Below, one piece after another: positions 1-36,628 of a DNA stretch of 36,628 nucleotides. Under the pieces are notes generated by a model, which was not told where the DNA came from, did no database searches, and worked only from the letters and a program-made list of their open reading frames with translations. A program made the position numbers and the translations under genes. How positions within the stretch are numbered: position 1 is the first letter of the stretch; the number at the start of each line of letters is the position of its first letter. The stretch comes from a virus: positions 1 through 36,628 of the IMG/VR virus record IMGVR_UViG_3300020050_011359. One strand, written 5' to 3'.

Positions 1-121
1 GGCAATGGATACGATGTTCTTGAGCTAGAAGTTGACGTAAATTGATACGTTTTCTTTTGTTGTGGAAAACACCTAGCTTGTCTTAATTCTTCGCATACTT
101 GGATAAGTAAATGTTTTACTT
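1..121. repeat. Terminal direct repeat, left copy (identical to 36508..36628)
   Basis: Read base by base: ggcaatggatacg...aaatgttttactt is present at both window ends, 121/121 nt. It lies inside an open reading frame, so it looks like a circular-assembly overlap or circular permutation rather than a non-coding physical end. Confidence 0.95.
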
Positions 122-227
122 GCAAAGCCCCTGGATCCGTTCCTGATATAAGAGAAAACCCAGACGGTAAAGGCTCGTTTATTCTATATAAAAACCGTTG
201 ACAAATTTCTAAAACTGTTAAGCTCAT
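1..227 (-). CDS. N-terminal 75 codons of a wrap-around virion gene. The gene continues at 36628..35853 (1..121 duplicates 36508..36628); the full product is 293 aa.
   Basis: The frame of track ORF 35853..36512 (TTG start) stays open through the window end, the repeat and 122..227, up to an ATG at 227..225 (MSLTVLEICQRFLYRINEPLPSGF...). The next upstream in-frame stop is at 246..248. The ATG shares one base with the TAA of the 522-aa gene (TAATG). Confidence 0.7.
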   Translation of the reverse strand, partial: MSLTVLEICQRFLYRINEPLPSGFSLISGTDPGALQVKHLLIQVCEELRQARCFPQQKKTYQFTSTSSSRTSYPL

Positions 228-1795
228 TACCTGTTCCCACCTGTATTAAATAGAGTAACAACAGAATATACTTCTGTCCCTAGCGTTTCACTACTATTGG
301 TTGTTCCTTCAAGCCTGTACTGATAATAAACCCCTTCAGCACCAACAGAAAATTTTAATCTATAAAATCCTAACGCGCTTGACGGCATTGTAATGGTTGC
401 TGATTCTGAAATTCTTCTACCAAAATCAGAAACACATTTTACTTGAAATTCAGAGTATTCACTTGATTTTAGTAAAAATTCAAAACCTTCTATTTTTTTA
501 TTAGTAGATCCCTCATTTAAACTTTGATGCGCTCCATGAATTGCATACGGAATACCTTGAGGATTTCCGCTTGCGTCTGTGTCAACGTAAACTGAAGGAA
601 AACCATTAATTTTCATCACCTTATCAGCTGTTGCAAAATATAAATTGCTTTTAAAATATATTAAATTATTAGATCCCTCTGTATTAACGCCAACGGTTAG
701 CCCTGAATCCCAAGACCAAAGCGTCCACCCTTTACTTGTTAAATCGTAAACAAAAAAGGTTGTTATATCAGCATCATGATTGCCGTTAGAATCAATAAAC
801 CCTGGAGCCATTATCACAAGCTTACCTTTTTCTTTCCAATGAACTCCGCTCCATTTTCTGCAAGGAGATGTTGAAAAGTTTGCAGATCCAGAACCTGATG
901 CCAAGTCTGTCCAAAGTGCGTCAATTTGCTCTGATATATTATCAACAAAAGCTGAGTTCTCTCCGTTTATAAAAGAGTTACGAATTGAAACTAATCCTGT
1001 TTTAGTAATAACTAAAATATCATTGTTGTAAGAAATGTTATTTTGATATCCAATAGGAGCGCCAATATCAAAACGCCCTTCAAGCTGCCAAGTTGCACTC
1101 CCTGGATAATCACCTGAGTACACAAGTACCTCACCTGAGATATCTCCAATGGCTAAATATACCTGATTAGAAACACCAACGGATAATGAAAAAACACCCA
1201 TCCATGCGATGCCGCCTTTATTACTGAAAATTGAGGATAGATTTACCTCGGTACATGCTCCAGTTACTCCGCCAACTGTATTTGTATAATAATATTTTGA
1301 ATCAGCTGCTTGACCATAAAATAAGTACGCGCGTGATTTATATCCAATTAAGGATCGCCAAGAAATTGGGGATCCTGAAAGAGTAAAACCGTCAGCAGCC
1401 CATGTGGTCCCATCATACACAACCTCATTGGCTGCTTCTGTTCCAAACCAAAGGCGTTTGTTGTAGTTACTAGAAAAAACCTCATCAGGCGTTGCAGAGT
1501 GCGTATATACATTTGAAGGAATGCTAGTAGTTACATCATATACCCCTTCAACTCCGCCCTGAATCCAAGCATATAAAGCACTATCTGCTGAACCTTTAGT
1601 TGAGTAAGTGCCTAAACTTAAAATGGTCGTCCCTGCTAAATCGGCATGTAATTCAATTGTTTCTCTTAGTTTTAGCTTTCCACCGTCAGTGCCAAAATTT
1701 TGAATCCACGGAGAATAAATCGGATCCATATTAGCAAGTGGAACCTTTAAATTCATTCCACCAACTGGAGGCAATAGAGTTACATTCTGAGTCAT
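227..1795 (-). CDS. Virion structural protein, 522 aa, beta-rich; tentative tail hub/nozzle-type protein
   Basis: Long uninterrupted ORF in the late operon between fiber-like genes and the ejection-protein genes. Composition is Gly/Trp/Tyr/Ser-rich and beta-type. The function is positional inference only. Confidence 0.6.
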   Translation of the reverse strand: MTQNVTLLPPVGGMNLKVPLANMDPIYSPWIQNFGTDGGKLKLRETIELHADLAGTTILSLGTYSTKGSADSALYAWIQGGVEGVYDVTTSIPSNVYTHSATPDEVFSSNYNKRLWFGTEAANEVVYDGTTWAADGFTLSGSPISWRSLIGYKSRAYLFYGQAADSKYYYTNTVGGVTGACTEVNLSSIFSNKGGIAWMGVFSLSVGVSNQVYLAIGDISGEVLVYSGDYPGSATWQLEGRFDIGAPIGYQNNISYNNDILVITKTGLVSIRNSFINGENSAFVDNISEQIDALWTDLASGSGSANFSTSPCRKWSGVHWKEKGKLVIMAPGFIDSNGNHDADITTFFVYDLTSKGWTLWSWDSGLTVGVNTEGSNNLIYFKSNLYFATADKVMKINGFPSVYVDTDASGNPQGIPYAIHGAHQSLNEGSTNKKIEGFEFLLKSSEYSEFQVKCVSDFGRRISESATITMPSSALGFYRLKFSVGAEGVYYQYRLEGTTNSSETLGTEVYSVVTLFNTGGNR

Positions 1796-1846
1796 GATTT
1801 GACCCTTTTTATGAAAGTAACTTCTCCTTTTGCCATAGCATGATTC

Positions 1847-2011
1847 TTATTCTTTAAGTTCTTGTTTTATCTCTTCAGCTTTTAATTTTTCAGCTATTAA
1901 TCTTTTTACTGTTTCTAAATTCATACTTGCAATTTTTAATTCTTGCTCAATATCAAAACCTAAAGCTTTTAACTCTGTAATTGATAAATTTGATATTTCT
2001 CTTTGTTGCAT
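1847..2011 (-). CDS. Small coiled-coil protein, 54 aa (below the ORF-track cutoff)
   Basis: Hand translation gives MQQREISNLSITELKALGFDIEQELKIASMNLETVKRLIAEKLKAEEIKQELKE, then TAA at 1847..1849. The ATG at 2011 is 1 nt after the stop of the upstream gene (2013..2015). It fills an otherwise empty gap in a tightly packed operon. Confidence 0.5.
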   Translation of the reverse strand: MQQREISNLSITELKALGFDIEQELKIASMNLETVKRLIAEKLKAEEIKQELKE

Positions 2012-2012
2012 C

Positions 2013-2570
2013 TTACGCTGCCCCTAATGTTGTAATAGTCCCAGCCGAGCCTCTATATTTAAGTGCTCCTGCTTCTACGTAAATAACTCCACCGCCTGTT
2101 GGATTAGTACTCGGGACTGCCGTTGCGTTAAGAATCCCAAGTACGCCAGAACCAGAACCAGCTAATGCGTTATTAAGAAGTAAACTTCCATCATACGTAA
2201 GCCCCATTCTTAATGTTGCTGTTGCGTTGTTACTTGTATACCAGTAGTGTCCAGAAGAAGTCCCGCCTTGTGATTGGTAAAAAATCTCAGCATTTCCACC
2301 TATCCCAATCGCAGTTTTAAATCCTGCCAAGTTGTAAAATACTAACTTATCACCGTTACTCGTGGCATTTGCGTTCGAAGGTGCTGCATATCCGTTATTA
2401 GTAAAAATAACTGTGCCTTTGTTTGTCCCTGCAGAAGTGGCAGAACTACCAACAACAATATAATCACCAGTTGTTAATGCTCTTTGACCTGCAGGAATGG
2501 CAAGATTATTTCCAAACGCTCCCCTTGAAGTCCCTGCATCGTATGGTGCTGATAGCTGTGAAAATGGCAT
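2013..2570 (-). CDS. Gly/Ala/Thr-rich fiber-like virion protein, 185 aa
   Basis: ORF coupled to the upstream gene by TAATG at 2570. It has low-complexity G/A/T/S/N beta-type composition. The C-terminal ...GALKYRGSAGTITTLGAA resembles fiber/spike tips. Function is tentative. Confidence 0.55.
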   Translation of the reverse strand: MPFSQLSAPYDAGTSRGAFGNNLAIPAGQRALTTGDYIVVGSSATSAGTNKGTVIFTNNGYAAPSNANATSNGDKLVFYNLAGFKTAIGIGGNAEIFYQSQGGTSSGHYWYTSNNATATLRMGLTYDGSLLLNNALAGSGSGVLGILNATAVPSTNPTGGGVIYVEAGALKYRGSAGTITTLGAA

Positions 2571-2884
2571 TAGCTTGTAAATCCCTCAATTATAGTTACC
2601 AATTCAGTAGCTGCCCCTGATGTTTGATAGCATGTAAAAGCTTGTTGACTCACAAACGTATCATTGCTCCACCAAGCTTGCCCTGAACGAATTACAATAC
2701 AAGGTACTGCTGCTGTTGGTGTAATTGATGTCAACACGGCTGCTGCAGGCGAAACCGCAATACTAACCGCTGAGTTATTTTGTATTTCTACTGATACTCT
2801 TGTAGGTTTAGCTTGCAAAATTGTGACGCTTGTTGCGTTTGCAATTGATGGATTTGTAACCCCTGGTTTACCTGCAACAATCAT
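2570..2884 (-). CDS. Small beta-rich virion-module protein, 104 aa (hypothetical)
   Basis: ORF in the late operon. Its stop overlaps the next start by 1 nt. The antisense track ORFs 2423..2620 and 2664..2891 are mirror artefacts. Confidence 0.65.
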   Translation of the reverse strand: MIVAGKPGVTNPSIANATSVTILQAKPTRVSVEIQNNSAVSIAVSPAAAVLTSITPTAAVPCIVIRSGQAWWSNDTFVSQQAFTCYQTSGAATELVTIIEGFTS

Positions 2885-2887
2885 GAC

Positions 2888-3295
2888 TTAAGCCTCTTTA
2901 GCTACAACATAAACACCAAAATCAGTTGATGACAATCTAACTATTAACGCCCCAGCTGCTGCTGCAGTTGTAACCGCTGCGCCATCAGTTCCGCCATTAA
3001 GCTTAATTGTTGCTGTTGGTGGGAAAATATTTAATGCGTTCGCTCCATTATTCTGTACAAAGCCAATCTGACCAATCGGCCAAAGTGGTGGAAGTTTAAC
3101 GCCTGTCGATGCTGCAACAGTTGATAGTACTGAAGTAAAAGCTGTTAACTGTAATGCATCAGTGATTGTTGTCCCTGTTGCCGTTAATCCAGTTGCAACC
3201 GATCTTGTTGGTGCATTTGGAATGCTATCTGTTCCAATTACATTTGCAATTTCGGGGTGCATCCCTAGCCCAACTAATTCTGTAACTTTGCTCAT
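2888..3295 (-). CDS. Hypothetical virion-module protein, 135 aa (Ala/Thr/Gly-rich)
   Basis: ORF packed 3 nt from the downstream gene and 1 nt from the upstream gene in the late operon. Confidence 0.65.
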   Translation of the reverse strand: MSKVTELVGLGMHPEIANVIGTDSIPNAPTRSVATGLTATGTTITDALQLTAFTSVLSTVAASTGVKLPPLWPIGQIGFVQNNGANALNIFPPTATIKLNGGTDGAAVTTAAAAGALIVRLSSTDFGVYVVAKEA

Positions 3296-3296
3296 T

Positions 3297-3632
3297 TTAT
3301 TTACCTTTTATAAAAATTTCTTGTTCTTTTGGCTCGTCATTCTCTTCATCAAAGAAACTTGCTCTTGTTATTTCTGGCGCAATATCTTCTTTGATTTTTT
3401 CTTCTTCTACGTATGGAGGAATTTCTATCTCTTTACTATCTTCAAGTAAAAAAGCTTCATACTCTTTTGGATATGATTTAATAGTTGCTTCATCAACTTC
3501 ACCCTCAAGAATATCTTCTTGAGGCAAATTATTCACAATTCGAAAATTACCAGTTCGAAATTTAAACATATGGATCGTTTTCTCTGAAAGTCCATCTGCT
3601 AAAATTCTTTTTGCTTTATAAAACTCAATCAT
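3297..3632 (-). CDS. Acidic hypothetical protein, 111 aa
   Basis: ORF with a 1-nt start/stop overlap at 3632. The C-terminal half is strongly Glu/Asp-rich. Confidence 0.6.
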   Translation of the reverse strand: MIEFYKAKRILADGLSEKTIHMFKFRTGNFRIVNNLPQEDILEGEVDEATIKSYPKEYEAFLLEDSKEIEIPPYVEEEKIKEDIAPEITRASFFDEENDEPKEQEIFIKGK

Positions 3633-4444
3633 TAGATTTCATCCTCAGTGATAATTTTCTTTACTCTGCCTGGTGCTTTTCTTTTTCCTACTTCAGGATT
3701 AAGCATAAAGCCTTCAAGAGTCATCATTCTTTCTTGCATTTCTTTAATGACATTATCTTTTTGAGCCGCTTCCATCGATAATTGTTTTAATTTCTCAATT
3801 AACTCATTATCTTTTTCTTTTGCTGCTTTTCCGTTTACGTAAAATACTGCTCTTTCAAAAGCGTCTTGAATGTTTTTAGGAAAGTTACCATTCATTACAA
3901 ATGATCTAGGTTTTGCTGCAAATTGCTCAACACTGTGAAGTCCATAACTTGCAAGAGTTGCAACACTTGCGTCATCAAGAACACCCCATTTTGCAATCGG
4001 TAGCCCTGGAGCGTTTAAGCCTTCTTTAAATCTGTCATATGAAGCCTTAAGCATTCCGCCAATGCACTCTCCATAAATTGGGTGAGCATAAGGATCAATT
4101 GCAAAGTTAGGATTAACAGAAGGTGGAACCTCCTTATATCCAATTATTTCAAACTCAAGAAGCTCATGAGGCAATTCTGAAAGTTTTGCAACAAGTTTAT
4201 TTCTTGAGTCAACAGTCCATTCAATCATGTCTGTATTTGTAAATTTCTCATACTTAGCAATCTTAGAGCCATGAAAGTCATACTCTGCAAAAGTAAAAAA
4301 CCTAAAAGGTAAACCGCCTGTATGCTCACCAGATAAATGACTTATTCCTTGCTCTGAGCTTGGGTTAAGTTTTAGATTCCTAGCTTTTATTTGCTCGTAA
4401 GCTACGCCAGGAAGATTAAAGTTATCTAGTATTGAACTATCCAT
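3632..4444 (-). CDS. Hypothetical head-module protein, 270 aa
   Basis: Uninterrupted ORF immediately downstream of the capsid and decoration-like genes. It has a C-terminal Lys/Glu coiled-coil tail. No motif was recognised. Confidence 0.7.
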   Translation of the reverse strand: MDSSILDNFNLPGVAYEQIKARNLKLNPSSEQGISHLSGEHTGGLPFRFFTFAEYDFHGSKIAKYEKFTNTDMIEWTVDSRNKLVAKLSELPHELLEFEIIGYKEVPPSVNPNFAIDPYAHPIYGECIGGMLKASYDRFKEGLNAPGLPIAKWGVLDDASVATLASYGLHSVEQFAAKPRSFVMNGNFPKNIQDAFERAVFYVNGKAAKEKDNELIEKLKQLSMEAAQKDNVIKEMQERMMTLEGFMLNPEVGKRKAPGRVKKIITEDEI

Positions 4445-4469
4445 TTGGTTTACCTTTTAATGTTGTTTA

Positions 4470-4949
4470 TTAAGCGTTTGCAGTTGTTAATAATCCACTT
4501 GCCCATGCTGGTGAATCTGCTGCACCTGTAATAGTAGTAATCAGTTTTAATCCACTTACAAGTGTTGTTGCCGCATCATCTACCACTCCGTTTGTCGCAG
4601 TTGTGTAGATTTTTACGTTTTGTACGCAAGATGCTGCAAATTTACCTGTGTGTGCTCCGTATCCTCTAAAGACCCAACCATAAAGTGAAGATGTAAATCC
4701 TCCTGCTACTTGAACACAACCAACTTGTGCTGGCTCTGTTGAAGGGTTAGTAGTTGTTGTCATAGATGTGATAGTGAAAAGCCCATCAGTTGATATTTTT
4801 ACATATTCATACTGTGCAATTGTTGCTCCGCCTTTTACATACTGCCAAAGTCTTCCTTGTTCGTCGTATTGAAAAGTTCCAACTTTTGGCCCTGCAACTG
4901 CGCTGGTAGTGGTTACTGTAAAATCGTTTGATGTTAATTGTCCGCTCAT
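4470..4949 (-). CDS. Putative head decoration/cement protein, 159 aa
   Basis: Small Thr/Ala/Gly-rich beta-type ORF directly downstream of the major capsid gene, which is the usual slot for decoration proteins. The call rests on position and composition only. Confidence 0.4.
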   Translation of the reverse strand: MSGQLTSNDFTVTTTSAVAGPKVGTFQYDEQGRLWQYVKGGATIAQYEYVKISTDGLFTITSMTTTTNPSTEPAQVGCVQVAGGFTSSLYGWVFRGYGAHTGKFAASCVQNVKIYTTATNGVVDDAATTLVSGLKLITTITGAADSPAWASGLLTTANA

Positions 4950-4962
4950 TTTAAAATCTCCT

Positions 4963-4992
4963 TAAAAGTTATAAAGGGGAATTTCTTCCCCT
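4963..4992 (-). terminator. Hairpin plus U-rich tract just after the capsid gene (likely partial terminator/attenuator)
   Basis: The stem is agggga (4975..4980) paired with tcccct (4987..4992), with a 6-nt loop. On the minus-strand transcript it is followed by uuauaacuuuu. It lies 7 nt past the MCP stop at 4999..5001. Confidence 0.45.
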
Positions 4993-4998
4993 AATTTA

Positions 4999-6009
4999 TT
5001 AATCAAAACCAACCCAGTTAAACTTAGCTAATCCGCCAATAGTTGCTGCTGTCATAGTGAACAACAATCTTGATACTGCTGCTTGGTCTTGTGAATTAAC
5101 AGGCTCGAGCATGTCGAACTCTGCTTTATCGTGAAACACGATATTAACCCCGCCTTCTTCTACACAAAGAATGTAACTTCTTGTTGCAGTTAATGCAGAA
5201 TATCCAGAGTAGTTAATACCACCACCAAGATAAACATCAGCACCGCGATACTTGATTTTTTGAAATCCAGCTTCGCCTGTTCCGGTGTTGTCATTAATTA
5301 TTTGTATTGCTTGAGTTGCTTGAGTTAAGTATTCAAAATGAGTGTTACCTGCATAGATAACTTGTTTCATTCTTTTTCCACCGCGAGTTGTTGCGTTGAT
5401 ACCTTTATCGTAAAATCTCTTGATGTTACCAGGAGAAGTTGCGCCTTCTGACCAATCAGAAGCAGTATCGAATTTTTGATTTCTAAACCATGCAGCGTTT
5501 GCGCTTGATCTATCAATTCCACCGACTGTCCCAGTTGTTGGAGTTGTTGAAACCAATGATGCAAGCCCAATTAATTGCAATCCTGAGTAACCTGTTCCGT
5601 TAGAAAGAAAACCTTCTTGGAATTGGTTCATCATTGTTGCTTCTGCAGCTTTATATTTTGCTCCGATAATATCGAAGTATTGTGTTTGCGCTCCGCCACT
5701 GTTTTTATATCTTTCTGCAAGTGACCAAGTAACCGCACAAAGCATGTATCTCCAGTCAAATACTGCAGAATCAACGACTTTAGTATCATTTATTGACACT
5801 TGTCCTGTTTCTCCAACCCATGTGCTGGTTGAGTTTGGTGCTGTGATTGCTGATTCTACGATTTGAGAACCACCTGCGATTCTTCGAACCCCGCCTGCTG
5901 CTTGCATTAAGTCATAACCTGGAATGTTATCACTTACCGCATCTTTTAATACCTTGCTTCTTGCAAGCCCTGTTACTGTGGCTAATTGCCCTAGTCCTAC
6001 GTCTGCCAT
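4999..6009 (-). CDS. Major capsid protein, 336 aa (HK97-fold type inferred)
   Basis: ORF directly downstream of a charged scaffold-like gene and followed by a hairpin. Size and composition are typical of an MCP, and the GGIDRS...WFRN segment is familiar from phage capsid families. No search was run. Confidence 0.75.
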   Translation of the reverse strand: MADVGLGQLATVTGLARSKVLKDAVSDNIPGYDLMQAAGGVRRIAGGSQIVESAITAPNSTSTWVGETGQVSINDTKVVDSAVFDWRYMLCAVTWSLAERYKNSGGAQTQYFDIIGAKYKAAEATMMNQFQEGFLSNGTGYSGLQLIGLASLVSTTPTTGTVGGIDRSSANAAWFRNQKFDTASDWSEGATSPGNIKRFYDKGINATTRGGKRMKQVIYAGNTHFEYLTQATQAIQIINDNTGTGEAGFQKIKYRGADVYLGGGINYSGYSALTATRSYILCVEEGGVNIVFHDKAEFDMLEPVNSQDQAAVSRLLFTMTAATIGGLAKFNWVGFD

Positions 6010-6015
6010 TTTAAA

Positions 6016-7140
6016 TTACCCTCTGTTTTTTAGCTGTTCATAAGCCCATTTTGCAGTTGCTCTTGGATCGTTAGATCTAAGAGCTTCTGGTGGAGGATTG
6101 AAATTAAGTGCGCCAACTGAGGCTGGTGAACTCTTCCCTCTAACCGTAACTGCAGCTTGAGCCGCTCTTTGTTGAATTTGATTATTATTAGCTGTTAGAG
6201 GTCGAGTTTGTACTGGTGTGCTTTGAGGGATTGAACCTCCCCATAGTGCTTGACGCTTTTCTTCAGTTGCCTGTCTTAAAGCATCGCCCCATGAAAGGCT
6301 GGGATCGGAATCTCTCAAAGAACTAACTCGCGTTTTCAAACTTAAGAGGTAATCTCCGTCCTGCAATTCAGGGTACCTGTAATTGCCAGAGGCTGGATCA
6401 ATCTCTTGCTGTACGCTTCTCATCTGATTAACGATCGGTTCTGCCTCTCGATCAGTTTGAGATTGTTCTATAGTAGAGGTAACAGAATTTAGCTTTTCCT
6501 GTAAAGCTCTAAATTCAGGATGTTGAGCAATATCAAAATTTCCTGTTTGTTGTAAACCTTGAAGCGCTTCTGCTGCAGCTTCTTCTTCAATATGTCCAAG
6601 ATTTACACCAAGTTTTATGTATTCAGCACGAGAAGTTTGAGGATTAGTAAGCTTTTCTTGAGCACGAATAAGTGACTCAAAAACATGCTTTTCTGTAGGA
6701 AAATGCTCGTTTATTAATGGTTTTGCAAGTGAGGTTATTTCTTGTTTCTCTCTTGCTGCCTGTTCAATTGCTCTACTTCCTCCACCTTCGACATCTTTAA
6801 TTGTTCGATTGAACGCTCTTTTTAATCCTGCTGGTAAGTTATTAAAAAGCTTTGCCTCTTGTGGTTTTAATCTAGCAGGTGGGAGTAGCTCAGGATCCTG
6901 CTCTTGCTTTGCTTTCTTTTCAGGCTGAATCTTTTCTTCAGAAGGTTTATCTTCTTTTTGAAGTTTTTCAAATTCTCTCTTTGCTGTTTCTCTAGGGCTT
7001 TCATCTTTATTTGGCGTGTCAATTTCCTCACTCTTTTCAGGAGTGGGTACCTCTAAACTTTCATCTTGTTTAATCTCTGATTCAGTAGTTTCTACTACCT
7101 CGCCCACGTTGTTTTCTGTCTCTGTTGATAAGCTTTCCAT
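6016..7140 (-). CDS. Scaffolding protein, 374 aa
   Basis: Highly charged Glu/Lys/Gln-rich, helix-prone ORF immediately upstream of the MCP. The ATG at 7140 is preceded by agagaggaaagaga (SD-like). Confidence 0.65.
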   Translation of the reverse strand: MESLSTETENNVGEVVETTESEIKQDESLEVPTPEKSEEIDTPNKDESPRETAKREFEKLQKEDKPSEEKIQPEKKAKQEQDPELLPPARLKPQEAKLFNNLPAGLKRAFNRTIKDVEGGGSRAIEQAAREKQEITSLAKPLINEHFPTEKHVFESLIRAQEKLTNPQTSRAEYIKLGVNLGHIEEEAAAEALQGLQQTGNFDIAQHPEFRALQEKLNSVTSTIEQSQTDREAEPIVNQMRSVQQEIDPASGNYRYPELQDGDYLLSLKTRVSSLRDSDPSLSWGDALRQATEEKRQALWGGSIPQSTPVQTRPLTANNNQIQQRAAQAAVTVRGKSSPASVGALNFNPPPEALRSNDPRATAKWAYEQLKNRG

Positions 7141-7523
7141 TCTCTTTCCTCTCTTGCGTTAATTTCCTTTGATTTTTCATCAATAGGGATTCTGTCATAT
7201 TTAATATCGTAATAAGCTTTTTCAGCTGCTTCACGAATTTCTCTCTCATGCTTTTCAGGATCATATCTCTTAAGTGGTTGCTGTAAGTGATCGCCCCCTG
7301 TTACCTCATATCCTGCAGCTTTTAAAGATGCTTTGTATGCTGATTTTGAATGATAGATTTTATCATCAAGCATTGAGTGAATACCGTCTAATGCTTCGTC
7401 TCTGTGAAAGACTGGGGCAACTTCTAACTTTTTAGGCACATCAATTTTTTCAAGTTCGCCTGTTGTAGTATTAAAGCGAAATCTTCCCCTTTCTCCGTCT
7501 GCTTCTTCAAAGCTCATAATCAT
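7095..7523 (-). CDS. Hypothetical head-assembly-module protein, 142 aa
   Basis: ORF between the portal-side genes and the scaffold gene. Its 3' end overlaps the scaffold start by 46 nt. Confidence 0.6.
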   Translation of the reverse strand: MIMSFEEADGERGRFRFNTTTGELEKIDVPKKLEVAPVFHRDEALDGIHSMLDDKIYHSKSAYKASLKAAGYEVTGGDHLQQPLKRYDPEKHEREIREAAEKAYYDIKYDRIPIDEKSKEINAREEREWKAYQQRQKTTWAR

Positions 7524-7743
7524 CCTCCATCATCATGGTTAATAGTATAAGTCTTAACTTATACATATATTCCTCACCGAAAAGTCTTTTCATTTCTGGT
7601 AATTCATCTTTGAAAACTTCTTTTAGAAAATCCTCTGGTTTTTTCTTTCTTAGAGATTTACTTAGATAAACAGTTCTACCACCCCCACCATAATATGCAG
7701 GATTAATTCCATAGTGTGGTTTTAAATAATAAAGTAAAGTCAT
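7507..7743 (-). CDS. Hypothetical protein, 78 aa
   Basis: ORF with a TAATG junction at 7743 to the upstream gene. Confidence 0.55.
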   Translation of the reverse strand: MTLLYYLKPHYGINPAYYGGGGRTVYLSKSLRKKKPEDFLKEVFKDELPEMKRLFGEEYMYKLRLILLTMMMEDDYEL

Positions 7744-8006
7744 TATTCTCTAATAATAATTTTATCTCTTATTGCTTGCTCAAGTAGAACCTTTATAGCT
7801 TCTTTCTGGATAGAGAGCTCTTGATTGAGTCTATCCTCAATTAACAATCCAACAACTTGTTCAACTAAAATTAGCTTAATAAAATCTTCCCTAGACATGG
7901 GGTTTGGAATCCCTCCACCGTCCTCAGTCGGTAGCATACTTTGATAATTAAATTTCTTTGCTAGTTCTGTTACGATGTCATCATCAATATCAATGTTTAT
8001 CTGCAT
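7743..8006 (-). CDS. Hypothetical protein, 87 aa
   Basis: ORF 7 nt downstream of the fiber-like gene, coupled to the next gene at 7743. Confidence 0.55.
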   Translation of the reverse strand: MQINIDIDDDIVTELAKKFNYQSMLPTEDGGGIPNPMSREDFIKLILVEQVVGLLIEDRLNQELSIQKEAIKVLLEQAIRDKIIIRE

Positions 8007-8013
8007 ATTCCCT

Positions 8014-9720
8014 TTAAGTTAATAGTCCTACATCTCTTAATGCTTTTACTACTTGTCCGATTGTATAACCGTCGAAAGTTGCTGTATCGTTTGCTATTCC
8101 TGAAGTATTTGCTGCGAATGTAGATGCTGCACTAGCTGTTGTTGGCCTTGCAATTTGTGCTACGTTATAAAATCCTAAGTTAGTTCCGAGGTGTCTAAAA
8201 TTTGCGCCAACATGAAAAGAGTCGTCTGTTTTTAAAGTGTCTGCTGCTGAAGAATAAAGGTTTGTATCTCCTCCAATTCTAATTCCATCTTGAGCAAGTC
8301 TTGAAGTGCCTTCTATATTAATTGCGTAATTCGTAGTACCAGTGAATGCCCCAATCGTTGGCATTGCACCAAGTCTTAAGCCTACTCTTGTCTGATTGTT
8401 AGCTGTAAATGCTGGAGCATCCGCTCTAAAACCATACCAAGCAGTAGTTGTTCCAGTTGTTGTTCCTGCACCTGCCCTAAAAATTGTAGCATCTGCTGTT
8501 ACCGCACTTGCATGAGAGGTAGAATTAAAACCAAAATAAACAATTGCAGTAGATACGTTTCCTGCTGCTGTATTATCACAATAAACTAGACCACCAACTT
8601 CTCTTGTAACTGTCCCAGTTGATTCATTTCTTGCATAACCCTCAAATCCAACTAACCCGCCTGTACCATCTGTGTGATTTTGTGAGTTAGTTGCTGCAAC
8701 TGCAAATTGTAATCCCCAGTTTCTGCAAGTAGATGAGGCAGATGGTGCTGAGTTTACTTGACATAAAATCCCTTGAAATGTTCCAGATGTAGCAGTGTTA
8801 GTGGGAGGAGATGCGTGTATCTTATCCTCAACTCTTAAGGTATCTGCTGCACTTCTATAAAGTCTAACATCTCCACCTAGTGAAATCCCTGTAGTGTTTG
8901 TTGTGGCGTTAGCCATTGTTAAGGAAGTAGAGTAAACATGTCTTGCGTAGTTTGTTGCACTTCCAAAATCGTAGGTATTAGCAGATGAAACTAAGTAATG
9001 TCCTGTTGAATAAACTCCTGCTGTTGTGCCTGTGGTTTTAATCCCATAGTTTGTGGTGCTGTTACTTCCTAAAAACTCACCGCCAACGCTTTCTGTACCA
9101 GTTGCCCCTGCCGAGCGAATCCCTGCTGCATAAACCCCTACGTATTTTATAATCGGTGTCCCAGTTCCGTTATTTGTAACTGTACCGCTTGCTGTATTAT
9201 AACTTCCGTATAATGAAATATTAGGAGAATCAGTTGAAGCTGAGATAATAATATTGGGAGCACTAACTGAGTTTGAGGCGCCTGTTAATAATAAATTATA
9301 ATCTGAAGAACCATTATTAATGGTATATGACCCAGACAATGCAAGTTGATTGGCACTTGCTGATTTAGAATCAGACAAAACTGCGCCATTGACACTGACT
9401 GAACCGCTGAATTGAAAATAGTTATACGCTGCGCCATAATTAATCGTACCGTCATTGTTTGGTGATAATGTATCTGAAGAAATCAGAGAAGATTTTGTAG
9501 CAAAGAGGGCAGTTCCAACATCAATCCCAGAGCGAGCTGAAGTTTCTAAAACGTTTAAATATGCCTCATCAACCCCTGGCTGTGGAGACTCTATGTAAGT
9601 AAATACTGGGTTAGTTTGAAGAGTGCTTGTTGAATCTAAAAATAGTACAGAATTAGGATCACCACTAGGGATAATAGAACCAGTAGTAAGTGGTGCTGTA
9701 GAAATCTTATTAGCACTCAT
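8014..9720 (-). CDS. Tail fiber/spike-like protein, 568 aa
   Basis: Ser/Thr/Gly/Ala/Asn-rich beta composition. There is an internal duplicated motif: GGDVRLYRSAADTLRVEDKIHA (aa 282-303) and GGDTNLYSSAADTLKTDDSFHV (aa 483-504). The C-terminal ...TIGQVVKALRDVGLLT resembles fiber C-termini. Confidence 0.65.
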   Translation of the reverse strand: MSANKISTAPLTTGSIIPSGDPNSVLFLDSTSTLQTNPVFTYIESPQPGVDEAYLNVLETSARSGIDVGTALFATKSSLISSDTLSPNNDGTINYGAAYNYFQFSGSVSVNGAVLSDSKSASANQLALSGSYTINNGSSDYNLLLTGASNSVSAPNIIISASTDSPNISLYGSYNTASGTVTNNGTGTPIIKYVGVYAAGIRSAGATGTESVGGEFLGSNSTTNYGIKTTGTTAGVYSTGHYLVSSANTYDFGSATNYARHVYSTSLTMANATTNTTGISLGGDVRLYRSAADTLRVEDKIHASPPTNTATSGTFQGILCQVNSAPSASSTCRNWGLQFAVAATNSQNHTDGTGGLVGFEGYARNESTGTVTREVGGLVYCDNTAAGNVSTAIVYFGFNSTSHASAVTADATIFRAGAGTTTGTTTAWYGFRADAPAFTANNQTRVGLRLGAMPTIGAFTGTTNYAINIEGTSRLAQDGIRIGGDTNLYSSAADTLKTDDSFHVGANFRHLGTNLGFYNVAQIARPTTASAASTFAANTSGIANDTATFDGYTIGQVVKALRDVGLLT

Positions 9721-10100
9721 GAGTATGCAGTGTAAGAAACACCCTCACCGCTAACTGTTGAATCAATATATAATTTATTTAAGTTATCTATCTCTATTGA
9801 ATAAGCTTGGTTTGCAACTAGTGGTGTTCCTCTTCTTGTCCCTGCTGCTGCGACACAAGTGACTGCACCAATCACCACTATTCCTGTATTAGAAGAAAGC
9901 GCTGTAATGTCTACTCTCTCGCAAGGAACATCAGCAAATTTAACACGAGTACCTGCTGTGGTTACCACTTGCCGGCCATCAACTACGGTTGTTAATGGAT
10001 CGGATCTTAAATACTGAACCTGACCAGCTGACGTTACAAGAACCTTTACAGCATAATCAGGATTAATAGATGATGCGGAATTTGAAACCGTTGTACTCAT
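9717..10100 (-). CDS. Small beta-rich virion protein, 127 aa (hypothetical)
   Basis: ORF coupled to the portal gene (TAATG at 10100) and to the fiber-like gene (ATGA at 9717..9720). Confidence 0.65.
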   Translation of the reverse strand: MSTTVSNSASSINPDYAVKVLVTSAGQVQYLRSDPLTTVVDGRQVVTTAGTRVKFADVPCERVDITALSSNTGIVVIGAVTCVAAAGTRRGTPLVANQAYSIEIDNLNKLYIDSTVSGEGVSYTAYS

Positions 10101-12616
10101 TAATCATCACTCTCTGAATCTTCCATCTCGCCTGGTTCTTCCATTTCTACAGGCTCAATCTTTACGATTGGGTTACCATTTGCGCCGGTTGTAATTGTGC
10201 CAATCTTTGCTGTTGGTTTTGGCATTACTACTGAAACATTTATCGGCTGTGATTGTGGTGCTTGTGCTGAAATAGTTCTACTTTGTAAAACTGCGTCTTT
10301 TGTTTTTTCTTGAGTAGTTGTTATGTGTTTTAGTACTTCAAAGAGTTGTGCGTCTTTTCTGTGCTGGTCTTCCATCTTCAAGCGTTGTTCCTCGAGAAGT
10401 CTCTCATAGGCAACTGCATCATCTCTTTGCTTTTCAAGTTGTAAGCGTAATGCGTCCATCGTGGCTTTACTATCCTCGATAGTTTGTTGCAAGAATAATT
10501 TATTTTCTTCAATGGTTTTATTAAGCTCAACTTTAGTCATTTCAATCATATTCTTTGATTGATTTGCCTCGTTCATTATCTCGTTTCGTCTTGCCTCAAT
10601 TTGATTTTCTTCTAACCAGTATTGCCCATCAACTGCAATCTTTTGTTGTGCGTTAGCACTGGTGGTTTGAATATCAAGTAATTTAGCTTGTATTTCTTGC
10701 GCTTTTAGATTTGCATCATTAATATTTTTTTGATCCGTTGCACCTATTTGCGCCATTCTGTATTGATGGTCTAGCCTCATTTGCTCTTGCTTCATTGGTA
10801 TTTCGGCGTTCATTTTCGTATAGAACATTTCCTTATCAGCTTCAATACGAATCATCGCTGGGTCTGGTGGAGGAGGTGGTGGTGGTTGTTGTTTTGCTGC
10901 CTCTGCTTGTGCGATTAAATCTTGAATTGCTTTTGTAGCAGGAGCCATGAATTTCTTGCCAACTTCACTTTGATTAAGTGAAAGCAATACTGCTTGAAGC
11001 CCTACGAGTGCAAAGTCAGGAGATGTTTGAAGCATTTCAGCTGCTTGTTTTAATCCTTGTGTTACGGTTGTAACTGCAGCGTTTAGTCTTTGAGTTTGAA
11101 GACCCTTATCGACAAACGTCATCGAGTCTGTGTCAATTGCAATTCTAACGAGTCTTGCCTCGTCGTTTCTTAAAAGCTCAAGAGCTTGGGGAAATTGCTC
11201 CTGGTCTTTTGGCTGCATGTATTGATAACCAACAATTTCTGCAATCTTATTGTCGTCAAATACTTTGTAGGCAAGGTCAATCATCATCTCGATTGAATCT
11301 CTTGCAAGTTGTTGAACTTTTTTCTTAGCGTTTTTAAATCTATCGTGTGACGCGCCAGCTTTTATTTCTTGTGCGCCTAGTGTTTCAATCGGGTCTGATA
11401 ATCCTTGAACAATATCTGGAACGCCTGCCCATTTATCAAAGTTGGCAATAAATATTTGTTCTTGTTGATTAAGCTCATTGATTGCATTAACAAGCTCTTG
11501 AACTGGCATATACCAGATCATGTTTTGTAAACCGCCTTTTTCAACTAATGATTTAAGTGAGCTTGCAGATATAAATTCCTGATCGCCTGCATTAAGTAAA
11601 GCTACTAACTCTTCGTTGCCGTCTACTATTGCACGACGACGAACTGCATCAATAAGCCCGAATATGCGTTGATACATTTGGTGAAGCTGCAGCGCAACTG
11701 GTCTTAACTGTATCCAAGCAGGAGTTGGAAACATATTCTTAGGTGGTTTTCCTTGAATAATAAATGGAGGAGATGGGAAGAAATTTCTAAAACCGTAAGG
11801 ATCGACTGCAGGTGGCTTTAGGAATTTACTCGGCATTCCTTCTGATATCCAATAAACTGTTTTATTCTCCTTGCTATAAATCTCATAACCATCAATGTAT
11901 TTTTCACCTGTTGAAACAGGACGGCCTCGCTTATTGATTTGGTCAAGGGATTGATTAGGGGAGGATTTCCAAGGGTAAGAAGCGAGAACATCAGGATCAA
12001 ACCCTTTGCTCTCTGCCTCTTCCTTTGAATAACAAAAATAGTACGCCATCTCTGTGATGTCTGATGAGATTTTTGCATTTGGGGAATGCAAGATTTCATC
12101 GTAGCAAACAGGAGCTAAGCATATTTTTTGAGATAGTGGATCGACAATACCATTGTCGACATTGGCGTAGTATACGATTTGATTTGTGCTTTTTGCACCG
12201 TGAATAAAATCACTAACCGACATACTCATGACATCATCAAAGTGTGAGTTTGCCATTAAGTACTCGCCTAATCTTTCAGTGATTAGACCCATAGTCACTG
12301 CAACTGGGTCTTGAACGTCGAACCTTGTCTCTGTAACTAAATCAGGCGTACGTGAATAAAAAGCAGGCTCAAGATTATTAACTGCAGAATAGTAAGCTGG
12401 GTAAACTCTCGGCACTTCTGGCCTGTCTTGAGTTTTGTATTGATCCTCAAAGTCTTCTGTCTTTAGAAATTCTCTGTATGCTTCTCTTGTTTGATTAACG
12501 TGCCTTTGATAATTCGGGTTACGCTTACAATTATTGGCCCATTTAATCCAGTATTCTGGATAATTCCTGTTTTCCTCAGGGTTTGCGACTTGATTTTCTG
12601 CTGAATAAGAGTCCAT
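10100..12616 (-). CDS. Portal protein, 838 aa, with a long C-terminal coiled-coil extension
   Basis: Large ORF immediately downstream of TerL. The N-terminal ~575 aa are globular. They are followed by a Pro7 run (10865..10885), about 250 aa of Gln/Glu/Lys-rich coiled coil, and an acidic tail (EMEEPGEMEDSESDD). Confidence 0.75.
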   Translation of the reverse strand: MDSYSAENQVANPEENRNYPEYWIKWANNCKRNPNYQRHVNQTREAYREFLKTEDFEDQYKTQDRPEVPRVYPAYYSAVNNLEPAFYSRTPDLVTETRFDVQDPVAVTMGLITERLGEYLMANSHFDDVMSMSVSDFIHGAKSTNQIVYYANVDNGIVDPLSQKICLAPVCYDEILHSPNAKISSDITEMAYYFCYSKEEAESKGFDPDVLASYPWKSSPNQSLDQINKRGRPVSTGEKYIDGYEIYSKENKTVYWISEGMPSKFLKPPAVDPYGFRNFFPSPPFIIQGKPPKNMFPTPAWIQLRPVALQLHQMYQRIFGLIDAVRRRAIVDGNEELVALLNAGDQEFISASSLKSLVEKGGLQNMIWYMPVQELVNAINELNQQEQIFIANFDKWAGVPDIVQGLSDPIETLGAQEIKAGASHDRFKNAKKKVQQLARDSIEMMIDLAYKVFDDNKIAEIVGYQYMQPKDQEQFPQALELLRNDEARLVRIAIDTDSMTFVDKGLQTQRLNAAVTTVTQGLKQAAEMLQTSPDFALVGLQAVLLSLNQSEVGKKFMAPATKAIQDLIAQAEAAKQQPPPPPPPDPAMIRIEADKEMFYTKMNAEIPMKQEQMRLDHQYRMAQIGATDQKNINDANLKAQEIQAKLLDIQTTSANAQQKIAVDGQYWLEENQIEARRNEIMNEANQSKNMIEMTKVELNKTIEENKLFLQQTIEDSKATMDALRLQLEKQRDDAVAYERLLEEQRLKMEDQHRKDAQLFEVLKHITTTQEKTKDAVLQSRTISAQAPQSQPINVSVVMPKPTAKIGTITTGANGNPIVKIEPVEMEEPGEMEDSESDD

Positions 12617-12623
12617 TTAGTAG

Positions 12624-14117
12624 TTATTTAAGAATGTTTTTACGAGTTGGTATTAATTTCGCTTTTATTCCTGCAGGTGTAAAGCGCGATTTTTTGGCAA
12701 TATCTTTGTCTGATGGTTTTTTTATTGTCAGTGGTCTGGCTGTGCAAGCGTAACGAATTGCATCACAAATGTGCGTCGGCTCTCCATGTTCTGCGGGTAA
12801 TTCAATATTATGTGAATCTCTTGGCAATGAAGGAACGTAATCACGGCAATAATAAGCAGACTCTACAAAATAAATAAGCGGAATATCTTCAATGCCTATT
12901 AGTCTGTCTCGCATTTGCCCAGCTCCTTGAATGCGTGAGGTATTTGCTTTTATAAGTGGTACGCCATGTTGAGCAAAAACATCTGCCATCGTGTGCTTTT
13001 TATTAGTTGTTGGCGAAGTCTCGCCTCTATCTGCAAATGGATAAGAATCAGTAAGTGTTATGTTTGATGTTTTCTCAAGTGTACGTTCAATTATGCCTGC
13101 AGCTATTTGTGGGTTAGATAGGCGTATTCCTTTTTCTGGTGCTGTTGGGTCGCATCCGTACCATTCACGGTAACAAATTAAAGAGCCGCTCGGTAACCAA
13201 AGACTAGAGCCATCAAGTGCTGTGATTTCCTCACCGTCTGAGATTGTCCACCAAAGAACTGCGAACGGTTCAGCGGATCCCCAGTCAAAAGTTCTAAACT
13301 TAAACCAATGCGAAGGAGGTGTGAAATCAGGGATAACATGCTTTTCTTCATCCCATTCAGGGAAGAACTCACCAAGTGCTGCGTCCCAATCACCCTCATC
13401 AAGTGCTTTGGCAAGTGCCTTATCTCCAATACCTTCGAGCCTGCCTGCGTGTGCTTCAAGGTCAACGCTCGGGTTGTCAACGGCGCGAGACGGGATAAAC
13501 TGTCTTAAGAATCCTTCAACCTTTTCTATTTCAAAAGACCGCCTGCACTTAACAAAGTTTCTCTTAAAGAATGGAACGGATACGCCAATAGGGTTGGCTG
13601 TGTATATGATGCGAGGAAACATTTTCTGAGCGTGGTCTGGTAATGCTTCTTTCATTGGCTTTGAAAGACGGCACCAACCACGAAAGAATCGAATCAATCT
13701 CTCACTTATTTGTGTTGCCTCATCAATAACAATTACATGTTTCTCAACTCCTTGAGCTGAATTAAATTGTCTCTCGTCCTGGCAGTGTTGGAAGTAAATT
13801 AAAGAACCATTATGAAATCTAATTTCATCTTGAGTAATCTTAACAATCTTTGCTTTGACTAGTGGTTCAAGTATCGAACGAAATCCAGTTAATCCTTCAA
13901 GATGATTTTTCCTAATATCATCAATCTTTTTTCTTATTAACACGCATTGAAGATTTGATATTGACAAACACCAAGAGATTAAAGCGATACGAACAAAATG
14001 AGACTTACCGCCTTCAGTTGCTCCACCAAATAATAATTCAGTTGCCTCTGTTTGCAGTGCTTGCATTTGTCTTGGATGCAGTGACAAGCTTTCAGAGATA
14101 TCAATTCTTGTTACCAC
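12624..14117 (-). CDS. terL: Terminase large subunit, 497 aa
   Basis: Walker A-like GGATEGGKS near the N-terminus, Walker B-like VIVIDEA, and a C-terminal nuclease-type region. The GTG start at 14117 abuts the TerS stop (14118..14120), and the portal gene follows. Confidence 0.85.
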   Translation of the reverse strand: MVTRIDISESLSLHPRQMQALQTEATELLFGGATEGGKSHFVRIALISWCLSISNLQCVLIRKKIDDIRKNHLEGLTGFRSILEPLVKAKIVKITQDEIRFHNGSLIYFQHCQDERQFNSAQGVEKHVIVIDEATQISERLIRFFRGWCRLSKPMKEALPDHAQKMFPRIIYTANPIGVSVPFFKRNFVKCRRSFEIEKVEGFLRQFIPSRAVDNPSVDLEAHAGRLEGIGDKALAKALDEGDWDAALGEFFPEWDEEKHVIPDFTPPSHWFKFRTFDWGSAEPFAVLWWTISDGEEITALDGSSLWLPSGSLICYREWYGCDPTAPEKGIRLSNPQIAAGIIERTLEKTSNITLTDSYPFADRGETSPTTNKKHTMADVFAQHGVPLIKANTSRIQGAGQMRDRLIGIEDIPLIYFVESAYYCRDYVPSLPRDSHNIELPAEHGEPTHICDAIRYACTARPLTIKKPSDKDIAKKSRFTPAGIKAKLIPTRKNILK

Positions 14118-14543
14118 TTATTTTTTTTCAAAAACATTTGAGATGACCTCAACATTCCCAGAGTGTTCAACGTCTGTTTTATCGCGCCATCTATCTCGAT
14201 TTCTATTTTTTAACCAGAAAATCATTGACGTTGGATCAGGTGGCAATTCTTCTTCTTTAGTAATTACATTACCATCTTCATCAGTGGTAATTGTTTTTTT
14301 TCTCATGCCTCTTGCACGTGCTGCGAGTGCATATTCAATTTGTACAGTGTCAAAATAATCGCGTCCATCCTTTATGGCTGCGGAAAATTCTGGATATTTA
14401 TTTTGCCATTCTGATATTGTATCTATTGATATATCTAAAGCTTGTGCCAATTCAGGACCAGTTGCACCAAGTTTTGAAACTATAGAATAAGCTTGTCTAA
14501 CTGTTTTTTCGCCTTCGTATTTTGTTGGTCTACCGCCGGCCAT
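14118..14543 (-). CDS. terS: Terminase small subunit, 141 aa (N-terminal HTH type)
   Basis: The N-terminus MAGGRPTKYEGE...ISEWQNKYPEFSAAIKDG matches the common GRPTKY HTH small-terminase pattern. It lies directly upstream of TerL. Confidence 0.75.
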   Translation of the reverse strand: MAGGRPTKYEGEKTVRQAYSIVSKLGATGPELAQALDISIDTISEWQNKYPEFSAAIKDGRDYFDTVQIEYALAARARGMRKKTITTDEDGNVITKEEELPPDPTSMIFWLKNRNRDRWRDKTDVEHSGNVEVISNVFEKK

Positions 14544-14730
14544 TGGTTGATGATTCCTGAAACTTTTCTTTATTAGCTTTCAAGGTAAGCTTAAAACATT
14601 TCTTACAAAATACTTTTTTTAAGTCTGATGTCTTACCTGTGATTATGAAATCATATCGTGTGACGTTGCAACCTGTACCACATCTTCCGCGAGTAGCTTG
14701 ATATTCTGCGAGTAGTTGTTGGTCATTCAT
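14530..14730 (-). CDS. Small Cys4 (zinc-ribbon-like) protein, 66 aa
   Basis: CGTGC...CKKC spacing. ATGA overlap with the upstream gene at 14727..14730, and a 14-nt overlap with the TerS start. Confidence 0.55.
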   Translation of the reverse strand: MNDQQLLAEYQATRGRCGTGCNVTRYDFIITGKTSDLKKVFCKKCFKLTLKANKEKFQESSTNGRR

Positions 14731-15128
14731 TCAATTATCCCAGTGAAAGAACATAGCCATTCTTTATTATTCTTGTATTCTTTCACCCTTACACGAATAT
14801 CTTCAATTACGCAATCAGGATTTTCAAGCATTGGGAGTGAGCGAAGAATATTTGCGAGAGAGTTAGGATGATTGTCGGTGAATATGAACTCGTGCAAGAG
14901 TTCGAAAGCTTTTCTGTGATTTTCTTCAAATTGGTCTTTTTTAACTCGCTGTTGTTTACGCTCACGAATATTAGCAATGTGACCTCGTTCATAGCGAGAG
15001 AAATGCTCGAAATTTATATAATCGGTGAGTGCTTTTTGAATAACTGCAATCCAAAGTTTTTCCTCGGGGTAGAAAGCACGAAAATCAAGTAAGATTTCTG
15101 CTGCTGGTATTTTATCCTGAGTAATCAA
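14727..15128 (-). CDS. Hypothetical protein, 133 aa, first gene of the leftward late operon
   Basis: The ORF is open only from 15170. The only start-type codon near the 5' end is TTG at 15128, with no obvious SD, so the start is uncertain. Confidence 0.55.
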   Translation of the reverse strand: MITQDKIPAAEILLDFRAFYPEEKLWIAVIQKALTDYINFEHFSRYERGHIANIRERKQQRVKKDQFEENHRKAFELLHEFIFTDNHPNSLANILRSLPMLENPDCVIEDIRVRVKEYKNNKEWLCSFTGIIE

Positions 15129-15205
15129 CTTGAGAGTATGATGTGGAAAATAAGGAAAAGTTTCAAGAGATTATTTTAACAAAAAATAGCTAAATATTAC
15201 GTATA

Positions 15206-15315
15206 GTTATACCACCTCATGTTCTTTGTTGTGTAATACATCACATGCTAACATATTGATATTACTACACTAATATTATTTAGTTGTGTAATAAAATTAG
15301 GTGTGTGATTATAAT
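15206..15315. promoter_or_regulatory. Divergent control region: leftward extended -10, rightward TATAAT, and two 11-bp direct repeats
   Basis: The minus strand reads TGgTATAAC (15214..15206). The plus strand has TATAAT at 15310..15315. gttgtgtaata occurs at 15228..15238 and 15283..15293 (55 bp apart), each over the -35 zone of one promoter. Confidence 0.35.
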
Positions 15316-15355
15316 TAAAGAGCGGCAATAAAGCCGAATAAAAAAGGACAAAAAG

Positions 15356-15535
15356 ATGAGAAAATTTGAACTAGACAACACCGAGGGATTTACACAAACA
15401 CAATTAGACGCAATGAACGTCAAACTTATTGCAGAGGTAGAAGCAATCGCGGGCGATTACTCAGAAGACGAACAGTGGCTTCTAAACGACGTAATCAAAA
15501 CTATCAAAGAAAGAATTTTAAATGAATCAAACTAA
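15356..15535 (+). CDS. Small acidic protein, 59 aa (below the ORF-track cutoff)
   Basis: Hand translation gives MRKFELDNTEGFTQTQLDAMNVKLIAEVEAIAGDYSEDEQWLLNDVIKTIKERILNESN. aaggac lies 8 nt upstream of the ATG. It overlaps the next ORF by 14 nt. Confidence 0.55.
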   Translation: MRKFELDNTEGFTQTQLDAMNVKLIAEVEAIAGDYSEDEQWLLNDVIKTIKERILNESN

Positions 15536-15698
15536 ACGAGGGCGAAAGCCCTCACCGACAAAAAAACATCGTTATAATATTTGCTTACGGCAAGACGTGC
15601 ATCGAGAGTTGAAAAAACTAGCAGAAAAAGAAGGAATGTCGGTATCTGTCTGGATTAACCGGCAGATACTCTATGCGCTGTTGAAAGATATGCAATAA
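15522..15698 (+). CDS. Ribbon-helix-helix (Arc/CopG-type) DNA-binding protein, 58 aa
   Basis: Hand translation gives MNQTKRGRKPSPTKKHRYNICLRQDVHRELKKLAEKEGMSVSVWINRQILYALLKDMQ. This has a basic N-terminus, a beta-strand (RYNICL) and two helices, the RHH signature. Confidence 0.6.
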   Translation: MNQTKRGRKPSPTKKHRYNICLRQDVHRELKKLAEKEGMSVSVWINRQILYALLKDMQ

Positions 15699-15730
15699 TT
15701 CAAACCACGCTTGACGGTGTGCCAATATTT

Positions 15731-15770
15731 AGACTCAAGGTGTGCAATTGTATGCCTTGAGTCTTTTTTA
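15731..15770 (+). terminator. Rho-independent terminator
   Basis: A 10-bp stem, agactcaagg (15731..15740) with ccttgagtct (15755..15764), followed by TTTTT (15765..15769). It lies 33 nt after the RHH stop. Confidence 0.75.
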
Positions 15771-15820
15771 TGCTTAGGATTGATTATACTAGCTATAAAA
15801 CAATATTCTAATATCAAAGA

Positions 15821-16110
15821 CAATAATAGTATAATAGTACAATAATAGTACTTTTTCTCTGCTGGTAAAAAAACGTCTCAAACACTGTTTTAAAACATGT
15901 AAGTTATTAATATATATATAATATTATATATAAATATATATTATAATAAAATAATAATAGTATAATAGTACAATAGTACCATAGAGCACTTCCCTTTTAG
16001 AACCGAGGGTAAAGAAAGTGCTCTATGATACTATTGTACTATTATACTATAATTAATGAATCCAATGGGTTACAACGTTTTTTTGTACTATTATTGTACT
16101 ATTATTGTAC
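15821..16110. repeat. Origin-like block: ATAATAGTAC iterons in both orientations, a 56-nt pure A/T tract and a 35-bp-arm inverted repeat
   Basis: Forward 10-mers start at 15823, 15831, 15842, 15954, 15962 and 15970. Reverse copies (GTACTATTAT) start at 16028, 16036, 16085 and 16096. 15831..15851 is the exact reverse complement of 16085..16105. 15904..15959 is A/T only. 15957..15991 pairs with 16016..16050 (34/35). Confidence 0.6.
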
Positions 16111-16238
16111 GATTCTGATTTTTTTGCTGTGTCTTGTGCTGAAATAGAACTTAGTTTTGATTCTTCAACTGCCTGGTGAATAATTGCTCGAGCTAATTTC
16201 TCAATCTCGTTTTCTGACAGTTCGTCAATTGATTTCAT
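16053..16238 (-). CDS. Hypothetical protein, 61 aa (internal ATG of track ORF 16053..16334)
   Basis: The ATG at 16238 lies 5 nt past the TAG (16243..16245) of the upstream ATPase gene. The 3' end of this ORF runs through the right-hand iterons, so it may not be real. Confidence 0.35.
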   Translation of the reverse strand: MKSIDELSENEIEKLARAIIHQAVEESKLSSISAQDTAKKSESYNNSTIIVQKNVVTHWIH

Positions 16239-16242
16239 ATCA

Positions 16243-17493
16243 CTATTTGATTCTTGTGATATATTTGCTGGATTTTTGAGCAATATCGAATCTCTCGTCA
16301 ATTTTAAGAATTTGTTCTTCAACCAACTCATCAACCGTTTGATCCCTTAATTTTGATGGCTTAATTTTCGGAAAATTAGCCGCCCTTGAAAATTCAGACC
16401 ACGGAATTGCTTGTCCAATTTTCAAATATTTCTCAATCCTAGTCAGTATCTTTTCTCTAATCTTATTGCTATTTTTCTCTTCTTGATTATCGAATAATCG
16501 CTCAAAGCAAACTTTAGCAGCTGACTCAGTTAAAAATCTAACTAGAGCTTCAGCGTACCTAAAGCATGACTCTGAGACAATACCTTTTTCACTCAAAATG
16601 ATCGCAACCTTGACCGTGTTTTCAAACATCCGCCTATAATAAGCTGACAAAATCGGGTTTGATTTCTCATTTTCCTCGCTGAATATCTTGGCTGTCTCTT
16701 TCAATATTAACGCAAATTCAAGCGCGCCAGAGTCAAACTCAACAACCGTATTTTTAACCCGCAAATACTTACCAACATCGCCCGCCATTTCTTCAGGCTC
16801 GCCTGTTTCTAGGTCAATTACCTCATATATAATTTTATTACTGATTTTCGTATAATACGACTCTTTGCCGACCGTCTTATCTTCTCCAAGAAATATTAGT
16901 ATGCGTGGCAGAAAACCATCTTCCACAAAATCTGAAGATAATGCATCAAAAAAACGTGCGGGCGTACTTGCTGCAAAAAGGGATAACATAGGCTTGTCAA
17001 TGTCAATCCTTTTCTCTTTTGAATATTCCTTGCCACGATATTTTCTTTTTCCCGCTGAATATAAAGCCATGATTGTTGCAAGAATTCGCGCTTCATAGCT
17101 CGCCTTCCCTGTTGCAAGGGCACGTAGGGCGACCCCAAACTCATCCCATATTAACAACTGTCTTGGCTCTCTTGATAATGCGCTTAATATTGCAACGTCA
17201 CTTGCTGGCTCACCCATAAGTAAGTGATCCAGATTACACTCAGCGCAAATTTCTTCGATAACGGATTGACACTGTGATTTACCGGTTGATGTCAAAGCAA
17301 TCGAACAAGAATAAAGATTAGGATTAATCCCGAACTGACTTGTTTCACGCCCTGATTTCAAAGCCCCAACAAAAGAAAGAGCTGCCCCCAATGCAAGACC
17401 AGGCTGATGAAATTCAAGTCGGTCATAAATAAGACGCGCAATTTCACCGGCTAGCCCTGGGCAATTTTTCAAAAATCTTTCAGTTGTGTGCAT
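16243..17493 (-). CDS. DUF3987/SF3-helicase-like replication ATPase, 416 aa
   Basis: Walker A-like LTSTGKSQ and Walker B-like LLIWDEFG. The overall look resembles phage/plasmid DUF3987 (D5/P4-type) proteins. I prefer the ATG at 17493 (acaggacaaaga SD-like) over the GTG at 17523 used in the track. Confidence 0.55.
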   Translation of the reverse strand: MHTTERFLKNCPGLAGEIARLIYDRLEFHQPGLALGAALSFVGALKSGRETSQFGINPNLYSCSIALTSTGKSQCQSVIEEICAECNLDHLLMGEPASDVAILSALSREPRQLLIWDEFGVALRALATGKASYEARILATIMALYSAGKRKYRGKEYSKEKRIDIDKPMLSLFAASTPARFFDALSSDFVEDGFLPRILIFLGEDKTVGKESYYTKISNKIIYEVIDLETGEPEEMAGDVGKYLRVKNTVVEFDSGALEFALILKETAKIFSEENEKSNPILSAYYRRMFENTVKVAIILSEKGIVSESCFRYAEALVRFLTESAAKVCFERLFDNQEEKNSNKIREKILTRIEKYLKIGQAIPWSEFSRAANFPKIKPSKLRDQTVDELVEEQILKIDERFDIAQKSSKYITRIK

Positions 17494-17648
17494 TCTTTGT
17501 CCTGTTTGATGATTTGCTCCCACTCCTTTAATGCATAATTAAGAAAAGCAAGGTACTTTCTGTTGCCTGACTCGCAAGCAGTTAGAAGCTCTTTTTTAAT
17601 GTATTTCAGCATTCGTTCGTCGAAGTCTGATAATTCTTGCGGGCTCAT
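17469..17648 (-). CDS. Small protein, 59 aa (below the ORF-track cutoff)
   Basis: Hand translation gives MSPQELSDFDERMLKYIKKELLTACESGNRKYLAFLNYALKEWEQIIKQDKECTQLKDF. ATGA overlap with the upstream HTH gene stop (17645..17648). It overlaps the ATPase start by 25 nt. Confidence 0.45.
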   Translation of the reverse strand: MSPQELSDFDERMLKYIKKELLTACESGNRKYLAFLNYALKEWEQIIKQDKECTQLKDF

Positions 17649-17869
17649 TTTGCCTTGAAATTGATTGCTTCTAATTCTTGGAAAGTCAAGCCGGTTTTTT
17701 TCATAACAGATTTATAATGCGACATATGCATTTGAGATCTGTTTGTCTGCCATCTCCATATAGTTGAGCGATTAACAGATAAAAGCTTCTTAGTTTTCTC
17801 GATTCCGCCAAGAACAAAAATTAATTCTTTCATAGATGATATTTTTTTCATAAAAACATCTTGCAACAT
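17645..17869 (-). CDS. Cro/YdaS-like helix-turn-helix protein, 74 aa
   Basis: ...LGGIEKTKKLLSVNRSTIWRWQ... is a typical short phage HTH. It is the first gene of the leftward replication operon. The start could instead be the internal MKKISS. Confidence 0.5.
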   Translation of the reverse strand: MLQDVFMKKISSMKELIFVLGGIEKTKKLLSVNRSTIWRWQTNRSQMHMSHYKSVMKKTGLTFQELEAINFKAK

Positions 17870-17896
17870 GATATGATTTAATGCAATAGTCTTTTT

Positions 17897-18124
17897 ATGT
17901 TGATACGAGATTTAAACAATACTTTCTTTTTTACTACCAGCGCTTTTTACGTTACTAACATAAATTCAGCTTTAAGAATTATTAGTAATAACTATAGAGA
18001 AACTGGCGTGATTTGTATTGACGACATAAACCCTCAAGAGGCAATGGATCATATATATAAATGCTACAAGCGAGACGACCGATGCTGTGATTTAAATGAT
18101 TTAAAAAAGGATAAGGCGAAATGA
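17897..18124 (+). CDS. Small Cys-rich protein, 75 aa; paralog of 18315..18572
   Basis: It shares the N-terminus M-x-I-x-D-x-NN-x-x-F and the C-terminal E-x-x-D-x-I-x-x-CY-x-x-x-x-R-x-CDL-x-x-x-K with the 85-aa ORF. Confidence 0.6.
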   Translation: MLIRDLNNTFFFTTSAFYVTNINSALRIISNNYRETGVICIDDINPQEAMDHIYKCYKRDDRCCDLNDLKKDKAK

Positions 18125-18318
18125 GAGGATACATAAATAAAGACTGTCTCGAACTTGGATGTAAAGAGATTTTACTTACACAAACTCCAACAGCATTAAA
18201 TCAAGTTGAAGTTATAATTATACCAATGCTTGAATACTTAGAACTCCAAGAGGCGTGTGAGAAAATCAAGGAATTATGTAAAGAACCAATATTAGTAAAT
18301 AATAAATTTTTAAAATGA
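18121..18318 (+). CDS. Hypothetical protein, 65 aa
   Basis: ATGA-type overlaps with both flanking genes (18121..18124 and 18315..18318). Confidence 0.55.
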   Translation: MRGYINKDCLELGCKEILLTQTPTALNQVEVIIIPMLEYLELQEACEKIKELCKEPILVNNKFLK

Positions 18319-18572
18319 TAATTATAGATAAAGATAACAACATACTTTTTACCAATACATTGATGGGTATTGGTAAATCAATGCAGGACACCAATGCTTT
18401 AATTTTACATTTAAATATAAAGGAATATGTACTATGTCAATTTCCAGATTGTATAACTCAAGATGAATGCATTGATTACATTTGTCAGTGCTATCAAAAC
18501 GAAAATAGAATTTGCGACTTAAGAAATGCCAAGGAGCAAATAGAGGCAAATGAGAAATTTTTAAAAGGATAA
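18315..18572 (+). CDS. Small Cys-rich protein, 85 aa; paralog of 17897..18124
   Basis: See 17897..18124. The motif DECIDYICQCYQNENRICDLRNAK matches QEAMDHIYKCYKRDDRCCDLNDLK. Confidence 0.6.
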   Translation: MIIIDKDNNILFTNTLMGIGKSMQDTNALILHLNIKEYVLCQFPDCITQDECIDYICQCYQNENRICDLRNAKEQIEANEKFLKG

Positions 18573-18575
18573 AAA

Positions 18576-19385
18576 ATGAAAATACAAGACACAAAAATAA
18601 CTAAACCGCCTAAAATATTCCTATTTGGAAAACCAGGCCATGGAAAATCAAGATTTTTCGCATCATGCCCTAACCCGCTGTTTATACAGACAGAAGATAG
18701 GCTGGCACATCTTAGCGTAAAATCAGGAGGCATGATTGATAGCTATCAAGAACTGATTGACCAATTAACATGGGTACGAGATGCCGACCACGATTTTAAA
18801 ACAGTGGTTATTGATACAGGTGACAGCGCGCAGAAATTTATAGAAAAAGAAATATGCAGAATTGCCGGTTGTTCATCAATTACTGATGAGAAAAAACTTG
18901 CTTATTATGTCGGATACGTAAAAGTTGCTGAGAAATGGGAGAAAGAAATATTGCCAATTTTAACAGAGATAAACGAGAAGCGAAAAATGATTGTGGCGAT
19001 TACATCACACCTTACAGTTAGTAAGATTGAGCATCCGCAATATGGAGAACACGATCAATTTCAACCATCAATAGATAAACGCTCTGCAAAAGTAATCAAG
19101 GGTTGGGGTGATATCGTAGCATTTCTTGACATGAGAGCAGGTATAAAAAACCAAGACGAAAAAGAAGAAACCGTACGTTTTCGTGAAAGCTCTCAAAGAG
19201 TATTACGCCTAAGACCACAGCCGTTTTGGGATACAAAAGAATCTTACAACTTACCGGATTATATAGACTTACCAACAGAAAAACCTGGTGAATTTCTAGG
19301 TTGGAAACTATTGGCTGAGGCTATCCGATATGGTGTGGGAGTTAAAGAAGCAAAAAATGAAAATAATGATAAAGGAAAAGAATAA
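18576..19385 (+). CDS. Sak4-like (AAA_24 type) RecA-fold recombination ATPase, 269 aa
   Basis: N-terminal KIFLFGKPGHGKS (Walker A) and VVIDTGD (Walker B). SD aaggat precedes the ATG. The size and the pairing with a downstream DUF669/SSB-like gene are typical. Confidence 0.65.
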   Translation: MKIQDTKITKPPKIFLFGKPGHGKSRFFASCPNPLFIQTEDRLAHLSVKSGGMIDSYQELIDQLTWVRDADHDFKTVVIDTGDSAQKFIEKEICRIAGCSSITDEKKLAYYVGYVKVAEKWEKEILPILTEINEKRKMIVAITSHLTVSKIEHPQYGEHDQFQPSIDKRSAKVIKGWGDIVAFLDMRAGIKNQDEKEETVRFRESSQRVLRLRPQPFWDTKESYNLPDYIDLPTEKPGEFLGWKLLAEAIRYGVGVKEAKNENNDKGKE

Positions 19386-19852
19386 TGAGCGATTTTGATA
19401 AATATGACATAGAAAATTTTGAAGAAGTAACACGCGAGCGAGTAGCCGAAGGTGAATATAATCTTGAAATAATCGATGCAAGCATGGATGAAAAGGACGA
19501 ACTAGTTTTAGTAAAAGTAAAATATGGAATTATTGGCGGAAAGTTTGAAGGGCAATGGCTGTTTGATAATTTTGCAATCTTATGTTTAGCAAATAAAGAT
19601 AGGCAAAATATCGGCAAAGCAATGTTTAAAAGACTGCGTGAGTCTGTTGGTTTAAGCGAAGTTAAAAATGTAAGCGAGCTGATTGGCAAGAAATTGAGAG
19701 CCGAACTTGTTTGGAATGGTAAATTCAATAATCTTAAAAACTATAATGCATTTAATATTAATTCTTATCTTGATGAAAAAAATGCCGAGGTTAGTTCAGG
19801 CTTTGAAGATATGCCGGATAAAGAGGACGATAGTGACGACATTCCTTTCTAA
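19385..19852 (+). CDS. SSB-like (DUF669-type) protein with a bacterial-SSB acidic tail, 155 aa
   Basis: The pattern EGEYNLEIID...VKVKYGIIGGKFEGQWLFDNF fits DUF669. The C-terminus DKEDDSDDIPF matches the DDDIPF partner-binding tip of bacterial SSB. ATGA overlap with the ATPase gene. Confidence 0.6.
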   Translation: MSDFDKYDIENFEEVTRERVAEGEYNLEIIDASMDEKDELVLVKVKYGIIGGKFEGQWLFDNFAILCLANKDRQNIGKAMFKRLRESVGLSEVKNVSELIGKKLRAELVWNGKFNNLKNYNAFNINSYLDEKNAEVSSGFEDMPDKEDDSDDIPF

Positions 19853-19876
19853 AATGGTATTGCAATTCCGTTTTAA

Positions 19877-19920
19877 ATATGACATGCTATGATTATGAAA
19901 AAATGTATAGCATGTCATAT
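19877..19920 (+). promoter_or_regulatory. Perfect 14-bp inverted repeat bracketing the HNH gene start codons
   Basis: atatgacatgctat (19877..19890) and atagcatgtcatat (19907..19920) are exact reverse complements. The 16-nt spacer holds the ATG at 19895, and the ATG at 19889 starts in the left arm. Confidence 0.5.
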
Positions 19921-20356
19921 AGAAAAACCTTTAGATAATTTTCATAAACATCCGCAAATGAAAGATGGACATTTAAATAAATGCAAAGTATGCGTTAATT
20001 TATATGTTCATCAATACAGAAAAGACAATCTAGAATCTATAAGGAAGTATGATCGAGAGAGGGGAAGAACTGAGAAACGTCTTTTTTTAAATAGGGAAAG
20101 AATTAAAAAAAAGAAAAAAGAATATACTGCAATAGGTATTAGATGGAGAGAGCGTAATCCTGATAAAAGAGCGGCGCATGTAATATTGGGTAATGCTGTT
20201 AGAGATAGGCGCATTTTTAAACAACCATGTGAAGTTTGTGGAAATATTAAAGTTGATGGGCATCACGATGATTATACTAAACCACTTGAAGTTAGATGGT
20301 TATGCAGAAAACACCACAAAGAACTTCATAGAAAATATACAGACATCCCTTTCTGA
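19889..20356 (+). CDS. HNH (His-Me finger)/zinc-ribbon protein, 155 aa; paralog of 26458..26859
   Basis: N-terminal CxxC...CxxC. C-terminal KQPCEVCG...GHHDDYTKPLEVRWLCRKHHKELH is the common phage HNH pattern. It ends ...KYTDIPF. Confidence 0.65.
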   Translation: MIMKKCIACHIEKPLDNFHKHPQMKDGHLNKCKVCVNLYVHQYRKDNLESIRKYDRERGRTEKRLFLNRERIKKKKKEYTAIGIRWRERNPDKRAAHVILGNAVRDRRIFKQPCEVCGNIKVDGHHDDYTKPLEVRWLCRKHHKELHRKYTDIPF

Positions 20357-20369
20357 TTGATTGAAACCC

Positions 20370-20402
20370 GTGTTAGCCGAGCGGGGACGATTCGGCTATT
20401 TA
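20370..20402 (+). promoter_or_regulatory. Conserved intergenic motif, copy 1 (GTGTTAGCCGAGC-N9-TCGGC-TATTTA)
   Basis: The 13-mer gtgttagccgagc (20370..20382) recurs at 24469, and with 1 mismatch at 24369. The dyad is tagccga/tcggcta. TTAGCC and TATTTA are spaced like -35/-10 elements. It lies 14 nt after the HNH stop. Confidence 0.45.
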
Positions 20403-20403
20403 T

Positions 20404-20489
20404 GAGCGAGCGACTATGCGCGATAAGGGCTATATATGTTTATAGTTTTTGGACGGCCAGTAACCAATCTGGCCTCGCTCTCTTTTTTT
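20404..20489 (+). ncRNA. Candidate structured small RNA (cloverleaf-like, about 77 nt, plus U-tract)
   Basis: A 7-bp closing stem, gagcgag (20404..20410) with ctcgctc (20474..20480). Internal hairpins are tat/ata, ctata/tatag (20430..20445) and ggccag/ctggcc (20455..20474). These are followed by tc+TTTTTTT (20483..20489). Confidence 0.35.
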
Positions 20490-20505
20490 ATTTGAGGAAA
20501 TAATT

Positions 20506-20682
20506 ATGAGTTGTTTAGGCTATTGTGATGAATGCGGTGAATATGATCGATTAGTTCGATGCTACAAAAATATTTTAATTGATGGCCCGATATTGCTTTG
20601 TTCGGAATGTGAAGTTGAATTCGATGATTTAATGATGAAAGTCTTAACTAAAAAGGAGAACGAGGTTGAGGAAAATATATGA
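20506..20682 (+). CDS. Small zinc-ribbon protein, 58 aa (below the ORF-track cutoff)
   Basis: Hand translation gives MSCLGYCDECGEYDRLVRCYKNILIDGPILLCSECEVEFDDLMMKVLTKKENEVEENI. SD gaggaa lies upstream. ATGA overlap with the next gene at 20679..20682. Confidence 0.6.
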   Translation: MSCLGYCDECGEYDRLVRCYKNILIDGPILLCSECEVEFDDLMMKVLTKKENEVEENI

Positions 20683-20885
20683 GTAGAAAAATAATACAAA
20701 TAACATCTTCATGTTGCAGTGACATGAATGGTTCAGATCTCTTTTTTTTAGACGCTTTATGCGACGATGGTACGGTTTGGGAATATATGCCAACAACTGA
20801 TAGTTGGTTTAAGCTTTCTGATATTCCTCAAGACGAAGAAAAACCACAAGAGGTATTAAATGGAAAAGAGTGTATTGTCAGATAG
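20679..20885 (+). CDS. Hypothetical protein, 68 aa
   Basis: ORF coupled by ATGA to the upstream zinc-ribbon ORF. Confidence 0.55.
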   Translation: MSRKIIQITSSCCSDMNGSDLFFLDALCDDGTVWEYMPTTDSWFKLSDIPQDEEKPQEVLNGKECIVR

Positions 20886-21114
20886 AGAAGTTCTTAAAGC
20901 GTTCATGGATTTTAGAATTCAAATAAAGTGGTTAGAAGCCGAGAATCTAATGTTACGGGAAAGAGTGATAAAAGAAGAAGGCTATGAATCTAAAGCATGG
21001 CAAGCTGGCTGGGATAATTGCAGTAAAAAAAGACGTGACCGCGACAAATGCTTCAATTATCAGGAGTGGAAAAAAAGACAACACACTTTAGAATATTCAA
21101 GAAGAGATATATGA
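20860..21114 (+). CDS. Hypothetical protein, 84 aa
   Basis: The ATG at 20860 is preceded by agaggt (SD). It overlaps the upstream ORF by 26 nt. Confidence 0.55.
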   Translation: MEKSVLSDREVLKAFMDFRIQIKWLEAENLMLRERVIKEEGYESKAWQAGWDNCSKKRRDRDKCFNYQEWKKRQHTLEYSRRDI

Positions 21115-21392
21115 GCCGAACATTTACATGTGATATATGCGGGACGCATAGATGGGATACGGAAAATAATTGTCCTGTTTGTATAGGGCATTGCGAAAAA
21201 ACCGAAGATGAAAAGAAATACGAAATAATCGAGCCTTATATATGCCAAAAATGCCATAAAACATATGGGAAAACAAATTTAGAATATGAGAAATGCGCCA
21301 TATATGTAACGTGTGACTGTGGTTCTAAGGAGGAGATTTATATAGTAAACACTAACAACATTAAAACCACTTTAATCGTTGACAACTTGTAA
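21111..21392 (+). CDS. Cys-rich (multi-CxxC) zinc-finger-like protein, 93 aa
   Basis: I prefer the ATG at 21111 (ATGA overlap with the upstream stop) over the track start at 21048. The sequence is MSRTFTCDICG...CPVCIGHC...CQKCH...CDCG. Confidence 0.55.
   Translation: MSRTFTCDICGTHRWDTENNCPVCIGHCEKTEDEKKYEIIEPYICQKCHKTYGKTNLEYEKCAIYVTCDCGSKEEIYIVNTNNIKTTLIVDNL
21369..21386 (+). repeat. 18-bp direct repeat, left copy (actttaatcgttgacaac)
   Basis: Identical 18-mer at 21678..21695. Both contain TTGACA. Together they bracket the 95-aa ORF. Confidence 0.9.
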
Positions 21393-21396
21393 CCAT

Positions 21397-21684
21397 ATGA
21401 CAAAACCATACGTAAGATTAATAGACCCCTTCCCTTATCCGTCAATTAACGGATTAAAAGCCCTCCCTGAAAAATATTATTGGGTTGGCTACATTAAAAA
21501 CCGTAGACATATCAGCGAAGATATAGAAAACGAAGAAGAAGCATTAGGCAAATTTTTAACATTAAAGAGTAAATATAAGTCAGCTTTTATGCTTCTCATT
21601 AATGCACCAACAGTTGGAACGCTAGGCGGAATTGATAGATCGAACACTAGTGATCATCGTTGGTTCAGGAATAATAAACTTTAA
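21397..21684 (+). CDS. Hypothetical early protein, 95 aa, with a capsid-derived C-terminal peptide
   Basis: I prefer the ATG at 21397 (the track uses TTG at 21379). The C-terminus PTVGTLGGIDRSNTSDHRWFRNNKL parallels MCP residues PTTGTVGGIDRSSANAAWFRNQKF. The DNA core ggcggaattgatagatc (21625..21641) matches the MCP gene at 16/17 positions. Confidence 0.55.
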   Translation: MTKPYVRLIDPFPYPSINGLKALPEKYYWVGYIKNRRHISEDIENEEEALGKFLTLKSKYKSAFMLLINAPTVGTLGGIDRSNTSDHRWFRNNKL

Positions 21685-21695
21685 TCGTTGACAAC
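21678..21695 (+). repeat. 18-bp direct repeat, right copy
   Basis: Identical to 21369..21386. Confidence 0.9.
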
Positions 21696-21716
21696 AAACA
21701 ACAATCAACGTATAAG
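21688..21716 (+). promoter_or_regulatory. Sigma70-type promoter candidate
   Basis: TTGACA (21688..21693), a 17-nt spacer, then TATAAG (21711..21716). It lies 26 nt upstream of the ATG at 21742, which has an aaaggaa SD. Confidence 0.45.
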
Positions 21717-21741
21717 ATAACAAACCATAAAGGAAATAAAT

Positions 21742-22041
21742 ATGAAACAATTTGTAATTAGACATGGAGATGTGATTGTCCGTTCAACAAACGAAACAAT
21801 TCAAGGTAAAGAGAAAAAAGATAAGGCGTTAGCTTATGGAGAAGTGACAGGACATTCACATAGAATGAAGGGTAATTCTCAAGTTTTTGAGTTTAACAAT
21901 AAAATGTATTTAAAAGTTTTGTCAGAATTAGATTGTTTGACTCATGAAGAACACGGCAATATTGAAATTCCTCAAGGAGATTATGAGGTAATCATTCAGC
22001 GTGATTATATTCCAGGCGGATGGGTAAAGGTTATTGATTAA
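21742..22041 (+). CDS. Hypothetical protein, 99 aa (GEVTGHSH...HEEHG motif)
   Basis: ORF with a good SD. The His-rich motifs GEVTGHSH and THEEHG recall a recurrent phage family of unknown function. Confidence 0.6.
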   Translation: MKQFVIRHGDVIVRSTNETIQGKEKKDKALAYGEVTGHSHRMKGNSQVFEFNNKMYLKVLSELDCLTHEEHGNIEIPQGDYEVIIQRDYIPGGWVKVID

Positions 22042-22062
22042 TAAAAATATAATTGGGGATAT

Positions 22063-23187
22063 ATGAAAAAAATTGAGACACTAACGGAAGAGCAAAAAGC
22101 AAAATTTCCAGAATATGTAAATAAGTGGATCAGTATTGGATTAAGCACTGAAAACCCTAGTAAGGAAGTTGCACAAAATTCAATTATAAAAGTTTATGAA
22201 TCAGCAGGGGTGCCCGCCCCAAAAACTTTTATTTGGGTTGAATCCCCTCTACATGCAGGAGTTTGTTATGCTTTATTAAAAGATAATAAGTTGGCTTCTG
22301 TCGGGGCTTCTCTCAGGGCTTCTGTCTGGGATTCTGTCTGGGATTCTGTCTGGGATTCTGTCGGGGCTTCTGTCAGGGATTCTGTCTGGGATTCTGTCGG
22401 GGCTTCTGTCGGGGCTTCTGTCTGGGATTCTGTCTGGGATTCTGTCGGGGCTTCTGTCGCGGATTCTGTCAGGGATTCTGTCAGGGCTTCTGTCGGGGAT
22501 TCTGTCAGGGATTCTGTCAGGGATTCTGTCTGGGCTTCTGTCTGGGATTCTGTCGGGGATTCTCTCAGGGATTCTTGCTATGGATCTCATGATGCTAATT
22601 GGCTTGCATTTTACAAGTATATGCATGACGAATTAAATGTTGATTGCTCTAAGCTTAATGGATTATGGGAAGCGGCAGAAAATTGTGGTTGGTTTATTCC
22701 TTTTGAAAATATTGTAATCATTTCTCCAAAACCTTATCAAATTAAAACAAAACTAAACGATAGAGGGCACCATATTTTACATGCTGATGGCGAGCCTGCT
22801 GTTTTTTATTGTAATGATTTTAAAATTTATTCTCGTGAAGGAATTAGAATTCCTGAAAAGTATGGCTCTGTTAAGGCAGAAGACTGGAAAGCGGAATGGT
22901 TCATTGAAGAAACTAACGTAGAAATCAAAAGATTAATAGCTGAAGCTATTGGATATGAGAAATTATTTGATGCTTTAAATGCAAAGGAAATTTCTCAACA
23001 TAGAGAATATAAATTATACAGAGCCGAAAATGTCGACGTAGAACCAATGCATATACTTACAATGATATGTCCTTCTACTAAGAAAATACATTACGGGAGA
23101 GTGCCTCCGACAATAACAAGCGCAAGAGAGGCAGCAACCTGGAGAAACCAAGGCATTGAGCCTGAAAGTTTTATGGTGGAACAATAA
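22063..23187 (+). CDS. Tetrapeptide-repeat protein, 374 aa: N-domain, 24 x [A/D]-S-[V/L]-[W/G/R/A] repeats, then a ~200-aa C-domain
   Basis: The ORF contains the 288-nt tandem repeat. The C-terminal domain (DANWLAFYKY...GEPAVFY...VPPTITSAREAATW) resembles a widespread bacterial/phage family of unknown function that I recall but cannot verify here. Confidence 0.7.
   Translation: MKKIETLTEEQKAKFPEYVNKWISIGLSTENPSKEVAQNSIIKVYESAGVPAPKTFIWVESPLHAGVCYALLKDNKLASVGASLRASVWDSVWDSVWDSVGASVRDSVWDSVGASVGASVWDSVWDSVGASVADSVRDSVRASVGDSVRDSVRDSVWASVWDSVGDSLRDSCYGSHDANWLAFYKYMHDELNVDCSKLNGLWEAAENCGWFIPFENIVIISPKPYQIKTKLNDRGHHILHADGEPAVFYCNDFKIYSREGIRIPEKYGSVKAEDWKAEWFIEETNVEIKRLIAEAIGYEKLFDALNAKEISQHREYKLYRAENVDVEPMHILTMICPSTKKIHYGRVPPTITSAREAATWRNQGIEPESFMVEQ
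22294..22581 (+). repeat. In-frame tandem repeat, 24 units of 12 nt (consensus GMTTCTGTCNGG)
   Basis: Read directly: gcttctgtcggg / gattctgtctgg / gattctgtcaggg-type units follow back to back. They encode ASVG ASLR ASVW DSVW DSVW DSVG ... DSLR DSCY. Confidence 0.95.
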
Positions 23188-23421
23188 ATGAAACGAAAAG
23201 CAACCCCAAAGCAACACGCAAAAAGGCTTAAAAACTTTAGCAACAATTTTAAATATTTCAGACATGACGCTAATTTATCCCAAACAGAACTAGCGCAAAG
23301 ACTAGGAGTAAGAAAACAAACAGTTTTTCACTATGAACATGGTATGCGCTACCCTGGAATTGATATAATCATGACTCTTTGTGATGTTTTTTGCTGTACA
23401 CCGGATGAGTTATTATTATGA
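23188..23421 (+). CDS. XRE-family helix-turn-helix regulator, 77 aa
   Basis: ...ANLSQTELAQRLGVRKQTVFHYEHGMRYPGIDIIMTLCDVF... is a classic XRE HTH. The ATG abuts the TAA of the repeat-protein gene. Confidence 0.75.
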   Translation: MKRKATPKQHAKRLKNFSNNFKYFRHDANLSQTELAQRLGVRKQTVFHYEHGMRYPGIDIIMTLCDVFCCTPDELLL

Positions 23422-23431
23422 AAAAAATATG

Positions 23432-23460
23432 TTAACAAGCTTAATGAGTCAACATATAAG
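23432..23460 (+). promoter_or_regulatory. Sigma70-type promoter candidate with an overlapping imperfect palindrome
   Basis: TTAACA (23432..23437), a 17-nt spacer, then TATAAG (23455..23460). atatgttaac (23428..23437) and gtcaacatat (23449..23458) are 9/10 inverted. Confidence 0.35.
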
Positions 23461-23488
23461 TTAACTATAACATTTAAAAGGACAAACA

Positions 23489-23722
23489 ATGAAAACAATA
23501 AAAATAGTACCAACACAAACCGAGCTAACAGAAGAGCAATTATGTGAAATTTGCAACGAGTATGATGTTATAATCGAGGTAAGTGATAACAGGCTTTTCT
23601 CTGTTTACTCACCAGGTAATAGCAAGCATACCGAGCGTGATTTTTCTTGGAGTAATATGAAGCATGAATATTGTGAAGAAATAAGCGAGTATGAAAAATC
23701 AAGACCAACGGATGAGGAATGA
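23489..23722 (+). CDS. Hypothetical protein, 77 aa
   Basis: ORF with aaaagga SD. Confidence 0.55.
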   Translation: MKTIKIVPTQTELTEEQLCEICNEYDVIIEVSDNRLFSVYSPGNSKHTERDFSWSNMKHEYCEEISEYEKSRPTDEE

Positions 23723-23723
23723 T

Positions 23724-23843
23724 ATGAGAAATAAATTTTTCACAAAACAAGACATATTTGAAATAATTGAAATAATAATTGCTGCAGCTTTCTCAATTAT
23801 TATGATCTACATGTTGACCATTATTTTTTGGAGTTACCAATGA
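23724..23843 (+). CDS. Tiny single-pass membrane protein, 39 aa (below the ORF-track cutoff)
   Basis: Hand translation gives MRNKFFTKQDIFEIIEIIIAAAFSIIMIYMLTIIFWSYQ. The ATG is 1 nt after the upstream stop. ATGA overlap with the next ATG at 23840. Confidence 0.45.
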   Translation: MRNKFFTKQDIFEIIEIIIAAAFSIIMIYMLTIIFWSYQ

Positions 23844-24082
23844 AAAACATAGAAGAAGCTTTAGATATTTTCATGATTGCGTATCGATTAGGTGAAGTAA
23901 AAGATATGAAAAATTTACTTAACTCAGATATGCGAAAAGTGGGAAGAATGCACATAAATAACTATTATAAAAATAAGGAAAAACAAAATGAGAAAAATAA
24001 TATTAGCAATACTAGTGATAACATCAACAGCAATTGCAGACGACTTAACGACTTGCAATCCGGTGTCAAAGTATTCGCTTAG
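23840..24082 (+). CDS. Hypothetical protein, 80 aa
   Basis: I prefer the ATG at 23840 (the track uses TTG at 23828). The low-complexity C-terminal third overlaps the next gene by 95 nt, so the true end or reality of that tail is uncertain. Confidence 0.4.
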   Translation: MKNIEEALDIFMIAYRLGEVKDMKNLLNSDMRKVGRMHINNYYKNKEKQNEKNNISNTSDNINSNCRRLNDLQSGVKVFA

Positions 24083-24329
24083 AGATGAAAACATTGGCAG
24101 CATGACTTTAAGATGTCCAAACGGGCAATTTATGGGAGCTGTCACTTGTTCAAGCGAATTATATAGAAACGCCCAAGAGGTAACTTTACTGTCTAGCAAT
24201 AGTGCAAGATGCGATTTTGAGCTTCAAGTTGAGAATGAAGAAAGTGATTATGATAACGAGTATAATTTAATTGCTGAACCAATTGTGATTGATAGAGCGA
24301 GATTGCAGATTAATTGTTGCACTAGGTAA
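23988..24329 (+). CDS. Secreted Cys-rich protein, 113 aa (signal peptide)
   Basis: The N-terminus MRKIILAILVITSTAIA-DD is a typical Sec signal. There are six Cys in the mature part. SD aagga lies 9 nt upstream. Confidence 0.6.
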   Translation: MRKIILAILVITSTAIADDLTTCNPVSKYSLRDENIGSMTLRCPNGQFMGAVTCSSELYRNAQEVTLLSSNSARCDFELQVENEESDYDNEYNLIAEPIVIDRARLQINCCTR

Positions 24330-24368
24330 TTTTTCAGCGGGACCTTACAGACCTGGGTTCACCATAAT

Positions 24369-24403
24369 GTGTTTGCCGAGCATTGCTGATTCGGCTTTAT
24401 TTT
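24369..24403 (+). promoter_or_regulatory. Conserved intergenic motif, copy 2 (GTGTTTGCCGAGC-N9-TCGGC-TTTATTTT)
   Basis: gtgtttgccgagc (24369..24381). The dyad is gccga (24375..24379) with tcggc (24391..24395). TTGCCG, 17 nt, then TTTATT. It lies 40 nt after the upstream stop and exactly 100 bp before copy 3. Confidence 0.45.
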
Positions 24404-24468
24404 AAAATAGTTGCAATTAATGACCCTGAAAGTGTGGTGGAATAAAAACACAAGATAGTTTTGAAGAG

Positions 24469-24500
24469 GTGTTAGCCGAGCCTTTACATCGGCATTATAT
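24469..24500 (+). promoter_or_regulatory. Conserved intergenic motif, copy 3 (GTGTTAGCCGAGC-N7-TCGGC-ATTATAT)
   Basis: gtgttagccgagc (24469..24481). The dyad is gccga/tcggc (24489..24493). TTAGCC, 17 nt, then TTATAT (24495..24500). It ends 1 nt before the tRNA-like gene. Confidence 0.45.
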
Positions 24501-24501
24501 G

Positions 24502-24572
24502 GGGGAGTTAGCAAAGTGGTAAATGTCGGAGATAACATCTTTAAGTCGTTGGTTCGATTCCAACACTTCCCC
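24502..24572 (+). tRNA. tRNA-like gene with a shortened anticodon arm (possible degenerate tRNA; AAC in the anticodon position)
   Basis: Acceptor ggggagt/acttccc (7 bp, one G-U), U8, D-arm gcaa-agtggtaa-atgt with GG, T-arm gttgg-ttcgatt-ccaac, and a 5-nt variable loop. The anticodon arm is only 15 nt: either a 6-bp stem with triloop AAC, or a 4-bp stem with loop aUAACAu. No CCA is encoded. Confidence 0.45.
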
Positions 24573-24616
24573 ACGTTTAAGAAGAACAGAAATAAACAGA
24601 ATAAAGAAGGTGAGTG

Positions 24617-25120
24617 ATGAGTGAGTTTGAGAAAATTCAAAAACTAGTCAGAGACATGCAATCAAGCGAAACACCTGTTTTGCCAGTTTACGAACCTAAT
24701 TTATTTTCTATAGCAAAAGAAGCTTATAGGTTAGCCCGAGCCGAGGTGATTGAGGAGGTGAAAGAATTATTTACTGACATGTGGGATTCTACATTTTTTA
24801 ACAAGAACTCAAATATTACAAAGACTAACCAAACTAAGCGAGGTGGAGAAATGAGCGAAGAAACAAAAGCACCAGAAATACCTGGGTTTCGGGAAACCGA
24901 AAGAAATATATGGATTAAATTAAAGTCGGAAAATAGGGCAGTTGCGATTGTTCAAGGGACTCAGTTCTACTACAAACGCAGCAAGCCGAAGGAGAAATCT
25001 ATTAGGGAGATAATTCAAGAGGAATTAAAGCTTTGGAGTCACTCTAATAGAGATTTATTTGCAAATGCCTTTGAACGCATACTAGAAAACTACGTAAAGA
25101 AAGAGGGGGGAGATGATTAA
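24617..25120 (+). CDS. Hypothetical protein, 167 aa
   Basis: The ATG at 24617 is preceded by aaggtg (SD). The track uses the GTG at 24614. Confidence 0.65.
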   Translation: MSEFEKIQKLVRDMQSSETPVLPVYEPNLFSIAKEAYRLARAEVIEEVKELFTDMWDSTFFNKNSNITKTNQTKRGGEMSEETKAPEIPGFRETERNIWIKLKSENRAVAIVQGTQFYYKRSKPKEKSIREIIQEELKLWSHSNRDLFANAFERILENYVKKEGGDD

Positions 25121-25352
25121 AGCTTGGTTATTAAGAATTAATGGGTATGAAGAACCCGAAGATAGAGTAGAAATTAATCCAATGATGAGAGACATGGAAG
25201 CAGATGACCCTAATTGCACTGGAGTCGTTGAGGGGGTTTTTATTCCATACCATGAATTAATTCCTTTCAAGATATTGGCAATGCACATGAAAGAGTTAGA
25301 CCCTGAAATTGTAAAATTAGTCGATGAAAACTTTTGGGAGTTATTAGCATGA
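25113..25352 (+). CDS. Hypothetical acidic protein, 79 aa
   Basis: The ATG is preceded by gagggggg (SD). It overlaps the upstream gene by 8 nt. Confidence 0.6.
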   Translation: MIKAWLLRINGYEEPEDRVEINPMMRDMEADDPNCTGVVEGVFIPYHELIPFKILAMHMKELDPEIVKLVDENFWELLA

Positions 25353-25395
25353 CACTCACACAAGACCAAGAAAAAGAAAAAGAAAGAGGGGTGAG

Positions 25396-25794
25396 ATGAG
25401 TGGAACGGACGCAGAACCAAACAAAAAAGGCGTAGTATCGAATTGTTGTCATGCTGGAGTTGATGACTTTGGACGTTGTCAAGATTGTCGTGAGCCTTGC
25501 GAGGAGATTAAAGAAACTGACGAGGAAGAAATGACCACCGACGACGATTTGCAAAAGAGGGCTGAAATTTACCTAGATGTACAAGCTAATACTGATAATT
25601 TTTGTGTTGAAAAAGCCTTCATCGCAGGTGCAAAATCACAAGATGCTATTAGTAGGAAAGATGAGAGAGAAAAGATTCTATCAGAATTTAAGGATTTTAT
25701 AGAAAACAGAGCAGAACGCTGGAATTCTGATTTTATCAGATATGACTTAATGCTGATGTTTATCGAAGAACTAGAAACAGGAGAAACAAAATGA
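25396..25794 (+). CDS. Hypothetical protein, 132 aa, with an N-terminal Cys cluster
   Basis: The ATG is preceded by agagggg (SD). NCCHAGVDDFGRCQDCREPC suggests a small metal-binding knuckle. Confidence 0.6.
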   Translation: MSGTDAEPNKKGVVSNCCHAGVDDFGRCQDCREPCEEIKETDEEEMTTDDDLQKRAEIYLDVQANTDNFCVEKAFIAGAKSQDAISRKDEREKILSEFKDFIENRAERWNSDFIRYDLMLMFIEELETGETK

Positions 25795-25870
25795 CGGATG
25801 AAGAGTTGGAATAAAGAAGATTAATTTTAAAATCAGTAGTCTTTAGCACTATTTATTCTACTGATTTATC

Positions 25871-25914
25871 AGTGTGCATGGTTCGTTTGTCCTTACCATG
25901 CACACTGTTTTTTA
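25871..25914 (+). terminator. Rho-independent terminator at the convergent junction
   Basis: An 11-bp stem, agtgtgcatgg (25871..25881) with ccatgcacact (25896..25906), followed by gTTTTTTaTTTT. It sits between the plus-strand gene end (25794) and the minus-strand gene end (25912). Confidence 0.75.
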
Positions 25915-26106
25915 TTTTCTTCTTGGTCTTTCTAGTTCCTGTTCTTCAAGTGCCTCAATTGCAGACCTTTCAACCGCAATTAAATCTCCTTGAGCTATTT
26001 TTATTATTTTAGATCCAAGGTAATAATTACCCCAAACTCCTAATATAATTATTTCTATAGCCAGAAACTTGAAAACGTAACTAAAGATATCTGTTAATGC
26101 TTGCAT
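25912..26106 (-). CDS. Small membrane protein, 64 aa (internal ATG of track ORF 25912..26187)
   Basis: The ATG at 26106 is preceded by a strong SD (aaagaggag) and lies 1 nt after the lipoprotein stop. The sequence is MQALTDIFSYVFKFLAIEIIILGVWGNYYLG..., with one TM segment followed by a charged tail. Confidence 0.6.
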   Translation of the reverse strand: MQALTDIFSYVFKFLAIEIIILGVWGNYYLGSKIIKIAQGDLIAVERSAIEALEEQELERPRRK

Positions 26107-26107
26107 T

Positions 26108-26335
26108 TTAGTACTCCTCTTTAGTGATTTGTTTGCGGAGTGGGATAACTTTGTCTTTAGGATTAATCCCCCTACGGTCATCAACATTATCTATGCCATT
26201 AAATCCCGCATGAAGATCCATTCCTTCTGCAAAATCTACTTTAAGTCCCCAGGCATCAATTGACCTCATACATCCTGTCATTAATGATGCTGTGGCAATT
26301 AAACCAATAATTCGTAATATCTCTGTATTTTTCAT
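26108..26335 (-). CDS. Lipoprotein, 75 aa
   Basis: Signal peptide with lipobox: MKNTEILRIIGLIATASLMTG-C. SD aaaagg lies upstream. It runs in the opposite orientation to its neighbours. Confidence 0.65.
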   Translation of the reverse strand: MKNTEILRIIGLIATASLMTGCMRSIDAWGLKVDFAEGMDLHAGFNGIDNVDDRRGINPKDKVIPLRKQITKEEY

Positions 26336-26457
26336 ATATAACCTTTTAATAAATTAAGCCTAGCCACATACAAATTAAATGGCTAAACTGTTGAGTGTAG
26401 TACTACGGAATATTAATGATAAAACTTAAGTAAAAGATTCAACTTAACTATTAAATA

Positions 26458-26859
26458 ATGGCTAACATTGTTATGAAAACATGCAAACTTTGTAATTTGT
26501 TTTTACCTATTTCAGCTTTTTATTTGCAAAAAGCCGGCAAAGGGGGAGTTTATGCAAGATGCAAAGAATGCATGAAGAAAATAGATAGAAAGTCGTATTC
26601 TTCTAAATCAAAGCGCATAGGAAATTGGCGATACACAAAACTTTGGGCAATGAAAAACAGACCCAAAGCTCGCGCTCATGGCAAAATAAAATATCTCATT
26701 TCAAAAGGTAAAATATTAAAACAACCATGCATTTATTGCGGAGAAGAAAAAGCACTGGCTCATCATTGTGATTATAATAAACCATTAGACATAAAATGGA
26801 TGTGTCATAAACATCATAGTGCATGGCATAGGATTTTTATATCTAATGAAATTACTTAA
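26458..26859 (+). CDS. HNH (His-Me finger)/zinc-ribbon protein, 133 aa; paralog of 19889..20356
   Basis: CKLC...CKEC N-terminus. KQPCIYCG...AHHCDYNKPLDIKWMCHKHHSAWH aligns with the C-terminus of the 155-aa paralog. The start could instead be the ATG at 26473 (MKTCKLC). Confidence 0.65.
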   Translation: MANIVMKTCKLCNLFLPISAFYLQKAGKGGVYARCKECMKKIDRKSYSSKSKRIGNWRYTKLWAMKNRPKARAHGKIKYLISKGKILKQPCIYCGEEKALAHHCDYNKPLDIKWMCHKHHSAWHRIFISNEIT

Positions 26860-26861
26860 GC

Positions 26862-27221
26862 GTGAAAAAAATAAGTGAATCATCTGAGCAAATGGCTTTT
26901 TTTCATTGGGTACGCATTCAAGGCTGTACGGATGAGCGTTTTAAAACAATATTTGCAATAAGCAACGGAATGCATAGTTCTGCAAAGGCTGGATTCAGGG
27001 CAAAACGTGAGGGTCTCAGGCGTGGCGTTAGCGACGTATTCGTTCCCATCGCATCACGAGGCTATCACGGCCTATTCATCGAGTTTAAAATTAAGCCCAA
27101 CAAACTAAGCGAAAAGCAAGAAGAGTTTTTTAAACGTGTACATGGTCAAGGATTTGCGTGTAGAATTGCCTGGAGCGCGGATGATGGCATCAATATTTTA
27201 AAGGAATATTTGGGATTATGA
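26862..27221 (+). CDS. VRR-NUC domain nuclease, 119 aa
   Basis: The pattern SEQMAFFHWV...FAISNG...GLRRGVSDVFV...GLFIEFK...KLSEKQEEF...G matches the VRR-NUC (PD-(D/E)xK) signature. GTG start at 26862. Confidence 0.65.
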   Translation: MKKISESSEQMAFFHWVRIQGCTDERFKTIFAISNGMHSSAKAGFRAKREGLRRGVSDVFVPIASRGYHGLFIEFKIKPNKLSEKQEEFFKRVHGQGFACRIAWSADDGINILKEYLGL

Positions 27222-28345
27222 AATATTTATTTGTTCTCGTATTTTTTATAACGTCACTAAGTAGTGCTCAAACTCGAAAATCTTACGATGCTCTTGGTTT
27301 AGCAATGTATTGCAATGAGTATTTAAAAGCTCCACAATTAGAAGGTATCAGCACTCTTTTGAACACCTTTGGGGATCCATTGCCATGCATAGAAAAGAGA
27401 ATTGCTAAAGGCAATTTAAAATTTGCACAAATAGATTTAATTGATGCGACATGTTGGAGAAATAAAACATGTGCTCCAGGAGTCCCAAAACCAACAGACT
27501 TTAAGGCTATCGAATCACGAGCAAGAAAGGTTTATCAATACCAACAAAAATATCCGAATATAGAATGGTGGGTATCTCCTGCCCTTGAATACGATGAAAA
27601 ATCTTCAAGTGCAGTTTTAAAAATGATGCAGGCTGCTCAAAAAGGTTGCCCACCTTGCAAGGTTATTCAATCTCCTTTTTCTGGCGCAACTGTTCCAGGG
27701 TATCCAATTGAAAAACATGGAACAAAAGTAAGAGCATTTTCTGTTAGTGGAGATGGTGCAAGTATTTTTGATGCTGATAATATTAAATCAGATGGTAATG
27801 GATTTGAGCATAATAAATCTGGAAGTGACCAAACTCATGCATGGTTTAATGAACTAAACTTAAGATGTACAGGAGAGAAAACATCAACTCCACCACTAAA
27901 GAGAACTGAGAAACCAACAGGAGCATTGTTCAAGCAAGCTTTTATTAACATGCAAGATGAGCCAAAAATCCCATCAGCTCCTAAAGTTTGCAAAGAAGTA
28001 AAAGCATTTAAAGATAAAGAAATAAATAAACCAAACGCTGAAAGCTATTGCAACGGTCAAACAAAAGATGTTCGAGGGAATAAGCCCATGTTGATTTTAA
28101 AAAGAAGAGGCAACCCAGGCGAAAGACTCCCTCTTTATAATTCAAACGGTGCTAAAGTTGGATGTTATAAATATTATGGAGAATATTCAGAAAAAGGATA
28201 TTATAGGTATTATGAAGGCGATTGCTCAGGGCTTAATCCTGTTGAGCTAATGGAAAAGCTTGGTAGTGAATACGGCTTTTTGGATACAGGTAAGGGAAGA
28301 TGCCAACTGATAAATGCTGTGAGAAGATTGGGAGTTTATAGATGA
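27218..28345 (+). CDS. Secreted Cys-rich protein, 375 aa, function unknown
   Basis: The N-terminus MKYLFVLVFFITSLSSA-QT is a Sec signal peptide. There are 12 Cys in the mature part. ATGA overlap with the VRR-NUC gene. No catalytic motif was confidently recognised. Confidence 0.65.
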   Translation: MKYLFVLVFFITSLSSAQTRKSYDALGLAMYCNEYLKAPQLEGISTLLNTFGDPLPCIEKRIAKGNLKFAQIDLIDATCWRNKTCAPGVPKPTDFKAIESRARKVYQYQQKYPNIEWWVSPALEYDEKSSSAVLKMMQAAQKGCPPCKVIQSPFSGATVPGYPIEKHGTKVRAFSVSGDGASIFDADNIKSDGNGFEHNKSGSDQTHAWFNELNLRCTGEKTSTPPLKRTEKPTGALFKQAFINMQDEPKIPSAPKVCKEVKAFKDKEINKPNAESYCNGQTKDVRGNKPMLILKRRGNPGERLPLYNSNGAKVGCYKYYGEYSEKGYYRYYEGDCSGLNPVELMEKLGSEYGFLDTGKGRCQLINAVRRLGVYR

Positions 28346-28608
28346 AAGTATATTGGGGCGAGATTCAAAAAACAGACAGTTGGGGTACCCTTCAAGATGT
28401 GAGAGAGAGAAAGCTTTTACCCTCAGAAAAAGAATACCACCTTCTCACCAACGAAGAACTAGAAGAAATAAAAAAGCAAGCAATAGCCGACTATGAGAAA
28501 GCTAGATGGGTTAATGTGATTAAAGTGGTAAAGGAACAAGTCTTTTACAACGGAGCAGAAGACCAAAGCATTGCCCCGAATAGCGAGATTACTTCTTCGG
28601 CAAAATAG
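28342..28608 (+). CDS. Hypothetical protein, 88 aa
   Basis: ATGA overlap with the upstream gene. The 3' end overlaps the convergent minus-strand gene by 20 nt. Confidence 0.55.
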   Translation: MKVYWGEIQKTDSWGTLQDVRERKLLPSEKEYHLLTNEELEEIKKQAIADYEKARWVNVIKVVKEQVFYNGAEDQSIAPNSEITSSAK

Positions 28609-28843
28609 AAGTTATCTCGCCTTTAGATCTTACACGTCCAAATATTCCAAACAATGTCCCTGCAATTCCGATATACGGTATAACATGCCCAGGAATGATT
28701 GCTAGAATATTCGGATCTTGAACAAGCTCCATAACAAGCGCAAAACCTGCAACTAGTGAGCCCCATATTGAGACAGAACTTACTGCGGATTTTCCTTCTT
28801 TAACCACTTCTGGTTTAATTATTGGTATTGTTTTTTTAGCCAT
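28589..28843 (-). CDS. Holin-like two-TM protein, 84 aa (last gene of the late operon)
   Basis: Two hydrophobic segments (SIWGSLVAGFALVMELV and ILAIIPGHVIPYIGIAGTLFGIFG) and a basic C-terminal tail. Its size and position fit a holin. Confidence 0.45.
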   Translation of the reverse strand: MAKKTIPIIKPEVVKEGKSAVSSVSIWGSLVAGFALVMELVQDPNILAIIPGHVIPYIGIAGTLFGIFGRVRSKGEITSILPKK

Positions 28844-28845
28844 AT

Positions 28846-29109
28846 TTATCTTCCTCTTTTTTCTTGTAATAAATGATCAACCTTCGTCTCAATTCTTTCA
28901 AGAAGTTTAGTCGACTGAAAGAATTGAGACTTTAAAACCATGATTTCTGACTCATGCATATTTAATTTTATTTTTGTTGTCTCGACATCGTCACTAATTC
29001 GTTTGACCTGCCAAGTGCTAACTGAAACAGCGAGCATGATGGCTGTCTTGATAAATAAATCTATCCAATGTTGAAGACGCATAATATCAGTGTTTTGATG
29101 GTTGTTCAT
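28846..29109 (-). CDS. Single-TM coiled-coil protein, 87 aa (lysis-associated?)
   Basis: One TM segment (LFIKTAIMLAVSVSTW) followed by a helical charged region. It is adjacent to the holin-like gene. ATGA overlap at 29106..29109. Confidence 0.35.
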   Translation of the reverse strand: MNNHQNTDIMRLQHWIDLFIKTAIMLAVSVSTWQVKRISDDVETTKIKLNMHESEIMVLKSQFFQSTKLLERIETKVDHLLQEKRGR

Positions 29110-29486
29110 GGTGTGTACGCTATATAAAAAATGGTTAGATAAATATCGGTTGTAAAAATATCAGCGTATAACCCCTCTCCTACGTTTGTTTCGCAGTAAC
29201 CAGAATCAACAATTGGCTTGAACTCATTATATCCTGTTGTGGCTGCTGGTACGTCGACAACATTGGTTATTGCTGTTCCACCTGATGCAGACTTAAGAAA
29301 GAATGATCCAACTGCTCCCGCTGTTGATACGTTCCACCCCATTACACGGATTATTTTTCCAGTGATTGCAGCCAAGACAAGCTTGTTTGTTCCAACCACA
29401 CAAGTAGCGACGGCAGGAAGTATCTTTAATGCCTCGCCATTAATTTGATACTTTTTAACTGGATCAACCATGAAAAAATCTGTCAT
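29106..29486 (-). CDS. Small beta-rich virion protein, 126 aa (hypothetical)
   Basis: ORF 1 nt downstream of the 882-aa gene stop. Its composition is similar to the 104-aa and 127-aa proteins. Confidence 0.6.
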   Translation of the reverse strand: MTDFFMVDPVKKYQINGEALKILPAVATCVVGTNKLVLAAITGKIIRVMGWNVSTAGAVGSFFLKSASGGTAITNVVDVPAATTGYNEFKPIVDSGYCETNVGEGLYADIFTTDIYLTIFYIAYTP

Positions 29487-29487
29487 A

Positions 29488-32136
29488 TTAAACCATCATT
29501 AGTTTTTGAGTGTAGATTTTACGAAATTTGGGTAAAACTTTTGTTTCCAAATAATCAACTTGTGATTGTTCTGTGTCGTTTAAAGATTTACCTAATGCAA
29601 GCTTTTTAAATACTGGCGCTCCCAAATAATGCAGACTGTACAATGCTTCTGCATCGTTTGGATTATATCCTAGATTAGACAATACATTTTGATTTTCTTC
29701 TTTTAATTTAAGGTATCCTTTATAGTTATCTGCTAAATCAAATACATCTTTTACACCAAGATTAGACGCTGTTTTCTTTAGTAATTGAAATCCGCCAGAT
29801 GCTGACGAATCTGGATTTTTTGCATTTGGATTTCGACTTGATTCTATTTCGTAAATCGTTGAGTCAATTGGATCTGAATCAATTAGATTTTCAACTGCTC
29901 TTACTCTTTTTGTTTTATCAGTTGGTAATACATCAAGTTTTATATCTTCTGGTTTTGGCATATCTTCCTTTTGTATGTCTGATAATGATAAATCTTCTCC
30001 TGGCAGTAATTGGTCTGATTCTGTAGGTGTAACTAATTGTGACAGTGCTGTATCTAATGGTTGAGCAGGTGCTTTTGATTCTGGAATGCTTGCAACAAGA
30101 CCAAGAAGGCCGGCTTTATTGATTGCATTTCTTATCGGATCGCTACTTATAAGTTTTGTTGCTGTTGGTTTATTTGCAGCAATTAATGATTGTTGTAATC
30201 TTCTTGGATCTTGTAATGCTGAAAATAAAGCATCTTGAACAAGATTGCCAGATTTTTCCCTTGCGGCTTTAATAGTATAATTTCCAATAACTGCAGGGAT
30301 ACCAATTAATGGATTATAGAACGCTGCTCCATATCCTGCGCCCTTAATTAACTCAGTCCATAAACCTTGTTTCTTAACTGCTTCTTTACCTGTTAAAGCT
30401 CTCTCAACAACATCTGAAAGTTTTAATGCTGTGTTAGATCCCCTAGTTACATTGGCAAGGTTTGAAGTATTTATTCTTGACGAGATACTATCTTTAATTG
30501 ATTTTAAATAAGCAAAATCTTCTTTGGGTAATAAAGCTTTAAGCTGGGAATTATTCTTTTTAAAAAAATTAAGCTTTTGAGCATCGCTCATTTTTGAAAG
30601 ATCTGCGGCTAATTGATCTTTAATTGGATTAATAGCCTCTGGATAAATATCAACTATTTTTTTAAAACTTGACGTACTTTCTGGAGATTTTAAAATTAAA
30701 TTTTGTATTGATGAACCATCAACTTTACTAATTCTATTAGTAGTTTTATTTTTAAAAACTTCAGCATATTTTTTATATGCTTCATTTGCAGTCCGCCATT
30801 CCGTTGCACCTTCTGGTGCCTTATCAATTACTTCTGCAATTTTATTTTTTATTGTAGTTGCAAAAGCAAGCTTGGTGTCATCGCCAGCTCGTTGTGCAAC
30901 ATTAGCCTCTGAGCCTGCGCGAGATCTTAATCTTTGAAGCTCTTGAATTGTTAATTCATTTTTATTTGATTTATTTGTAATATATTCAAAAATATTATTT
31001 AATTCTTTTGGAACATCAATTGCTCCTTTTCCGTATAATGCAACTTTAGCATCTTGAATTGATTTTTTTAAAGGGTAAATCTTAACAGTTTGATCCTTTG
31101 GGATAGCTTCATAAAGCGCAGAAACTTTTTTCTTTTCTGCAGCTTTTAATTTTTGAAAAATATCTTGTATTTCTGATCCAGTATTTTCAGGAACACTATC
31201 TAATTTCTTAGATATCTGACTGAGTATAAAATCTTGTCCCTCTGTTTTCTTATTTGCAAAGTTTGCATACTCCATTGCTTTGGCTGGAGTTTGTGCCATT
31301 CTTTGTTCTAAGATTGCAAGCTCTGGGGATTGTAAAACTTCGGCACTTGTCCGCATTTGACCAAGCGGGTCTTTATTTGTTTCTCTGATAATTTTTTTTA
31401 AGTCTTGAGTCCCAACATAAGGCGCAAGGGTTTCACCAACTTTTGCCTCTGCTTCTGCAACTGTTTGCGGACCTATGATTTTATTATATCCAGATTTTGC
31501 TAGGTTAACCGTCCCTGCAATTCCCTCGCCTAATAATCCGGCTCCCGCGCCAAACAAAGCACCAATTGGGGCTGCTTCACTGGCTGCATTAAGCCGAGTC
31601 ATTAAATCGCCGTCTGTTGACAATCCTGCTTGTAACTCGCTTAATCCTGCGCCTATTGCAGCGTTTTGCCCTGTTTTTGATAATAATCCTGCAATGCCTG
31701 TTTTATTTGTTTTTACGCCTGGAAGTGGCATTCTAAGAGAAGCAGCAAGCCCGACAGCCTTCGAAGCTGTTGAAGCATCTGGAAGCTGTTCTTCTAAGGC
31801 TTGCGCTGCTAATTGAGACTGTGCTTTTCTTGAATCGTAAAGCTCTCCTATGCTTTTTTTTTCTGGATTTGAAAACAAGTAATCAATTGCAGCATTACCA
31901 CCACCAATAATTTCATCAGCGCCTCCTAATGTCATGTAATCAAGAATATTTCTTGCAGTTGCTCCGATTACTGCTGGTCTAAATTTAGTTAGCCCCTCAC
32001 CCCCAATGTTTGTTGCTTCAAGTGATGGTGTAGTAAGTTGGCTGTCATAAAGTGCGCCAGCTTCTTCAGCGGTGAGCCCCAAAGAGGATCCGCCTATTTG
32101 ACTATCGTATAATGCGCCAGCTTCTTCAGGTGTCAT
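29488..32136 (-). CDS. Internal virion/ejection protein with a C-terminal lytic transglycosylase (SLT) domain, 882 aa
   Basis: The C-terminal IYEIESSRNPNAKNPDSSASGGFQLL...LHYLGAP fits the SLT motif E-S-x3-P-x-A-x(n)-S-x-x-G-x-x-Q. The central region is long and helical. The N-terminus has a 20-aa tandem duplication (EEAGALYDSQ twice). Confidence 0.7.
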   Translation of the reverse strand: MTPEEAGALYDSQIGGSSLGLTAEEAGALYDSQLTTPSLEATNIGGEGLTKFRPAVIGATARNILDYMTLGGADEIIGGGNAAIDYLFSNPEKKSIGELYDSRKAQSQLAAQALEEQLPDASTASKAVGLAASLRMPLPGVKTNKTGIAGLLSKTGQNAAIGAGLSELQAGLSTDGDLMTRLNAASEAAPIGALFGAGAGLLGEGIAGTVNLAKSGYNKIIGPQTVAEAEAKVGETLAPYVGTQDLKKIIRETNKDPLGQMRTSAEVLQSPELAILEQRMAQTPAKAMEYANFANKKTEGQDFILSQISKKLDSVPENTGSEIQDIFQKLKAAEKKKVSALYEAIPKDQTVKIYPLKKSIQDAKVALYGKGAIDVPKELNNIFEYITNKSNKNELTIQELQRLRSRAGSEANVAQRAGDDTKLAFATTIKNKIAEVIDKAPEGATEWRTANEAYKKYAEVFKNKTTNRISKVDGSSIQNLILKSPESTSSFKKIVDIYPEAINPIKDQLAADLSKMSDAQKLNFFKKNNSQLKALLPKEDFAYLKSIKDSISSRINTSNLANVTRGSNTALKLSDVVERALTGKEAVKKQGLWTELIKGAGYGAAFYNPLIGIPAVIGNYTIKAAREKSGNLVQDALFSALQDPRRLQQSLIAANKPTATKLISSDPIRNAINKAGLLGLVASIPESKAPAQPLDTALSQLVTPTESDQLLPGEDLSLSDIQKEDMPKPEDIKLDVLPTDKTKRVRAVENLIDSDPIDSTIYEIESSRNPNAKNPDSSASGGFQLLKKTASNLGVKDVFDLADNYKGYLKLKEENQNVLSNLGYNPNDAEALYSLHYLGAPVFKKLALGKSLNDTEQSQVDYLETKVLPKFRKIYTQKLMMV

Positions 32137-33374
32137 CTTGTTGCTACCCTTGCTATAAATTGTTCTCTTGTTTCACCTGGTAATATTTTGGGAATACCTT
32201 GCGAGGCATTTCTACCTAAATCAACTTTATTGTTTCCAATAGCTGGCTCACCAAGTAATGTAATATTTGCTCTGTTCCCACCTTGCTTTTCGAGTGTATC
32301 AAGTAGCGAGTTTGCATAAGTTCTATAAGTAGCAGATCCAGCTCTTGCTAGCTCAGGAACTAATGCACGAATATTCTCTTTTGATTGTTGAGATAGTTTA
32401 CCTTTTCCTTTTAATTCTGAAAGATAACTATTAAAGGCATTTACAGGGCTACCAGGAGCAGCAAATATTTGAAACTCTCCTTCTCTTACAGTACTTGCAG
32501 GATCTAAAACTTTTGCAAGTGAATAAATTGCTGCAGCTGTGGCACTTGGTGAACTTTGATTTAATGAGGAATTAAGATTTTCTAGTTGCTGAGTAAGTTT
32601 CCCATAATCTTTTGCTTGTTGTGAGTTTGATATTTCCTTTGCAAAAGTTACCTCTAAATCACGTTGATTTTTTATATCATTAGTCGCTAAGGCTGTTGCT
32701 TCTGAATCATTGTAACCAGCATTAATATATTCATCAACTTTATTTTGTAAAGTTGAAAGCGTTGATTTTGTTGCTCCAAGTGCTGCAGGTACTTTTACTT
32801 CTGGTAATGCTGCAACTGTGCTTGATGGTGATGGTGTTCCAGTGCTTACAGTTGGATCAATTCCTGTAGGTGTAATCCCTAAAAGTTTATCTCTTTGTGC
32901 AAGTATTCTATCTGCGCTTCTTGGATTTTTTAATGCTTCCCCAGCTGCTGCTGCTTGTATATTTGCCGCTACTTGTCTGTTAGCGTCAATTGCGTCTTGC
33001 TCGTTTTTTAATCCTTGTTGAAGCTTAAATAATCCTGCGCTTGATTTTGCTTGATTAAATAATGAGGGCTGAATGTCAAACTCATTATCAGTTTTGCCGA
33101 GCAATAAATTGCCTGCAGTTTTAGTGTACCTATCAGTTAAATCATTCTGATATCTATCCCCATAACCTTTCAAAGCCCCACCAAGTAGACCGCTAACAAG
33201 TGAGCCGACTAACACATCACGAGGTTTAAACTTGCCACTTGCGCCAGCTTGTTGAAAAAGTGAAGCTGCAGTATCAGGAACTGATTGTAAATTATAATAA
33301 ACATTCTCCTTAGCAATAGCATCTTGTGCTTGCTTGCCAAGTAATTGCGCTGCAAAATCTTCCATGAAGCCCAT
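32133..33374 (-). CDS. Internal virion/ejection-module protein, 413 aa
   Basis: Ala/Gln/Leu-rich ORF. The ATG at 33374 is preceded by agaggt. ATGA overlap with the downstream SLT gene. Confidence 0.6.
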   Translation of the reverse strand: MGFMEDFAAQLLGKQAQDAIAKENVYYNLQSVPDTAASLFQQAGASGKFKPRDVLVGSLVSGLLGGALKGYGDRYQNDLTDRYTKTAGNLLLGKTDNEFDIQPSLFNQAKSSAGLFKLQQGLKNEQDAIDANRQVAANIQAAAAGEALKNPRSADRILAQRDKLLGITPTGIDPTVSTGTPSPSSTVAALPEVKVPAALGATKSTLSTLQNKVDEYINAGYNDSEATALATNDIKNQRDLEVTFAKEISNSQQAKDYGKLTQQLENLNSSLNQSSPSATAAAIYSLAKVLDPASTVREGEFQIFAAPGSPVNAFNSYLSELKGKGKLSQQSKENIRALVPELARAGSATYRTYANSLLDTLEKQGGNRANITLLGEPAIGNNKVDLGRNASQGIPKILPGETREQFIARVATR

Positions 33375-33383
33375 AAAATACCT

Positions 33384-34382
33384 CTATCCAAATACGCTTG
33401 CAGTTGTGCTCGTTGAGTTAGTTGCTCCACCACCGCCTCCGCCACCAGATTTAGAAATCTGTAAGCGTTGGTTTGCAAGCTGTTTAAAAGCTGCATCAGC
33501 TGCAGTTGGTGAACCGTAATTAAGCTGTGTGCCTTGAAATTGTGTATAATTAGGATTTTGCAACCCTGCCCCAAAGTTAGCTAATTGACCGCTTTCATTT
33601 AACTGTTGATTGCGTTGCCCTGATTGAAGCGTAAAATCATTAGCACGTTGTGTTTCATTAATTCCTACATTTCTTGAATATTCATCCCCACCAGATACAA
33701 CCGCACTATTCATTGCGTCAGCTCTGATATTGTCGTATCTGTCGTTAAAGTCTTTCATTTGTTGCTGATACTGAGAATTAGGATCGTTACTATATGGGAT
33801 TCCTCTGTTTGCTAGCTGTTGCTCTACGTCTTGTTTTTCTAGTCCTTGACGATAATCAAGATTTTTAGTCAAACGCTTGTATACTGCATCTTCTACTTTT
33901 GCTCTATTTGCTTCTAGGCTATCAGCTCCATATCTTGCCATTAGATTTGGATTAAACGCAGTACCAAGCTGAGAGCCTTGCAAGTTGCCCTTTGCTAAAT
34001 CACGCCCCATATTTGAAAGTGCGTCATTAGAATCGGCAATGCCTTGTTGACCTTTTGATAATCCAGTTGTGACAGTTGGACGTCCTTGTTCATCATAAGT
34101 TACAGTTTGTGAACCAAACGGATTAACCTGATTTGGGTTATTGATTTGTAAATTATCCTGCGCTTGTTGTTGTTGTACTGCTCTTTCTGCCTCTGTTGCT
34201 TGAGAAGCATTATTAATCTGTGTACCAGGTTTTAGGATTGGTGTTTGACCTTTACTACCGCTACGCCCATCACCGCTTGATGCTGGTGCTGATTTATTTG
34301 GGTTGGTTGTACTTTTAACCGTTTTACCTGTTTGAGTATCTCTATATAAACCACTTGAAAGGTATGTATATCTATCTGCCAT
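33384..34382 (-). CDS. Gln/Asn-rich internal virion-module protein, 332 aa
   Basis: ORF 1 nt after the upstream stop. Q/N/G-rich, with a Gly7 run near the C-terminus (SKSGGGGGGGATN). Confidence 0.6.
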   Translation of the reverse strand: MADRYTYLSSGLYRDTQTGKTVKSTTNPNKSAPASSGDGRSGSKGQTPILKPGTQINNASQATEAERAVQQQQAQDNLQINNPNQVNPFGSQTVTYDEQGRPTVTTGLSKGQQGIADSNDALSNMGRDLAKGNLQGSQLGTAFNPNLMARYGADSLEANRAKVEDAVYKRLTKNLDYRQGLEKQDVEQQLANRGIPYSNDPNSQYQQQMKDFNDRYDNIRADAMNSAVVSGGDEYSRNVGINETQRANDFTLQSGQRNQQLNESGQLANFGAGLQNPNYTQFQGTQLNYGSPTAADAAFKQLANQRLQISKSGGGGGGGATNSTSTTASVFG

Positions 34383-34383
34383 A

Positions 34384-35853
34384 TTATTTCCCTACTGCCA
34401 TTAATCCTTTTGGTACTACCACCACTTTTTTATCTGGAACAATTACCGGAGCGACTACCGGTAATTGTTTATTTATTTCATCAGCTCTTTTTTTATCAAC
34501 ATATACCCCAGGCGAAACACGATATTTACCATTTGACTGTAATGTTGCCCTAGGTTGTTGTGCTGCAGCAATGCCAGATTCAGGAAGAAGCGAATTAATA
34601 TTATTTATTAAGTCCTGTTCTGATTTTGCATTTGAAAGAGCCGCATTTGAATAGTAGCCAGTCCAATCTTGAACCATTTTAGGGGATGCTTTTTCCCCTA
34701 AAATTGCTTGTATTCGTGGTTTTAATAGCTCAACGGATCGCCCTCCCAAGCTATTTGAAAAATCAACATCGAAATAGTTTCTCTTGGTTTTGCCATCAGC
34801 ATTTTGAAGCTTTGCGCCTCCGTCCAACCCTATATTAAACTTTGATCCGTCTGCTAAAGTAACAAAATGTGACCCTTCTATTTTTTGAGCTAATCCTAAT
34901 TTTTCTAATCCTTTTCTAATTTTATCCCTTTGCATTTGTTCTTTGCCCTTGGAAGATCCAGTAAGCGCTCCGGCTAGACCGGCTAGTCCACCAATCCCCG
35001 CACCAATTAAAGCCCCTGGAATTGCGCCAACTCCCCCGAACATTGCCCCAACACCTGCCCCAAGAGCTGCCCCTGATGATGCTCCTTGGATTGTTCCTTG
35101 TGAATTTCTCTTGCCCGATGCTGCAGCATCCCCAAGGTATTTGGCTGTTTGGAATCCTCCATAAAGTCCGGCTGCTATGTTAGCCCCTGGAACGACAGTC
35201 GCTGCTGTTTGGCTTCCTGCTGCTGTTCCTACGTTAGCAAGTCCGGCTGTGCTATTAATAGTTCCGCCTACTTTATCACCATTTTGAAATTGATTTATTC
35301 CTTGTCCTAGTTGCAATAATCCGCCCACTCCTTGAACATATTGCCCTGTGGTTGTCCCTGGTGCTTGAACGCTTCCATCGCTCATTAACACTGATCCATC
35401 CATTTTAGTTTGAATTGGAGTAACTGCTATTCTATTTGTCCCAACTATTTGAGGTGTTGGCAAGCTTGCCGATCCTGCTCCTGTGCCTAAAAGCCCCGAT
35501 GGTTGAGGTGTTCCCCCAGATGGAACGCTGTTAGGAACCGATGGGGTTGGCGTTCCTCCTTCAAATAAACTAGGAATTTTTAGACCTAAAGCCTTTCCAC
35601 CTTCAAGCGCAAGCCCTGCGCCTGCTATTGTTCCGACTGTACCTAATAAGCTTGGATCTCCTGCTGGTTTTTTACCAACACCTGCTTCATACATTTCTTG
35701 CTCTGTACGTGGCTTATCGTAATGGTCAGTATATGGATTATAAATATATCCAGGTTGCTCGCCCCATTTAGCATAGTTAGGCCCAGGGCGTATTTTGTAT
35801 TTAGCTGGGTTTTGAACCCCTGGTTGTGCTGAATCTTCGTATCTATATGCCAT
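34384..35853 (-). CDS. Gly-rich membrane-active internal virion protein, 489 aa (glycine-zipper segment)
   Basis: I prefer the ATG at 35853 (TAATG overlap with the upstream stop) over the track's TTG at 35865. GAALGAGVGAMFGGVGAIPGALIGAGIGGLAGLAGALTG (34954..35085) is a glycine-zipper TM-like segment. Confidence 0.6.
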   Translation of the reverse strand: MAYRYEDSAQPGVQNPAKYKIRPGPNYAKWGEQPGYIYNPYTDHYDKPRTEQEMYEAGVGKKPAGDPSLLGTVGTIAGAGLALEGGKALGLKIPSLFEGGTPTPSVPNSVPSGGTPQPSGLLGTGAGSASLPTPQIVGTNRIAVTPIQTKMDGSVLMSDGSVQAPGTTTGQYVQGVGGLLQLGQGINQFQNGDKVGGTINSTAGLANVGTAAGSQTAATVVPGANIAAGLYGGFQTAKYLGDAAASGKRNSQGTIQGASSGAALGAGVGAMFGGVGAIPGALIGAGIGGLAGLAGALTGSSKGKEQMQRDKIRKGLEKLGLAQKIEGSHFVTLADGSKFNIGLDGGAKLQNADGKTKRNYFDVDFSNSLGGRSVELLKPRIQAILGEKASPKMVQDWTGYYSNAALSNAKSEQDLINNINSLLPESGIAAAQQPRATLQSNGKYRVSPGVYVDKKRADEINKQLPVVAPVIVPDKKVVVVPKGLMAVGK

Positions 35854-36628
35854 TAGTAACTCCAACCTCCCAAAGTAGCCGGTCTAAATCGTGGCCCCCA
35901 TGTTCCATATCTTGTCAAACTTCCTCTATTAGTCCCCTTCCATCTGTTAACCGACTGTTCAATTCTTGATAAAAATTCATTCACGAAATCTGCATAACCA
36001 TCATATCTTTTGACCTCGTACCATCTCGCCTTAAGTCCAAGAATTACTAAGTCATCATCAAACATGCATAAGTCTGTATTTGCTAACATTGTTTCATATG
36101 GTTCATCGTAAAGTGTCCAGGTAACTGTACCATCAACTCCCGCCCCTGTTGGTGGTGTTGTTGAGGTTGTTCCGCCTGCAGTTGTAAAAAGATTTACGCC
36201 GTTTACATTTCTATATGAAGATGCAGCAATAACAGTTGATGGTGTCCAGTTAGGTGGTAAGAAAAGATTTTTAGTAATGTATTGATACGTTCCAATTTGG
36301 TCTTTTGGTAATGCAGGATTAACATTAAATTGTCCGCCTGCAGTATTTGGATTTGCATCACTACCAAATATTCTAAATGCTGTAATATAGCTGCTCGATG
36401 CAATCACATTCAATCTATACGCAAAATCTGCGTCACTTCCATTATAAAGTGGAAGGTGAGTTGTTGAATTATATTCAGTATCAAGAAGTGGTGAATAGAA
36501 ATCTTTCGGCAATGGATACGATGTTCTTGAGCTAGAAGTTGACGTAAATTGATACGTTTTCTTTTGTTGTGGAAAACACCTAGCTTGTCTTAATTCTTCG
36601 CATACTTGGATAAGTAAATGTTTTACTT
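35853..36628 (-). CDS. 3' part (C-terminal ~258 aa) of the wrap-around 293-aa virion gene; the 5' end is at 227..122 across the junction
   Basis: See feature 1..227. The frame is open to the window end. The track's TTG at 36512 is internal. Confidence 0.7.
   Translation of the reverse strand, partial: VKHLLIQVCEELRQARCFPQQKKTYQFTSTSSSRTSYPLPKDFYSPLLDTEYNSTTHLPLYNGSDADFAYRLNVIASSSYITAFRIFGSDANPNTAGGQFNVNPALPKDQIGTYQYITKNLFLPPNWTPSTVIAASSYRNVNGVNLFTTAGGTTSTTPPTGAGVDGTVTWTLYDEPYETMLANTDLCMFDDDLVILGLKARWYEVKRYDGYADFVNEFLSRIEQSVNRWKGTNRGSLTRYGTWGPRFRPATLGGWSY
36508..36628. repeat. Terminal direct repeat, right copy (identical to 1..121)
   Basis: 121/121 identity, read directly. Confidence 0.95.

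Follow-up and report, generated by a model that had tools for sequence, protein, structure and literature searches.

We propose that positions 15825-16114 of a 36,628-nt stretch of viral DNA (IMG/VR record IMGVR_UViG_3300020050_011359, here referred to in its entirety as the window) are a replication origin, and that the DUF3987 (MCM-like, SF6) helicase encoded beside them acts as its own initiator. We estimate the probability of this reading at roughly 75%. It is favored by three comparative observations: in most relatives, the helicase gene is followed by the same architecture, though spelled in other repeat words; swaps of the packaging module and insertions of genes leave the element next to that gene; and the repeat word covaries with the C-terminal winged helix of the helicase. 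It is further supported by a fitting protein fold (MCM-like, with a winged helix-turn-helix, wHTH), by the precedent of the SaPI/PICI replicons, and by the presence of a single cluster of the word in the genome. The comparative evidence thus supports the preliminary description of this DNA, which had proposed that iterons and an unwinding element beside an initiator gene form an origin at this place.

In the scheme that we infer, from helicase binding through melting and self-loading to the part of the host replisome and the mode of replication, the winged-helix domain would recognize 8-mer iterons (core T-A-G-T-A) that stand as four triplets. The head-to-head arrays B and C together with the outer arrays A and D would nucleate helicase oligomers, the adjacent 56-nt A/T tract would melt and the helicase would then load itself, with priming and synthesis carried out by host enzymes.

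Genome organization

The first 121 bases of the window are repeated exactly as its last 121 bases (1-121 and 36508-36628). This terminal direct repeat is explained as an assembly overlap, which indicates that the genome is complete and either circular or terminally redundant; its true length is about 36,507 bp (~36.5 kb). Using megablast with 15000-18000 against GenBank phages, we found no match and no close relative, and the TerL of this genome is ~35% identical to Pseudomonas and Salmonella phage terminases.

The layout of genes and features is given in Table 1. The operon with the RHH gene has its own canonical terminator at 15731-15770. The DUF3987 protein is the sole replicative-helicase-type protein detected in the genome; the preliminary description had called it the only replication-type ATPase, which holds for helicases of this type and not for ATPases in general, since a Sak4-like AAA_24 recombination protein is a further ATPase encoded at 18576-19385. 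Among the ORFs scanned (including the larger unassigned ORFs, which were compared to Pfam, PHROG and NCBIfam), no primase, DNA polymerase or integrase was detected. The upstream neighbors of the helicase gene encode a 74-aa HTH protein and a 59-aa protein, neither of which matches a primase, and for a 375-aa protein (27218-28345) considered in the search for a primase, the single-sequence AF2 model was unusable (pLDDT 42).

Two further features of the early region were observed. First, it contains two paralogous HNH/endonuclease VII-like genes at 19889-20356 and 26458-26859, both of which belong to phrog_2340. Second, the HTH gene and the first of the plus-strand early genes diverge from start codons that are only 27 bp apart (17869-17897). 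This distance is too short for two ordinary promoters, and therefore one of the starts is probably misassigned or the promoters overlap coding sequence.

Cumulative GC skew, which had been suggested as a check on the origin, has its minimum at 17967, 1.9 kb from the element, and its maximum at 28561. Because both extremes coincide with switches of the coding strand, the 1.9-kb offset does not refute an origin at 15825-16114, and the skew is uninformative either way.

Table 1. Positions of genes and sequence features in the window
Feature	Coordinates	Strand	Remarks
Structural and packaging genes	15128 down to 227, wrapping to 36512-28589	-	TerS 14118-14543, TerL, portal, major head protein, amidase
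Two-gene cassette	15356-15698	+	59-aa protein and 58-aa RHH/Arc-like protein
Iteron array A	15825-15851	+	Units at 15825, 15833 and 15844; 8- and 11-nt spacing
Conserved non-iteron segment between A/T tract and array A	15852-15908	-	Includes AATAACTTACA (15898-15908, minus strand)
Pure A/T tract, proposed DNA-unwinding element	15904-15959	.	56 nt without G or C
Iteron array B	15956-15979	+	Units at 15956, 15964 and 15972; 8-nt spacing; left arm of long inverted repeat
Dyad spacer between head-to-head arrays B and C	15980-16027	.	
Iteron array C	16028-16051	-	Units at 16028, 16036 and 16044 (degenerate); 8-nt spacing; right arm of inverted repeat
Iteron array D	16085-16114	-	Units at 16085 and 16096 (AATAGTAC) and 16107 (variant AATCGTAC); 11-nt spacing
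Small conserved gene, 61 aa	16053-16238	-	Directly after helicase gene; 3' third overlaps array D
DUF3987/MCM-like (SF6) helicase, proposed origin-binding initiator	16243-17493	-	416 aa from ATG at 17493
C-terminal winged-helix domain, proposed iteron reader	16246-16485	-	Residues 337-416; AF2 model
Operon of helicase gene	17869-16243	-	74-aa HTH protein, 59-aa protein, 416-aa DUF3987 protein
Early genes	17897-28608	+	Sak4-like AAA_24, DUF669, two HNH endonucleases, VRR-NUC resolvase

Architecture of the repeat block

The block at 15825-16114 consists of 12 units of the 8-mer AATAGTAC, which are spaced by 8 or 11 nt and form four triplets, two in forward and two in reverse orientation. The repeats, the A/T tract and the inverted repeat all lie where the preliminary description had placed them. 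That description had counted six forward and four reverse copies; the positions of these copies are right, while the count has to be raised to the 12 units. As had also been reported, the outer arrays are inverted copies of each other, 15831-15851 being the exact reverse complement of 16085-16105.

The word is strongly concentrated in the block. With up to one mismatch allowed, ATAATAGTAY has 22 matches genome-wide compared to 6.0 ± 2.1 in shuffled sequences, and none of 100 shuffles reached 22; all eight exact matches lie within 15823-16105. The AATAGTAC core occurs 10 times versus 0.96 times expected, and 7 of these 10 occurrences are inside the block. The genome has no second cluster of the iteron word, the three exact matches elsewhere being isolated and unclustered (~1 is expected by chance).

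The A/T tract, in which we confirmed the absence of G and C, is the longest A/T-only run of the genome, the runner-up having a length of 23 nt, and no other 50-mer in the genome forms a less stable duplex than 15909-15958 (z = 5.3). The tract is located off the center of symmetry, i.e., between arrays A and B, which have the same orientation, while the dyad is located between arrays B and C. The near-perfect inverted repeat that had been described (15957-15991 versus 16016-16050) matches at 34 of 35 positions and grows to 45-nt arms (15952-15996 and 16011-16055) at 91%. For the long inverted repeat as single-stranded DNA, we calculated -33.9 kcal/mol versus -6.2 ± 2.0 kcal/mol for shuffled sequences (z = -13.9). 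The dyad spacer contains non-iteron inverted repeats (CATAGAGCACTT and AAGTGCTCTATG) and a small inner G+C hairpin, the register of which shifts between lineages in an ungapped alignment. On the far side of the A/T tract, the conserved segment next to array A is nearly identical across the close clade even though the iterons change.

Searching Rfam at a permissive threshold, we obtained only miRNA-precursor look-alikes of the long hairpin with scores far below the gathering scores, and no RNA family. No DnaA boxes were found in 15700-16200, and matches to the DnaA box genome-wide were at chance level.

The element follows the helicase gene in relatives

Using the helicase protein as a query, we identified 26 relatives, the contigs of which were compared after addition of IMG/VR loci (lineages and loci are designated L001 and onward). 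A single-protein scan of IMG/VR detected no relative, whereas an alignment-based scan did, and no relative was found in the GTDB genomes scanned. The helicases of the relatives are 27-90% identical, and most of their genes are followed at the same place by lineage-specific 8-mer arrays. Among 11 distinct lineages with readable downstream sequence, 9 have 8-mer arrays, 1 has only an A/T tract and 1 has neither. Seven of the nine array-bearing lineages also have an A/T run; L006, L007 and L024 are without a comparable run within the array block.

A typical lineage has an 8-mer in both orientations, a dyad spacer and an A/T-only run, which is usually the longest of the locus. The arrays start at or just after the helicase stop codon in L001 to L008, L020, L022, L023 and L024, the helicases of which are 27-84% identical, and the longest A/T run of the locus is found at the same place in L001, L002, L003, L004, L005, L008, L016, L017, L020, L022 and L023. 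The repeat words are A(A/T)TCGTAC in L001, AATTCACC in L003, CAGTATAC in L005, AAACTTCT in L006, ATAAATAG in L007, ACTCAAAT in L008, GAATAGTTC in L020 and L022, GGTACCC in L023 and TTGACGAAAG in L024. The relatives also retain a dyad spacer with inverted-repeat ends, the sequence of which differs. There are two exceptions. In L016 and L017, no arrays follow the helicase gene, where there is an A/T tract between the arms of a short inverted repeat, and in L019, nothing comparable is present downstream of the helicase gene.

We note that a motif at the distal edge of the A/T tract, A(T/A)ACTTAYA, which corresponds to AATAACTTACA at 15898-15908 of the window (minus strand), recurs in four lineages with unrelated iterons, namely, in L003 (~7436-7446), L006 (~7424-7434), L007 (~1711-1721) and L023 (~4092-4100). 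Its role could be that of a promoter element of the -10 type, of a site for priming or of a signal for loading.

A small gene overlaps array D

In close relatives, a 61-aa gene lies between the helicase gene and the remainder of the block. This gene is conserved in L001, L010, L011, L014 and L015, with a pN/pS of 0.04-0.31 in conserved segments, and its product has no family match. It is missing in distant relatives, in which the arrays begin at the helicase stop codon. Because the 3' third of the gene is written over array D, switches of the iteron alter its amino acids (e.g., S to R).

An additional A in an A-run frameshifts the end of the gene in L012 and L013. The outermost unit of array D (16107-16114) is AATCGTAC even where the other units are AATAGTAC, as is the case in the window and in L011. 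In L015, the outermost unit is AATCGGAA and the other units are AATAGGAC. Judged from these sequences, the outermost unit may be a relic of an ancestral C-type iteron that is held in place by the coding constraint of the small gene.

The helicase is MCM-like and has a C-terminal winged helix

The open reading frame of the helicase reaches back beyond the ATG to a GTG at 17523. The protein matches Pfam DUF3987 (PF13148) with an E value of 2.7e-10 and 40.4 bits (cutoff, 27), and it matches PHROG 3022, phage primase/helicases, in their C-terminal half only (E value of 1e-48). An AF2 model built from 24 homologs has a pLDDT of 88.7 and a pTM of 0.81. Comparing this model to the PDB with Foldseek, we found that every top match is an MCM2-7 subunit (E values of about 2e-8). 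The Walker A (G71-K72) and Walker B (D117-E118) motifs are invariant in the 24 homologs, and the modeled winged helix comprises helices at residues 337-356, 365-371 and 380-392, a strand at 362-364 and a wing at 396-402/408-414. Thus, the protein has the features expected of a DUF3987 (SF6) helicase, i.e., a Pfam score above gathering, intact Walker A and B motifs and a (modeled) C-terminal wHTH.

DUF3987 proteins have been assigned to SF6 as distant relatives of MCM with a C-terminal wHTH (PMC4889955), and helicase activity has been demonstrated for one of them (PMC11724360). Usually, DUF3987 helicases are accompanied by a primase (PMC4889955). The MCM-like model together with the published assignment to SF6 supports that the preliminary description was right to name DUF3987, and that its term "SF3-like" should read "SF6/MCM-like." A profile search of all PDB chains with the helicase gave only noise at E values of ≤1. 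As in the winged-helix AAA+ proteins MCM and ORC/Cdc6, the AAA+ core is followed by a C-terminal winged helix. Compared to MCM, the phage helicase is without the N-terminal OB/zinc domain (target-normalized TM-score of ~0.3), and, different from both MCM and ORC/Cdc6, it is encoded beside its own specific (proposed) binding sites.

The repeat word covaries with the winged helix

The closest homologs form a set of six helicases that are 83-90% identical to one another. The iteron core in this close clade is TAGTA in the window and L011, TAGGA in L015, TCGTA in L001 and L012 to L014, and TCGGA in L009 and L010, such that all four combinations of A or C at position 4 and T or G at position 6 occur. 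The switch between cores is concerted: essentially every copy changes, whichever strand it is on, and the A/T tract and the spacer remain nearly identical.

Among the six helicases, R/K370, A(V)/Q371 and P/H375 split exactly with position 4 of the iteron, and N373 versus T/S373 splits with position 6; this correlation comes from six related sequences and partly follows their phylogeny. Five of the seven helicase columns that are consistent with position 4 lie within residues 361-387. In the AF2 model, the covarying residues are in the helix-turn-helix part of the winged helix, whereas the tip of the wing varies without a change of the iteron. These comparisons provide a strong lead, though not proof, that residues 370-375 of the winged helix, by which the helicase would bind the repeats, read the iteron word. 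Judged from the alignment, position 4 appears to be read by P/H375 with R/K370 and A/Q371, and position 6 by N versus T/S373. On this basis, the close clade could represent a natural 2 × 2 series in which the two positions are read independently, and we tentatively suggest a modular recognition code, an idea that we hold to be possible rather than probable.

The preliminary description had suggested the ATPase, the HTH protein and the RHH protein as binders of the repeats; the covariation speaks for the ATPase and for neither of the others. The RHH protein is excluded as the reader: it is identical at 54 of 58 positions between the window and L010, with the same β-strand region despite different iterons, the β-strand region in L012 is also that of the window while the iterons differ, and the protein is absent from L001 and L009. 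The HTH protein is an unlikely reader, as its predicted recognition helix is identical in the window and L010, the iterons of which differ at two positions. Three more candidates were rejected. p133 is 90% identical between the window and L012, which have different iterons; p59 is 86% identical between L010 and L012 (different iterons) and 51% identical between L001 and L012 (same iteron); and TerS belongs to an unrelated family in L009 and L010, yet their iteron is one base from that of L012.

These observations bear on a transcriptional role of the block, in which the repeats would be operators for the RHH (15522-15698) or the HTH (17645-17869) repressor and the hairpin a terminator or insulator that sets the early helicase operon apart from its neighbors. 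RHH proteins bind tandem or inverted short repeats, and the RHH gene is 120 bp from a block that separates transcription units; moreover, on the helicase strand, a T-rich run comes after the hairpin, which is very stable. Nevertheless, we consider this role quite unlikely. Neither regulator tracks the iteron word, the RHH cassette is missing from two relatives, and there is neither a copy of the word near any promoter region nor another cluster. The RHH operon already ends in a terminator, and a terminator role would leave the 12 oriented sites and the 56-nt A/T tract unexplained. It is possible that the hairpin serves as the terminator of the helicase operon in addition to being part of an origin.

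The element is linked to the helicase gene rather than to packaging genes

The R sites of lambda cosB and the hexamers of P1 pac are repeats bound by terminase, and the block could accordingly be a packaging site (pac or cos), with repeats that the small terminase subunit would bind ahead of the packaging operon. Like these sites, it is a cluster of short oriented repeats upstream of packaging genes, and in L001, L003 and L009, no other intergenic region separates the helicase gene from the terS/terL late operon. Also, the window and L001, which have different iterons, encode TerS proteins that diverge mainly in their DNA-binding N-terminal half, while L001 and L012 have a common iteron and a common TerS (93%). 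However, L009 and L010 have an unrelated TerS (DUF5681, 91 aa, 20% identity to that of the window) and a TerL that is only 34% identical, and despite these swapped packaging genes, they have the same origin skeleton with an iteron 1 nt from that of L012.

The location of the element also points away from packaging. The arrays of L006 and L008 directly adjoin the stop codon of the helicase gene and are ~1.3-1.5 kb from the packaging genes, with opposite-strand genes in between, and in the window, the element is separated from terS by 1.3 kb and four genes. More generally, the window, L006, L008, L010 and L012 to L014 have further genes that separate the element from the packaging genes, and in each of them, the element stays at the helicase gene. 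L009 and L010 have an identical helicase, and their origins are the same through the arrays and the A/T tract, while the flanks differ. Based on the swap of the packaging module and the linkage of the element to the helicase gene, we consider a packaging site very unlikely: upon recombination, the repeats follow the helicase module and not the terminase module, in which they differ from the lambda and P1 sites. Because the element is also upstream of the late/packaging operon, it may have an additional role beside that of an origin.

The exchange of modules among these genomes has features of its own. Near-identical replication modules are joined to two unrelated packaging modules (window, 12624-15128 versus L009, 7228-9467 and L010, 3330-5569), one with a phrog_309 TerS and a 497-aa TerL and the other with a DUF5681 TerS and a 511-aa TerL (34% identity), and the recombination junction is located between terS and a conserved gene of 133 aa. 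Together with their terminator, the genes of the 59-aa and RHH proteins behave as a mobile cassette on the opposite strand (window, 15356-15770; L010, 2690-3102; L012, 4834-5541), which is present in the window, L010 and L012 to L014 and absent from L001 and L009, although the helicases and origins of L009 and L010 are identical. In L012, the cassette has a larger upstream partner gene of 108 aa.

The weakest alternative, that the block serves a phage-plasmid as its partition (centromere-like) site, to which an RHH centromere-binding protein would bind, is scarcely credible: 8-nt units in mixed orientation beside an RHH gene resemble the short-repeat arrays bound by the RHH centromere-binding proteins omega and ParR, but the scan of 37 ORFs yielded no ParA- or ParM-type ATPase, and the RHH protein is uncoupled from the iteron word and missing from relatives in which the element is retained.

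Comparison with known replication systems

By analogy, the closest described system is the SaPI/PICI replicon. The Rep protein of these elements is a self-loading helicase with a C-terminal winged helix that binds iterons, and the origin is immediately 3' of rep, where 6-12 short iterons surround an AT-rich melting region (PMC9371898; PMC6092414). Similarly, the block (16114-15825) is directly 3' of the helicase stop codon (16243), which the first iteron touches in distant relatives. Its 12 iterons are in both orientations, with the A/T tract separating array A from arrays B to D, and the iteron words are element specific. The protein is confidently predicted to be an AAA+/MCM-like ATPase of the ring-helicase type with a C-terminal winged helix, which, judged from the covariation, may read the iterons, and SaPIbov1-type Rep is likewise SF6.

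There are also clear differences. The arrays flanking the A/T tract (A and B) point the same way, whereas SaPI iterons are opposed; in the window, the opposition is between B and C, while L003 follows the SaPI rule in that the arrays flanking its A/T tract are opposed. In addition, the 8-mers of the phage form four triplets, the A/T tract is off-center, and a long inverted repeat, the spacer of which is structured, forms the dyad that separates the opposed arrays. The helicase has no sequence similarity to Rep1/PriRep5 in a PDB profile search (the structures of which are assumed to be included), and no SaPI Rep is among the top 50 fold matches of its model. No pri gene was detected beside or fused to the helicase gene among the ORFs scanned. 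Finally, the host element is not a satellite but a complete 36.5-kb phage with structural genes. Counting against the origin reading are the failure to detect a primase or DNA polymerase among the ORFs scanned, the same orientation of arrays A and B, and the exceptions L019 and L016/L017.

The α protein of P4 is a multifunctional initiator in which an SF3 helicase with a fused primase has a C-terminal winged-helix origin-binding domain. It recognizes octamer iterons (TGTTCACC type) in both orientations, and P4 requires a second iteron cluster (crr) some kilobases away. The order of helicase and C-terminal winged helix and the octamer iterons in both orientations are shared with the phage described here, but the single cluster, the SF6 fold and the lack of a primase domain argue against a P4-like system.

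In iteron theta plasmids (pPS10, RK2, R6K and F), initiator sites and an A/T-rich unwinding element are located beside the initiator gene; the iterons are direct repeats of ~17-22 bp, the Rep_3-type initiators have two winged helices and no helicase activity, and the origins need DnaA boxes and host DnaB/DnaC (PMC4980987). The phage element resembles them in its repeated initiator sites, A/T-rich element and adjacent initiator gene, and differs from them in that the units are 8-mers at 8/11-nt spacing and the proposed initiator is itself a helicase. There was no Rep_3 match among the ORFs scanned, and the 8-mer units and the absence of DnaA boxes argue against a Rep_3-type iteron origin.

Implications

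The element reveals no new principle of replication initiation, and staphylococcal pathogenicity islands were already known to have such a layout. It carries the SaPI/PICI type of origin over to complete phages and is useful for annotating origins beside DUF3987 helicases. For this uncultured phage group, we provide a concrete, testable candidate pair of origin and initiator, and the comparisons point to residues of a DUF3987/MCM-like helicase that may read the origin. Because four natural specificity variants exist, the series of iterons and winged helices is directly testable. These observations bear on replicon specificity among co-infecting phages and their satellites. If true, the recognition code would allow co-circulating phages to keep private origins. 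Phages of this kind might also be a source of, or an exchange partner for, the replication modules of satellites.

Follow-up and report, generated by a model that had tools for sequence, protein, structure and literature searches.

A small accessory gene of an uncultured phage, ORF95, encodes a protein whose last 26–29 residues are homologous, as alignment and profile comparison establish, to the hallmark loop of the major capsid protein (MCP) family of the same phage. The sequence studied, termed here the window, is the 36,628-nt IMG/VR record IMGVR_UViG_3300020050_011359; the phage is podovirus-like with a genome of ~36.5 kb. ORF95 is a genuine protein-coding accessory gene and, judged from its distribution among genomes and its divergence from a homologue, is mobile and selectively maintained. 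It occupies a 309-bp cassette delimited by two copies of an 18-bp repeat. The capsid-like tail is proposed to mimic the MCP loop and to compete for its normal binder, a mechanism that, as a whole, is assigned a probability of roughly 40% from sequence comparison and structure prediction. The features referred to below, in window coordinates, are as follows.

4999–6009, minus strand: MCP gene, 336 aa, predicted HK97 fold (NF033394 capsid_maj_Podo), identified from profiles and model
5470–5556, minus strand: MCP residues 152–180, the hallmark loop (LVSTTPTTGTVGGIDRSSANAAWFRNQKF), nearly invariant in the family by alignment
21111–21392, plus strand: upstream Zn-ribbon gene, 93 aa, extended by read-through to 113 aa in genomes that lack ORF95
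21184–21695, plus strand: invariant block, 100% nucleotide identity in 10 ORF95 loci
21369–21386, plus strand: copy 1 of the 18-bp repeat, in frame inside the 3′ end of the Zn-ribbon gene (…T-L-I-V-D-N-L-stop)
21387–21695 (equivalently 21369–21677), plus strand: 309-bp cassette, precisely absent from contigs L027 and L029
21397–21684, plus strand: ORF95, 95-aa accessory protein, coding frame as quoted in the first-pass annotation
21592–21681, plus strand: MCP-like C-terminal tail of ORF95, residues 66–95 (LINAPTVGTLGGIDRSNTSDHRWFRNNKL), delimited by alignment with MCP
21678–21695, plus strand: copy 2 of the 18-bp repeat, from which ORF95 takes its last codon (CTT) and TAA stop; its last base is the right-hand mosaic boundary
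21742–22041, plus strand: downstream gene, 99 aa (PHROG 27831); an unrelated 106-aa gene is found there in the other class of ORF95-bearing genomes

Genomic setting and family of ORF95

The 95-aa frame at 21397–21684 translates as the first-pass annotation had claimed. The gene belongs to the plus-strand replication/early operon, away from the virion genes, and would be expressed early, as judged from its place in that operon. The start has no Shine-Dalgarno sequence and the ATG follows the stop of the preceding gene by 4 nt, which would make translation reliant on coupling. Neither ORF95 nor its homologue P0123, described below, has a family match in Pfam, PHROG or NCBIfam. PADLOC returned no match for ORF95, as is expected for a phage gene, and no integrase or other lysogeny module was found in the gene content of the phage.

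None of 50,697 phage records was matched by megablast of the locus, tblastn of ORF95 in deposited phages gave no credible match, and no relatives emerged from IMG/VR when it was queried with the products of the two flanking genes, the alignment of the ORF95 family or a degenerate VGYIKNRR pattern. The MCP profile, run against GTDB genomes to reach the host via prophages, matched only a 3.3-kb contig in a Saccharibacteria MAG bin, which is uninformative. In a collection of 5.8 billion proteins ORF95 matches itself only, and an exhaustive phmmer search of 1.84 billion representative proteins revealed a sole true homologue, P0123 (92 aa, 46–51% identical, E = 5.6e-15). A match to the PAS-repeat protein P0124 (E = 9.6e-13 summed over 6 repeats) was judged to be repeat-summed noise. 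From these searches ORF95 appears to be nearly an ORFan, with a family of two known lineages. P0123 comes from a different metagenome, where it lies on a 1.5-kb contig directly before terminase genes and has its own GAGG ribosome-binding site. The large terminase encoded there shares 78% identity with the enzyme of two genome types that bear ORF95, which indicates that the P0123 phage belongs to the same group and carries the homologue at a different genomic position.

The hallmark loop of MCP

The minus-strand gene at 4999–6009 is, as had been annotated, the MCP of the phage. It matches PHROG 9953 'major head protein' (3.6e-42) and NCBIfam NF033394 capsid_maj_Podo (3e-46, above cutoff), and its AlphaFold2 model (mean pLDDT 72) is related by Foldseek, with a probability of 1.00, to HK97-fold capsids (HK97, T7, GTA, cyanophages). 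The nearest cultured relatives, which include Myxococcus phages Mx8 and Mx9, Brucella phage Tb and Stenotrophomonas phage BUCT555, are only 23–31% identical, and no solved structure for the family was found by sequence search. In the model the loop is located between the spine helix (residues 114–135) and the first A-domain helix (residues 196–206), with pLDDT values <50 at residues 156–159 and 171–185 and of ~46–58 in 10-residue block means across residues 151–190.

Among 42 MCP homologues (56–96% identical), the segment L152–F180 is mostly at least 90% conserved, with about eight variable positions and no variation at T155, P157, W174 and R176. When IMG/VR was scanned at the DNA level with a degenerate pattern for G-T-x-G-G-I-D-[RS], at least 119 loci matched, nearly all of those listed being at about residue 160 of ORFs of 320–400 aa, and among the matches listed at least 93 distinct, diverse MCP sequences carry the loop motif. 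In the 93 distinct sequences listed, conservation extends to positions that the pattern left free (L at −8 in 73%, P at −3 in 75%, T at −2 in 56%), and a [FWY]W-R-N block is found downstream of the motif in the listed IMG/VR sequences. This conservation beyond the pattern identifies the copied segment as the hallmark loop, GT[VLI]GGIDR…[FWY]WRN, of a large podovirus MCP clade.

The tail of ORF95 is homologous to the MCP loop

Alignment of ORF95 residues 66–94 with MCP residues 152–179 reproduced all the identities given in the first-pass annotation, namely 10/12 and 5/7 residues in two blocks and 16/17 positions in a DNA core, GG(C/T)GGAATTGATAGATC, common to both genes. The similarity is significant in the shuffled-sequence alignment test that the same annotation had named: the Smith-Waterman score of ORF95 against MCP is 80, compared with 27.6 ± 4.3 and 28.3 ± 4.5 in two sets of 2000 shuffles (maxima 54–59), and none of the 4000 shuffles reaches the observed value. 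Over the whole window, represented by its 215 six-frame ORFs (stop to stop, ≥50 aa), MCP is the best match of ORF95 (80, next 36), and shuffled ORF95 attains a best score of 41.8 ± 4.4 (maximum 57). Profile comparison by hhalign of the ORF95 family with 42 MCPs pairs ORF95 residues 69–95 with MCP residues 155–180 (probability 96.9%, E = 2e-10). P0123 likewise finds its best match in the window in MCP (70, next 42), and its tail, in which PTTGTVGGIDR agrees with MCP at 11/11 residues and precedes WYRK, fits the MCP consensus even better than that of ORF95. BLASTP with composition adjustment aligns just a 19-residue piece of ORF95 with MCP, at E = 0.005, the value that would speak for a resemblance arising by chance or from low complexity; such an origin is already refuted by the shuffles, by the result surviving the whole-window correction, by the hhalign E-value and by the match of P0123, an independent homologue from another sample.

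The remainder of ORF95 was considered unrelated to MCP in the first-pass annotation, and no significant likeness to MCP was found outside the tail. A rearranged mini-MCP was considered as a candidate and rejected as unproven. ORF95 residues 7–32 against the MCP C-terminus score 33, a value equalled by 78 of 2000 shuffles; P0123 residues 1–26 against MCP residues 127–152 give a collinear hint with a score of 45 (reached by 16 of 2000 shuffles), and hhalign of the N-terminal part returns E = 0.044 and a probability of 1.2%. Membership of the HK97-fold MCP family was also rejected, because only 26–29 residues are shared: there is no full-length profile match, only the 69–95 to 155–180 pairing. 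An HK97 fold for ORF95, with spine helix, P and A domains, was discarded on the predicted model, which comprises a 44-residue ββαβ core and two low-confidence ends.

The AlphaFold2 model of ORF95, built from a 3-sequence alignment, places the ββαβ core at residues 26–69 with a pLDDT of about 90; confidence is low for the N-terminus (residues 1–21) and for the tail (residues 73–95). Foldseek revealed no significant match for the core, the best E-value being 0.55. Since the MCP-like segment is not confidently folded alone in either ORF95 or MCP, its probable mode of action is that of a linear peptide which gains order upon binding a partner.

Selection on ORF95

Synonymous sites between ORF95 and P0123 are saturated (pS of 0.72 overall and 0.84 in the tail), pN is 0.38 overall (0.53 in the N-terminus, 0.34 in the core and 0.24, the lowest value, in the tail) and dN/dS is about 0.2. 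The comparison of the two genes demonstrates purifying selection on the ORF95 frame, with the MCP-like tail as its most constrained part. As only two lineages are known, selection is supported by one comparison; the 10 ORF95 loci and the variant P0002, which has 2 non-synonymous changes, both in the tail, gave no evidence of constraint within the lineage. The first-pass annotation had left a choice between a recombination scar and an expressed capsid-peptide mimic, and had proposed a check on whether relatives keep the fusion. P0123 does keep the MCP-like tail, and saturated synonymous sites together with a tail that evolves slowest make a neutral scar unlikely; what stands of the two options is a coding gene with a conserved capsid-like tail.

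A 309-bp cassette bounded by 18-bp repeats

Both copies of the direct repeat ACTTTAATCGTTGACAAC that had been annotated on either side of ORF95 were confirmed at their coordinates, 21369–21386 and 21678–21695. They are the only copies in the window, even with 3 mismatches tolerated, and two or more matches arose in none of 100 dinucleotide-preserving shuffles. With tandem arrays set aside, the repeat ranks third in length among the exact direct repeats of the genome. A scan of IMG/VR for the 18-mer gave no matches, and 13 single matches in JGI metagenomes, with unrelated flanks and no protein likeness to the window, were treated as chance. Copy 2 contains TTGACA followed 17 nt on by TATAAG (TATAAA in the other genome class), a −10-like hexamer that lacks the canonical final T and fails a promoter scan needing T at position 6; copy 1 has no −10 element at 16–18 nt. 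No terminator-like site was found in 21300–21750, where a weak 9/11 inverted repeat pairs 21681–21691 with 21705–21715 and has no T-run.

A look-up of the 99-aa protein encoded downstream led to the Logan contigs L027 and L029, both of which contain one copy of the 18-mer, lack ORF95 and are 99–100% identical to the window in the flanks. L027 1915–2954 corresponds to window 20346–21386 and L027 2937–3609 to window 21678–22350, the overlap being the 18-mer itself. In both contigs the Zn-ribbon gene reads through the single repeat copy to give the 113-aa product expected from the sequence, and the extended gene overlaps the start of the next one. Empty sites with a single repeat copy indicate that the repeats bound a precise presence/absence polymorphism of 309 bp. 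On this comparison the repeats are the boundaries of an indel cassette and a mosaic junction, and no by-product of copying from MCP. An identical MCP was found in the sample that yielded L029, and thus there is no sign that loss of ORF95 needs a change in MCP. The near-identical contigs without ORF95 demonstrate, at the level of sequence, that the gene is dispensable. The first-pass annotation had named absence of the ORF from relatives as a mark of a neutral scar; such relatives do exist, but neutrality is not thereby implied, the block being 100% identical across diverged genomes.

The exact ORF95 protein occurs in at least 19 contigs from many samples. At 10/10 ORF95 loci examined the ORF is 100% identical in nucleotides and both repeat copies are kept, a point on which the first-pass annotation had suggested looking at relatives. 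The invariant block extends over 21184–21695, outside which the genomes of these loci are only 70–80% identical, and on the right its identity holds as far as the last base of repeat copy 2 and is first broken at 21696. ORF95 is found with two replication modules (AAA_24/DUF669 or PrimPol/Enc34-SSB/PDDEXK), with two variants of the upstream gene and with two unrelated downstream genes (99 aa and 106 aa). A conserved RNA structure was considered as the source of the 100% identity and rejected (no Rfam match in the region, fold z-score of −1.4).

The cassette codes for ORF95 alone, itself without a family match. A transposon or target-site-duplication origin was rejected, there being no terminal inverted repeats at the cassette ends and no transposase. 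The simplest reading of the indel is a deletion by recombination or slippage between the two repeat copies. Its outcome is an ungainly fusion by read-through, and several backgrounds contain the filled state. The sequences are equally compatible with insertion by homologous recombination with a donor, in which the upstream gene would be the left arm and the 18-mer the right arm, as fits the boundary at 21695/21696. The repeat would serve as a short portable homology arm: recombination between its two copies would delete ORF95, and recombination of a donor's copy 2 with the single copy of a recipient would install it.

Candidate functions of ORF95

In the proposed mechanism the small ββαβ domain would display a flexible MCP-loop peptide, and this tail would mimic the loop by occupying what normally binds it on unassembled MCP. 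The most likely target would be a host abortive-infection or immune sensor that reads the constrained MCP loop, in which case ORF95 would be a competitive anti-defence decoy made before MCP appears. That early ORF95 saturates, without activating, a host sensor of the hallmark loop on nascent MCP is a tentative proposal from sequence and unlikely when taken singly; it is ranked first because a gene that is dispensable, patchy and recently spread horizontally fits a counter-defence accessory function. Several points run against this reading. A peptide identical to the trigger might activate the sensor rather than block it, ORF95 is without a Shine-Dalgarno sequence, and conservation of the loop in very divergent MCPs argues for a capsid-assembly component as its primary partner.

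Such a partner is central to the main rival reading, likewise tentative and unlikely when taken singly, in which ORF95 would be a modulator or poison of capsid assembly and its tail would bind MCP, the putative scaffold (6016–7140) or the neighbouring-subunit site for the hallmark loop. The protein might delay or cap capsid polymerisation in its own phage, or interfere as a dominant-negative inhibitor with co-infecting relatives or satellites of the same MCP clade. An intrinsic assembly role would account for a loop conserved across MCPs that are otherwise 25–31% identical and poorly modelled in the monomer, as for a segment ordered only on assembly, and inhibition of virion assembly is known in inter-phage defence (Tab, PMC10884400). 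Near-identical phages without ORF95, one of them from a sample with an identical MCP, indicate however that the gene is not needed for assembly of the phage's own capsid; a poison would also strike the capsid of its producer, and no integrase or lysogeny module was found for prophage-based exclusion. A different role of the tail is improbable, be it as a packaging or targeting signal that is co-assembled in the procapsid and injected, or as a liability that triggers a capsid sensor. A liability would explain presence and absence between near-identical genomes through deletion in some lineages, and CapRel senses both MCP and an unrelated small phage protein (PMC11578894), but ORF95 lies in the early/replication operon, outside the virion genes, and a pure liability would neither keep a conserved tail in P0123 nor spread at 100% identity.

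More improbable still is a neutral remnant, in which an MCP fragment was illegitimately recombined into a junk ORF and the identity between loci reflects very recent hitch-hiking spread. Such a remnant would suit a family of two lineages among more than 1.8 billion representative proteins, a dispensable cassette, a gene without a Shine-Dalgarno sequence and the lack of within-lineage constraint at the 10 loci and in P0002, with its tail changes. Against it are an intact frame, ~50% identity to P0123 despite saturated synonymous sites, a dN/dS of about 0.2 with the lowest pN in the tail, a core that is confidently folded in the AlphaFold2 model, and a homologue that lies elsewhere in its genome and comes with a ribosome-binding site of its own.

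The mimic-competitor reading carries several implications. If the tail is a mimic, the phage would have duplicated a short, constrained capsid epitope into an early accessory protein, and ORF95 would offer a direct handle on the reader or binder of the most conserved loop in a structurally uncharacterised MCP clade. If, in particular, it is a decoy, host defences would read GT[VLI]GGIDR…[FWY]WRN as a molecular pattern of this large clade of podovirus MCPs. A natural isogenic pair, differing by the precise 309-bp cassette, is formed by the window genome and the L027/L029 type.

Comparison with known systems

The organisation of the locus recalls the PeSL (promoter-early stem-loops) cassettes of T4-type phages, in which small non-essential ORFans lie between short direct repeats (Arbiol et al. 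2010; PMC2839356). As in PeSL cassettes, an ORFan bracketed by repeats, here with a possible sigma-70-like element, is present or absent between near-identical genomes, repeat recombination explains its loss, gain and shuffling into other backgrounds, and the repeats coincide with indel or replacement boundaries (the 309-bp indel and the mosaic boundary at the end of copy 2). In contrast with PeSL, the ORF95 repeat is only 18 bp long and occurs as two copies per genome rather than as many scattered ones, the cassette lacks a terminator stem-loop, the −10-like hexamer is without its canonical final T, copy 1 is located inside a coding sequence and the genome is podovirus-like, of ~36.5 kb. By these sequence features the ORF95 cassette works like a PeSL but is none, as the stem-loop is absent, the copies are two and the promoter is uncertain. 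Phage morons and accessory hotspots also present a single extra gene, dispensable and horizontally exchanged, between genes that are adjacent in a close relative; ORF95 differs from them in having no demonstrated promoter/terminator pair of its own and in the unusual cleanness of its empty site, at which the 18-mer is the duplicated element. This site, together with the boundary at the repeat end, documents how a repeat of 18 bp can carry a gene from one phage genome to another, diverged one.

For the proposed decoy, the closest functional parallels are phage proteins that meet virion-protein sensors. The T4 Gol peptide alone activates Lit. MCP directly activates CapRel (CapRelSJ46; PMC9712102), and CapRel senses MCP plus an unrelated small phage protein (PMC11578894). 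These systems resemble the situation proposed for ORF95 in that a defence reads MCP or a short constrained segment of it and in that small phage proteins can address the same sensor, but they differ in that the peptides and proteins concerned are triggers and not antagonists, and a second, phage-encoded copy of the trigger peptide is neither described for them nor present in the literature searched. Antagonism of this kind is known for DSAD1, which competes with the tail-tube protein for the sensor DSR2 (PMC11087589). As proposed for ORF95, a small phage protein occupies the sensor's recognition site for a virion protein, with the difference that ORF95, a candidate antagonist, bears a segment homologous to the very loop of the structural protein. 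To our knowledge, no sequence similarity between DSAD1 and the tube protein has been reported.

Copies of a true target, or fragments of a capsid, that act as competitor or dominant-negative are established outside phages. Vaccinia K3L is a pseudosubstrate that mimics eIF2α, and Fv1 and enJS56A1 are capsid-derived. ORF95 would resemble these in principle; they are eukaryotic, however, Fv1 is host-encoded, K3L mimics a host protein and in none of them does a virus copy its own capsid loop. The literature searched on phage capsid-derived decoys and dominant negatives contained no phage protein that copies the conserved loop of its own capsid. If the mimic reading is true, a strategy known from eukaryotic virus–host conflicts, and undescribed for phages in that literature, would extend to phages, and if the decoy reading is true, ORF95 would be the first case of an anti-defence protein made from a copy of the epitope that triggers the defence.

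A second repeat-bounded cassette

Besides the cassette that carries the 95-aa ORF with an MCP-like C-terminal tail (ORF95), the window contains a second cassette with repeats at its bounds, which extends from 19832 to 20356 and comprises the following elements.

Features of the 19832-20356 cassette
about 19838-19852, repeat copy GACATTCCTTTCTAA
19889-20356, gene encoding 155 aa, with an HNH-endonuclease-like motif (DGHHDDY…CRKHHKELH)
about 20342-20356, repeat copy GACATCCCTTTCTGA

The two copies, one at either end, form an imperfect direct repeat of 15 bp. The 155-aa gene terminates in DIPF*, as does the preceding SSB-like DUF669 gene (…DDSDDIPF*). The cassette matches that of ORF95 in architecture, in that the extra gene closes with a second copy of the 3' terminus of the gene before it. 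L027 and L029, two Logan contigs that are 99-100% identical to the window in the ORF95 flanks and lack ORF95, also lack the 155-aa gene in its entirety. A Pfam search of the 155-aa gene at a threshold of 1e-3 returned no match.

The Zn-ribbon gene located directly before ORF95 (21111-21392, plus strand) is also mosaic: its homologues have only the first ~25 residues in common (MSRTFTCDICGTHRWDTE.NCP.C) and display unrelated C-termini beyond them.

Genome completeness and other repeats

The termini of the window present an exact overlap of 121 bp (1-121 and 36508-36628), which shows that the genome, of ~36.5 kb, is complete and was assembled as a circle; its GC content is 37.6%. The early/replication block includes a tRNA gene.

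24502-24572, plus strand, tRNA gene (Rfam RF00005, 44.4 bits)

Iterated and inverted copies of AATAGTATAATAGTACAATA are found in the AT-rich region between divergent operons (15817-16126), where the longest inverted repeat has arms of 45 nt with 91% complementarity, and this region is probably an operator or origin. Inside the gene for a DUF6745 protein (22063-23187), ~30 tandem units of 12 bp at 22233-22635 encode the tetrapeptides SVWD, SVGA and SVRD. Their copy number differs among near-identical genomes, the protein comprising 374 aa in the window, 430 aa in L001 and 358 aa in L003. The junction of JGI contig L028 (3300020037), in which window 21631-22359 is fused to 21094-19520 in inverted orientation, falls within this tandem-repeat region (22359/21094); the contig is either chimeric through misassembly or genuinely rearranged.

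Variation in ORF95 and resemblance of its homologue to the MCP

The ORF95 variant P0002 (contig L012, JGI 3300020049) differs by two nucleotide changes, in codons 85 and 90, both non-synonymous; the resulting substitutions, S85N and F90V, the latter at the F of WFRN, lie within the MCP-like tail. In P0123 (92 aa), the one true homologue of ORF95 among 1.84 billion representative proteins, residues 1-26 (contig L011, 1-80) are similar to residues 127-152 of the window MCP, with a Smith-Waterman score of 45 that was reached by 16 of 2000 shuffles. The same region was found by hhalign with an E-value of 0.044, but with a probability of only 1.2%. MCP residues 127-152 immediately precede the hallmark loop (residues 152-180). 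If the resemblance is real, the family of ORF95 and P0123 would be an MCP fragment, 127-180, interrupted by an inserted ββαβ core.

Follow-up and report, generated by a model that had tools for sequence, protein, structure and literature searches.

A short RNA motif lies between genes in the early region of an uncultured phage genome, and one of its copies ends exactly where a tRNA-type gene with a shortened anticodon arm begins. The reading that we favour, to which we give about an even chance, is that of an intercistronic RNA motif followed by a recently captured, rearranged tRNA passenger that would be read through, processed, and probably non-decoding. The motif is an RNA element absent from Rfam and the more novel part of the locus.

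The window (the whole stretch of 36,628 nt that was analysed) represents a phage-like genome, complete at 36,507 bp, with 37.6% G+C and a 121-bp terminal overlap. Positions 1–121 and 36508–36628 form an exact repeat, which is either a direct terminal repeat or a circular-assembly overlap, i.e., the genome is complete. Portal, terminase, major head, and tail genes occupy the minus-strand arm, and the plus-strand early arm encodes AAA_24, DUF669, endonuclease, DUF6745, HTH, and VRR-NUC proteins. Scanning ORFs of at least 180 aa against PHROGs or Pfam revealed neither an integrase nor an RNA polymerase gene. The same phage was present in four JGI metagenomes at 99.7–99.8% identity, and no cultured close relatives were detected by blastn and megablast against INPHARED.

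Other features of the genome were recorded along the way. The DUF6745 gene contains about 23 tandem copies of a 12-nt unit (22233–22635); its copy number is polymorphic, as the product is 374 aa long in the window and 430 aa long in contig L002, which is otherwise 99.7% identical. Short AT-rich direct repeats (AATAGTATAATAGTACAATA…) with an 8-nt phase lie at 15817–15986, in the large divergent intergenic region between the arms, and could be an origin or promoter region. A Cys-rich protein of 375 aa (27218–28345) without a Pfam or PHROG match is a widespread phage family, with more than 120 homologs (46–62% identity) in phage contigs of 30–60 kb. The early regions around these homologs are mosaic, and no tRNA was detected within ±10 kb of them in 18 loci. 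The 167-aa protein encoded downstream of the tRNA-type gene is almost without homologs. Contig L006 is not syntenic.

Structure and distribution of the RNA motif

The motif is about 36–40 nt long and consists of a stem of 3–8 bp (S1) closing an 11-nt loop, UGUUWGCCGAG, followed by a linker of 3–14 nt, the pentamer UCGGC, and a 7-nt A/U-rich tail. In the window, the 13-mer GTGTTWGCCGAGC (…TCGGC copies) starts at 20370, 24369, and 24469, in all cases on the plus strand. The pattern GCCGA-N(5–15)-TCGGC occurred three times against 0.09 expected, and none of 100 shuffles reached three. The first-pass annotation, made from the sequence alone, had placed two copies exactly 100 bp apart (GTGTTTGCCGAGC starting at 24369 and GTGTTAGCCGAGC starting at 24469) in the largest non-coding gap of the early arm. 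Both positions hold, as does the gap, which measures 287 nt between the 113-aa and 167-aa genes according to the JGI gene calls and is the largest of the plus-strand arm. The 100-bp spacing, to which the annotation had drawn attention, is without support as a meaningful feature and is incidental: relatives have a single copy. The plus-strand copy at 20370 is the third in the window and is listed here as copy 1.

Motif copy 1: 20367–20403, plus strand; S1 CCCG (20367–20370) pairs with CGGG (20382–20385); loop 20371–20381; UCGGC 20392–20396; tail UAUUUAU 20397–20403
Structured RNA after copy 1: 20404–20490, plus strand; 77-nt four-way junction with closing stem GAGCGA/UCGCUC, then a U7 terminator run
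Motif copy 2: 24365–24403, plus strand; S1 UAAUG (24365–24369) pairs with CAUUG (24381–24385); loop UGUUUGCCGAG 24370–24380; then linker; UCGGC 24391–24395; tail UUUAUUUU 24396–24403
Motif copy 3: 24465–24500, plus strand; S1 AGAGG (24465–24469) pairs with CCUUU (24481–24485); loop UGUUAGCCGAG 24470–24480; linker ACA; UCGGC 24489–24493; tail AUUAUAU 24494–24500

The UCGGC of copy 2 is complementary to GCCGA in its loop (24375–24379), and its tail UUUAUUUU is terminator-like.

The pattern (N)GUUWGCCGAG…UCGGC was collected from scans of IMG/VR, JGI metagenomes, and genome collections and from loci reached via proteins, which gave 53 distinct instances on phage contigs not otherwise related to one another. 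Immediately 5' and 3' of the conserved 11-mer, the flanking bases pair with each other, and their sequence is variable: examples are CCCG/CGGG, AAUG/CAUU, AGAGG/CCUUU, ACCG/CGGU, CUAG/CUAG, CACG/CGUG, UGCG/CGCA, GAUAC/GUAUC, and UUCUCGUG/CGCGAGGA. In a gap-free alignment, 69.8% of the S1 positions formed standard pairs, compared to 48.6 ± 2.5 in shuffles (0 of 500 reached the observed value) and 27–41% in slid controls. The S1 covariation score was 0.571 against 0.21, and permuting the 5' flanks among instances never reproduced the observed S1 pairing in 5000 trials. Within the stems, seven G.U pairs were found against one A.C, and this excess fits RNA in the orientation of the genes.

The GCCGA of the loop is complementary to the downstream UCGGC, and the two, taken with S1, either have their strands ordered as in an H-type pseudoknot or make up a pair of alternative hairpins. 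The GCCGA/UCGGC pairing is invariant and so gains no covariation support; the motif core was fixed by the search patterns, which partly imposed the invariance of both the loop and UCGGC/GCCGA. A search for diverged copies with compensatory GCCGA/UCGGC changes found only the variant in L030.

Comparison with sequence collections gave little beyond the phages themselves. Searching Rfam 15 around the three motif copies produced no match at E ≤ 5 or E ≤ 10. No protein family was shared by more than four of the 33 motif-bearing loci, which leaves no candidate partner protein. The genome-collection scan returned 118 matches spread over all phyla, mostly coding or chance, with no host signal, and the motif was not enriched in bacterial genomes. 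A full-text literature search for the motif sequence returned primer matches only.

Genomic context of the motif

Context was evaluated for the 34 instances with an S1 of at least 3 bp. An ORF ended no more than 80 nt upstream in 26 of them (median, 15.5 nt after the stop codon), and a ribosome-binding site with a start codon followed within 80 nt downstream in 15 (median, 22 nt). The ribosome-binding site of the next gene usually lay about 15 nt after the motif tail. Tails with at least five U in 7 nt were counted in 27 of the 34.

Three phage lineages with tRNA arrays also have the motif, 7–18 nt before tRNA-His:

L276: motif 2742–2767; tRNA-His 2771–2845
L298: motif 2087–2112; tRNA-His 2116–2189
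L288 (same contig as L270): motif 2568–2598; tRNA-His 2612–2687

In a fourth lineage (L306/L286), it directly precedes a tRNA-Ser, which is followed by tRNA-His. In the window as in L276 and L298, the G that pairs with C73 comes at a distance of exactly 7 nt from UCGGC, and the structured RNA after copy 1 begins at the same distance, directly 3' of the tail. That RNA (20404–20490) is cloverleaf-shaped with a fold z-score of −3.9; covariance models detected no tRNA or other Rfam signal in it, and no homolog was found in the fetched loci. Structured RNAs or ribosome-binding sites therefore repeatedly start at the junction where the tail ends. BLAST did not detect the arrangement of motif and tRNA-His in cultured phages.

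The tRNA-array phages bearing the motif had further RNA genes. GOLLD RNA was detected in L298 (293.9 bits), and tmRNA genes in both L298 and L276; the GOLLD and tmRNA regions are 510–929 and 4096–4483 in L298 and 1303–1794 in L276. Another odd tRNA in a motif-bearing phage is an 85-nt Leu-like class-II tRNA in L306 (966–1050; in L286, 516–601 on the minus strand), which ARAGORN called 'Val(aac)', which scored 40.3 bits with Rfam, and whose anticodon region is irregular.

The first-pass annotation had read the motif as a promoter firing into the tRNA. In such a case, transcription from the G right after the tail would yield a leaderless tRNA, sRNA, or mRNA, and several observations are compatible with it: structured RNAs and tRNAs start with G exactly 7 nt after UCGGC in copies 1 and 3, L276, and L298, the ribosome-binding sites of downstream genes begin right after the tail, and no other promoter is visible nearby. 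We nevertheless consider a phage promoter very unlikely. The distance between the conserved loop and UCGGC ranges from 3 to 19 nt, so the motif is not a two-box promoter; a sigma-70 promoter has two hexamers at a fixed distance of 16–18 nt, whereas the distance between the conserved halves here varies by 16 nt. A promoter scan found no sigma-70-type site on the plus strand at 24330–24500 or 20357–20403. S1 covaries as RNA and tolerates G.U pairs, and a U-rich tail after a GC stem resembles a terminator. With the stop codon at a median of 15.5 nt before the motif and the start codon at 22 nt after it, there is no room for a transcription start and a leader. Nor did the ORF scan or the comparison of motif-bearing loci supply an RNA polymerase gene or a common protein family. 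A hairpin promoter of the N4 type was considered as well and rejected: the 36.5-kb genome has no virion RNA polymerase, and the loop is too large.

Like an intrinsic terminator, the motif stands just behind a gene and has a GC stem with a U-rich tail after it. The 5-bp GCCGA/UCGGC stem and the U-rich tails fit this type, but the loop measures 7–19 nt, and a 5-bp stem with a large loop makes a weak terminator. Copies 1 and 3 have poor U-tracts (five and four U in the tail, respectively), and a terminator scan of the window did not list the motif sites. Antitermination hairpins (lambda boxB/nut and RAT of the BglG/SacY type) share with the motif a variable stem with a conserved loop and a loop that overlaps the 5' half of a terminator-like stem. 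The motif differs from both terminators and antiterminators in its predicted pseudoknot topology, in the next ribosome-binding site lying no more than about 10 nt further on, and in having no Rfam match. The preQ1-I riboswitch, an H-type pseudoknot, is similar in its length of ~35 nt, its order of stem 1, loop, and stem 2, and its site just upstream of a ribosome-binding site. However, the conserved nucleotides of the motif are different, several copies occur per phage before unrelated genes and tRNAs, and nothing ties it to a metabolic pathway.

The interpretation with the best support is a terminator-type or structural RNA signal between cistrons and not a promoter. The motif would act as an intergenic signal within the early-operon transcript, where it most likely forms a leaky structure, of the terminator type or bound by a factor, at which an expression module ends.

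Anatomy and decoding potential of the tRNA-type gene

The tRNA-type gene is the only tRNA of the 36.5-kb genome and is composed as follows:

tRNA-type gene: 24501–24573, plus strand; from ARAGORN, Rfam RF00005, and fold prediction
Acceptor stem: 24502–24508 with 24565–24571
U8: 24509
D arm: 24511–24526
Anticodon arm: 24528–24542 (15 nt), with AAC at 24534–24536
Variable loop: 24543–24547
T arm: 24548–24564

The first-pass annotation had described a 71-nt tRNA-shaped sequence (24502–24572) one nucleotide (G24501) after copy 3, and the Rfam tRNA model (RF00005) matched it end to end, with 44.4 bits against a gathering score of 29 (E = 2e-6). This score is low but within the range of the 33 tRNAs from other fetched phage loci (38–77 bits). 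Every core element that it had listed is there (U8, A14, G18G19, the T arm GTTGG-TTCGATT-CCAAC, and a variable loop of 5 nt), and the acceptor stem, the R15–Y48 pair, and the T loop UUCRANY are canonical too. CCA is not encoded; C24572 is followed by ACG. G24501 pairs with C24572, an interaction overlooked in the annotation that extends the acceptor helix to 8 bp. This helix is either of the His type, with G-1:C73, or an 8-bp stem with A24573 as the discriminator.

The anticodon arm measures 15 nt and not the canonical 17 (5-bp stem and 7-nt loop), and standard tools called a tRNA only via the non-standard folds that had been described from the sequence. ARAGORN reported tRNA-Val(AAC) at 24501–24574 using the second of these, in which a stem of C.A, G.U, G.U, A-U, and G-C carries the loop AUAACAU. 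The other, a 6-bp stem with an AAC triloop, is the minimum-free-energy fold. In the Rfam alignment, the arm forms a 5-bp stem, GGAGA/UCUUU, with a 5-nt loop. Assembly error was rejected as a source of the short arm: four samples gave five independent assemblies, and these agree in every base of the 296-nt intergenic region. As the contigs are 99.7–99.8% alike (2–3 differences per kb), the identity of the tRNA copies is uninformative on selection. BLAST of the tRNA alone against INPHARED gave generic T-arm matches only, the best being a tRNA-Trp, and the exact 25-mer of the T arm and acceptor was absent from IMG/VR.

Active tRNAs have a 5-bp anticodon stem and a 7-nt loop, and the known exceptions are longer, not shorter (PMC7609411). 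Since a 15-nt anticodon arm falls outside every known active tRNA design, the tRNA most probably no longer decodes. The rest of the molecule shows no defect, and U33 and A37 are in place when the loop is folded with 7 nt; this also fits a working molecule. We compared the gene with the identity sets of valine (A35, C36, A73, G20, and G45, the first two being the main determinants) and histidine (G-1, C73, and GUG; for microhelices, the G-1:C73 pair by itself is enough for histidine acceptance) (PMC9976931). Of the valine set, A35 and C36 require the 7-nt-loop fold, A73 requires an 8-bp stem on which A24573 is the discriminator, and positions 20 and 45 are U and A. For histidine, the G-1:C73 pair is present (G24501:C24572) and the GUG anticodon is absent, as the loop has AAC.

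A working, non-canonical tRNA-Val(AAC) that reads GUU, and also GUC and GUA if A34 were deaminated, is in our view somewhat unlikely. It would follow the ARAGORN fold, i.e., a normal 17-nt arm with a C27.A43 mismatch, a missing position 26, and a 4-nt variable loop, and the additional base pair in the acceptor may compensate for the other arm being shorter. ARAGORN calls a tRNA in this fold, which has U33, A37, and an A32-U38 pair; the nucleotides of the tertiary core are all intact; and GTT, at 271 of 533 valine codons (220 of 404 in late genes), is the one that the phage uses most. Valine identity depends mainly on A35 and C36 (PMC9976931), and A24573 would serve as A73 in this register. On the other hand, a 4-bp anticodon stem or the lack of position 26 is not known from any active tRNA (PMC7609411). 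The absence of G20 and G45 also weighs against it, as does the lowest-energy fold, which hides the anticodon in a triloop. The gene is, moreover, dispensable in a sister strain and absent from relatives (see below). Apart from Arg(ACG), tRNAs with A34 are uncommon in bacteria, which further counts against tRNA-Val.

The His-type acceptor end raises a different possibility, a deliberate tRNA mimic that does not decode. Such an RNA would be chargeable by HisRS or bound by tRNA-targeting defence or processing enzymes, acting as a decoy, sink, or processing handle. G24501:C24572 is present, and G-1:C73 suffices for histidine acceptance on microhelices (PMC9976931). In L276 and L298, tRNA-His comes after the motif and its 7-nt tail, in L288 it lies 18 nt downstream of the motif, and copy 1 likewise precedes a structured RNA that is not a tRNA. 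We consider the mimic unlikely all the same: a G-C pair at that position is expected by chance once in 16, the gene resembles the tRNA-His genes of L276, L298, and L288 in generic tRNA features only, and it is not conserved outside one near-clonal lineage. A decoy for anticodon nucleases should also have retained the loop that they attack, and AAC is not a known target.

Decidedly improbable, in our estimation, is a hybrid tRNA that joins a His-type acceptor end to a Val anticodon with compensating arm lengths, the motif being an undescribed, widespread phage pseudoknot that acts as a boundary and is read by a factor. One acceptor base pair more would make up for one anticodon-arm layer less, and the motif could be a sequence-specific terminator, antiterminator, or processing site at which tRNAs, small RNAs, and mRNAs begin. 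If this were true, GUU could be miscoded as His, or HisRS or a defence enzyme could be titrated.

Known tRNAs provide partial parallels. The gene resembles phage tRNAs, including those annotated as 'tRNA-OTHER' or pseudo, as an early-region cloverleaf gene that scores above the Rfam threshold and is sporadic among relatives; it has the T arm and acceptor in common with the 'tRNA-OTHER' of Polaribacter phage Danklef. It differs from phage tRNAs in its 15-nt anticodon arm, 8-bp acceptor helix, and A34 anticodon, and in being the sole tRNA of its genome. With bacterial tRNA-His it shares an encoded G-1 that pairs with C73 in an 8-bp helix, and with three phage tRNA-His lineages the upstream motif, but the anticodon is AAC and not GUG, and there is no specific sequence similarity. 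An acceptor helix of more than 7 bp and an acceptor identity that may mismatch the anticodon are also known from tRNA-Sec (8/5), allo-tRNAs (8/4 and 9/3), and tRNA-Pyl (PMC5389517, PMC7609411). These have longer, 6-bp anticodon stems and usually long variable arms, whereas the tRNA of the window has a shorter anticodon arm and a 5-nt variable loop.

History and significance of the locus

Relatives of the locus were traced via the 113-aa gene upstream and its homologs. In L295, L316, L317/L318, and L326–L329, a single copy-3 ortholog of nearly the same sequence (…GAGG UGUUAGCCGAG CCUUUACN UCGGC AUUAU…) follows the stop codon of that gene within ~10 nt. It is directly followed by a ribosome-binding site and a protein gene in L295, L317/L318, and L326–L329, and the L316 contig ends just after it. 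No motif was found after the homolog of the 113-aa gene in L319–L325. None of the seven related locus types carried a tRNA at this site; only one near-clonal lineage has it.

In the window, the intact 113-aa gene is followed by copy 2, which is different from copy 3. Between the two copies lies the following remnant:

Gene-end remnant: 24450–24464, plus strand; ACAAGATAG and a spacer, 3' end of a second copy of the 113-aa gene

In relatives, ACAAGATAG has its homolog in the gene end just before the copy-3 ortholog, and in the window it marks a scar left by recombination. The tRNA starts exactly where the ribosome-binding site starts in L326 (directly after …UCGGCAUUAUAU). Together, the relatives without tRNA, the gene-end remnant, and the L326 junction indicate that the duplicated motif and the tRNA are a lineage-specific mosaic insertion.

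A sister strain, L315, is 99.5% identical to the window from 24544, in the variable loop, onward. Its upstream part instead contains the ORF of a DUF559-type endonuclease, the end of which overlaps the 5' two-thirds of another tRNA (GUACUUG-UA-UCCG…CGGU-CCUGC-CUUUUAA-GCAGG) with a canonical 17-nt anticodon arm and anticodon Lys(UUU). The result is a chimera whose 5' acceptor strand does not pair with the retained 3' strand. The endonuclease ORF (L315 1–267; DUF559-type, Vsr-like) stops at the UAA in the tRNA anticodon loop and is probably a mobile endonuclease linked to the tRNA chimera. The chimera indicates that tRNA genes at this site recombine and that the tRNA of the window can be lost in nature. 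The first-pass annotation had taken an intact 17-nt arm at this locus as a sign of simple decay; such an arm is present in L315, but it is not homologous to that of the window. As for the two origins it had proposed, a decaying tRNA or a deliberate mimic, the relatives without tRNA and the L315 chimera lean towards a rearranged, dispensable acquisition.

L315 shares only the 3' third of the tRNA with the window, as is typical of the cores of tRNA-targeting integration. That the locus is an attP site, or the remnant of integration into a host tRNA gene, is nonetheless extremely unlikely. The ORFs scanned (at least 180 aa; PHROGs or Pfam) included no integrase, the tRNA is complete with matching acceptor strands in a circularly closed phage genome, and the 5' side of L315 consists of an endonuclease ORF and the 5' part of another tRNA, not host DNA.

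We read the tRNA as recently captured, recombination-scarred, and dispensable. The tRNA-type gene would have been inserted in the lineage of the window exactly at the end of the copy 3 tail, and it would be transcribed by read-through from upstream; no sigma-70-type promoter was found on the plus strand here. RNase P and 3'-end enzymes would then release an RNA of ~72 nt, thereby also cutting the early mRNA. Such processing is expected from the intact acceptor/T-arm helix and D/T-loop core and from the known minimal substrate requirements of these enzymes.

If the tRNA is only a relic, the locus still documents tRNA insertion and recombination at a defined RNA-element boundary in phage early operons, with a clean insertion and a chimeric tRNA both captured in near-identical strains. 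If it is active, it would be the first tRNA with a shortened anticodon arm. The motif may matter more than its passenger: it is a short, strongly covarying RNA structure, absent from Rfam, that dozens of uncultured phages with no other relationship have in common and that repeatedly stands immediately before tRNA-His genes, and it could be a new form of gene-expression punctuation in phages.
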